In this document: positions 1-64,000 of the stretch, in pieces
Layout of the letters: every line of letters starts with the position of its first letter
Position numbering within the stretch: the stretch's first letter is position 1
Translations under genes and position numbers: made by a program
Origin: Lingula anatina
Lineage: Eukaryota > Animalia > Brachiopoda
Length of the DNA stretch: 64,000 nucleotides
Assembly (NCBI GenBank): GCA_051362555.1
Contig: CM120646.1
Coordinates: 19,220,001 to 19,284,000, forward strand
Direction of reading: 5' to 3'
The notes under the pieces: model-generated
Told to the model about the DNA's origin: nothing
The model's database searches: none
What the model saw: only the letters and a program-made list of their open reading frames with translations

Positions 1-77
1 CTTATTTTACAGACCAGGACTTACTTTATCTAAGCAGAATTTTCTTTACCTCAGTAGACCAAATTTTTGGTCCGTGA

Positions 78-261
78 GGCTGTATTCAGAACAGCAGACT
101 ACCTAGTCCAAGGATCAAATATGGTGACTGACTTAAAAGCTTGCCGTCTAATCCCAATTAGGCATTAAATAGATTCCTCGTGAGGATTATGCAACAACCA
201 TTCAAGTGGGTGGTCCATATTTGATCCGTAGAATAGTTAGTCTGCTGTTGTGAATGCAGCC
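78..261. mobile_element. Hairpin MITE, PIF/Harbinger (Tourist)-like; family A
   Basis: Ends GGCTGTATTCAGAACAGCAGACTA / TAGTCTGCTGTTGTGAATGCAGCC are inverted; inner GGATCAAATATGG / CCATATTTGATCC also inverted; flanks TGA/TTA; related copy at 44417-44613. Confidence 0.75.
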
Positions 262-289
262 TTAAGGTTAAACTTTGTTAGTGATACTT

Positions 290-468
290 CAGGGGCGGAT
301 TTAGGCCGTCTTCTGGGTCTTCCGGAAGACGGTCAGAATTTCAAGTCTTTTCAAGATTTTATATAGGCGGGTATCTAACTTTTTCTGTCGGAAGACGGTC
401 AAAAATGAGGATGGATCAACAAAGATAATTTGGAAGACTGTCAGAAAATATCTCTGGATCCGCCCCTG
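290..468. mobile_element. Non-autonomous hAT-like MITE with 5-bp TSD; family B
   Basis: TIR CAGGGGCGGAT...ATCCGCCCCTG; perfect direct repeat TACTT at 285-289 and 469-473; reverse copies at 16339 and 24402. Confidence 0.85.
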
Positions 469-1290
469 TACTTGACCCAGCTGTCTCCATCTCCTGTGGC
501 ATGGTCAGTTCTAATTCCATATTTGTGTTCAGAGTCCAACACTAACAAAACAGGTGATTGTGACAGAGTCATCACACAACACAATAGAATAAAAGCACAC
601 TATTTTCCTGCAATGGCTACATTATTCATAAAAGCAACCATTACCTGCCTGTCACAAATCGTATATCTATCAGATATATCTGCAACATCAAACAGGGGAG
701 ACCACTTAAATAAACTGTAAAGTAACAGACAGTCTTTCATCAGTTGATCTGATATCTCTGAAAGCCATGATAACCAACCACAACCATACTGTAAATATTT
801 ATATGCATTTCAAAGTTGACTTAGATGTACACCAAGCACAATCATCTGCCTCCTGTCTCACCTAACACATTTCACTTCATCAAATGGAAATCTCACATTC
901 ACGCACATTTAAATCTCAAAATTGTTTTGGTCTACCTCAATGATTGCTCAATGGTTAATTATCCATGCATTCCACTTGCAGACTCTAATGACTGCTACCA
1001 TTTCATGATATGACACTGCTTTCTATTTAACCTATCTTACATCAAAATGTAATAAGGTTTCAAGACAGATTCTCTCAACAAGAAATGTCTAACCCAACTT
1101 CTACCTGGTTGTTGGTAAAGTTCTGCTAACAATTAAGGCTACTTTTTTTTATTCCATTTCAATTTGAAAGCATCAAAAAACCTCAGTCTGAAATGTACGA
1201 AATGAATCCACACAACAACCCTACATGTAGTCCACCATGATTTTCAGAAAACAATGAAAACTGACCTCATCATTTCCCAGCATGTTGTTA

Positions 1291-1501
1291 AACCCCCTCT
1301 ACACTGGATGGTGTCCTTTCTGCAGCCATAAAACTGGCAGCGCTGTTGTCATAGAAAGGAGGCACAAGTATCGCTTTGGTTGCAAAATGAATGCTCAATG
1401 ATAGGCCAGTTGTCGGCACGTTATGTATTATTTATTTTTTACTCTCAAACAGGGTTGTACTACAGTACGCAGAAAGGATGCCGTCCAGTGTAAAGGGGAT
1501 T
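1291..1501. mobile_element. MITE with ~30-bp imperfect TIRs
   Basis: CCCCTCTACACTGGATGGTGTCCTTTCTGC is inverted against GCAGAAAGGATGCCGTCCAGTGTAAAGGGG. Confidence 0.65.
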
Positions 1502-4209
1502 TTGGAGAGATGTGTTACCAGCGTCCTCTGGTGCCTCTCAAGTCACTGGCTGTGATACATGTACAGGTTTCCTATAATATCATTAGAAACAAAAAGACTG
1601 TTTTGAGGTCACCTTGACAGACAGTTCACATAACAGGAGAAGCTAGTCAAGTTCAAATTGCATGACTTCCTTAGATCAAATATAGTAAACAGCACTGGAG
1701 ATTTGACATCACTATGGCCCTATAGATTACACAAGAGCCTCTTTGCGTGATAAATATAATAAACATAATTTATGGCTGTGTCTCTTTTTTTTTTCTTTTT
1801 GTCCCAGTTGTCTATTCCGGGCTAATTTAGTCTTGCATTGTAAGCAAACTCCACACCTCTGTACCCTGAGTGTCAGAGCAATGTAAAAGCTAGCTTGCTA
1901 AATATACCTTGTGGTGGAGTCGCTTTTACTAACTCTGAAGACCAGCGGCCATGAAAGTTTTCCATCAATCAAATAGAACTGCTCCGCAGTGAAAATGCAG
2001 TTGAATGTCATCAGACCAAAATAAAACGTAAAACAAATTTAATTCTGCTTTATTTAATTTTATTTGCTGTATTTAAGATGTAAAGTGAAAAATAAATAAT
2101 ATTCTTCGGAAAGAAAAGATATATCCAATGTTTTTGTATTTTTTGCTTATCAAAGAACATTTAGTCCTGAGATATACACGTTGTGCACAATACATGTGCC
2201 TGCCGTGTCCCAAATTTGACAGCTACACTGTATGCCCGATACCACTATAAGGGCTGCGCAATAGCTACACGAAAATAAGTTTTTACAGCAGAATGTTGCT
2301 TGTATTGTGGCACTGACCTTCGACTGCAAGATATTTTCATTTCAAACTTCTAACTCCGCGTCAGGCACTTTAATTGCTTCTTGTCTCGCCTGCACGAGAC
2401 TTCAGCGCAAGGCGGGAAAGGCAGCTCCAGGCGGCCAAACCTGTGACGTACGAGACTTATGACTTCCAAATATGGATCCAGGCGGACACAGCTGTGACGT
2501 GTGACTTCCAAATATGGAAGCGCCCCAGGCAGAATTTTGAAGAAGAACGCCCCCCGAGTTGCCACTGTTCGCTAGAGCCTGGTGTTGCTACTATGGGTTA
2601 TATATGAAATCAAGATCGAGCTGGCAATACTGGAATCTAGAACCTAGGGTACACCTCTGTTGCCAATAGACCCAAAAATGTATATGGGGTAGGTTAAAAA
2701 ATTTATTGTTTCATGCATGGATCTCGGCTTTGACAGAGGTAATTACCAGCCAGTTCCATAAACTATTTTTGCAGGAAGAGCCTTCACCCATGGCCTATAC
2801 AGTAATGCTGAGATTTCAAATTATGAAAGCAAAACCTGTTAACAATAAACCAAATTACAATTCTACAGATAAAAAATATACAATTTATATATACATATAA
2901 TACATTTGCCCAAACAGTGAATCTGAACACACACATGCTCACACAAGTAATTAAGTTATTGTAAAACTACACATACCTTACACTGACCCAATTTTGCTAA
3001 TAAAAATCTTTCAAAAGAAGCAATTTTGTTACATGTTAATCTACAAACCAACCAATTTAGCTCCAAAGCCAGAGAGAGGAGAAAGGCACTAGCCATATAA
3101 GTAAGCATGAATGAATTTCTGTGACATATAACATAAACCCCCGAAATTAGGTCAAAACTAGTGAATCATGATAACATTACAGACCTCAGTGTGTCATAAT
3201 CATCCCTGCTTCAGTGAGCTGCCCCATCCACTCAAATATTCACAAATTACTTAACCCAGCAACAATGATCTAGCTAAATATTACAAGATTTAAGCTCTAC
3301 AAACCTGGATGAGATACCATACGATGATGTGATTCTTTTTCCTTAAAAAATTTCCAACAGCTCTCCCCTAAAATAGCGTGCAATGTCCATTTATCACCTT
3401 GCCCTTCAGGTATTGGATAATTCCACTCTACTTGTGGTGTTGCTAAGCAACTGATGACATCAGAAGCATGCCTGTGAACTTCTCAAGGTTAAGCAAAGCA
3501 TAGTGTTTGTTTATCGACCACTTTTTTTATATCTGAGCCCTGACCTATTTTTTTTGTCCAAAGTCTGGCTTTTTGCATAATATCCATCAAGACAGACACT
3601 GGCGGTTACAGACACAAGATACATTATATATAAAAACACATTACCTTTAAAAAGGTCAAAAGATTACAGACGTACATGTAGACAGATACTTTACACATAC
3701 AAACAACTGCACACAAGACAATCCATGTATGAAAGATATAGTTTATAATAAAACCATAAAGTCATTAAAATATATTGCATCAGTGACTACATGAGAACTA
3801 TTATATTTATTGTTGTGAGCTTAATGATAATTCTGATTTTCATATAACATTTATTCAATAAATAACCACCCTCTCTCTCCATGCATGTCTACATAAAAGC
3901 TCACGTGTATATGCATGTCTGCATCTATTTAATGTTACTGTTCCTAGAACAACCAAAATGCCAGCAAGTTAATCAGTATCCTATCCATTAATATACTGTT
4001 TTTTGAAGTCATAATCTTCACACCACCCATGTGACAACAGTCCTAACAGGTGTTCTAAAAGCATGCTATACTGACACAAGAATAGATAAAGTTATATAAC
4101 ATCAGAGAAAAAGACAAATTTGCTACTGGGCTTACTTATGTAACACAGTAATGATCTAATGTTGTGATACAGTTATGGTACAACTGATTTTCAACCATAT
4201 TGACACAAT

Positions 4210-4450
4210 GCCAGAATAAGGAAAAACTTAAGCCCCGACAGCAATGAGACACAAAACTCAGCCATATGATATATACTTATAGTCACTGGCCACAAAGTCA
4301 ATATTGAAGATTTCGCAATTCTGGACCAAGAAAAGCAATGGCATAGAAAAGGAATTAAAGAGGCCATCTGAGTAAGGGTAGAGAACCATCACGTCACAAG
4401 GAAGGACTGAGATTTGATCTATCTATCCCTTAACTGCACTGGGATCAAGA
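4210..4450 (+). mobile_element. Decayed Penelope-like retroelement, C-terminal part of the GIY-YIG endonuclease domain
   Basis: Manual translation from 4210: ARIRKNLSPDSNETQNSAI*YILIVTGHKVNIEDFAILDQEKQWHRKGIKEAI*VRVE, then a frameshift to PSRHKEGLRFDLS. Fits the PLE C-terminal pattern SAxxxHxxxxGH...IL.xE..W..R.xKEAI.xRxExPSLN..G.RxxLS; two in-frame stops. Confidence 0.85.
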
Positions 4451-4865
4451 CCCTGGTATGCCGCTTGAGCAGATACCCAGTCATCTGGTCTGTCACATGA
4501 CCATGCAGTCTATCGGGTCACAGTTTTGGTCCGCAAGGGTCCAAGCAAAAAACTTGAATATATATGCTATTCTAAGTCTAGAAAAAAAATCTCTGCCAGA
4601 GGTACAACAATCAACTTGCTATCTACTTTTTAACTGGTTACTGTAACAAATCCATTAAGATACACTATATATATACAATTAGTTCTCTTCCTAAACACAC
4701 TTGCCAGCAGCTATCATTCTCACCTGACCTTTATCTAACCAAACAAGAAAGATCATAAATATAAATCTACAGATATATTTCTGTACGTTAACATCCTGGG
4801 GTGTGAGAGGAGAGAACTTTTCTCTAATAATTATGTGGCTGTCAGTTTTCATCCAGGGCAGCCTT

Positions 4866-4866
<1 letters not shown>

Positions 4867-4903
<37 letters not shown>
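4867..4903 (+). repeat. Poly(A) tract (~37 nt)
   Basis: Uninterrupted A run. Confidence 0.95.
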
Positions 4904-4905
<2 letters not shown>

Positions 4906-5776
4906 AGTCACTTCATTTTATTTTCCATGCTTTTTTTCTGAACAGTAATTATGACTCTCCTATTACAAAGGAACTGCTGTTGTTGAGAAAACAGAGTGCA
5001 GCAATCAATTTTAACTGTCTGCAAAGAATATTGTAATAAAGCAATGGTAAGTTTACCAGTGATACATTTCTATGGTGTAATACAGGGGTCACAGCTGAAA
5101 GTGGCCACAAAAATGCTGAGCGCAGACCATGAATTTGGACAGAGCAAATAAAAATGCAAAATAAATTAGCTAAGCTAGCCATGAAGGTCTAAAGCTAACC
5201 ATGCATGCAGTGGTCAACTGGCTTGTCCAATGCATTCATTAAGTTGACAGATTGAACAGATTTGAGAAAATTTATGTACTTAATGTATCAAGAACTGATT
5301 AATATTTCACTGGATCTTTATGACCGTTTAACAAATGTGTAAATTTTGTAATTTTGGCTTTTTCATGCATTAATCATATATCCTTGCTGTTAAATCGAGC
5401 CAAGGCAATATCTAGAGTTACAAATTGAGTTTAATGCCCCAATTATGACAATCAATGCTCTTGCATGCACATCTACAAAAATTATAGCCCTTATATATCT
5501 TGTTATACAAAAATATCAACATCCAACTTGTTTCACAAAGTAACATCTTATACTTAAGGTGTAATAAATTATGTTTTATGCCCCATTTATGACAGCCATT
5601 GCTCTTGCACACCTACAGAAATTATAGCCATATATGATACCTTGTTACCAGTCTCGGCCTTATACACTGTATCCAGCCCAATGTTCTCTTGTCAGCTGAA
5701 TATGTAATACCACATGTTCCAGCACAGACTGAAGCAATTACAGCAAATTACTTGGCATTGAGTGCATATGCACTAA

Positions 5777-5991
5777 CACCCCATTTCCATAGATTAGATC
5801 GACCTACTTTAGATCGACCTAACTCCCTGGGGGTTCACGCTAAATAGCTGTCAGCCGGGCGGACACGAAAGTTAATTACCCTCTTACAGCTTGTAGTAGG
5901 CGGGACGGACATTTAAGTCGGATTATCTGAAAGTAATCTAGTGAGACTCCCCGCGGGGATAGATCGATCTAAAATCTATGGGAATAGAGCC
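5777..5991. mobile_element. 215-bp Tourist-like MITE; family C
   Basis: Flanked by TAA/TAA; imperfect TIRs with AGATCGA motifs; near-identical 215-bp copy at 21296-21510. Confidence 0.85.
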
Positions 5992-6439
5992 TAAGCTATA
6001 TCCTATGTCATCTGTCCTATCTGTTTGCTTTTAAGTTATTCCAGTCTAAACTGAAATAAATACCAGCTTTGTTAGGCCATACAGGAGTCCAATGAGGGCG
6101 TAAGAAACCAGAGATTCTTTAGAGCCTTTCACACTGGCAATTTTGACAGGGGTTAAAGCCTGATCTCGGTTTTATCATGGCTAACTTTTCTTATGTGAAT
6201 GGACTATGCATGCCTGACCATGGTCCAAATAAACCTAGATCAGGACTTCGGTGGTATCACAGCCTTTTCTAAATCCTTCTCTAAATCGTAGTCTGGACTG
6301 TATGTAAACCTTTGAAACACATGCTCAAAAGTAGGCAATTAACATTATTTTACATGTTAATCACAGTATTGTAACATGTATCATGTTTTTCTTATGGTAA
6401 TATTTCTTTTTATGAGTAAATTAAATATTTCCAGTATAG

Positions 6440-6710
6440 ATAACCTTTGACCTCAGTCACCGATGATTTTTTATCCTGAACCACGGACGACCTCTGACCA
6501 GGCAAGACTGAGATGTGGATGACCTTTGACCTCAAAATATTTGAAGACAAACTTTCTCTTACCTGCACCACTGACGACCTTTGACCAGGAAAGAATTCAT
6601 CATGTTGGCGACCTCTGACCCCACTACATCTCAAGACAAACTTGAGATATTGCAATTGCCTAGTATGAACAACCTTTGACCTCAAGGTGCCTTCAACCAT
6701 ATTTGACCTG
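6440..6710. repeat. Degenerate tandem repeat built on ACCT(T/C)TGACC
   Basis: About six copies of ACCTYTGACC; explains the repeated PGQRSSVVQ in ORF 6410-6700. Confidence 0.7.
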
Positions 6711-8639
6711 TCAGTACATAATACTCTTCATTTCAATGACCAATAACATCCTCAGCAACAAAATGACCTTTATCGTCTTACATAATATACATTTGACATC
6801 CATCTTCACAACACTGACTACATAAGTTATGTCTGAGAACCATGTGCATTATCCATTAGTGTTTTTTCACCTGTAAAAGTGAAAAATGTTTTAATCCATT
6901 TCACACACTTGGAGCATCTTGGAAACTGAACATGAGACAAAGAAAATAAGGTTGTAAAAAAAGTCAACTTAATGGCTCTTAATATTTGATACCGGAGTCT
7001 GGCTCTAGATATACAAGTAATATCAAAAAACCATTAAAAACTATGGATGGTACTGTCAACAGTGCTAGTTTTTGAATTATAGAGCAGTCTTTAACAAGGG
7101 TCATTTAGCATGGTCAGTGGGTGAGTTAGTGACCTCATTTTGCTTATCATTATATTTTTATTATATTTTTAATCCAAGTATGTTTTTCAAGTTTCAATTC
7201 TGAAAAAAAAGACAAATATTAATTTCAGTGAAAAATTTTTTTCAATATGAAAGAGAGGACAGTTGGAAACCATGACAACCTGATTGCATGACACTTGTCA
7301 AATAACATGGAAAATCTGGAAGGAAAAAAAAAGCACTGAAGGTAGAGTTCTGTCACAGACTTCTTAGCATGACCACTTCAGTTGCTGTCCCTGATCCTTG
7401 ACCTCCAAAATTCTTACTGCCAAAAAGTAGTATAAAAAACCCAGACAGATATCTTTACCATCATGGAATCAAGGTCAGACAAAGATTGCATGATCATGCA
7501 TTTTCTAGCTTCTCAGTTTTTTTCCCCTCCTTTTTTATCATCTCTCTCTATCTTTTCCCTGCTCTCTCTCCCTCTGCTTTTACTGACCATCCCAATAGGG
7601 ATTATCCAAGTCAAGCTGACCCTGTAGTCCTGCCAGTGGTCAAAGGGATGACATTAGCGTGACTGTCACATAATGAGATAGGATGTCTATTCAGACACAC
7701 TTGACCATTGACAATATGACTTAGGCCACTGATATGAGACTGGTAAACAAGAGCCAAGCACCAACCTAATTCTAAGCACATTTACACAGAAATGAGACCT
7801 GCAGGGTGTTGGTTGCATAATTAATGTACTCTGTCACTCAATGTATTTCTGTCTCTGTTCTCCTCATCATGCATGTGCCATTAACCCTCAGACACTGTAC
7901 CATTAACCCTCAGACATCCACACATATGGAGAGTACATTAGCCTCATTTTTCTAATTATAGCACAGCTTCTCCTGATTATTCAAAAATCTTCAAAGCAAT
8001 TTACCAATGTCTACCTTGCAGCCATGCAAAGACACCATGGCCTGTCATATTCCAGGATACATATCTATATCTATCTACCATATATAGGGTATATACCAGG
8101 GTATATCAGCATAAGAAATGCAACTGCAAAGGTTAACACTGCAATGCATCTTATGTCTCCCTATAATGTCAGTCTGGCCTCACGTACTTACCTATCCCAA
8201 AGGTACTATGCGTGTGCAAGTATAGCCTGTGTTTGCTACTCAACAGAGGAAGTGTTGTTCACAGAGGCCATAGACAACAGCTGAGAGGCCCTGACCCCCA
8301 TGACATAATATCCACTGTACAGCAGGCAGATATTGATTATCACCATGGCAACACCTGCTAATCAAACAAAGGGCTTGCCTGACCTTGCTCTGTATTCCAC
8401 ATGCTGCTGATTCCTACACACATGTATACTTGTGTGGTTGTCACATGAAACATTTCAGGGGGGGGACAGGAAAATGTGATTTTGAAAACTAAAACTGATG
8501 ACCAACATGTACATGATGCAGCCCATGTCGGTTTTTAAACATAACAAAACAAATATAGTTCTCTTAATCAAAATCCCCTTGTTGTGCCCCTTTTTTAAAT
8601 CTCTAGACAAGAATATTTTTGCTTACTATTGGTGTCTTA

Positions 8640-8887
8640 GACTGGGTTCCCATACTTAGATCAATCCATCTGGATCGACCTAACTCCCTAAGGGTTCATG
8701 CTTAATTGCTATCAGCTGTAGAGGCTTAAATGTCTGTCACGCCAACCGAATCAGCTAGGGGTAAAGATAATTACCCCCTAACAGTTTTACTAGGCATGAC
8801 AGATGTTTAAGCCGGTAAGTTTGATAGCAATTTAGTGAGACTCCCCAGGGAAATAGACCGATCCAAATATCTGTGAGAATGGTCCCC
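8640..8887. mobile_element. MITE, family C-related subfamily
   Basis: Shares GATCGACCTAACTCCCT and AATTTAGTGAGACTCCCC with 5777-5991; reverse copies at 18727 and 22449. Confidence 0.75.
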
Positions 8888-9575
8888 TAGTGAGCTGTTG
8901 GAGATTAACATCATATCAATACATTCTTCACAAAGAATAAGCTGATGGACATTCTCTATTATGGCAATGTACATGGAGTTTACCAAAGGAATGTTATATT
9001 CTGTCCATTTCATTCAAATCTATCATTTACAAAAATAAGTTCTTTTTGAGACTTCAATGAAAAACTAAAAATTTAATTCTCTAGCAAAACCTAAGCCAGA
9101 AAGTCAAATTACCATGATGACTCATTTCAATTACTGTTTTTTTTTTCTTATCTCACCATTTCAGTATATGTTGCTTCTGGAATACTCTGTATATCAATTA
9201 ATCTATATAATCCACATTTGACATGTCATGGTGTCTTGATTTAAGCCATGAATTGCATACATGCACCAGTGTTCAGCATATAGGCGTTTTCTCTTGGCTC
9301 ACCTTTTTATCCTTATTATCAGATAACACAGACAGTGGGTGGAAATATATTTGCTGCATAATTAAAGGAATCTCATGAACCTGAGGTTTATGCTTTACAT
9401 TAAATTTTCAAGGTATCATTCCAGTGACTGACATATATATATATATATATATACAGGTAGCATGAAAGTGGGTCTTGTACCTTAAATCAAGGACAGAAAA
9501 TTAAAGTGTGCCTAGCTCTCTGTTAAACTGAAAATAAATAAATAAATATGAATAATACCCCTCCCCCCAAAATAG

Positions 9576-9576
9576 A

Positions 9577-9619
<43 letters not shown>

Positions 9620-9620
9620 A
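9576..9620. repeat. (AAAT)n microsatellite
   Basis: Seen directly. Confidence 0.95.
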
Positions 9621-10373
9621 GTAAAACATTAAGAGTATCTAAATCCTATTTCCCTACCAAAATAACCCATTTGACCTACCTTTACCTGAAATTTAATACC
9701 ACTTATAATTATAAATTATGTAGTTCTAAATGACATGGCAATCATTTAGAATGACATAACAAATTACACAGTGTTTTCTGTCTTGGTCTTGTGTAATGTA
9801 TAATATTAACGATGTCATTTTTCATATGAAGATGTGTGATACCATGCTTTGAACCGTCTGTGCAAAGATCTAAGGCCCAGAAAGAAATAATGACAGTATA
9901 GGTACGATTCAGATAAACTTTTGTTCATAGGGTTTTTTTATGTCTTGAAGGTCTGAAATGTGAAAGATAAATAAATGAGCTTTGCTAAGTAAGCATAAAA
10001 CTTTGGGACATTTTCAAATGCAGGGATTGAGGACAACTTAATTAAAACTTGTCCTCTACTTTGTAAAAAATTCTCCTTCAACTAACTTCCCATCTCTTTC
10101 TTTAAAATCAACAGAAACATTTCAACATATTCCCAACTAATTGCTGTATCTTAAATTACCTTTAATGGCTTTTATGGTGGTAACTGCTACACTTGCCCCC
10201 TGATTATAAGATGTCCTACGATGTGCTGATAGACATATAAGTGCACTATTCAATCTGAAAAGAAATGAAAATTCAAATGGGCTTATAAAAAACTGCTACA
10301 TTAAAAACATATTAAAATAAATTCTTTTGCTTTGTATACATCCCCCCTCCTTTAAATAATCCTGGATCCGCCC

Positions 10374-10376
<3 letters not shown>

Positions 10377-10449
<73 letters not shown>
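10377..10449. repeat. (TA)n microsatellite directly after an orphan hAT-like terminus (CCTGGATCCGCCCCTG, 10361-10376)
   Basis: Seen directly; terminus matches the family B TIR. Confidence 0.9.
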
Positions 10450-10451
<2 letters not shown>

Positions 10452-11395
10452 GCCCAAGCATAGAATGAGTGACCTGAATTTCCATAGTCAATCGGAACTC
10501 ACAACAACATAATCCTCATGACTCTGCTTAACTCAGGGTGCATGTGTGAATTAAGCCGATAGCTCAGCTTACTACAGATTATTTCACCTCCTTGTGCCAT
10601 GTTGACTGATCTAGGTATTACCGAGAGTAATTGATAGACATGTGAGCCAGACAAGATAATAAGACAACACAATGTCATCAAATAGGTGATGATACACTAA
10701 TGACAGAGTGTATATTCGTTTCTTTTTTACCATTGTTTCTGATCCACATGTAAAACAGCCATAAATCTTTTGAGACACAATAGAAATAGGATATAATGAT
10801 TAGTTTATTTCATAATCTACACTCTGAATTATCTGCTTATAGATATTGTATTTGTTTCTTCTTTTGTATATCAATTTTTTAGTCACCTGTCTTTTTTTTT
10901 AATCTATATATTCAAACAAGAAATCACTTAACTATTTAATTTATTAGTCTAGTTTATGATTCATGCCTCTATCTGTCCAATTCTCTTACCATTTGGCCAT
11001 CCCTAATTACTGCCACAGCACACAGGAGCCTGTACGCGCATAACTCAGAAGGCCCCAAACATACGAACAGCATGCACCGTGTCAATTTCATAATGAACTG
11101 GGTCCCACTGACGCAACAGTGATACGGGCCACACCGCATTCGCCTTTTTCTGTGGTATTTTGAGCTAAAGTAAGTACACACAAAATCAATATGGCCTAAT
11201 CCGTTCTGTAATCTACTGGCTCCCAATAATGCTAGATTTAAACGGACCATGTCATATTATTTTTTTAATCAGGAATTTTGAGCTCAAAATGATCAAGCAT
11301 CTCATAAAACAAAACTGACATGGCTCATGTCACTTTTGCAGTTCACTATGCCCACAAGACATGTCAATCTTGTGTCTATTAATGAGCTAGACTGA

Positions 11396-11644
11396 GGCTG
11401 TGTTCATATGAAAAATCTATTTTCTAAAAATCTATATGCGGTATCTTGTGATCACGGTCTGTGCCCTGAATACCCCGTGGCGTAATTACTGGCAGCGCCG
11501 ATAATTAATTACACCTTTGGAAGTAACTGGCTCACGCTGCCCATAATTACGCAGTGGGGTATTCAGGGCACAGACCGTGATTACAAGATACCGCAAATAG
11601 ATTTTAAGATTTTTAGAAAATAGATTTTTCATGTGAACGGTCCC
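11396..11644. mobile_element. Long-arm hairpin MITE (Tourist-like)
   Basis: ~100-bp inverted arms, e.g. GCGGTATCTTGTGATCACGGTCTGTGCCCTGAATACCCC vs GGGGTATTCAGGGCACAGACCGTGATTACAAGATACCGC; flanks TGA/TAA. Confidence 0.85.
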
Positions 11645-14600
11645 TAAGTGTAATGCAACATGAACATGGTGCATGCTGTTTTTGTATATTTGGGGCCTTC
11701 TCATGCAGGCTCCTCTGGGCCATGGTAAAATCTCTTACAGTTCCATTTACCTATTCACAGAAAGCAAACATCCCCCCCCCCCACCAAGTGATTTTTTTCC
11801 TCCTCTAATTTTAATACCAATAATCATATACTGATAAATGGTATATTCATTCCATAAATTCTTCAATCCCTTCTCATGATTAATTCACTATTTATGCCAC
11901 AAAGAATTCAAATATTTACAGACTTTTATACGGGCACTTGAAACTGATTCAGTGACTTGTTGACTAATTTATCTAATTGCAGTTATTCCGTCTGCTTTTA
12001 TACAAATTCTCCATGCTTACACAATAAAAGTCTGAATAAAAAATCAATAATTCACCATATCCAATTGAAAATTTCTGATCTGAATGATCTCCCACAAAGA
12101 TAAAATCAGATAAAATAATATTTTACAGCACATAAAAGGTACGTGGTTCACAAACCAAATAAAACTTCTGATCATTTGGAAATTGATGAGAAAGCATTTC
12201 TGTATTCAAGTTACTTTGCAAGGTTTGTTTCTATGTATGAATAGATAAAATACTTGTATGTTACAAAGTATCATCAATATTATCAAACAGTTCACAAAGG
12301 CAGGTTGAATACATAAGCTTTTGCTCAGCCACAATCAGTTCACTGAATCAAATATTCAAGACCATACCACCACATTTCGTAAATTTTTTATTTTGATCTT
12401 AATTTATATCCTTAGTGAAATCTGAAAAAAAAAATCTTTCTTTCATATGCAGTTGATTTAAACAGCAGTTATTACTTTCTTGCTGATGTGTCTTTGATTT
12501 CAAATTAGAGTTGTGGTGGAGCAACACAATTGATCCTATTTTCACTCTCTCTCTCTCCCCCCCTGTCCTTTCCAATATCATTTATTTATGTCCTAATTTC
12601 AATTAGTTAAAACACAACTCTGAGGGTTCACAGAAATGATAGAGTCTCTTTTCTCCCTTTATGGGGAAGGTTTAATATTTTGATGAACATTTTTGAAAGC
12701 GGGAGACTATTTAATTCCATGTTGGCTGCGAAGTCATAACAATACATCAGAAAAAAAAATCTGTCAATACAAATTAAATCTAAAAGTAATCAAAAAAGGC
12801 TTTCATCTCTAGTCCCTGATGAGCGCTTTTTAACTATTCAGCAATAACATTCTATAGTTAATCAGACACACTTGACGAACTGATTCTGTTCTAAGCTCCA
12901 CTTTCCCCATAACTGTATACTGCCTAAATCATGACCCAATTGTGCTTCAAATGAGACAGAAATTGGGAACATCATGTCACAATAATGCATTTTTTTCTTG
13001 CAATAGCAACTTGCACATCTTTTTTATAGATAATTAAAAAGTAATTTGTTGCAAATATGTAAATAATCTTACAGCATTAAAACATTTAAACATTTGAACA
13101 TTAGTCCCATCTGATGGATAATAAGATTTCATCAATGAAAGAAAGCAGGCGTCCAAAGTAAATTTAAGAAATCTGCCCGAAGGATGTTTCAAGCATCTCA
13201 TCCCTGAATATATATACATCAATACACTTGTAAGAAATTGCAATGAGCTAACACAGATAAATGAGCACAAAATTTAACAAAAAATTAGGATTCTTCATTC
13301 CTTATAAAATTCTACTTTCATGTTCTGAGGGTCTTGTTATGTCCTCATACATACCCATCAATCACAGGATAAGTTAATTCACATTCGTTAATGATCTTAC
13401 CTTGCCTACATATAATTACTAATCACATCGATACTCAATTTCTCTACAAATCACATGATCCAAGTAGAGAGCATGCATGCTGCATCTGTACTAGCCAGCC
13501 ATCGAGAATTATCGGGCCTGAATTATCACCCACAATCCCGCCAGCCCCTCTGATAAGCTGAACAGAATGTATGCACTCAATGTTAAGGTCATGAATTGGG
13601 TTTGTTCAAGTTCCACAGTATCCACTAAGCACGATGTATTGATCCTTTGTGTGCTGACTTCAAAAGGGGCTACATGCTTACATAATTGCAGTGAATAGAC
13701 TTTGCCAGTGTGGGCAGGCCGCTGATATTGTTGTTATCAGCCACTCAAGCCAGCTGGTCATGGCAGAGGACAAGGGGCCCTGACAATGGCAACACTCCTA
13801 CTTTTGTTCACGCAATAAACGGCATTGATTTTTACCTGCACTAAACATTTGTTGCTTATACTGTGGAAGCAAATATACTTATTGATTTTGAGGTATGCAA
13901 GTGGATTGGAGCATACTACCTAAAATGTTGTAACTTACTGGGACAATTCAATAATAATTAAGATTTAAACATCATGTCTTTTCTAATAATTTTTTCTAAT
14001 TTGTTTCATGCTTGATGGCGATTAACTTCTGAACTGTCCTTGAAAAGTAGGGTGGGCATCTGACCAAACATCAGTGAAAAGGTGCTACTATTTTTTTTTC
14101 TTGGTATCCATACTTAAACTTGTTTTATAAATCAAAATTAATGGGGAAAAAAACTGACGGTCTGGAAATGCAAAACACAATCAATAAAAAGATTTTTCTA
14201 CATTTTTCTCCTTTTACACCAAACTTGTTTTCTTTCTTAATTTCAAAACTGATGGAGGTGCACACTGCTCGAGGTTGACAGAAATGATATACTGTGATCA
14301 AGATCAAACTAATGCATCCAACTACCCTAGCTGGTTTAACACTGAAATAAATAACGTAATCTAGGTACTGTCAGCAGTTCTGTCATTCCAAATTGTCTAT
14401 CACATCGCTCTCTCCAGGGCTTACTGATTAGCAACCATTCATTATTGCATCTTGTATCTATAAATTTCAAATTGCAGATATTATATATGCAACAATAATG
14501 TATAGAGCTCCTGCAACAATAATGTATAGAGCTCCCATGTATATTAGTCAAGACCAATAGTGCTTGAACAGCATTATTATTACTTACAGTAATAAAATAT

Positions 14601-15650
14601 AATCTATAAGTTATAATTGCATTTCTGTAGGTGGCAATTGTCCTCTGATTTAGCACAAATTCAGTCATCTATTCATATATTTTATTATGCCAGTCCCTCA
14701 TAAAGCAGTTTTAAATGGGGATGCAGGATGAACTCCCAAAATGAGAGTACATGAAGTAGATTACAAGGCAGGTTCTCACATTTTATCCCTTGTACACACA
14801 ATATACTCAAAATAATACTATGATCATTGATGTCCGTGGAAAAATTATATATCAGGGCTCCTTCATCTCCAATATGCCCATAAAATATGACCCAGGTGCT
14901 GAGCTACTAAATGCCTCAGTTTTCGTGTGTGCCAAAAGACTCCTTAAATGTACATTTAAATTAGGAATTCTAAAACCTCATATACTTAATTTCCCCCCCC
15001 CCCAAGTCAGATCTTAAAAACAACAAAACTCCTGAAATAATGCAAAAAATTTCCTTCATAAATATCAGAAGACCTGATAGTCTATTAATGAATTAGGATT
15101 CATTTAAAACCAATTACTTGATTAAAAAATGTATGGAACATTGACAACTCAAGTCCAGAGACACATGTGGTACAGCAATGACTTGTGAATAGGTGAAAAC
15201 TGCCTTTTCTTGAGGAAAGTTAGATTTGGTGTGAAAATCCTGTATCTCCATCCTTTAAGCTATGAAGAGAGCCTGAAGCTATCTAAAGATGAAGGGTTTC
15301 TGTCCTGGTGGAAGCAGTAACAATAAGATGCATATTCTAGTGATGCGCTTATATACAACAATGTTCATCTCACCTACCGCAATGACAAATTGTTGCTCCT
15401 TTATCCACACAATGAACAACCTTCCAAAAACTGCAGCTTTTCCAATTTGTTGAGAGGATCTGCTGCATAAATAAATAAATATATATATATATATATAAAT
15501 ATATATAAATATATATATATATATATATGAGAATTAAGTCAGTACACCATGAAAAAGTGCTCCACCCATGGTGGCGGCCCGTGGGGAGCTGGTATAATCA
15601 AGGATGTGAATAACTTAGCTTCCTCTCTCCATTTTATTTTTTAAAAAATG

Positions 15651-15683
15651 CCCTATGGCCGTTTCGGCCTTGAGGCCTCGTCA
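15651..15683 (-). ncRNA. Minimal type I hammerhead ribozyme motif, minus-strand arm (5'-truncated, GUA changed to AUA)
   Basis: Reverse complement reads UGACGA-GGCC-UCAA-GGCC-GAAA-C-GGCC-AUA-GGG; C3 and the 5' strand of helix I are lost at the inversion junction. Confidence 0.7.
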
Positions 15684-15686
15684 AAA

Positions 15687-15722
15687 CCCTGACGAGGCCT
15701 CATGGCCAAAACGGCCGTAGAG
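15687..15722 (+). ncRNA. Minimal type I hammerhead ribozyme motif, plus-strand arm (G12 changed to A)
   Basis: CC-CUGACGA-GGCC-UCAU-GGCC-AAAA-C-GGCC-GUA-GAG: CUGANGA core, 4-bp helix II, short helix III capped by palindromic GGCC, GUA cleavage triplet. Confidence 0.75.
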
Positions 15723-15776
15723 CATTTTTAAAAAAAAATAAAATGGAGAGAGGAAGCTAAGTTATTCGCATCCTTG

Positions 15777-15867
<91 letters not shown>

Positions 15868-16338
15868 ATACAGATGAATTCCTGTCTGCTCATATAAGGG
15901 TACAAGCAGGCAGGCTTACGTGATGACAAAGAACCAAGAAATCTTTTCACTGGCTTAAATAACCGGATACCTGCCATTTCAACCCCACATTATGATCCAG
16001 TTTCACCAGACAGTGTCTGGCTTTTTACCTTGAATGTTTTATTGCAAACCATTTTTTTTAAAGTTGTGACATAACTGTTGGTGGTTGTGGTGACACCTTC
16101 CTTTTGTGTACCATCATGCAGCCGATTGTGCAATAGAGTGTATTAACATCCATAGAATAAAACAGTCATATCTGGGTTTATTTATAGTGTTTTTTTATAC
16201 CAAAAATTTGAAGCTAGCTTTTTTCTGCTTATACAAACAATTACAAGGTATCTTTTGGGAAACAAAGTTGTACATTGGTTAACAACAATGTTGCTAAATA
16301 TAAGCCCTTCTACTACCATTTCACCTTATGGTTCAATG

Positions 16339-16496
16339 CAAGGGCGGATCCAGTAATATTTTCTGACAGTTTTCCAAATTATCATTGTTGATCCATCCTC
16401 CACTTTTGACAGTCTTCAGACAGAAAATATTAGATACCCCTCAATGTAAACTTGAAAATTCTGATCTTTCGGAAGACCCAGAAGACAGCCTCAATC
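16339..16496 (-). mobile_element. Family B MITE copy lacking its last ~8 nt
   Basis: Reverse complement of 290-468 (GGGCGGATCCAG...TTGTTGATCCATCCTC...CGGAAGACCCAGAAGAC). Confidence 0.8.
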
Positions 16497-16731
16497 ATAT
16501 TCACACATCGCTCTAGCTGGCCATGGGTCAGTCTAACTCTGCAAAGGATTGTCACTAAAGTACAATCAGTGGAATCAGCTAAATCGGCACACAACAGGGT
16601 ATTACCCCCAGCTGCTACAGGTAGCTTGTCGATCAGAAAATTAAGCTGGTTCTACTGATTGCACTTTATCGAGAAACCCCTGCAGAGTTGCACCGACCCA
16701 GCTAATGCGATGTGTTCATAGGAATGCGGTC
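16497..16731. mobile_element. Degenerate hairpin MITE fused to the family B copy
   Basis: ACACATCGCTCTAGCTGG...AACTCTGCA inverted against TGCAGAGTT...CCAGCTAATGCGATGTGT. Confidence 0.65.
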
Positions 16732-18726
16732 GTAGTTTTCAGCTGATTCCTCATAAGAAAAGTCTAATTTCTTCAGCCAGAAAAGCTGCTTTAATTTTTA
16801 CGATAAACAGTTAATACTTTCAATTAAAAATATGTTTTCAATTCTCATGAAAAACAAAGGGTAGCAAAATTATCAATAATAATTTTCTAATATTGGAGAA
16901 ACTTTGTGTCAATGCAGCACTGACATGAGACTCTTTTCTTCAGTCTGAAGTATTTTCTACAAAGAAAGCACATGTACTTAGCACTCCTTATGTAGTGAAT
17001 TAAATCAAGCACCTATGACGTAAAACTAAAAATCATAATGTGGTTTATTTAAGGGCCCTTCAAATCAAAAGCTTTTCTGCACTATGACAATAGATGAATA
17101 TTCATCCCCAATCAAATGCCTTGTCTATGCAATATTCACACATCACCTTGCATGTTGACTGGCATGTTTTGGCACAGACAAATTACACACCTTTGGGCCA
17201 TGCGGTTCTATATTTCAACAATGGTGCATTAAAATACTCTTATGAATATCAAAGAATCTGGCACAATTACAAGGTCAATGGCATATTTTCAGGCTGTTAG
17301 TCTAACATTACAATGGGTTTCTCTGTAACTCATTTGTCTGACATTACAAGTTGGGCCTATATCTAGTTTAATGCTTTAAAAAATGTCTCGATGCTTAGGC
17401 AGAAACTATGCCAGCACAAAATGAATTACCATATTTAGTCACAACAAATATTCCAGGACCCCGTTTTCTATCATAAAACAATTAAAAGCCCTTGTTTCTT
17501 TGAAAGTGACTGCATGAACAGAATCAGCTTCTTGATAACCACAACGACAAACAGACATGCACTGGAGAAATAGAAGACATTTGTAGATGAGACATTGCAT
17601 AACCGCATTTCGTGGCTGAAATTTGGCACCACTTCATAAAAACACACAAGACATATTGTTTGTAATTCACACACTTGTGCTTTTTGAATGGCTTCAAGGT
17701 ACAGGTTTATCATTTTGCACATAAAAAAGGAAAGGGATAAAAGCCACAGTAACACAGATACACCTACAAGTGAACATTTCCAAGGTGTCCTCTACCATGA
17801 ACCTTTTCTTGGCTTTACTTCTACCTCTTTCCAAATGCTTGGAGACCAACAATGGGGCTTAAAAAGCAGATGATTGCTACAAGATCAAACAAATAACCAT
17901 TATCCAAATTTGCTCTTTTGGAATAATTAAGAAAGGATGTTCAACAATCAAATATAATACAATAATGTGAAGCAAATGTCACATCCTTTACCATTTCATG
18001 GAAGATATCTGTTACCCTTTTGCGTCAAAAAATGATGCTCAAAGCCACAATCTTGAAAAAAAATATATATATATATCAATTCAAAATTTTATTACACATA
18101 GGAAAGCAGTTCTAGGGAATAAAAGATCTTACCTTTCTACAGGAAATTACATAATAAGTGAATCTGAGCAGGAAAGTTGGCAGGTAGTGCTAAAAGGGTA
18201 CCAAAGGTTACATGTATCTTACATTCATGTGGGTTAAAATACCAAAAGAACTGATTGTGATTGAAATCTGTGGGTGCACACAATTGGCCGAGGACAAGAT
18301 TCTGTCTACAGATAGACAGTAATCCTTTCACATCTACATGCAAGGATGAGACTGCCATTTTAGGTAAAAAAAAATATGGCGTGGGATCCATGCTATTTTT
18401 GGTATTCAAAAAGTCAGATATTCGCAGAAAGTTGGAAAAAGCTCATCCCTTTATCTAGGGGTATACCTCAGCAACATAGCCTGTACCAGTACATTGTGAG
18501 AGTTCCTAACATGTACAATGGTTTTACTCACTTTTACAAGTTCATTTACTATTAATACTGACTGGGCACAATATGATTATTTGGCCATGATTAACTGACA
18601 AGTGGGGGAACTCTGTTTAGGTGATTCTCTTTCACAATAGCCAAGCTATTAATACTTATTTCCTAACAGATGCATTTGAAGTCAAATGTTTTGCCACAAA
18701 ACCCAACTAAATGCCACTGCCACCAT

Positions 18727-18968
18727 ATTCACCATTCCCACAGATATTTGGATCAATCTATCGCCCTTGGGAGTCTCACTAAATTGCTATCAATTTAACC
18801 GGCTCTGTCACTCCTAGTAGAGCTGTTAGGGGGTAATTTTCTTTACCCCCTAGCTGATTCAGTAGGCGTGACAGACATTTAAGCTGGTTAAGTTGACAGC
18901 AATTTAGTGAGACTACCAAGAGAGATGGATCGTTCCAGATGGATTGATCTAGGCATAGGAACCCAGTC
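18727..18968 (-). mobile_element. Family C-related MITE, reverse of 8640-8887
   Basis: CAGATATTTGGATC at left and GGAACCCAGTC at right mirror the ends of the 8640 copy. Confidence 0.75.
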
Positions 18969-18996
18969 TTATGGATTTGTCAAAGGACACGCTTTC

Positions 18997-19226
18997 ATTG
19001 TACCAGATGGGTGGATCCAACTCTGCTAAGGATTCTTATTAAACTGCAATCAACATTATCAACTTCATTGTCTGACATGCCTTCTCGAGCAGATAGGGTA
19101 CTAAACTTTTGTGAGCTTATAACTCTTTATCTGCTCAATAAGGCGTGCCAGACAATTAAGCTGATTACTTTGATTGCACTTTAGCTATAATATCAGCAGA
19201 GTTGGATTGCCCAGCTTGCACAATGT
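18997..19226. mobile_element. Degenerate hairpin MITE
   Basis: Inverted pairs ATCCAACTCTGCT/AGCAGAGTTGGAT, TGCAATCAA/TTGATTGCA and TTGTCTGACATGCCTT/AAGGCGTGCCAGACAA. Confidence 0.65.
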
Positions 19227-21295
19227 CTGAATCTGAATATGGCCTTATACAGGATAGATGTCAGTTCACCTTGATAAAAACCTACACATGAAATAATACT
19301 CTTTACATTATGGTATAATGTACATGCACATGGTATGCTCTAATTAAAAAACCCGCAGCATTACAAGAGTACACGATTGTATAACTACATGTAAGCATAA
19401 TTACAAGCATTATGTTCCTATCAAAAACCTTCAACATGACAATAATACATACATGTACAGTAATAAAAGTGCATGTACTTACTAAAAAGTCTATGACATC
19501 AAAGTTATGTTGCATAACATCATGACAGATAACAAAATATCTCTGATTAAAAGATCAATATACGCAACTACATTTGTACCTTGAGTGCATAAGCAAACAG
19601 CAACCTGTCTGTAAATGCTATCCCCTTTATGGGCTCATTGTCAGAGTCCTGAATTTAGACTGGCGCTGGATCCGAAGGTGTGCCCTCCCAACACTTCTTA
19701 AGCTATTGACTAAATCGGCTATTGGATGTGATCTCAATGTTCAATACTGTGGCTTCTTACGATGCACTGCCTGGATTGAAAAGACTCCTTAACAAAAGCT
19801 TTTTGTGTTGTACTTCTATGGAGTCATACAATATAGTTCCTCTGCCTTTGTTGAACTTAAAATCCAAAAAAAAAAGGGATGCCTGATTCTCAAATTTTTG
19901 ATGTGGAGACAACAATTCTAACAAGAACGGTTTGAAAGAAAATTAAGCTTCAAACTATGGGATTAAAAAACCTGAAATTTGAAACTTTTGGAAAGAAAAT
20001 ATCACACGGCATGTCAAATATTCCCTCGCAAACAAAAGTTCAACTTCTATTGAAATTATCCCCATTGAATTTGAACACAATAAGGTCTTTTATGGTTGGG
20101 TTCCTGTCTATTTATCCACCTCAGGTGCTTTACTAGTCCTCGATTGTCCCACAACAAAGACATATTGAACATCGAGAATCAACACATAAATCTGAGTACC
20201 CAGGCAGGTAACAAATAGCACTGTTATTATCAGGTTATGGGAAAGCGCAGTTTAAATCTGTTTACTTTGGGACAGGAAGTATATGCAATATAATGGCCTT
20301 GTTCGTAATCCCATCCTTTAATTATTACAGGGTCAGTTATGCACTTGTTGGAAGTTATGAAATAATTCTGCCAAATCCTCCATGCTACCAAATTTGTTAA
20401 GATAATACAAGAAGAAAATTTGTTGAAGATTTGTATCAGAACTGGAAAATTGTCTAAACTGGCTTATAAGTGACTTCGAGGCAATTTAGTGCTATGCTAA
20501 AAGAGCTTCAGGTTTTTCACAAATTTATTTTTGTTCTAGCCAAATAACTGAATGCTTTCTTCTCATTTTTAACTTTTTATTTTCTTTGTTCAAATTTTAC
20601 TGGGTATTTGGAAGTTAATTAAAAGCATAATAATGTGCACTATAAAACATTTTCTTAGATCTTTAATGGAAAATTTAAATATTTTGCTTGAAAAATAAAT
20701 TATACTTTCCAATAAATACTGTAATATATCACTAGGCATTTTCATTGTAGCTTATACTGGAAATTGCATTTTTGCTTTAAAAATGGATACAAAACACCCT
20801 TTTCAAAATGTCCTACAGGAAATGCAAGCTGAATTTTGTATTTGGATCTGTGAAGCCACAGGTTATTTGCTTAAATTTTTTTTTCTCTGTCTAGATAACT
20901 TTTTCAGACTGACAATTTCAGGAAATCAAATTATTTTGTGGAACACAAGGGGCAATTAAATCTAGCACAAAATTACGAAAAAAAAAACCACAATAATAAC
21001 ATAATAATAATAATAATAAATAAAAATAAACAATAACATTCCTGGAATTTCAACGACTTTCTCTTAACCACTGACGTATATCTTTTCTAAAACTGTTGAT
21101 AAAACTTACTACACCAGTTTTGATGACTTCATCTGTAGCAGTTATGCCCCTGTCCTCTGAATCCAAGGCTATCTAAACTCAATTAGAATTATGGAGTTAC
21201 AGTTGAAATCACTTCCAGATACTCAGACAGATGAAAATAGCACCTAAGCACAATTACAGCCCTACTTGTTATATTTTGATCACCACAGTCCCTTA

Positions 21296-21510
21296 GACCC
21301 CATTTCCAGAGATTAGATCGATCTACTTTAGATCGACCTAACTCCCTGGGGGTTCACGCTAAATAGCTGTCAGCCGAGCGGACACGAAAGTTAATTACCC
21401 CCTTACAGTATGTAGTAGGCGGGACGGACATTTAAGCCGAATTATCTGACAGTAATCTAGTGAGACTCCCTGCGGGGATAGATCGATCCAAAAGCTCTGG
21501 GAATACAGCC
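21296..21510. mobile_element. 215-bp Tourist-like MITE; family C
   Basis: Flanked by TTA/TTA; colinear with 5777-5991. Confidence 0.85.
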
Positions 21511-21581
21511 TTAGTATATGCCAGATATAATGCATTGATACGTTAAAAAGAAAATGAACGAAAAACCTCAAATGGGGTGAT

Positions 21582-21737
21582 CTGGGGTAGCGCTAACACT
21601 CGCCAATTTAGCCAAATGCTAAAACTGAATTAAATTGGCTAAAAGAAAAGGGCTTGATTTGACATGTTTTAGCCAAATTATAACCAATTTGGTATCAAAT
21701 TGACAAAAATGTGGTGATTTGGCTAGCGCTACCCCAG
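21582..21737. mobile_element. 156-bp MITE with 14-bp perfect TIR and 6-bp TSD
   Basis: TIR CTGGGGTAGCGCTA/TAGCGCTACCCCAG; GGTGAT duplicated at 21576-21581 and 21738-21743; internal TTAGCCAAAT repeats. Confidence 0.85.
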
Positions 21738-21762
21738 GGTGATATTACATTATACATATCAG

Positions 21763-21993
21763 ATTTACCAAGGACACATCATGAAGCAGGACAGCATAGA
21801 GAAAAGTGCCCTGGAAAGTTTCATCCCTGGCAAAAGACAGAGGGGAAGGCCAAGGTATAGCTGAGATAAAACAGTGAAAGGAGTATTTGGCTCCTAGGAA
21901 AATGCAAAGAGGGTGGCCTAAAACAGAGATGTTTATTGGTCTGCTATCAGACAAGCAAAGCTCTACCAAGAGTTTGCTATTGATTGATTGATT
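21763..21993 (+). mobile_element. 5'-truncated RTE-clade LINE, 3' end
   Basis: Translation IYQGHIMKQDSIEKSALESFIPGKRQRGRPRYS*DKTVKGVFGS*ENAKRVA*NRDVYWSAIRQA fits the RTE ORF C-terminus (GHIMR...LEK...GKRxRGRP..W...AxxxAxxRxxW); ends in a (TGAT)n tail. Confidence 0.85.
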
Positions 21994-22448
21994 ACAGATC
22001 TGAAAGCTTAACTAGGGCACGGGGGGAGGGGGGGGAACCCAAATAAACTCCCAATAAGCTCTTGGGAACACGCAGAATGCAAAATCCTCCAACAAAACCA
22101 CACATGTTAAAGAGCACTGCTATTATCAACATGCTTATCATTAGCAATTATGGATAAACAAAATGCTTTGCGGAAATTAGGGATAAATTCTAGCTACCAT
22201 TTCACACTGAGTCTCGAACTTTAAAAAAAATTCAGTCTACATTGATACCTAGATATGCTGTGACAGTGGCAATATACGCTACACTAGGTTCTTGGGGTGT
22301 TTTTCGTTGAAATCCAAGAGCTTTTTCTTGGTATGTATGTTTTATAAAACACAGCCACCCTCATGTGATATATGCCAGAACGCTGCAAGCATTAACAAGA
22401 GGTGTTCAAAGTAATGTATGATCTCATACGTATAGTAAAGGTTTCATA

Positions 22449-22711
22449 GGGACCATTTCCAGACACTATCTTACTAACTATGGATTGATCTATCTCTTAG
22501 GGGATTCTTGCTAAATTACAATCAACTAAAGCGGCTTAGATCATGATGTCTGTCACACCTACCGAAGCTGTTAGAGGGTAATTAGCTATCGTTAAACAGC
22601 TTCAGTAGGCATGACAGACATCTAAGCTGCTTAAGCAGAAAGCAATTTAGCAAGAAACCCCTCAGAGATAGATTGATCCTGTTAGATCGATCTAGGTATG
22701 GGAACCCAGTC
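22449..22711 (-). mobile_element. Family C-related MITE, diverged copy
   Basis: GGGACCATT...ATGTCTGTCA...TAGGCATGACAGACAT...GGAACCCAGTC shared with the 8640 and 18727 copies. Confidence 0.7.
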
Positions 22712-24401
22712 ATTGACATGCAGACATACACACAACAATAATCAAAATAATTAATGCAAGATCCTAACATGCAAATAAGGCAAACCTTCAACTCTTATCT
22801 TATATCTCTATTTATACTCCTTGTTTCTCTTCTAACTCTGTTAAAAAGATATGTTAACAGATGAAATGTGTTATATTGTTGTTGTAGTGATGGTATTTGA
22901 AATAGCAGACATGAGCCTTGGTAGAAACAAACAGGTATACATTTTTTTAAAAAAAGGTATATATGTTAAATGCATACATGTACATACTGTGTGTCGCACC
23001 TATAACTAGCCTTATGATTCCCCGTTCGGGGGTTGAAAATGTCTAAGTGAACATTTGTTCCTGGTATGTGTCTGTTTATTATACTTACATCTGAACTGGC
23101 TTGCTCCAGTATACAGAATACATCTAAATAGGTAATTATGTTGATTGATAATTGAAATTGTCAGAACAATGACATCATTCCACTGCTTTCATCCTTTATG
23201 GACCCCACTCCTTCATAAAGCCAGTAAGCATTGCTTGGCCTTTTCTTCTTTAAATGGCATAAACAAAATATTTGTGTGGGCAAACCTGGCTCATGTAAAA
23301 AAAAAACCCTTTGTAATGTAAATCAATGGTAACCCGGTTTTTTATTACGCAGGTGAACTTTTATTGACACAAAAGATGGTATTGTCAAAGAACTGCCTGT
23401 GTTCCAAGTCTTAAGTTACACAAACCACTTTTCATGTGTTAACCCCCTTTTTTTTCACTATACTGTGTACTTAATTGATCTTTTGAGTCTGAAAAAGAGA
23501 TCAATGTGATATTTGGCTAGATCTAAATTTATTTTGTATGAATTAGACTGCACGTATATATCATCTATACAAACTATTGGTTGCCAGAACTTTCAAGTAC
23601 AAATTCCTAGAAAGGCTGATAATTTATAAGTTAGAGAGTCAAGGTTTGGTTATATTAAGTCAAAAACAAAAAACATGTTATTCTTCTTAGTACTTGTGGC
23701 AAACCCTGGTGTCTCAGTATTTAATGGTGGCCACAACTAACCCTAAATTTCCACAAAGCATTCTGTTTATCTATAACTGCTGATTATGAGCAACAGTCAT
23801 AAATATACACGTTTCCTATAACCCTATAACCACAAGAACTGTGCAGCAGCTACATAATGAAAAATATTAGTCATAATAGATTTGCAAAAGAAAAGGCTGA
23901 TCATAAAAAAAAAACAATTGATAAACTAGAACTTGTTTAATATTTTTTGCTTCAAACAAGCTGCTTACCTATTCAAAAATTAATTTCAAAAGAAAAACAA
24001 TTTTTCCCTTTTTGTCTTTTTTCTCCCCCCCCCCCCCCCCCCCAAACAAAGCAAAATATAAATACGGTGCAAACTGCATTTTTTCTTATGCTTGTACACT
24101 TATTTAAGTACAAAACGGAATCAATCAGTGGTGTTCTAACAAATGCATCAGTTGAGACACCACAATCAGGAACAGCAGCCATGGTGCACCTGGCACAACT
24201 AGCACAATTGGCAAATAGTTTTTAGTGGACAGCACCGAAACACCTACAAACACATGCAAGTCAGCCATTTGTCTCATACAGGTTATAACTATTGTGGAAA
24301 TCTTACACTCTCTGCCAACTTATGGTAGCAAACAGGTTTGATTTTTGTCTTACCGTCTCTTCAGCTGATATGACTGGCTTTGGTGGAGTTAGTACCCACA
24401 A

Positions 24402-24570
24402 CGGGGACGGATCCAGAGATATTTTCTGACAGTCTTCCTAATTATCTTTGTTGATCCATCCTCCATTTTTGACCATCTTCCAACAGAAAAAAATTAGGTA
24501 CCTATCAATGTAAACTTGAAAATCTGACTGTCTTCCGGAAGACCCTGAAGACGGCCTCAATCCACCCCTG
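24402..24570 (-). mobile_element. Family B MITE copy
   Basis: Full-length reverse copy of 290-468; flanks CACAA/CGCAA (5-bp TSD with one mismatch). Confidence 0.8.
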
Positions 24571-26649
24571 CGCAAATTGTTTTAAAATATATACCAAGTG
24601 AAAACAAACTAATTGTGATTTTTGTATGGGGGACTAGTCATCAAAGTTTTATGATAAGTTTGTACAAAAGTAGCCATGTTCAGAAATGTTGATTGGACTG
24701 TCTTCTGTAATGTTACCTTGGTGTTAAACTAAGTTGCTAATTATGGACACCAGACTGATTAGATAATTAAAATTTTGAAGTAAAGACCTTGCCTGCACTG
24801 GAAGAAACAACAACTATAGTCCATTTTTCCACTTCTCACAATTTTCCAGTCTGACTATTTATAAAATATCTCTTCTATTGGGGAATAAAAACACTGCAAA
24901 TTTTCCCTTGCTTTGAAACAGGTTAATATAATTACACCTTCCAGTAGAACTTTGATACTGCGCAAATCTAATGAGGCCAAGTTTCATATCTGAAGGAAAG
25001 AGAGAGTGCGGGTAAAAGCTGGATCTGCATAAGTTGAGGGTACACTTAAAATGTTTAACTTAAATATAACTTTTGTTGGGGAAAAAATATATGTGTGTGT
25101 GTGTGTGTGTGCGCCTAGTGACACATGCCAAAACTTCACCAACCTAAGTGTGCTGTGAATGAAATCTGATATCAAACAAAAAATGAATTAAATCTGCCAT
25201 TCTCATATAAACAAATAAAGAAACAGGCAAAACAAGAAACAAGGCACTAAAAAGAATAAATAAATAAATTAATAATAAATAAATATATTAATCAATGAAT
25301 AAATGTTGAAACAAATAAAGTTATTTTCAGTTTCGACCTCACATTAATTCTTTAACTAGCATTTACCTAGTACTCCTATTATTTTACCAAAAATGAATTC
25401 AATGTCTTCAATTAACTGATACTGTAATTGCTTTCTCAAATGTAAATTCAAAGTGACTTATATAATTCTTCAGCCAAAGATGACTTGTATAACCAAGCAC
25501 TTATAATAATTTTGGTTTCCTGTGATTCACTTTCTCAAAGAATGAACCAAAACAACTTAAAGCAATTATATTATGGTGAAATACATCCAAGCACCAGTGC
25601 TATTATGTTCAGCTGCTGACTGACAGAATTTGCCTAAAATGTGATACTCCCAATACTTTCAGTGCATTCTCCTAAAACTCTCTTATTTTGATCTAGCTAC
25701 ATTGTTTCTTCGCTCATCTGTCAGGGACTGACATGACCTTAACAACCACTGCCTGGCTTAATTACCAGCCATCTGTATGCAATCACGGGGATATTTTAAA
25801 CATGCTGCTTATGGATGCTGCCTTGCCAAACATAAGTCATCACCATATGTATGTTTAGGTAAAGAAGAAGACATTATTTTATGTATCAGAAAGTGTGTGT
25901 GTGTGTGTGCATGTACATGCGTGTACGCGCATATGTGTGGTACAGATAAAAAACACATCATGTTCACCCTAAACCATAACTTTACACATAGGCTCCAGAT
26001 TTAAATGGGTAAAAATCATATATGAAAAACAACACTTACATATTGATCTTTCCCTGTATCCATGGATATTCTCTTTTCCCTCTGTGACTTTTTTCTTTCC
26101 CAGAGTGGCATATCCTGCTTCTAAAATATTGGAATGCTTAATAGAAGTGCTTTAATTATATTGACTGAGTATTTTGCAGATCAAAATCTCTTTAATAAAA
26201 TCTAAAAAAAAAAAATAAAAATAAAAAAATAAAACATATCACGTCAGAAGCTCAAACATAAGTTCATAAATTCAAACATGAAAACAAATGTGTGATAAAT
26301 TTAAGTCCTGCATAAACTAGTGTAATATACTGATCAGCATGAATTTTCTACTGACATACATTATGCATATGTTCTTGACATTACATGATTAACAATATGT
26401 GGTTTACACTTGCCAACTAAAATTACAAGCAAAAAAATAATTAGTTCATTAAAAAATAAATAATAAATAAAATAATGTTTAATAAATTAATTAAAAACAA
26501 AATGTTAACATTTACAATCCAATTAAAACATATTTAATTCTCAATAGTAAATAAAAATAATCAATTAATATTATATAATAAAAAAGAAAATTCACTTATT
26601 TTATATTTCATATTTTACCTTCTGAAGCCCCAACCATCCAACATGATGG

Positions 26650-27970
26650 CATTATGAGTCACAGCTATCACAGTGTCACGTGCAGTTTACCTGTATTCAC
26701 CTGTGAAACTGACAAGTAAAGGCGCGCCGCCACCTTTGAAACGTACAGGTAACATACACGTGGTATTCATTTCTCGTTCCGGGCAGCAGGGATCACTGAA
26801 AATATAAATCAAAGGCTTCCCTCGAGGAAACATTAAAGACTGCCCTCCAAAAATGTGGTGCTGGTGTTTGAATAACTTCACAACGTCAAATTAAACCGAT
26901 GTTTACCTGTTTTGCCTCACCTGGGTAGACGTGATGTACGTATACACGTATCACTCCGCGGTGCAGGTGCGCGCATTTTACCCAAATATTCCTAATTCAT
27001 TCAAAGCTTGAATTAAGATCACAGAATGTCATTATCGTGATCAATTATTAGATTAGTGAAAGTAGCAGTAATAAGTTAATTATGAGCCTGAACACGGGCG
27101 TTTCACAATCACATGAGTATAGGCCACCTTGCAGTCGCGGAACTTGCGGCTCCAACGTTTCACAGAAGTCATGGCCTCAAAATAGGTGAACTCCATGTTT
27201 TGATGGTTGCTTTGTGGAATTTATGAAACGATTTTTGATAGATGATGCTCAGTTTTGATATAAAAATCACAAAATTGTTCAAGTTTACCTACCGTTTTAA
27301 CGTAAAACAGGAAGTGGAAAGGTGACCTCATTTAGCATGCGCGTCACTGCCCCATCACGAATATCAATTTCAATAGAAAACATGGCAGAAACAGCCAGGT
27401 GCGGCCGAAGAAAACAGCAGAATCCAAGAAAAAAGAATGGTATGACACTTTAAGATATTGTCTTATTTTGTTTTGTTTGTTATTTTTTGTTTTGTTAAAA
27501 AGTCTGGTGAGAATCCACTGTGTACTTTTCGAGAAAATCGTGAATTTGTTCACCGTTGTTTTGCACCTCTGGCCACCTACGGAATGTCAATGATGTCTCA
27601 AAACTAGAAGCAGTTGGCAGCGCGCCAGCTAATTATTCGCTGAATTGTAATGGGCGAACTTTGCTTTAACTGTTTCACTTTGATCTTTGCTGACAATCAG
27701 TCATTTAATTCTCCGATTTTCCAAAGTTGACTGGAAGGTGCGACAGTCTAGGTAGCAAGGTAGGTAAAGCAGGAAGTACGACAGAAAATTGGATTTGCGT
27801 GTACAAAGATGGCGGACGGGGGAGTGTCGCTGAATTGAAATTGCGAAGCAGATCACGGACAACCTAGCGACCGAGGTGGATAAGAAGGAGAGGTTGACAT
27901 TAAAAAAGTTGAAGTTTTGACTTATAACACCTGTTCATGCACACCTGTTCAGGTAATTTTTACCAGGTGT
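26650..27970. promoter_or_regulatory. CpG-rich promoter region of the ZEB-family gene, probably bidirectional
   Basis: Marked local CpG/GC enrichment; CACGTG at 26677 and 26757, ETS CAGGAAGT at 27308 and 27770, NRF1-like GCATGCGC at 27335, YY1-like AAGATGGCGG at 27806, AP-1 TGAGTCA at 26655; contains the first coding exon; base skew reverses here. Confidence 0.75.
27382..27439 (+). CDS. ZEB: First coding exon of a ZEB1/ZEB2/Zfh1-family zinc finger E-box-binding homeobox transcription factor (partial; downstream exons not seen in window)
   Basis: AAAC-ATG-G start context; translates MAETARCGRRKQQNPRKKN plus 1 nt, then donor ATG|GTATGA. Compare ZEB1 MADGPRCKRRKQANPRRNN and ZEB2 ...MADGPRCKRRKQANPRRKN, whose exon also ends in phase 1 after this Asn. 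RRKQxxP is the NuRD-binding motif. Confidence 0.88.
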
Positions 27971-30900
27971 TTCCCAAAATATTCAGATAACATTAATAAT
28001 GAAAAATTCATCAAATTCAATATGTCCAAATTATGAAAAAAAAAATATATATCAAAGAAAAAAATTGTAGTTGTTTCAAATGTATTCTGTGGGTTAATTA
28101 TAAGCCTTTTTCTGACACATGTTGACAAGTTTTTGACACTGGCCTTGCAGTTGGAAAAATAGTGGCAACATCTTTTTATTCTTAACAACAAGCATTTTAT
28201 CAAAAGTTAAAGGGAAAGATTTAGAATAAATGGCTTGTCAAATGGCCAGGAGCATATTTTTAGTTTTTAAGTACTTTTTGGTATTAATAATTTGGATCAA
28301 AATGAAGTTTTTGTCCACACAGCAAGATACTTAACAGGTGGTCAACAATGAAACAGTTTTTAAATTGCGCCCTTTTTTTGTACATTTTCCCCTATAACCA
28401 AGGCCTCCAATTAACCATACTAATAAATCTCTGGTGTATTTTTATGGCTTGACAAGATATATAGAAATAATGTATCTTAGTGGTGCACATCTGCTCATGA
28501 TTATTGTAAAATCAAAAGTGCAAAATGAATAATATCTCCTGGCTGACAAATTCTGAAGCTGCATACATTTGAATTAATCATCATTGATATCGTGTGTGAG
28601 ATATCAGAAATAGACATATAAATTGTGGCCAGATGGCACAAAAGAATATTGGATTATAGATGCCAGCATATGATTATAGGCACTGCTATAAGCCTTAAAC
28701 TGGTTCATAAAAACCCCCTTGCACAGGGCTAGGCTTGGAATTTGTCACAAGATTTTCGGGTAATCCTCTTTTTATTGAATCATGTTGATGTATATGACAA
28801 GGTGCAATTTTAGTAAAATAAAATTATTTTTACGAAGGGTTTTTGTTTCATTATGTTTTCTTAATTGTTATCACATAATACAAATAAAACTTGGTGTGGC
28901 TTTACAAACAACCAAGAAAAAAAGGTGAACATATTTGAAAAGAGGACAAGTTTGAAAGAGATCTTCATTGTAAAACATTATAATAACTGTTAGTTACAGT
29001 TTTATTTTTTATGGTTTCTGATTTCGATTTTTTACTTCATCAGCAGTACCCTCAAATTTTCACATTTTTGTTCAGCAAATTGTATATTGTTTGTTAAATA
29101 TTAGTGATTCCAAGGCCTTTTGTTTATAGCAAGAAGATCCTAAAAGCAGCATTTATCTTGCAAAATGTTAGAAAACATTTGTAGTTCTTTTATCAATTTA
29201 TTGGGAGATTAACTCATTTATTTCGCCTTTATTTCTATATTTAATAATTTGCATTGACAACTATCATTGTTATTGACACGAAAAATAGTTTGTCACGAGA
29301 GATATGGAATATAAACCTCAGTTCAATAAATACAAGATTCAGGGCTTTAGTTATATATTTAATATATGACTTTAGTTTAAGGATTTTACATAATCCAACT
29401 TTATTTCTTTCTTTATATATTCATTTCTTATTTTATTTTATTTATTATTTATTAATATATTTTTTAATTTATAAAAAAGCAAGATACCTATTAGATCCCC
29501 ATTTTTTTTTTTTTTTTTTTTTTTTTTGTAAATGATTATCACTTGACACATTACAATCTATTCAAACTTCTCTTTACTGCCAAGTTCCCCCATTTCTTAC
29601 CAGATTATAATTGTATCAGCTTTGTAGAAGATGTAAACTATATGAATGATGGAAGGCATCCCAGTCAATACAAGTTAATCATCATCGATCTGATGGTTTG
29701 CAGTGTAGACCTATCACAGAGCAGATTATACATCACCAGGGACCCAATATAAGATGATTTGGTCAGAAGTATGTAAAGATATGGGGGTGTGAGCTCTATT
29801 CATTTGCATGGTCCAAAGGGTTTATCCTAGGTCCTATGATATGGATATTCATGAAAAGTGGGAGTGTCCCAGGGATATGTGGTGAGGAATTATGCTTTTC
29901 ACAGTGAATGAATATTCCATTTCACAATGTTGGTAGATTATGCTTGCACCTCACTAAAATTACCAAAATACATTAAAGAATTTCATTACTTTTAGGGAAA
30001 ATGAAAAAAAAATTATAGGAACCTTGTGCTAGTGAGAAAAATTAATAATGTGCTGTGCTAGATATGCAAAAAGAAATATATCTCTGAAGAGGCAAGGGTC
30101 ATTGTGTTTGCCAATGTTCAGATGGGGCATTTAATCTACATAGGACCACTTTGCTGCTGTAGATTTATACAATCAAAGCAAAAAGCCTTGGTGGCTTGCT
30201 GTTAGACCACAATTTTAGTAAGTACTGGGGGAATCTTGTGAGTTAATATTGTTGTTTTCTGAATTGAGGCATTCAGATTGGTAGCATATAGAGGGATTAC
30301 ATAGAGAACTAATGAATTGAATAGCAATCAGACATGTCACATTGACGGTCAGTTCTTAGTTTTCTCTGAGAGGATTGGTCACAGGTATTCATGTGTTCTT
30401 TTTGGGAGGGGGGGGGGGGATTTAAGAAAAACCAAAGATAATTGTATATTTATTTGCCAATTTTTGCCAATTTGGTAAAAATAGCTATGTTAAGAAAATA
30501 AAACACATGTCAAATATACATAAATTCTTCTACCACTTTCCCAATGTGTGTGTATGTGTCAAGTGTGTTGGCAGTAAGCAATGTGCTTCTCCTTCTGGGT
30601 CCTCTGGGATTAAGGAAAATGACAGGACACACTTTTTGTGAGGTAAATTTATTTCCCAGTTAGTCAGATATGTCCTTGCATGAACAGAAAATTCAAGGAA
30701 AGTAAGATAACTTTTTAGTTTGTCATTTCTGGTGCATTTCTGTTCTGATAGGTATTTTTTTATGTAGACCCATTCACCATCTTATTGTTTCTTTTAACAA
30801 AGTTAATAATTTCTATGCTCAGTCAGGTGAATGGTGAAAAGACAATTTTTTACCTCGAAAAAAAGCAGAAACATTTTCTAGAATCCTTCTGAAACCTCTG

Positions 30901-33391
30901 AAATAAAAATGAAGGAAGTCCTGTCCTTGGGACAGAAGGAAACCCCATCTTGGAGCATTTTCTTGGAGATAAGAAACAAACTAGCAGGACAACCTTTCTT
31001 AAGGTGTTGTTTGAAAAAAAAAACTTCGAGGACATTTTCCCACGATTTTCTCCTGTGGTGTGATTTAATGAATTGTAGACAGGTGTAAACAGTTTGGAAA
31101 CCCAATCCTTCCTACCAGATGATAAAACAAGGTACCTATGAAGGCTGCTCAGTTAATCATACGGCACACACGTTAGTTATGCTGGCTCCTGACACCATGT
31201 CATGGCTGTGCACACGTTTTTTGTACAGGAGACACCATAAAAATCCAGAAAGATAGATTAAAATTCCAGGTGCCCATCGGCCATGGTGCCCCGAACCTGT
31301 ATTTCCACCTGGTGCCATATTCTACTAGGTGTGGTGTTCGGGAATGGAAACTCCTGACCTGCCATGCCTTCACGTCTGGACGGTGTTTATCGAGGACAAG
31401 AAACCCATACCTTTTTACTTCAGCGTAACACTCAAATAGTTAATGCATATTGACATCAATTTCTTGAAGCTTTCACATGTTTTTGACAAGATTTTTTTGC
31501 AAGTGAGGAAACAGAGGCCCACATTGTCTAGTTTGCAACTGCTGCTGCAAGATTTTGTAAACTAATAGAAGGCTTTCAGTAATCCAGCAAGAAGCTAAAT
31601 CCTAGGTGTCTGTCACTGTGCCAGCCCACTGTGCCCTGAATCTGGAACTCCAGGCTCCACATGGCTTTGACCAGGTACAACCACCATGCTTTAGTTCCAG
31701 GACACTAAATAAGCCAAAAGTGTACCCAGCTTGGTGTCAAATAGTCCATTGCATGTTGAGAATGAATACACATTACTGTTATGATAATAGGCCCTGAACA
31801 TGACCAAGATGGCCACTTTGCAGCAGAGTGGGAAGGAGCTTGTCTGGCTCTCTGCTGCCAAGGTGGTTTGCTGTGTCATGTGGTGAGTGCCTGTAGCCAT
31901 GGCAACCCTCACCTGTTACCTTGACGACACACCTGGGGCCTGAGGACTACCTTGCTGTCTCCTGGGGTTGTCTCAAGTTTATAGCACTGTTTTTACCCAA
32001 ATTTGAGCTGGGATTGACTGTGACAGTGGTTGGAACTTCAAAGGAGTTTTATACCAATGGCTCTGTTGGAACCATATCATTGATGCTAGAACAAATATGT
32101 ATGGTGACTTCTATTTCACGATTTTTTTTACCAACCAAAAGATGAGTGGTGGAGCATGTTATTTAAACACCTTTTTTAATGATATTTATTATGTTACTTT
32201 GACCTTTCGGTATCTTTGAATTTTAAGATACTTAACAGTTTGTCCTTGAAGTAACTTTTTTAAAATAAAAGGGCCTCCTGTACACAAGTTTTCAATTAGG
32301 CTTTTCAGTTGTGAAAGTTTTTTGAACAAACTGCTTGCTGCTTGTTTGGACACCAATTAAAAAGGTCATTTAGTTGGATAAAAATGTTATGAAACAAGAC
32401 CATTCGTATCGTAATGGAGATACAACACACTTGCTACTGTTTGCAGGTTTTGCTTTTCCTACCGGTGGAAATGACTTTGGCAGTAGAAAAGGAAAGCCAT
32501 GAATTAAAAATTGTAAAAAAACTTTTTCCTGCTTCCTGAGTAGTATCAGATTACAATGATATACCTGACTTTGGTCGCGAAGGCAGTTTTTCAAATTGGA
32601 TTCTGTTCAGACAGTCCCTATTCCAGAAGTCAATGAATTTTAAGGGAAAGTAAAATGAGAATTTAAATGGGAACACTTAAGATTGCATGTCTTTGAAAAC
32701 CCAGTTTAAAATTTACCTTTTTTATAGTCTTCCAATCTTTAAAGTAGCAAATATATATGTATATCTTCTTTGAAATGTACGAAAGAGGAATTATTAACAA
32801 AAATGTTCAAAACAGATTTAGCTTACTTTCCTCCTAGATGTCCCTTGTCAACTGTACCTTTTTATATGTAGTCCGAATGCTTTCTTGGTTAATTTCTGAT
32901 TGTTTCATCTAAATGAAATTCATTGCCAATACATGAACCCCCACTAGACATCTTTAATAAATTGTCTTTTAACAACTGATTTCAGTTTAAATCTTGTAAA
33001 TTTGGCATCTTTAAGTTATAAAATTTAACTTAGAGCAAAAAGCTCACTTTTTTTCATATAGATTGCTGTCCTAGACTGGCTGTAAATGCTGGATTTGATT
33101 TTGGCTTGTCCTGAGACAAATGGAGCCACCTAGGTCAGCAGGGTCACTGGCTGGGGTGTGGTAGCATTTAAATTGTACTTCTTTGTCTTTGACATTGCAA
33201 ATCATTGCAAATCTATCAAATTCTATTGAGTTTAGAACTTTTAAATTACCAAAGGGAGCAGAGAAGGGAGACCACAGCATTTGAAATAAAATACCTTTAT
33301 AAGGTAGCATATCTCCTTAAAGTGCATTTTTTGTGAAAAAAAAAATATGTTTAAGCTAGTCAGCCTGTTGCCCAAAGATTTGAACTGTTTG

Positions 33392-33695
33392 AACCACTTT
33401 TTTTTTGGTACTGATATTATGAAACCCCTATTGTGCCTCACAAAACAACTCAACCACTATTTTCATAGTGCTGGTATTCTGAAACACCTTTGTGCCTCAC
33501 CACTTAATTTGATCACAATTTTCATGGTACTGGTATTCAAAAACCCCTTTATTGCCTTATCACACAACTCAACCACAGTTTTCATGGTATTTGTATTCAA
33601 AAATCCCTTTAGTGCCTCACCAAACGACTCGACTACAATTTTCATGGTACTGGTATTCTTAAATCCCTTAAGTGCCTCACCATACAATTCAGCCA
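33392..33695. repeat. ~60-bp minisatellite, about 5 degenerate copies
   Basis: Unit TTTTCATGGTACTGGTATTC...CCCTTTAGTGCCTCACCA recurs every 59-60 nt; accounts for ORFs 33347-33772 and 33463-33765. Confidence 0.9.
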
Positions 33696-34868
33696 GTGAG
33701 AAGTGCCACATGTTCGAACTGAAAGCTCTGGTTTCTGTAAGACTAGGTGATTGTCTTGTAATCAAGGTATAGAGTGTTTACATCACTGGGACAGGGAGCC
33801 ACAAGTACCAGGTCTTAATCTGGAGAGCAATGGCCGTAGAACAATAACTGTGTGTCATTAAAGAAGGGTTAGACATTGGTTTTATTGCCTCAATTCATCA
33901 AGTTTACTGGGATGTTTTGAGGAAAAAAAGTTAACTAGTGTTATGGTTTGTGGCTTGCTTGAATAGAAGCAGGTGGCACATTTCCAGTTGAAATGAAAAT
34001 ACCAATTAAATTGGGATGCTGTAAAACTTCTTAAAAATTTGATGGTTTTGATATTTTACTTGTTTAAAGGTATATAAAATTATTCTGTTGAATAGCTACT
34101 CAGCTAATGTTTGTACTTTCATTCTTTCCGACATGAAATAAACTTTACTGTATTTTATTGTATTGTATTGTACTGCAAGTTATTTTGATGCCAGCAGAGC
34201 TGAGTTGACAAAAATGACCAGCTAATTAGGATCTGTGAGAGTCCTACTACTTGAGGAAACCTCTATGCTGGTATTTTGGTCGTGTACCTTTAAGTTTGAT
34301 TCCCACCTCCTCTCATCTCAGTTTAAAAGAAGTTATAAAAGAAGTTGTTAAGTGCAAGTTAGGTGCACATCGCTGCCAGCCTGGAAGTGCCTTTCTCACC
34401 TGAATGGTGCTTAGTGCATTCCCTTAACACCTGGACTCCACCAGTGAAAATTTCTCAACTTTGATGTACCTAAATTTACCTGTTTCGTGTTTTATCTGCA
34501 TTGATGTGGGCTATGTGCGCAATGTTACATATGTAGATGCATGTGCTTAACATCAGATGCATCAGGTATATCTTCCATATTTTGTAAAAAGTGTACCGAA
34601 ATGCTTCTATGAGAGATTACTTCAAACTTTGAAGGTATGGCTTTTTGTGTGAAGTAGTGAAATGTTGATGAAATTATGATTATTTTGGAAATTATTACGT
34701 TGGAAGTTTCTTAGTTATGTGTTGCTGGTGAAAAGAAAAAAAAAAACAATATCAGTACAGCAAACCAGCTTTGAGATCAGAAATAAAAAACTTTGTTGGA
34801 GAGAAAAATATTAATAAAATCAACTTGGCATCATTATTTTTCCATGTTATTCCAAGTATCACATTAGA

Positions 34869-34903
<35 letters not shown>

Positions 34904-35558
34904 ATCCTATCCAAACCTCCAAACCATTAGTTTTCTTTTGAGGAAAAAAGGTGTCTAACCAATTTAACATCTGGGCGGTTTTCAGGTAGACATTTCCCTT
35001 CAAGCTGAAAGTTATCTCATTTAGCCTACCTGCCAGGTAGCTGGTGTAGTAAACCAGCCCAGCTGCATGTTTGCGACATTTCAGTGGCATTTAAAACGTG
35101 ATAGGTGTGCGTAAAAATCCAGGTAGTGTAGATTTTCATTCTCCTGAAAGATTAGTTTTAACTTTTTTTCTGTAAACTTAAAAGAAAAGGTCATACTAGA
35201 CTTAATGTATCTTCTTTAGGGAATAAGTTTTTACCAACAGTTTGAATAGACACACCTGTACTAAGAAAGCCATTTTGTTCCAAGTAAATTGGTTCATGGG
35301 CAGTGATGATTTAAGGACGGACAAAGTACAAAATCCTTTAGAGATTTTGCACTTTTAGGTGATTAAAAAGTTGAAAGGATTCAAGGTTTGTAACTTTTTG
35401 TTTACAGTTTGTCAGACAGTTATTGGGCAAGATACTAATAAAAAATGCTAAGACTGAAAGACAACTAATGAGCAGCTCTCCAAAAGGCAATTATACAAAA
35501 CTAAGTAAAAAAAACATATCACCTGTAAGTGAGTAAGGTCTATGGATTTCACCTCTAA

Positions 35559-35837
35559 GGCCCCATTCAGAATAGATGATCCGAGTACTAACTGATCCGC
35601 CGACTAAATATGGCAGACCACACTTCAAAAGCGATGCCGCTGATTCCCGATGGTCTCCCTACTAGTACGTCTACACGCCATCCCCGCAGGGGCCTAGCAA
35701 TTAAACCTTTAATCTCTTTAATGCCGCATGTGGAGGCGGGAGACCATCGAGAATCAGCAGCATTGCTTTTGAAGTGTGGTCGGCCATATTAAGTCGGCGG
35801 ATCAGTAAGTACTCAGATCATCTATTCTGAATGGGCC
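35559..35837. mobile_element. 279-bp hairpin MITE (Tourist-like), well preserved
   Basis: TAA/TAA TSD; ~100-bp near-perfect inverted arms (GGCCCCATTCAGAATAGATGATCCGAGTACT... / ...AGTACTCAGATCATCTATTCTGAATGGGCC); CpGs retained. Confidence 0.9.
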
Positions 35838-37175
35838 TAAGACAGTAATGTGATGGTTGGGTCAAATTTAAGTCCTCGGAAATTGAGGAAACCTTTGGAT
35901 GGTTACTTGCAGGGGAGAGATTGGATGGGAATAGATTCCCCAGAAGTCCGAGAAACTTGAATAATTATATCCCAGAAGTCTTTATCATCCCCAGTGGAAA
36001 GTTATAGGTTGGATGATGCTTTTTAAAAAAATTCCTTGTTGTTTTTGTTTTTGAATCTAGTTTTTCTTCCATGTTCCTCTGATAATGGCCATAGTGTAAT
36101 TTTTCTGATCAGCAATTCAGTTCAACCATATGATTATTTTACCATTGCTATACACTGGGTGACTGGTATACAGACAAAAAAATATCCTTTGATTTTTATG
36201 TGGGTGTAAATGAGATTTGTTTTGTTTAATGTGATTCCATTCTGACAAAGATTATAACTGTCAACCAATTGAAATGTTGAATTAATAAGAAAATAACTTT
36301 CGGTGTTATTCAATGTTCTGTCAAGATATTTTAGAAGTTTTGGCTGAATGGAACAAAATTAAGATTCCATATTACACACAAAAAGAAAAATATTTAAGTC
36401 AAATGTTTGGATCATTATAGTGTTGCCCCTGAAGAAATAATGAAATTGGTGATAAAAATATGACGTCATAAGTTCATATTCTTGTAACAGGTGTCGCGTT
36501 CTACCGTACAATTGTGTTGCTAGTGGTAAAAGTGATTTTTTGTAAAATCAGTATTTGATGTAATTAAGCAATATTGAATCTCCCTTTATGTAAAACCCAA
36601 TAAGGAAGCCATTGTGCAGATAGAAGGAACCGCTTTTTCTCTTAGCCAATGCCAAAATTGTACATACAAACTCAACCACACCTTAGTGCCATGCTCCGTT
36701 ATTGAAAGGACTGACAGAATTCTATGCTGATACAATCCTTGAAAAGTGATGGTACCTTACTTAAGGGCACAGGTGGTACCTGCTCTGTGTATCACTTATC
36801 TCTCATGAAATTTTGATAAGAGAAAAAAAATGCCTTATTTTGGAAATCTATCAAGGGACAAAACTACTGGCTGACAGTGGCAAAGGTTGGTCGTATGGAA
36901 AAGTGCACATCTGTGGGACTTGACACAGTCTAACGAAGGCCCCCAAGTGCTGTCATATGATAGAAAGCATTTCATGGAGAAATAATTTGATGAAGTTTAG
37001 ATTGAATTATAGGAAGGTATATAAAGCAGTTGATCTTATTACCTATTCATCCAATATTAACCTATAATTCAATTGTAGGAGATTTGCTGTAGAATGGACT
37101 TTCTAGTCGGACAACCTTTCTGTCGCATAGTTGGCAGCGGAAGTTGAACTGAGTAGAGGCACTGGTGAACAAAAC

Positions 37176-37209
<34 letters not shown>

Positions 37210-38054
37210 TCAGTGTTACTCAATTTTCACTGGATCGAAATTATGAGACTTTTTATTAAACTTAAAAGCATTTTGTCTAGTAAATTTTTATATATTAATT
37301 AGCAAGTAACATTTTGCAATGGAACATTTGTATTTTATTGGTATAGGTGGAATAGCACACGGTTCTATACTTGATGAAAAATATGTTGATACTTATTGTA
37401 TTCTTACAGATTCTGAAGTGTATGTAGGCCTCATGATTTGAAATTATAAGTTGGATGTATTTACATGCAGCCCAGAGGTGTCAGAATGGAGAGGACTTTT
37501 GATTAATTCCTTTTACGTCTGACTAATTGACGGTGGTAAAAATGTACTTGACAACTTTGAATATATGAATATATGATTGTAATGACATTTATTTGACAAC
37601 TGTTATGCAGCAATAATATGAATGATTTTGATTGGGGTGCAAGGTAAATGTATTCGTTATCTACAAGATTAAATTGATTTTGTGTTTTATGTGTAAATGT
37701 TTTATCTCGAGCCTCTGTCTCTGTTCAAGTTGTAGAGATGAATTTAGATGCTGAGCAATTCAGTAAATTAGCCCACACATTTGACCTCTTATTAAAATTA
37801 GATTTGTATGTAAACTCTATGGTGTTCATTTTTTTAAGCAAGGGAAATGTCTCATTTTATAGTTCAATATTGTTTTTAAGCATGAAGCACAACTCGAGGT
37901 ATGCACGGAGGCCCCAGAGATGTCAATTTGCATTAAGGTGTACCTAGGTAATGCTCACCTTGGGGCTGTAATTTGATTTTATTTCCATTGGTTTTATTTC
38001 TACCTGACAACTGATTATGGTCACCTTGGTACTGTCATCTTGAATTACCTGTAC

Positions 38055-38250
38055 TTTGAGGAGAAGCAGTTCTAGTAAGCAGGAATTTTTTTCCGAAGAG
38101 ACAGTTCCATTATATGGGTTTTATGAGTACAGGCAGTTCCAGTATGTGGATTTTGTTAAAAAAGAGACAGTTGCAGTGTATCAGTTTTGTGAGGAGAGGC
38201 AGTTCCCAACTAAGCTGGTATTATGAGGAAAGAGGCAGTTCCAGTTTGCA
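38055..38250. repeat. Degenerate ~31-35-bp minisatellite, about 6 units
   Basis: Recurrent AG(A/G)CAGTT(C/G) core followed by a T-rich spacer. Confidence 0.7.
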
Positions 38251-41200
38251 AATTGTGTGTTTAGACCAGTCTGAAGATGCAGATGCTGTTTTTCATCCCC
38301 TTGTTATACACCCCCACTATTTTTCTATGGAGTCATTTTTTGAAGAATGCAAAATGAAAAGTTATTTCAGAATTTTATTTCTAAAAACATGTTGAAACAG
38401 TGTATCTGCAATGTTGTAAGTCATATAGGTTTGGCCAAATATCTAGGATGTGACCTGCAAATAGATTTGTTTCACCTACCCTTCTTTTTTTACTTGCAAA
38501 GTTTGTGTGGGAATAGAAGTGTCACTGGGAGTTATCTTCAACCACCTATATACAGGTAGAGAGAATCTAATTGTAGGCTGCCTCTGGCAGTGCGGATAAG
38601 GTCAATGAACTTACTTAACATCTTCATCCACTTGTATCACATTGGAGAACATGGAATAGAATGTCTGCAGTTCCTTTTTGTGCCAGGAGGACTGGCCGTC
38701 TGACATAAAAGGGTATATTTTGCAAACTGAGAGTTAGTGATTATTCCAAGCTTCTACCCATTACTTTTGTGACAATCTGAATCATGATATAAATACAGTA
38801 TTTGACTTTTATTTTTCTAATGAATTTTATGTTCAAATTTTAGAACATAGGTGGGATTTTTTTTTTCTGAATGTTTTTTCGATCAGTCTCTTTTGGGTAA
38901 CAACATGCAATTTCCGAGCAGAAAGATTAAAACAGTTGTATAAACAACCAAGCTGTTACAGCCTTAGGTGGTATTATACCTAGGTCTTGTTATTTGGCAC
39001 ATCCAAGGTTTGCTAAGGTGACGGCACAAGAAGGTAAAAAGTGCTTTTGAGCTCAGAATGGAACACCTAATTAACAAATTAAGGTGAAAGGTACCTGAGG
39101 TGTGTGAGTTTGCCCCTCAGCAGGAGACCAGTAGTCAAGGTGACTGCGTTAAGAGGTAAAAACTACTTCCCTTAATGAATAGAACAGCTAGAAACCTAAT
39201 TTAAGCAACAAGGTGTAAGGTAGTGCCCTCTCCATCACCTGTACAAACAGTTCCAGTTGGCAGTAGTTTTGGGATGAATGGCAACATGATGTAAGCCAAA
39301 TAAGATTTGATAGAAATAAATAATATCAATAATCAGTCAAACTGATATAAATACTTGGAAGGTGAAAGGTGACAACATTTTGAATGAAGGGGGAATGTAA
39401 CCTAGATCACTAGGTATCACCAATATGTCTTCAGGCTACCTATGAAATTATAAAAGGGTGAGGATGGGGGGTAACAGGATGTAATGATTACATCATGGTT
39501 GTCGGAAACATATTATACATTACATAAGACAATTAACCACAAATGAAATATTTTGGAGAAAAAGTATATATTTTCTTCTCTTTTAATTCAATTTAATTAC
39601 CAGGAAGGAAAAGTTATTGGTATGAATCACAGGAAATAATTAATTGATGTCAAATTGGACCTGTAGTTTTAAAGAGTATTGAGTTTCAGTTAAAAAAGGG
39701 TAAACCAATATTTGGCAAAGAGACTTGTGCAAAATTTACAAATGTTGTGTTTTAAGTTGTTAAACTAATTCATGAAAGCAGAGATAGAATTGAAAAAATG
39801 TTTTTTCTCATAATATAATAGATTATGTTAAAACACAAAATGAATTAAAAAAAAAAAGTATTTAGGTAATGAAATTTCAATACGCTGTATATTTTGATAG
39901 CAAAGCATTAAAAGCAAAGCAAAGTCTTGATTGCCTGCATACTCACATGCTCAGATTATCTCAGTCGTACCTAAAACTGTCTTTGTTTTCCAAAAAGCAC
40001 AATGACTGTAATTATGATAACCATAATAACATTATTTACTGGGTAATGTCTGAGAAACGGGTAATAAAACTTGCTTTCTTCATAGTTTACAGGACGGCAA
40101 TTACACACACTCAGCACAGGTTTATCATTTTGAAGAAACAAACGAATGCAAATTGCAAATCAGTTTGCAATGTGAAATTGATGTCTTTTTGTTGGTGTAA
40201 AAAGTCTCTTGATATTAGTTCCCCATGTAGTGGAGAGCAACTTAAAGACACAGGGCCCCAAATTAGGATTTTATCAATTTGATATTCAATATACATATAC
40301 CTGGCAGCAGACTAACAAATTGAAGTTTCAGGATGAAAAGAGCAATTAGTTCTTTGTAGCATGTTCAGCATAATAATTTATCCATGTGAATAGCTACAGG
40401 AATCATGTTAAGGCCCTTGGCTTGAATAGCCTATGTAGCCTTAACTTATACAGAATTCATGGCAAAGTATCATCTAAAGAAGGCCCAAGATGTGTGTGAT
40501 GAACATTGTGAGTGAACACAATAATGAAATCTACATAGCCTCAATTTTCTCAGGTAAAGTGCTCATCAACGTGAATCTCTAGGTAAAAATCAATGGAAAT
40601 TGGATTATTTATTGACGACAAGACAATCAGAGAAGTGCAGAATCACCGCTCAATCACCTCCGCGCTGCACATTATTATGGGAAGGGGTCTGGCTGGGAGT
40701 TGGCTTATGGCGCGCAACTGAGATTTATGGTGCGATGCCTCTCCTGTATCTTGCCATTTATTTTCTCGTTGTTGTTTCATTTTCATAATAATTATTATTC
40801 ACCCCACTGTGTGTTTTGGAGGGTGAGATCAGGTGCTTTTTAAACATGAGAAAACTGAAAGGGGGGGTCTGGAGGGGGGGGGTCGTTCAAATTGACAAAA
40901 TGACTTTTCTTGTTCTTTTCTCTGGAATCACACTGAATATATGTTGTTCAGATTGATTTAAACTAAGTGTTATTTTGTAAATTTAGTATAAATGATGTGT
41001 TTAGAATTTGTTCATGATTTTACAATTAAAACACCTTTTTCTTTCTTTTTGCTTTCTTTTCTTAATTTTTGTTTTCATTTTCAAAGAATGAAGTGAGCAG
41101 TTGTTAAACCAAATGGTTTGAAATAAAGAATAATATTAAAAATATTTTTGTTGGTGTTTTTGATAGTATACTTTAATCATGTATGTAAACTAAACAACAG

Positions 41201-44200
41201 CATCTTTTTTTCACTATTGTAAAATAAACTCTAGGTCCCTTACCTAAATTATGAGAAGAATCTTGATTTTACAAAAATAATACTTGTAAATGTTATGCCG
41301 AAATGCAAGTTAAATAGTATACAAATGAAAATATGTGTATGGTAGAATATTGAATACCAAAACCTTTTTCTAAGATGTAGATGTAAAGAAAATATATACA
41401 TATCTATGACCAAGGCAAAACTTATTTTGATTATAGAAAAAAAATTAAAATAAAAAAAGACAAGAAAAAATATCTTAGATATATGTATGATATATGTAGG
41501 TAATAATAAAATTCTGCAGCCTAAGTTGCCCAGCCTCCAGGTGGTCTTACACATTGATATAAAACCCTTCCACACATAACCTGTACCTGCTAGGAAATAA
41601 ACAACAGGGCTAAATTGTCTCATTGTTTCTGGTTATGTGGATCAGACAGCATTATGTCTATAGTGCTTGTTCCTGCAATTGGATGGAGGGTGATTTATGT
41701 CACAGTTAATTGGATCTGGGAGAAGAGTTAACCCGTGCCATTCAGGTATGTTGTGCAATAGGGGAAGAAAGGCGAAGTGATCCTGGATTTTATGAAAGAA
41801 GTAAAAGGATGAAAAAAGTTTTAAAGAAGGAAAGAAATTCTGGCCAATATTGTTAATTAATAGATCAAATGGGTGTTGTTAAAACCGAAGAGATGTATGG
41901 CACATGTGAAATAATATTTCAGATTTCTTTCTGTTTCTGGCATGCCTAGTTTGTTAAATAGATTTGTCATACATGTACCTGAATCTGTGATTGATATTAT
42001 TACGTATTTACCTATTTATGATAATAGGATTTTTAAAACTTAATTTTGAAGAAACCATGTGAAGTGAGAGTGATTAAATGTAGCTCACAAGGTCAGGTTT
42101 GACTTCTTGTTTCAATAATAGTAATATCACAGAGGAAACGCATACAGTGCAGCATTATAAAAACAAGAAGTGAAAACAATGAGGTCCATATCAGGTCATT
42201 CAATAATTAGCCCTTCTCTTTTAACCATGTGGCTTTGGGAGATAACAAAACTCCTAATAATTAGTCAATTAATGCATGCTGGTTCTGAATTAAAAGTGGG
42301 GAAAAGATACTAAAATAGAGTAAAAAGACAAACAATCCATGATGTATGATTTGATTTGAGCTAAAAATGTAGGTTGATTTGAGAGCATTTTTGTTTTTCT
42401 TTCTATTTTATCCATTTTATAATATATTTAAGTCAGAGAATCTGTCTCAGCAATAAGGAAAGTTTTCACGTGATGGCAAGCTATCTTATGGCCTTGGCTT
42501 TTAAAACAGTATAACATGTTCTTATGTAAAATAAGAATTAAATCCCATGGTAAGACCGATTTCCCCACTGTAGGGTTGCATCAGTAGCATATCTTCAGAG
42601 TGTACATAATCCAAGAAGACATCCTTTTGTTTCCACGCAGCCAATGCATGGTCAGTAGTGCGTGTCACAAGGCACGTGTTTGCACCTCGGAGTGCAGGTC
42701 TGTGTCGTAAGATAACAGTACCCACTTCACCAATTGACAAAGTAAAGGTACTGAGTATGAGAGACTTGACTTCCAGCAGTGGGCAGAGTGAAGTTGAATA
42801 TATATTAGGTCAAATTTTACAATGTTTGAATTAAATGAAAACCACCATGCCAGGTATATGGTTTTAAGGTATGAGAAGAACATGCACTACATAAAGTAAT
42901 TTTCTTGTAGAAATAAGGTTTTGTTATGCTTTAGTTGTATTTTAAGAAGATTTCAAAATGTGTACTGTATGTTAACTGTAGAGCATTTGAAGGGATTCAA
43001 CCTAAGAAGTTCTCAGATCTGAAATTTATGAAATAAAAAATATATTTTAATAATTTTTTAAAGAAATTAAATAATTGTTTGTTGTTAATATTTTTATTAT
43101 CATCAAGAATGAAATGATAAATACTTGGTGAATATATAGATTGTTTGGTTATAGCGATATTTAAAGGATAATATTTTGATATTTATAGTACAAAGAAATT
43201 ATTTGCAATGAAAAATATGCTTTTGATAAATTGTTATGAGCATAAAATGATATTTTGAAAGATAAAAAAACATTTAAGTAAATGGAGACAGATAAAATTA
43301 TGATGTTACCATAAACCCTCGAGCACATTTTTATTAGCTAAAATGTGGAATAAGTTCTCCTCATTTCCTTAAAAAACTGCATTTGATTATACTTTTTATC
43401 TCTTGATTCTTATGCCATGATACTTGATCACCAGCCAAAAGAAACTGATAGTCATAGTTGGATCTTATTGTGTCTGTTGACACAATGCCATGTTTTTTAT
43501 CTTTATATTTGCAGCAGGTTTAAATTACTGTAATTACTCACAGATACCAAACTCGCATTTTTCTGTAATTTTATAGTTTGATATTATTCTAACTCAGATA
43601 ATATTATTAACATTTTATGGCAGGTATCCAACCCGTTTAGAAGAACTTGTGAATCTTTTTTTGTGGATTAATTAACAGTTTTGTTTTGATTTTGAGATGC
43701 ATTTTCATATTACAGATCCACGTTTTTAGTAACCTTCAGTCAAATTTGTGCTATTTTCCTCTCATGATAATGACAATATTTTGAAAACTTATCAGAAAGA
43801 TTGTTTATGGCCAAAGGAATTGTATTTCCTGATGTTTTAGTTAAAGTAATCATTTACTTCAAAACAATTATTGAAAACTTTTTCATCAAAAAAGTGTAAA
43901 GATCTAATCTTTATTTAACCAGAAGGATGGGTTTTAGCCAACTCTCTTGTGATGGTACAGGTAATCCTATAATTACTAATTATCATTCCACTTCAGTGGT
44001 ATATTACCTAATGTGCATGCAAAGGCATTGATGTCTTGGATATAACTGTGACAGATGTCATTATCAACAATGACAGTGAGCGAGGACGAGACTGGAGATG
44101 ATGAACATCAGAATGCCATGCCGTCATTAGCTGGCAAAGTTTTTGCATATAAGACAACAGCATTAATGAAGATGTTTCGTGATTTTCATATTCACAGCTC

Positions 44201-44416
44201 TCACACGTTAGTGACTTTGGTGTGAGGTCGGAGATTAGTATTCTTTTTTTTATTATTTCTGGGGGTTCCATTGATAGTAGTTTGAATTTAAGTTTGTTTT
44301 TTTTTTATGAACTCCCTATGGAAAATGCTTGATTGCAATTGGCCTAATATTATTCAGACAAAACTCCTTCCCTTGTTCATTACTTCCCAGTTGTAAAAAA
44401 ACTAGTGCTTTAATTA

Positions 44417-44613
44417 GAGCACATTTAGAACAGGAAACTAACCAATCCCCGGATCAAATATGGCTGACCCAATTGAATGCTTGTTGCATAATTCCCGCTG
44501 GGAATCATATTCATATTCAGTGTCTGATCAGGAATGAAGTGGCAAGCTTTTTAGTGGGTCGCCATATTTGATCCGGAGATTTTTTAGTCTGCTGTTCAGC
44601 TCCGAATGCACTC
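44417..44613. mobile_element. Family A hairpin MITE
   Basis: CCGGATCAAATATGGC / GCCATATTTGATCCGG inverted; TAGTCTGCTGTT shared with 78-261. Confidence 0.75.
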
Positions 44614-47600
44614 ATAGGGGGTTGCTTTTGAGTAGAAGCATTGAGAAGTTAAGACTAATCTTTTTCTGTTAAAATTGATCCTAACATGGCTACTTTACTA
44701 GACTTCTTTTACTATAATTTGATTTTGTTTCGAAATTTGTTTTCAGTTTTTGCCGCTTTGATCTTCTTTTGGTGAAATTAGGAGATTTCCAAATTCAAAA
44801 GATGTTGGATTCATGTACAAAGATTTAACAAATCACAGAACACCTTTTGCACTCCTGACTATTAAAGTAAAAAAGTGTAAGCATGGTAAAAAAAATCTTT
44901 GTGAAATAAAACAACTCTCTCTTTGATTAATCCTTTCATTTGCACTCACAGAGTGGTAATTACACCTCTGGCTCTGAACGGTGGGATTAGAACTAATGTT
45001 ACTTTAAATAGGAACTGGCTGCTGTGTAATTAGTATCTCCCATGTTTTCTCTGCACAATTACCTTCCTTGTTGTTTCCTGCTTTTACGGTGGTATTTTTT
45101 TCAGGTCAGGGCATCCTTTCAGGAAGACTGTGACCTTATTACTGGTGTTTTGATTGATTTAATTTCTCATATGGCAAACAAAGGAATTGCCACAGTTGCC
45201 ATTTAGCACCTTCATTTGTCAGAATTAGATGAATGCATAAGATTGAAGGAATGGTACATCTAATTGTAAGACATACCATAATATATTGTTTTTTTACATC
45301 ATTTGAATTCTTTCCATGGTCTCTCATTCTTGGTATTTATTTTTCTTGAATTAATAAACTATAAGCCTTGTGATAGGCCAAGGCAAGCAAAATGGGGGCA
45401 CGTGAGCTGATGGGGGGGGGGGGGGGGGGGGGACAGTTTTTTCCCATGTGTGCGTCACTGTACACCTCATTGGAAAAACCATCATTAAAACCAGCAATTG
45501 AAAGCTGTGTCACAAAATAACAAATGTTTTAGTACTTGTAATTTAAACAGTAGTCACCAGGTTGTACTAATATGTCTGGTTCAAGATGGCTATTTGATTC
45601 GAGGATGGAGACAGTGTGGTGACTCCTGGAGATTGAAGGGATAACAGCCATGTTGTCTAGTGGTCTCTGTGTCTTCTTCTTCAGGAGACCAATAATGCAC
45701 CTTGGATTGACTGATAGCAAATTTGAAAAAATTGAAATATATTGAGAAAAAGTTTTGGAGAATTTTTGGAGAGAGAGATCGAGAGAGAGAAAGAACTTGT
45801 GTCACCAGTCACCAAAGAAATAATCAAAATTTAACAACAAAATGCCACAAAGATCCAGTTCATGCAACTGCTGCCTTGATATTCAATAAACTAATATTCA
45901 ATAAACTAATGTTCATACCTTTCATAGAACATTTATGCTGCAGAAACACAAAAGACAACCTGTGCCTTAATTGATAATTTTCTCCAATATTCTCTTTTAT
46001 TGGAGGAATATAATGTGTCTGACCATTGGACTGTAAACAATTTATAGGTTATTTAGTTGTCGTGTACCAGCAGCCAGCACAAACGTAACAAGACCCATTG
46101 TTTCTCCATTACTAGGGCCAGGTGCTTTGCCATAGGCAGCCATTTTGAGGATAGATAACATATCTTATTGTATGTTCATAGTTGTATTGTTTGAGCACTT
46201 TAGGCCAATCACTGGATGAGCACAGACAAATGGTATTGAATTTCAGCAGGTATTTTGATCCATTTAGTTACCAATGAGCATGGAAATGAGCAGTAATTTC
46301 TCTCTTCTCCAGGGGAACTATTACAAAACACCTACATAGCCTTCTATTTTCCTATATGGATTATAAGTAATTATGAATAATTAGTAATATTTTCCCATTG
46401 ATAATCCTTATTCCCTGGCCATACTTTTTATGGTGGGACTCTTGAAATGGATGAATGTGATGCAAATCACCTTAATTAGGACAGAAATGTTTAGGTCCAG
46501 GTGGATAATTAAACTTGGCACATTTCATAGTTATTATTTCTTCCTCATAATTTTGAATGTCATGATGATTTATGAAAATGTGGCAGAATGGTTTTATCTG
46601 TGTCACGTTTGACTATGAATAGAAATCATCCTTAGTTGGAGGTGTGCAGTTATTCCAAAAAAAATGTAATATTTAATTTATTTTACTGGATATTAGAGAA
46701 TTCAATGGTAAATTGTAAAAAAAAAAAAATAGAATAAGGTGTCACTGAAATTGTGAAACTTCTGCAAAATTTGTAAGAAAAGTTAGATAAGATACCTAGA
46801 GTTAATTGTCACAAAGTTTAATCAAACAGATATTTATATATGTTTCAAGGCAAAATAGGGCTAATTAGTCTAATAGGCAAAATGGTACTCACCATTAATG
46901 ACCAGCCTTCTTTTACCAAGGGGGTGTCATTTCCTTGGTTTTTGTCTTTTGTCACTTTTCTCCTGCAATAAGGTGGTCTTTTGTTTATTAACACTGGAGG
47001 TGGATGTTCTTCATTATTTTGTCACCTTACTATAGTGTTACTTCCTGATATTCTTGCTACATGGGACCAGGGGGTGGGGAGGTGGATAGGTGGAGCAGTT
47101 ACTGACCAGTGCACACAATGAGGTTATTGACCAATGGAGATAATAAAGAGGAGGGAGTTAATGACCATTCAATAGAGCCAAACATCCTTCCCAGGTGTTA
47201 AAGTGTCTCACTTTCATTTTGCTCACTCTTTTGATAATTTGGTACAAACAGAAAGTTTACAAAGACAATGAGCTTACTTCGTATATGATTTTGTATTGTG
47301 CTAAATAAGTACATTTATGTATATATAAATATAAAAAAAATAAAAATGACTGGAATTGAAGTATCCAGTGTAGAAGTAGATTTAAATGTGGAGGCACACT
47401 TCAGTGGGTTTTTATTTTAATCTGAAAAAGCAACAAAGGTTGGGATATTTTTTTTTATTGCATCATTCACTTCCTAAAGAGGGTCCCAGCTTCTTGAATT
47501 AATTTCCAAAGCAGGTGCCACTGCTGAAAGAGAGAAAGGAAATTAGTGCTTCTTTAATAGTGACAAATGTTTTTAGATTTCAGCAAATGAAACAAAACAC

Positions 47601-48854
47601 AATCTTTGCCATGTCAAACAAATAAACATTGAGAATAAAAGGACCACTGGAAGGTAAACCTATTGGTCAACTCAGTGGTCAAACCAAGTTCTTTTGATCA
47701 AGACAGGGCCTTAAGCCATTTCCTCACATGGATACAGTTAGTAATCCTGTAATAGTCACTGAGATATTTATCTAGCAACTGTCAACTGCTGAGATGTCTT
47801 TATTAACTGTTCCAAGATTTAACAAAGTTCTACTTTACAAAGTACCTTATAAGTATTAATGACGGTATGGATAACACCTATTTAAATTACATCCTTGGTG
47901 TAAATATTATCAGTGTTTTGGATCTCCCTTCCCTTCCTCAGCACCTTTCCTTTTGTTTGTGTGTCTGAAAAGCCAGGTGGGATTTTCTCTTGTTGTTGTT
48001 GTTGTTGTTGATCTGAGGTCAGTTTTAAGACCAAAACTTGACTTTATCAGGTGACATGCCAGCTTAAGAGGTGTCACTTTCTTTTTGTTATGAGGGAAGT
48101 ATCCTGTATTTATTAGGCATTTCACTTTTGGAATAGTTCAAGTTGGTGATTTTAAAAGGTTAGGTAACTTGCATTTTGAGTGATTTTTAAAAAGTGAAAC
48201 AAGAATTTATCTTGGGAGAAAAATACATGTTAGAGCTCTTTGTACAATCATTATGACGTTTCTTAATTAGCCTGAAGTCAGTAGATTGGTTAATCTATTT
48301 TCATCTGTACCTATTTTACCACCTGTCAACCCCTTTATGAAATTCCAGTTGGACTTGCCCAGGACTAATCAAAGTTATGTCTTGCCTTGTGATGCTTCAT
48401 TTACATCTGGTTCTCTGACTCAGCACCTGAGGTTACAGGAGTCTCTAGAAGCAGCAGGGAACTCCAGGTTAGAACCCACTGTAGTGATAGACAGAGAGAG
48501 ACTTCTTTACTGAATCATTCATTCTGATTGCCATATTGTTCCTTGAGTACACACCAGGAGCAGAAGCTGCAGAAGTCGAGAGACAGATAACTGACTCTAG
48601 AAGTTTTGGTCCAAGCTGATTTTCTTTTTTGTGTGCCGCGTTGTTTTTTATTATCATTGAGTGAGCCGCTTGAACTTTTCCAGAAGTTGAGACAGACTTT
48701 TATTTGTGGGAAGCAAGATACGGTTGGAACACAAGTGAAGTATTTCATTGAACTTTTAGGAAGTTGTTGAGTCAGACATGAAGTGCTGTGTTCACAGTTA
48801 GGTACGCTGCCAGTGGTCAGTGACTTTATCATTGAGGGCCAGGTTTTGTGGACA

Positions 48855-48948
48855 ATGTTGCTGGAAACCATCGCATCCAGACTCCCTTCTGCAATGATCC
48901 ACCCTCGTCTGCTGCAGGTTTTGGAAAAGATGGACGTTTTTTCTCCAG
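48855..48948 (+). CDS. Probable alternative first coding exon of the ZEB-family gene (MLLETIASRLPSAMIHPRLLQVLEKMDVFSP + G)
   Basis: ACA-ATG start, GC-richer open frame of 31 codons + 1 nt ending at a strong donor CAG|GTAAGA; same phase 1 as exon 27382-27439; preceded by ~400 nt of UTR-like sequence. Peptide homology not recognised. Confidence 0.55.
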
Positions 48949-51644
48949 GTAAGACAGATATAACGTGAAACTTTTAAAGGCGGTGATAGCATTGTGAGGT
49001 TTTTCATATTGGGTGCATTTAGGGTTAGTGTGAACTAAGAAATGGTTAAATGTTTGTGATACATGATTTTTTGTTTTGTTATTTTTTGCTAGTCATGTTA
49101 ATCTTGGATATTACAAACAAAGTGTTTTAGGCAGTGCATAGATAAGCGCATGTGTATTAGATATTAGTGGTTACAAAGGGAAGTAATATGCTGAAATTCA
49201 TGATCAGGAAGTTTTTGTGGGGTATGAACTTTACACATGTACCTTCACCAATTAGATGGTGCCGTTTTGCCTGAGCTGAAATGTTCCCCAACTGTTCCTG
49301 GAAAGAGGACCCTGTTCCTGTTTCACATCCTGAAAAATAACTTCCAAGGTTAAATTCTTCATAAAACAACTGTGCCATCTATCCTGGCTTTGATAAATAT
49401 TTGGCAGTTGTCCTTTTTAGTAAGATAGAATGATGGCTGACCCTGTTTTGTTATGTGGATTTTTATCACCCTAGGTGTCACTATGTGAGAATTTGTTTTT
49501 CCTCTTATTCTGCGTAAATCATGTGGTAGCTTCCTTGGGTGTCAGTTACCCAACATTTCGTCAGGTGTTCTACCCCAGCCCAACCATCCAATAGTTAATC
49601 ATCTCCTGTCAAAAAATTTTTAAATTACAATTTTAAGGAAAAGACCCAAGTAAAGGGAACATAATTGAGGAGTCACCCACTGTTAACTGAACAGCCACAC
49701 CTGTCACGGAGCATTACGCGCCGTTTTTTATGCCATCCACCTGTCCTCCATGTTGGTTCCATTAAAAACATCTTCGTGCAAAAGACATATTTCCCATGAG
49801 TTTCTGAGATGTTTGCGCCGTACCTCACTTCCGAGGTATGTGGTTGGGGTATGTGACATGTGTGGGAAATGACTACACAGGTAGAGAGCCTGCACCTTGG
49901 AATTACTCAGTTAGAAGGAGGTTTTGAGGAGGGGAGGCGAAGTTTAATTGTCTTGACTAACGCACAATGTGCTAATCATTGTTGAATAATTGTTGAGTTT
50001 ATTAAAATTACTTACTTGAAATTTTGGAAGAAAGTAACTTTTGAAAAGTGTATTTTTCATTGAAATTTGCCATATTATGTTAGTTTCATTGTATTTTTTT
50101 ACAAATTCAGGATAGAATTTAATACGAAAGGTAATCCTCTGGGTTATACCTAGAGAAAGCATCTGGCTAAGGGGGGAATAGTTAGGAAATAACATAATTT
50201 TAAATTATTTAAGAGCCCTTGACATAGATTATCCAAGTGTGTTTTTACAGTTGCAACTGTTGTAATTTTCAGCTGTGGTAGATTGGCTAGTTTAAACCAT
50301 CTAAAAAGCCCCACAAGGTTTATCTGAACTGGAAGAGGGTTAGTTCCTTTTTTTCTGCTTTCCTAAATAATAGCATTTAACAGTATGGACTCAATATAAA
50401 TTTTTTCAATTGTGGAAATTAAACTTATTTTACGCTACACATGTGCCAGCTGAGCAAAGGTTAGAAAAGTCTTGAAATTTAATTTAAACCAATTTGTCAA
50501 AAATTGAACTGCTAAGACCCCTATGAAACATATGCTTGTTCTGCTGTTGTTTGGTGCCAAGTTGTGTGTAAAAAGTAATAAATAAACCAACATTTCTGAA
50601 TTTCTTAATATGGTCATGAATGTTTTGATCCCATAAAATGTAACATGCTGTCACGATGATTGTGTTGAAAAGTTCAAATTTGAAAGATTAATGTTTCTGT
50701 TTTAGATTAAAATTTCAAGAGGCATGGTTCATCTTTAAAAATATGTTAATTTAATTACATTGACATCTATGCGACAAAGGATATTACAATTTAGATTATA
50801 GGTTCTTAAAATATTTATAACAGCAACTTTTCATTTTTAATATGTTGACAAATAATGTCAAACTTAAATTTTCATACTTAGACAATATTGTAAAAAAGAC
50901 CTAAGACTGGAAAAGAATAATGTTCATGAATTTAATCTTCTATTTGCTAACTTAAGTGAACAGCTTCCTTTTGTTTATTAAAAGGAAAATTACATGAAAG
51001 TCTCTAGTCCACATAGTTCAAGTAACAGCTTTAATTCAGTCTAATAAAACGGACTCTCTCACTCAGAGAAGCAGGTGCTGAGGAATTTATTGGATGTTTG
51101 TACAGGGTAACTGACCACTGGTCAGTGTTGTGGTCAAGCATGTGTTCTGGCCAGGTAATTAGATCTCTGGCACCACCTGTAGACACTGACTAGTCCCAGG
51201 AGTGTCTGGTTAGTACTGGGGTAGATTTGAACTGAATATTATTGGACACTGTGTCTCCCTTCCTATTTCACATATTTAGATAGAATCGGTGTTTGGCTTT
51301 GTAGAAATAAAGCTAATTATATCAGGTGTGATGGATAAGATGTTCATGTTTTCTGCTTTTGGTAACCTTTGACCTCTTGATGGACCTGGACAGGGCAGTG
51401 CAATCAGGTTAATTTGGTTTGGCAGAAAAGTTGCCACTGAAATACTGTTAGCAGTCTGGGTAGTGTAGCAAGGGAAGCTGTACATCCTAAAATGCAAAGC
51501 TAATGAGCCAAAGCTGAAGCACCTATGTAAAATATATTTAGCAAGTTTTATGTTTGAAAAAAAATCCTAATCCGTGAAAATGTTTAAATATGCAATTATT
51601 GCATTTTTAACACTGTATTGAGATTTTTATCTTTCTAATGACCA

Positions 51645-51677
<33 letters not shown>

Positions 51678-52084
51678 TGAAATGTTACTCTGTGGAATAC
51701 CAAGGCACCAGCCAATTGAAGTGTTAAATATAAAATTTAATCAAAATAGATGTATTTAACAGGTGCTCTTTCCACTGCTGTCTCACCTTTTGGATCAGGT
51801 TTTGACAAAGGTATTCTAAGACACACCCCTAGCTCTTTGAAATTGAAAACTGGTGAAAGTTAGAACTCTGGGATTTCATACTGCTAAGGTATCATCATTC
51901 TGGCATCCTATTGATTTCAGATTCTCATCTTCATCTACAGTTTAGGTTATTAACAAAAGAAAAAGTGAAAATTTGATAACATTCCACATACAGTAATTTA
52001 TTGGCCCCGAAAATACCCTTCTCATCTTGAATTGTTAATGAATGGATCAAGATCTTCACTTGGTATTTTCTGTCCAGTGAGTGA

Positions 52085-55000
52085 TAGTCCATGAGCCAAA
52101 GGCCAAAAAATCCAATTTGGCTGCACCCCCCGTCAGGCAAAGGTTTTATGATTGATTCTTGTAGTTTAGAACCTGAATTTTTCATTTCTGCTTGTTTCCG
52201 GCTTGAAAAAGTGTCCGTTTGTACCGGAAACAGGCCAAATCCAAGATGGCCGCCAGTAAATTCATGTGTCAACTGTAAATACAAAAATTGATTTAAAAGT
52301 TACTTAACAACTTAATATTATCAAAATTTGCACTGATCACAAGTACTTTTGCCTTCTTTGATTTTTCAGGCACTTTACATTTTTCAAGATGGCGACTGAA
52401 TCCAAGATGGCGGCCATTTTCCTTACTTTTTGTGAAAAAATACAAATACCTAAATTTGAATTTTTTTTTATTAACCAAAAATTAGGAATATTTTACATGT
52501 TTTGATGTATTTGAATAAGTTGAAGTCTATATTTTTAATTTTTACCAGTTAATTTATCACAAAATTGTACATTTGAACACAGATGGCTCTAATCCAAGAT
52601 GGCCACCACATAAAATGGGCTTTTTGTTTTGATATGTCAACAAGCCTTTCTCAGTATAAAACATCTCAGACTACTTAATGGAGGATTCATTGCACAGGTC
52701 ATGGTATGAAATGTATGACTGAATAATTTAAATTGTTTTGAGATTTTGTTCAGGGTATAAAAATCCAAAATGGCCGCCAATTTCTGAATTCAAAACATAC
52801 ATTATTTTGATTTGCATGTTAAAAAACATTAATTGAATAATAAGTAAATTAAAAATATTTATTTTTTGATAAATTTATCTGTATTGAAATTTCATTTTGC
52901 TTCTTAGACACTTTATTCAGCCAAAAAGTGGTTAATTTTTCTTCATTTATCATGATTCCAAGTTTGCCATTGATAAAAATGAACTGCACGCTACCCGTAT
53001 GGACAATTCCATATGTTATGAGCCTTACGTAAAAGGCTATTTCTGAGCTTTAATGTTGAAGTATGGAATGGAATATATAACTGAATGATTCAAAATGCTT
53101 TTAGGCTTGTAGTTTAGGGTTGAAAAGTCCAAAATGGCCGTCAATTTCTGGATTCAAAACAAACGACATTTTGATTTGCATGTTGAAAAACATCAAATTG
53201 AATAATTAGCAAATTAAAGATATTTATTTTTTGAAAAATTAATCTGTATTGCAATCTCATTTTGCTTCTTGGACACTTCATTCTGTCAAAAAGTGATTAT
53301 TTTTGCTTCATTTATCATGATTCCAAGTTGGCCATTGTTGAAAATGAACTGCAACTACCTGTGTGGACAATACCACGTTGACAGCCTTACTAAATTGCGT
53401 ACACAATATTTCTGTACTTTTTTGAACTTATTTTTAAATTACTTTTTATCCTAAATAACTTTTTCTTTGAATTATTTCAAAGAAACTTTCTCAGATTTTT
53501 ACATTGCAATTAATATTCAAGATGGCTGCTGTTACGTACATTAAATATGCTTACTTATCTGATTCATTACTAATAATATATATATAGAGAGAAATTAAAG
53601 AAACATTATTTTAAAACCACTGTGACGTATATCTTTAATGTATCTTTAACATCCAGGCCTTTCGTGCTACTTTGACCATTCATATTTCCTTAAATTCATC
53701 ATATTTTACTTGATTGCCATAAATCAATGATGGCTACAAATGAAAAAGAGTTGATTATATCGAGTTGATTATGAACGAAAGCTTTATGTCTTTCTAGATT
53801 TCAAATTGAATGTCTTTTTCATGCAATCATTCATCTACAGTATTGTTTAATTCAGTTCAAACTTTTGGAAGGCTACAGAATTGAACAAATGATCCCTTCT
53901 GATTTTTTGCCCATAAATTCTCTGTACGTAATGAGAAAAAATCAAACTGCATTGAAAATGAATACAGAAGGCGTAATGTACGTTTTTGATAAAACTCAGT
54001 TAAACTGTATATATTGCAGACTCCTTTTTCCTATTTTGGTATGATTTCGAAGCTTTCTCTATTTAAAATATTTCAAATGTTTCAAATTTGACAGGATATC
54101 CAAGATGGCAACCATACTACTATTAACTGTGAATTCTTACCATAAGCCATTCATGTAAATAAAAAAGTGAAAATAATCGAAATCAAATGTTAATTCTAAA
54201 AAGTTATACATTTAATTAATTTGATTGAATTCCAGTCTCCTTTTGCTAGTAAGTAATGGCCAAAAACATCAATAAAGCCAAGATGGGGTGCTACTGCAAA
54301 TGATTTTCAAATAATGGGGCTGGGACAATCATTACGTCAAATATTTCTTGAATACATAATTTTAAAAAGTTAAGACTTTATTAAGAAGTTTAATTTTTTT
54401 TATATTTTAAACCAGTTTCATGTCTACAATATTCAATATGGTCACCACTCAAGTTAAGGGTCTTATGCAGCAATGAATGTCTCAATTTGGTATCCATAGT
54501 CTTCTAGCGTCGGATTCTCTCATGGCTCATCTTTTCCATGTTTTATAAGCAAGTTCTGTTTTAGAACCTACAAGCAAGGGAGGTGTTACAGGGTTTATGT
54601 CAGTATTTCATGGTGATTTTGCTTCAAAGTCTGTTCATTTTGCTGTAGCGAGTTGTTGACCTCTTTTAGTCTTTCTTTGAGAGACAATTAGATTTATTCT
54701 ACTTTGCTCTAGATAATGTTTACTCCTTTGCCAGTGTGTCACTGTGTGGAATTAAACAGGCTGCTTTTGCAAGTTTCAGTCCTTAAGTCTCAACCGTGGT
54801 CTTCCTCTGAGATTGCTACCCAAAACCAATTGGTCAAATAGTACAGGTGACAGCTGTTTTGGGATTTTGCTATGCAACATTCATCTAGTTCACATGTCCA
54901 AGTCAACTTAGTCTTCTTTAGCACAGAAATGCCTGTTTAAAACTTCTGTAATAGTTACTCTGGCTTGCCTGATGATGCCAAAGGTTGTGTGCAAATTAAC

Positions 55001-56769
55001 ACCTTTGTTTTAAGAGAGTGAGCCTCTTTACGATCAACACCTAGCAGAATGTGAGAAATCGTATCCCTACTACTAGTAAGTCCCTTTTTTGACTGAGATC
55101 CTGGCTCTTTCGTCAAGCTTGACAGGGAACTTTCAACAAGCAATGTACCAGTAACCCAAGTCCATTTGAAATGTAACAATAGAAGTGCTATCATATGAAA
55201 ATTAAATTTTACAGCCCACCCCCCATATAACAAACTATTGATCCTTAAGTTGTAAATGATGTACGTCACTCTTGTTAGGGCATTTTGGGCATGCCTTTTG
55301 TCTGCAATATTGAAAATTGTCATTTTACTAACCTATATAGTTGCTGCTGAAAAAAATTGCTGTCCCTTGTGTGTTATGCATCAATTTCTGTTCAAGAAAA
55401 CGGCAAAGCATTTGAGATTCACTCAACCTTATTAAGCACAGGCATATATATATATGCATGTATAAAATTACGAGTCAACAGTGTGTTTTCATCCATGTTT
55501 ACCTAAAATTCATTTTTGTTGGTGGCCATCTTAGATTTTTTTGATGATTGGAGCTTAGATAATTACTTTTTGGAAAAATTAGATTCTAAACAGTAAAAGG
55601 ACACTGCAGTTTATCAAAATATAGTCTTTAATCATTTGCCCATCATTCAATTTGATGCTTTTCAACATGCAAATCAAAATGTCGTTTGTTTTGAATCCAG
55701 AAATTGACGGCCATTTTGGACTTTTCAACCCTAAACTACAAGCCTAAAAGCATTTTGAATCATTCAGTTATATATTCCATTCCATACTTCAACATTAAAG
55801 CTCAGAAATAGCCTTTTACGTAAGGCTCATAACATATGGTATTGTCCATACGGGTAGCGTGCAGTTCATTTTTATCAATGGCAAACTTGGAATCATGATA
55901 AATGAAGAAAAATTAACCACTTTTTGACAGAATAAAGTGTCCAAGAAGCAAAATGAGATTGCAATACAGATAAATTTATCTAAAAATAAATATTTTTAAT
56001 TTGCTAATTATTCAATTTGTTTTTTAACATGCAAATCAAAATAATGTATGTTTTGAATTCAGAAATTGGCGGCCATTTTGGATTTTTATACCCTGAACAA
56101 AATCTCAAAACAATTTAAATTATTCAGTCATACATTTCATACCATGACCTGTGCAATGAATCCTCCATTAAGTAGTCTGAGATGTTTTATACTGAGAAAG
56201 GCTTGTTGACATATCAAAACAAAAAGCCCATTTTATGTGGTGGCCATCTTGGATTAGAGCCATCTGTGTTCAAATGTACAATTTTGTGATAAATTAACTG
56301 GTAAAAATTAAAAATATAGACTTCAACTTATTCAAATACATAAAAACATGTAAAATATTCCTAATTTTTGGTTAATAAAAAAAAATCAAATTTAGGTATT
56401 TGTATTTTTTCACAAAAAGTAAGGAAAATGGCCGCCATCTTGGATTCAGTCGCCATCTTGAAAAATGTAAAGTGCCTGAAAAATCAAAGAAGGCAAAAGT
56501 ACTTGTGATCAGTGCAAATTTTGATAATATAAAGTTGTTAAGTAACTTTTAAATCAATTTTTGTATTTACAGTTGACACATGAATTTACTGGCGGCCATC
56601 TTGGATTTGGCCTGTTTCTGGTACAAACGGACACTTTTTCAAGCCGGAAACAAGTAGAAATGAAAAATTCAGGTTCTAAACTACAAGAATCAATCATAAA
56701 ACCTTTGCCTGACGGGGGGTGCAGCCAAATCCTTAAATAAGGCCTTTTTTCAATTTGGCTCATGGACTA
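52085..56769. mobile_element. 4.7-kb non-autonomous Academ-like DNA transposon with ~1.1-kb TIRs
   Basis: Termini TAGTCCATGAGCCAAA / TTTGGCTCATGGACTA; TGA duplicated at 52082-52084 and 56770-56772; TIRs about 52085-53203 and 55645-56769 are near-identical (mirrored ORFs 52091+ and 56554-). TAG..CTA ends, 3-bp TSD and long TIRs fit Academ. Confidence 0.8.
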
Positions 56770-59700
56770 TGAGCACACATCAGTTGGCAGTGTATAGGGG
56801 GATTAACATGGATTAAGTTGGGGATTATCCTTCACTTATCAGTATTGTACCCACACCTGTAATGGTCAGATAGCTTACTTCTTGGTCAAATATCTTCCAA
56901 TATCGGTCACTATTGACATACAGTGGTGAATTAAGAAAAAACTGGTGTTTGTAGCCTTATTTTCTTGTATTAATTCAAAATTGATTTTTTAAGCTATGTA
57001 AAAAGCAAAGGAAAATATTTAAGGATGGAATTATAGTTTATTTAGTTTCATTCCTGCAAATGATTAAATATTTTCTTAGCTATAACAGCACCAATATATA
57101 TTCACAATTCATCAATTTAATAATTATGTCTCAATAAAAAGATAAAATAAAACATAAGTTGAAGAATAAATAGCACTTTATCCAGTTCTGTGTTTTTAAA
57201 ATAGTGTTATTTTGATAACTGTATCAGCACCATTAATTAATTTAACAAAATGTAACACAAAATTACATTTCTTACATGGATTTGGACCCTGAAGAGGGTA
57301 AACTGCACATCCTTGAGCTGACCTTTTATAAACAAAACACCTTTTAGGCAACTTCTCCAGAAGGAAAACAACCAGTTGTTTATCTTATAATAGAACAAAC
57401 TTCAATTTGGAGACATGAAGGTGTTTGGATTCCTTTTCTCCAAGCAGGACTTGGGGGCACAGTCCAAATTAGAGTGATAGTGAGACATGAAAAAATTTTA
57501 CTTGTGAGACTCTTTTTTTTGTGAATAATTCAATGTTACCTCTGTTTTTCATGTAGATGAATATATTAAAATTAGAAGAAGTAGCAATTAAGATCATAAG
57601 TTTTAGATACTTTGATGAAAAAAAAAAAGGTAAAATGCTGTTTAGCAGTCCTTGTGTCATCGTGTATGTGACTTTTCCTCTAAACTTCTTAGAAAAAAAT
57701 CCCCCTCTAGATTTTTAAACCAGAATTCACTGGCTATTTGTGATCTTGCATTGTCAATCAAAGTTTGGAATCAAGAGATAAAGGAGAAAAGAATGGCAGA
57801 AGTTGTCCTCCCAATCTGGTCGACAGATTGTCCAGGCTGATCAGATGGCACGTCTGATTGATTCCAATCAGTGCGTCCATCTCTCCCCTGTCTCTCTGTC
57901 TAAGCTCCTAACTAAGTTTCCACCTTCTGTGAACCTTTTTATGTCTTAATCACCTGGCTTTTGCTCACCTGAGTTCAGGTAATATACAGAGCCCAGGGCC
58001 TGGTTATCTGTCCAACGAGGCCCTGCCAATGCACTATCAATGACAGGTGTTTTCTATCCATTCTCCTGGCAGGTCGTATATCTCAGCTTGATCAGGTGAG
58101 GGATAATGAACTGCCAGTGCCTTTGTACAGACACCACCTGTGCTGTTTGGAAAATTCTTCGATATAATCTTATTATTCCTTAATGTCTTAGTTCCATCAA
58201 GGTATATGTTAATTGGGGGTTGTCCAGGCTATAGTGGTATTGTATGGTGGTATTGTAGAGAGGTGTATAGAGAGAGGTAGAGAGCAGATGACGGGAGTTC
58301 GGTGGTCAGATGGTACTGGACAGGTGACCTGTCAACCAGAGGTGAAGATGTCTGGAGGTCTGGGGAGATGTCTGCTCAGATCAGGGTCATATCAGTTCAG
58401 TGACACTTTCTAAATTCATAGTCATCTATCTCTTGTGTTCCATTTTGGTTTTATTTATTTATTTTTAATTATATGATCATTGATAGTTATGTTATCAAAG
58501 AAGTAATAAACCAGTGCTAGTATGAGTGAGAAATGTTCTTGACTTCTTAAAGTTTTTTCAAAAAAACATTTGCTTGATTGATTCTCAATTTGGAAATTCA
58601 AATTATGTTTCCCAAGGAGATAGAGAAAAATTTATATAAAACAAAAAAAAAAAATCATCTTTAATAATAAAACCTGAAGTCATTCTTTGTCTTAATCCTT
58701 ATGTCCAATCAACCAATCAAAATAGTCAAAGCAGTGGGCCTTGCTGCACTTTAGGAACCCCCTAACTTCTCATTCATTCATTTAGTCATGTATTTTTCCC
58801 TACTCAGGTAGAGCTCAGGTAGTACAGTCAGAGATCACGGCCCTAATCTCCCAGGCACGTGCCATCCATCAAAATTACGCTTGAACAAAGACACTATCGC
58901 TGCTCAGCAAACCACAGATACTACCTCTAAATCACAGGTGAAGCAGGGTTAATTGATTACCTTGTTATCACACTTACCGTCTCGAGATAGTCGCGTGTAT
59001 GGCACACGAATGCCACTTAACAAAAGGCGATCACTCAGGTGGATAATGTGCCAGTCACAATACCTGAATGGCTAATAGAGGTAATTAAGTCTCTTCACTG
59101 GGTCATTTACTAAATGGCCTTCCTATGATCTTGGGAATCCTAGATATGATTTGTTATGAAGTGTCACGTAATGATCGCAGATTTTCTTAATGATGGGAAT
59201 GTGAGGAAAATTGCATAGATAGGAATTAAGGCTATAAAGGTAGCCCGAGGGTAGGAAAGTGCATTATTGCCAGGTTCTTTAGCCAGAATGAGAAGTGATT
59301 TATTGCAAAAGCTTGTGTAACATAGTTTTCAAGAATTCTGAATTAATAATTATTATAAGCACTGCTTTTTAAGCTAAAAGGTACTACATCAGCAAATTAT
59401 AAGATAAAACCAATTTCATGTGTAAAAAACAGCCCTTTGTGAAGAAAAAAAAAATTATAAATGAACCCCAATGTATAAATTGTCTGCAAAAATCAAGCCA
59501 GCAGTTGTAGAGTGTACCACAGAGATAGAAACCTCCCACACCTGACACCTAACTCTCATGACTCTACCAGGGATATCAACCTCGAACGCTGCTCATTTAC
59601 AGTGAGGCACACAGATAAGCGATGCGCTCGTGTCTCGCTTAAGATGGAGGTAGGGTAAGATCAATAGACTGTCTTAGCATGAATGGAAACACTGAGATAA

Positions 59701-60232
59701 CCAAGAAGGCCTGAATTGGAAAGTGAGATTTTTTCACCACAGGGAGAGTGTACTCTACCTGATACTGCCGTCTGTAGGGAGACCTGATAGAATAATCCTA
59801 GAGAATGGTATGAAAAGATAAAGGGGAAGGATTCTGCTGTATTGAAAGATATCCACTCCTACACAAGCAGACACGTGTATTGTGTTAGAGGAAAATTCTT
59901 GAAAAGCAAGTTGAATGAGAGAATTAGATTGAGAAAATTAGATAAGAGGAGGTGGGAAAGATGTAATGTAAGTCAGGGCAAGAAAAGCAAGACAAGCTTG
60001 TAGTTATTTAAAAACAGCTCACATAAGGAGAGGTTGAACCTGGGACTCATTGTTAATCAAGTCCTCTGCTCACCCCCCTCCCCAAATTCCCCTCCCCTGG
60101 ACTCGCCAACTGTTTCTAGGTAAATGATTGTTGATGAGCTTCCCCTTTTGCTCTCACCCCATTTGACTTATTTATCTTACATGTAGTTTCTACTGAATGT
60201 AGCACAATCTACTCCTTACTTTATTAACCCCT

Positions 60233-60233
<1 letters not shown>

Positions 60234-60289
<56 letters not shown>
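60234..60289. repeat. Compound (CA)n(GA)n microsatellite
   Basis: Seen directly. Confidence 0.95.
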
Positions 60290-60799
60290 TGTGCTAGGAT
60301 TAGAAAGTGTTCTGGGACTGTGTTCCACAGTGACCATATGACCGCGGTCAATATCCATTGTCTTGAGTGATTAGTGCAGACCACAGGGATTACCAGGCTT
60401 GAGGTGCACAGATGACAACTCCCCTTAATAGATTGCTTATTAAATCAATACATTAAGGACTCTGACCCAGTATAACATGTGTTCTCTGGCAGTGGGGCAC
60501 TTTATCTTTGAAGAATTTGTCTCTTTCTTTTTTTTTTCAGTGGATTGCATTTTTCTTGGGTGTGACTAGTATGGTGTTGGTGGTAAGGATCACATCTATT
60601 TTATGTGAACCTCTAGTTGTTTTGCTTGTAAGAATAGGAATATGCATAACATAAATGATGACTAAGGAAATGTGATTTGTTGTATAGTTTTGTTCAGTTA
60701 TGTGTATATCATATATGATTATCTCTATATGCCTCAAAGGTTTTGCACAAAAAAATTGATGTTTTAAAATTGCCAATTTAAAACTGGCTGTAATGCTGA

Positions 60800-60866
60800 G
60801 ATGGGTGAAAGTTTTCAGGATTATGCCCGATTTCAGGATTATCAGTTTTTACAACTTTTACCCATG
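60800..60866. mobile_element. Very small (~66 bp) MITE-like element
   Basis: ATGGGTGAAAGTT (60801-60813) inverted against AACTTTTACCCAT (60853-60865); internal TTTCAGGATTAT repeated twice. Confidence 0.55.
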
Positions 60867-61312
60867 TTTTAAATATACTTCTTTCAAAAGAAAAAGTAAA
60901 AAAAAAAAAGATTACCAAATATACTTTGCAGTTTTTGACCTTTTAGCCTCCCATTGAAAAACAAAGAAAAAAATGTTTGGCAAAGCAAAAAAAAAAAAAA
61001 AAAAACACCTTGAAAGACGTATCTGCAATAACCCCTGCAAACTATGCGACCATTTAACACTGCTAAATGTGCAGTTCCACACAATGTCCATTACCTTGAT
61101 GGGGCAATTTGTTGAACAGGGTGTTAATCAGAATCCAAGAATTCATTACAGTCCCAACTGCCATTAAGGTGCTCCTGCATGTGTCAAGGAACTCCCAGAA
61201 TGTTGGGATACCAGGAAAACGTGAACGGATCGGTGAATTCCAGCTGCTGCTTTCCTGGGATGTTTTGTATGATTTTTAAATTATCTTTGAACTAACGTTA
61301 AAATTTGGAGGG

Positions 61313-61343
<31 letters not shown>

Positions 61344-64000
61344 TATGAATACGTATTTTTGAACAACTTACGGCAGGAGTGTCATTTCCAGAATTAGAAA
61401 AAAAAATAGTGCACATTGACGTGAATTGACAGTGATTATAATACACAAGTCAGAGTTATATCACACGCATCACATTTAATTTGAATGATAATGTACATTT
61501 TTGGCAGTGATTGCTATTGCATAAGGATGATATCATAATTCTTCAACTGTTTATGATATCCCAATTCAAAAACATGAACTCCAAATCGATGCTGATCTAC
61601 CTATTTCCCCACAGTAAAGCTATTTCACAATTATGAAAAGTAGCAAAGTTTGTATCACGACCCAGAAAGCCTGGGGGAATATTGGAACTGTCTCTCTCTT
61701 AATGCACCGCGTTTCATCCGCGGCAGAGGACTAATGTAAGTAATTAAGTTTCCAATAGATGAGCAGGTGGATCAGCACGCCAGCGATGAAAAATTAGGCA
61801 CGAGATGAATGCATAATTACATAGGTAAATAACTTGATCAATTTTCCGATTGATATTTCCGTGAAAAGCCAATGGGAGATGAGGAGGTGGTTTGAATAAT
61901 TATCCCCGTATTCACCTATGGCTATGATTAAGATGGAGGCAGCTAGACACAAGGGAAGAGGATAGGTGTTTTTCCCACATCTGTATTGGAATCTAACGAT
62001 CTGTCATGGCGGAAAACACGCAAATGCTTTTGGTAAACAGTGGGATGAAGTGGGATCATGGATTAAATATGATTAAGTTTGCTCATTACCTGGAGTGGTG
62101 GGTGAAATCCCAGAGAATCTCCACCTGGTTCTACACGACCTCTTCACACACTTTTCTGCCGTAGTTTTCTCAACGGGACCATGCAGTCTTATGAATTATT
62201 GCTGTCTTCTTGGTTAAATCCTGCTCTCTGTTTCATTTAAAAATCTTCAAAGATAAAATGTTTAAAAAATATATGCATAGTATACAACATGTATTTTTCA
62301 AGAATGTTCAAGATTTTTCTTACTCTTTTAATTTCGTATTTAATTTTACCCCAATAGAGTGAAAGTGTGGAAGAGACGGGTTATTGTTTTTTCTAAAAGA
62401 GTGTCCTGTTTACACATATATTTTGTTTCTCATTTTGTATATTGCTATTTATCATTTAGGAGTTTTAAAATCTCTATGATTTTGTGTTATATTTGAAAAC
62501 ATATTAAAAAGTGTATTGAAGAGGTATTCACAGGTATTAGACAGTGCCCTTCGATCCAACTCCTCACAATTGGTGAATCAATGTTAAACAAGATTAATAA
62601 AATCTGGCAGCAAATGGGGGCTGCAAAAGCCGCATTGGGTATGCCGAAAAAATTATTTTTATCCCGCATGAAGACACCATTGCAAAGAGTGTTGGTGGAC
62701 CTCTTATGGAGATAAAGGATTACATTCAGCAAATGGTGAATCACCTTTTTCATTAAACAGCTTCTGCGAAAATCAGCTGAAGTGTTAAGCATGGGCTTCT
62801 GGGAATTTCCAAATGTCACCCGCGTGAATGTTCTGCTTCATTATCTATCTAGCAGGGTAATGACTTCGCACCATTTTTAGAGTCATTTTTATTACTTATA
62901 GAATATGATAATGTCCCTGTCATTGGAACAAAATTACTGCGAAGTTATGCTTTTGACTAAGTTTATATGCATACTAGTAGTTTTGCATTTTCTGTCTTTC
63001 TTTTACAGGCATGCATATACATGGATACACTTACATGCATGCTCACACACTGGTCGCTCACATTAAACAGCTGTCGAACACATCCACATGTAGGTGCAGG
63101 TTTCAATTTTGACAAAACCCTGTAAAACGAGGAGGTACTAGTAAGAGAATGATACCATCGTAATGAATATTAAGAACTGACCCAAACAAAGTTTAACAAA
63201 TTTAGCATTACACCTTGTTAAGTAGAAGCACACAGTGGGGGTGTACTTTTATATAAACCACAAAATACACAAACATCTGAATTTTATCATTAAAAGATCT
63301 GTCGAATAAGTACACTTTGAAGTTAATAATGCATCTAGGTCGAAAATGTAGGTATTTTAGTCTATAAATGTGACAAGGGTTCCCCTTTCTACTAGTTCTG
63401 CACTATGTGAAATGATGCAGACAACCACAAGCATTTGATGCGGTCTTGTTTCGAATCAAAATGGGTTCTCGTCAATCAAAATATGGCTTAATCTATATTA
63501 AAAAAAATGTTTGATGAAAAATAAGGTGGAAATGTCCAAGGTTAAAATTGGGATTATTACATGGAATAATATTTTTTTCACTACTTTACTTTTCATTTTG
63601 GTAATACAATTTTTATTTACTTACAATAAATAGGTTTAAAACAGTAGAATGAAGCTTTGCAGTACCCCCCCCCCCCCTTTCTTTTTTTCTTCCTCTTCCA
63701 TCAATTCCAATGAAATCCTGTCAGTAAAAAGATAACAAAACAGTCACACTTCTGTTGGATCAATTACAAACAAAAAAGTTTGTCTCGCTTTTTCCATGAA
63801 TTCCCCGTAGATTTTAGAAAATTAAATGGAAACTGCCAGTTCCTCGCTGATACGCAGATTTATTTTCATGCGACAAAACTGCATGTTATTTTGCGCCGTT
63901 CATTTATCATGCGCAGGTATTGATCTCCTGGGTGTAGGGCCCAGTGCTTATAGTGGGGTGATTTATGTGTCTGTCATTTCTGTGTGATAAACATGTGTCT

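What the first reader, a model, noticed from the sequence alone, without database searches (positions are those of the whole stretch)
27382..27445. Hidden ZEB/Zfh1 first exon with a vertebrate-type NuRD motif and conserved intron position
Seen: a 58-nt ATG exon too short for the ORF track, encoding MAETARCGRRKQQNPRKKN and ending phase 1 at GTATGA. Established: ZEB1/2 begin with MADGPRCKRRKQANPRR(N/K)N, a NuRD-binding RRKQxxP motif also used by FOG1, SALL and BCL11, followed by a phase-1 intron. Inference: this invertebrate keeps the ancestral NuRD-recruiting exon, separated from the zinc fingers by more than 36 kb, so automated gene models could easily omit it.
Basis: partly seen in the sequence, partly recalled or inferred. 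Interest (0 to 1): 0.8.

Follow-up and report, generated by a model that had tools for sequence, protein, structure and literature searches.

The report
Invertebrate ZEB's NuRD-motif first exon
This short spliced exon is most likely the start of an invertebrate (reportedly brachiopod) ZEB gene, and it encodes the peptide tag that human ZEB2 uses to recruit a gene-silencing complex; annotated scallop and snail ZEB proteins begin the same way, so it is an ordinary member of a known family that likely dates the tag to early bilaterian animals.

Summary
A public cDNA-like contig covers the exon from a 5' end at 27359 and leaves at the donor, continuing in frame with Val into an exon that is not in the window. 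The closest full-length proteins are RefSeq ZEBs of scallops (15 of 19 identical) and of a snail. Vertebrate ZEB2 gives 13 of 19. Five other animal loci end this motif at the same G|GT. So this is very likely ZEB/Zfh1 exon 1 with an RRKQxxP NuRD motif. This gene's zinc fingers were not seen, and NuRD binding is inferred. The exon is neither vertebrate-specific nor generally hidden, because mollusc models already include it; I found no paper that notes it. Side findings: mollusc models include isoforms without the motif; the intron holds about three times the expected number of ZEB-type CAGGT(G/A) sites while the upstream DNA shows no excess; and there is probable divergent RNA. Verdict: new member of a known kind, modest interest.

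The parts
27359..27439 (+). First exon as transcribed (5' UTR of about 23 nt plus the coding part)
   Evidence: X1 contig fits 27359-27437. The 15 loose letters before 27359 look like a template-switch cDNA adapter (identification recalled), so this is a cDNA 5' end.
27382..27439 (+). 58-nt coding part, MAETARCGRRKQQNPRKKN + G (phase 1)
   Evidence: 15 of 19 identical to scallop ZEB and 13 of 19 to vertebrate ZEB2.
27406..27426 (+). RRKQxxP NuRD-interaction motif (RRKQQNP); the basic residue that follows also fits the internal-type RKxxxPxK/R consensus
   Evidence: Consensus from PMC11602157 passages and PMC3020727 passages.
27440..27445 (+). Splice donor GTATGA
   Evidence: The contig leaves the genome here and stays in frame; one X8 read is inferred from depth values to end at 27439.
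27440..64000 (+). First intron, running past the window end (over 36.5 kb); 28001-64000 is enriched in CAGGTG/CAGGTA half-sites on both strands
   Evidence: Next exon and zinc fingers absent. Half-sites 45 vs 12.4 and 35 vs 13.7 expected.
26601..28000 (.). Promoter region: CpG o/e peak, GC-skew switch, 11 CAGGT(G/A) half-sites
   Evidence: CpG o/e is 0.80-0.89 in 26001-28000. The cumulative G-C minimum is at 27002, and there are 7+4 sites against about 0.9 expected.
27565..27578 (+). Paired ACCT...CCACCT element, aligned in loci L005 and L009
27809..27819 (+). 11-mer ATGGCGGACGG kept at +370/+355/+342 from the donor in the window, L005 and L009 (YY1-like, recalled)
   Evidence: 6 of 424 window tiles (both strands, overlapping, own region included) share any 11-mer with both loci.
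26640..27329 (-). Probable divergent/antisense RNA (inferred)
   Evidence: All 20 laid X5 reads (10 first mates, 10 second) fall in the first-mate-on-plus class. X8 reads here fall in the class opposite to the X8 read at the exon. Library strandedness is not on record.

Best explanation
This is a spliced phase-1 exon that most likely begins the animal's ZEB/Zfh1 gene, and its RRKQxxP peptide is predicted to dock the protein on the RBBP4/MTA subunits of NuRD. Shown: the exon, a cDNA 5' end 23 nt before the ATG, use of the donor in one contig, an intron longer than 36.5 kb, and N-termini of the same kind on full-length mollusc ZEBs. Inferred: the downstream exons encode two C2H2 clusters and a homeodomain that bind paired CACCT(G) sites; the N-terminal peptide brings NuRD to those sites to repress or remodel chromatin, as for ZEB2; and the excess CAGGT(G/A) sites in the promoter and intron serve self-regulation.
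For: An alignment built only from the window and unnamed invertebrate-type peptides gave 7 hits among 113 candidates. [quoted passage not shown] Both have C2H2 clusters and a homeodomain, and the scallop protein matches a frog ZEB2 at E 1e-54, with 76% identity in the C-terminal fingers. The motif starts at residue 9 in both the window and scallop ZEB, with 15 of 19 identity and Val next. BCL11B's 19 N-terminal residues (PMC4505893) match only 6 of 13 overlapping positions, with the motif at residue 3. 5 of 9 metagenome loci end the motif in G|GT although GT was not in the pattern. In 59 of 59 proteins of 900 aa or more, the next residue has a G-initial codon. The ZEB2 exon-2 junction is at the same place. 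ZEB2 R22G abolishes NuRD binding (PMC8304685 passages). Fly NuRD binds such peptides (PMC7891773 passages). ZEB half-sites are enriched 3.6- and 2.6-fold downstream and not upstream.
Against: No zinc finger or homeodomain of this gene was seen: no genome is held and only 30 letters of the next exon were printed. Splicing rests on one contig, from a run with a different organism label whose RNA status is a guess, plus one inferred read; no joint was tabulated. The bare peptide found nothing useful alone. The protein searches collect candidates by shared words, so FOG, Teashirt or ZNF423 relatives were not scored side by side. The half-site excess was not repeated in L001 (3 vs 11.3 expected) and was only weak in the L009 intron (5 vs 2.0; 9 of 200 shuffles). 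Snail and bHLH factors also bind CAGGTG (recalled).
Confidence: 0.87

Rival explanations
1. It is the first exon of another RRKQxxP zinc-finger gene (FOG/U-shaped, Teashirt, OAZ/ZNF423, SALL, BCL11 or ZNF827), and it recruits NuRD in the same way.
For: The core motif is shared by these proteins (PMC3020727; PMC11602157; PMC7891773). Their motif exons also end in phase-1 introns (recalled; BCL11B's 19-residue exon is replaced in frame by ZEB2 exon 2). The downstream domains were not seen.
Against: BCL11B carries RRKQ at residue 3, as do the others (recalled), not at residue 9 after MAExARCG. The best full-length matches are ZEBs at 15 of 19 and 13 of 19. None of the 120 listed of 657 hits is named after these families, although that alignment included vertebrate ZEB-like peptides.
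Confidence: 0.04
2. It is ZEB exon 1, but in this lineage the basic peptide acts mainly as a nuclear-localisation signal and no longer recruits NuRD.
For: The same ZEB2 peptide was read as NLS-only in PMC4505893. No binding test exists for any invertebrate ZEB in the papers I saw.
Against: R, K, Q and P, plus the following basic residue needed for RBBP4 binding, are all kept across vertebrate, mollusc, annelid and window sequences. An NLS would not need the Q and P.
Confidence: 0.07
3. It is a chance reading in non-coding promoter DNA, or an orphaned exon no longer joined to ZEB.
For: The donor GTATGA is not the strongest consensus, raw-read coverage is thin (4, 20 and 4 reads laid), and no protein with this exact start was found.
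Against: 0 of 300 simulated windows held the extended motif. A contig splices at the donor into an open frame, and the flanking non-coding elements are conserved in position.
Confidence: 0.02

Closest known systems
Mollusc ZEB/Zfh1 RefSeq models (Mizuhopecten XP_021362484.1, Pecten, Argopecten, Ylistrum; Physella XP_059140150.1)
   Same: N-terminus 15 of 19 identical (scallop), motif at residue 9-10, RCG before RRKQ, and the same exon boundary as judged from where the isoforms diverge.
   Different: Their full domain content is modelled, whereas the window's is unseen. The second exon diverges after the shared Val.
Vertebrate ZEB2 exon 2 / ZEB1 first coding exon with the NuRD-interacting motif
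   Same: 13 of 19 identical, the same junction after ...RKN + G, and Val next in most models. NuRD binding is shown for ZEB2 (review passages).
   Different: RCG rather than RCK. The exon appears to be the first transcribed exon, whereas ZEB2 has a non-coding exon 1. No extension before the MAD-type start.
FOG repression motif proteins: FOG1/2, SALL, BCL11, EBFAZ/OAZ, Drosophila Ush-B
   Same: RRKQxxP core that binds RBBP4/MTA. In Ush the motif sits on an isoform-specific N-terminus, as the mollusc ZEB models suggest here.
   Different: The motif is at the extreme N-terminus there, with different flanks and different DNA-binding domains.

Membership tests
ZEB/Zfh1 | N-terminal RC-x-RRKQ-x-NP-basic-basic-KN peptide | tested here: met
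   15 of 19 identical to scallop ZEB, 13 of 19 to ZEB2; the full-length hits are ZEBs.
ZEB/Zfh1 | Phase-1 intron directly after the motif's Asn, next residue from a G-initial codon | tested here: met
   Contig junction gives Val; 5 of 9 loci end in G|GT; 59 of 59 long proteins. Not ZEB-specific, from recall.
ZEB/Zfh1 | Two separated C2H2 clusters with a central homeodomain | not testable with these tools
   Absent from the window and no genome held. Present in the closest relatives P0124 and P0125.
ZEB/Zfh1 | CtBP-binding PxDLS-type motifs | not testable with these tools
   They would lie in unseen exons; PLDLS is present in P0124 and P0125.
ZEB/Zfh1 | Binding to bipartite CACCT(G) sites | not testable with these tools
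   Indirect only: the locus is enriched in such sites and they cluster within 50 bp (18 vs 8.3 expected, p 0.001).
RRKQxxP NuRD-interaction motif proteins | RRKQxxP near the N-terminus | tested here: met
   RRKQQNP at residues 9-15; consensus.
RRKQxxP NuRD-interaction motif proteins | Physical binding to RBBP4/MTA | not tested
   No RBBP4 sequence was fetched and no complex prediction was run.
FOG / SALL / BCL11 / OAZ / Teashirt | Motif at residue 3 directly after the start | tested here: not met
   The motif is at residue 9. BCL11B position; the others are recalled.

The most novel reading that the evidence does not exclude
The bilaterian ancestor's ZEB carried its NuRD-docking peptide on a separate first exon that alternative promoters can swap out, giving NuRD-coupled and NuRD-blind isoforms. 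RefSeq predicts such motif-less isoforms in three scallop species and a snail, and this window has unproven candidate mini-exons with phase-1 donors after 27952 and 29881. The 36-kb-plus first intron is a field of some 80 ZEB half-sites through which the motif-bearing isoform controls its own promoter. Flies would have lost the module: a Drosophila proteome search reported only Ush-B and OAZ.
Probability: 0.25. Interest if true: 0.5.

Novelty: new member of a known kind. Interest (0 to 1): 0.3.

Why it matters
A ZEB2 review says orthology and shared mechanism of the invertebrate proteins are not firmly shown (PMC8304685 passage), and the fly's known motif-bearing proteins do not include Zfh1 (PMC7891773 passage). 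The same peptide, with the same exon boundary, in this animal, molluscs, an annelid and vertebrates implies that ZEB-NuRD coupling, whose loss causes mild Mowat-Wilson syndrome, predates the protostome-deuterostome split. It also flags a mini-exon that annotation can mis-join. The data are already in public gene models, so the gain is a small evolutionary clarification rather than a new system.

Tried and rejected
No whole genome was held, so the downstream exons could not be searched. The run search listed no holder on record as RNA; this is no evidence either way. Reads were laid only on 26640-28000, so the rest of the intron has no read evidence. The bare peptide gave no PDB hit and no hit among 2 candidates. 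Among the 50% representatives it gave one repetitive singleton, P0001, which I rejected as chance. The profile against the PDB gave one chance hit at E 2.4. Pfam found nothing in 53 selected frames of the 467 of 45 aa or more, so no neighbouring gene and no synteny test. Four of the 9 metagenome loci were dropped as non-exonic: L002, L007 and L008 are one bacterial-looking locus, and L003 has a stop. L001, L005 and L009 hold no ZEB fingers within the stretches held, so their ZEB label rests on the motif. The scallop alternative first exon has no match in the window (the printed output covered P0128 and the start of P0129 only, so the snail exons are unjudged). The half-site excess is not one repeat family (flank identity at most 21 of 40, mean 10.3). 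It is not a recursive-splicing signal either: it is on both strands, with only 2 plus-strand YAG|GTRAG sites. A second X1 contig at 27771-27828 leaves without a clean donor and its continuation is not in the window; unexplained. The PDB search with scallop ZEB returned only generic C2H2 proteins. Earlier-findings look-ups for this locus or for ZEB were empty.

Full report
Observation. The window reads ATG at 27382 and runs 58 nt to 27439: 19 codons (MAETARCGRRKQQNPRKKN) plus G, then GTATGA. Unspliced, the frame stops at 27451. It is the only RRKQ in six frames, and there is no C2H2 pattern anywhere in the window. In 300 order-3 Markov copies of the window, RRKQxxP arose 4 times, with a nearby Met once, and RRKQxNPR[RK] never. 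The exon sits at the window's CpG o/e peak (0.80-0.89 in 26-28 kb) and at the switch of GC skew (minimum at 27002), as expected of a promoter with long transcription on both sides (inference). No other coding sequence was recognised: 0 Pfam hits in 53 of 467 frames.

Splicing. Reads were laid on 26640-28000 only. Contig 1 of run X1 (1705 nt, depth 33; RNA status a guess; organism label A, while the raw-read runs are labelled B) fits 27359-27437 with no other letters. Its 15 loose letters before 27359 look like a template-switch adapter (recalled), which puts a cDNA 5' end 23 nt before the ATG; a truncated reverse transcript cannot be excluded, and X2 reads start near 27300 on an uncertain strand. 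After a synonymous change in the Asn codon, the contig leaves at the donor and continues in frame: Val, then D-L-E-N-A-L-E-G. One X8 read is inferred from the depth values to end at 27439. No joints were tabulated, and coverage was thin (2 contigs; 4, 20 and 4 reads). The next exon is not in the window (0 matches at 3 mismatches; one minus-strand 5-of-8 peptide match). Full-length mollusc and frog ZEBs hit only this exon (E about 2e-4 to 3e-3; all else E 0.59 or worse). The intron therefore exceeds 36.5 kb.

Which gene. A degenerate scan of metagenome contigs for RRKQxNPR[RK][KN]N+G gave 9 loci. Five are exon-like, and all five continue GT, which the pattern did not ask for. L004 and L006 have vertebrate ZEB1/ZEB2-type starts, L005 and L009 have RCG-RRKQ like the window, and L001 has RCSG-RRKQ. 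The other four are not exons. A profile of all these peptides gave 657 hits among 838 candidates. Every informative name among the 120 listed is a vertebrate ZEB, but this profile contained vertebrate-type rows. A profile without them gave 7 hits among 113 candidates: three unnamed genomic read-throughs, a 140-aa Ridgeia piscesae model with an unnamed twin, and two full-length RefSeq ZEBs, of Mizuhopecten and Physella. Both full-length proteins have C2H2 clusters and a homeodomain, and the scallop protein matches a frog ZEB2 at E 1e-54 and 76% in the C-terminal fingers. The window peptide is 15 of 19 identical to scallop ZEB, with the motif at residue 9 in both, and 13 of 19 to ZEB2. In all 59 motif-bearing proteins of 900 aa or more, the next residue is V, A, E, D or G, all with G-initial codons, as a shared phase-1 boundary predicts. 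Human ZEB2 exon 2 encodes 24 residues and ends at the same G (PMC4505893 passages; PMC11818587 passages). L005 and L009 also share non-coding elements with the window in the same positions: an 11-mer 342-370 nt into the intron, a paired ACCT/CCACCT element, and CATGCGC 46-50 nt before the ATG. Earlier AI notes on other pieces call this genome the brachiopod Lingula (unchecked), which fits the mollusc and annelid neighbours.

Mechanism. RRKQxxP peptides bind the top pocket of RBBP4 and also MTA1, with the R, R and K residues essential (PMC3020727 passages). A basic residue after the Pro adds affinity, and ZEB2 is listed with this variant (PMC11602157 passages). ZEB2 R22G loses NuRD binding in mild Mowat-Wilson syndrome (PMC8304685 passages). 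Fly NuRD binds such peptides, and only the Ush-B isoform carries one (PMC7891773 passages). The window peptide keeps all these residues, so I infer that it recruits NuRD to the sites bound by ZEB's fingers. Nothing here tests binding.

Side results. 3 of 10 scallop cluster members and 2 of 4 Physella cluster members begin with other short N-termini that lack the motif and join the same second exon. This suggests alternative promoters giving NuRD-blind isoforms; these are predicted models and one Logan fragment, not validated transcripts. In 28001-64000, CAGGTG/CACCTG occurs 45 times (12.4 +/- 3.9 expected, maximum 22 in 100 shuffles) and CAGGTA/TACCTG 35 times (13.7 +/- 3.7). In 1-26600 the counts are 10 and 12 against 9.6 and 11.5. 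Other E-boxes are mostly not enriched in the intron; CACGTG is (5 vs 1.4). The sites lie on both strands, are not one repeat, and cluster within 50 bp. Mouse Zeb2 and worm ZAG-1 regulate their own genes (PMC10048071 abstract and passages; PMC4256384 passages), so self-regulation is a fair reading. Against it, L001 shows no excess, L009 only a weak one, and there is no genome-wide background.

Known or new. The family, the motif and its partner are known, and mollusc RefSeq models already include the exon, so it is neither vertebrate-specific nor generally hidden. Annotation can still miss it: the Ridgeia model joins it to sequence unlike ZEB, oyster Zeb was not in the original gene predictions (PMC5322547 passages), and no protein with this exact start was found (weak, since only cluster representatives are searched). 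No listing in searches reports the motif in an invertebrate ZEB. I saw only the top listings of these, the library lacks most subscription papers, and I did not read Verstappen et al. 2008, which may hold such an alignment. No supplements were read. From recall, FOG, Teashirt and ZNF423/521 motif exons also end in phase-1 introns, so the intron position alone is not diagnostic.

Verdict. This is a real, spliced first exon, very likely of ZEB/Zfh1 (about 0.94), and likely NuRD-recruiting (about 0.87 overall). It is a new member of a known kind; interest 0.3.

Noticed in passing
window 28001-64000 versus 1-26600: About threefold excess of ZEB-type CAGGT(G/A) half-sites downstream of the promoter (80 vs about 26 expected) and none upstream; CAAGTG is depleted (9 vs 23).
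   Followed up: partly
window 27928-27969: Four half-sites in 42 bp. One overlaps a possible phase-1 donor after 27952 that would close an M-H-T-C-S mini-exon; no reads there.
   Followed up: partly
window, donor after 29881: A second ATG-to-phase-1-donor candidate (15 codons); no read test.
   Followed up: no
window 26640-27329: Reads of one orientation upstream of the exon plus about 27 kb of negative GC skew suggest a long divergent transcript, like ZEB1-AS1/ZEB2-AS1 (recalled). There is a minus-strand CAG|GTGAG near 26923.
   Followed up: partly
window 27771-27828: A 177-nt X1 contig matches only this conserved stretch (with a 2-nt insertion) and leaves without a clean donor. The conserved 11-mer in it reads M-A-D-G, like the vertebrate ZEB start, probably by coincidence with a YY1-type site.
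   Followed up: partly
P0128, P0129, P0134, P0135, P0137: Scallop and Physella ZEB isoforms with alternative first exons that lack the NuRD motif.
   Followed up: partly
P0122 (Ridgeia KAK2166911.1): A 140-aa model that starts with the ZEB-type exon but continues into sequence unlike ZEB; probably a mis-joined gene model.
   Followed up: no
L005:1500-1710 and L009:5190-5390: These two loci share several long intronic blocks, including TTTTGGCGGGAAATGTT (E2F-like, recalled), that are only partly kept in the window.
   Followed up: no
window 33392-33695 and 6475-6643: Tandem arrays with a 60-bp period (5.1 copies) and an 89-bp period (1.9 copies).
   Followed up: no
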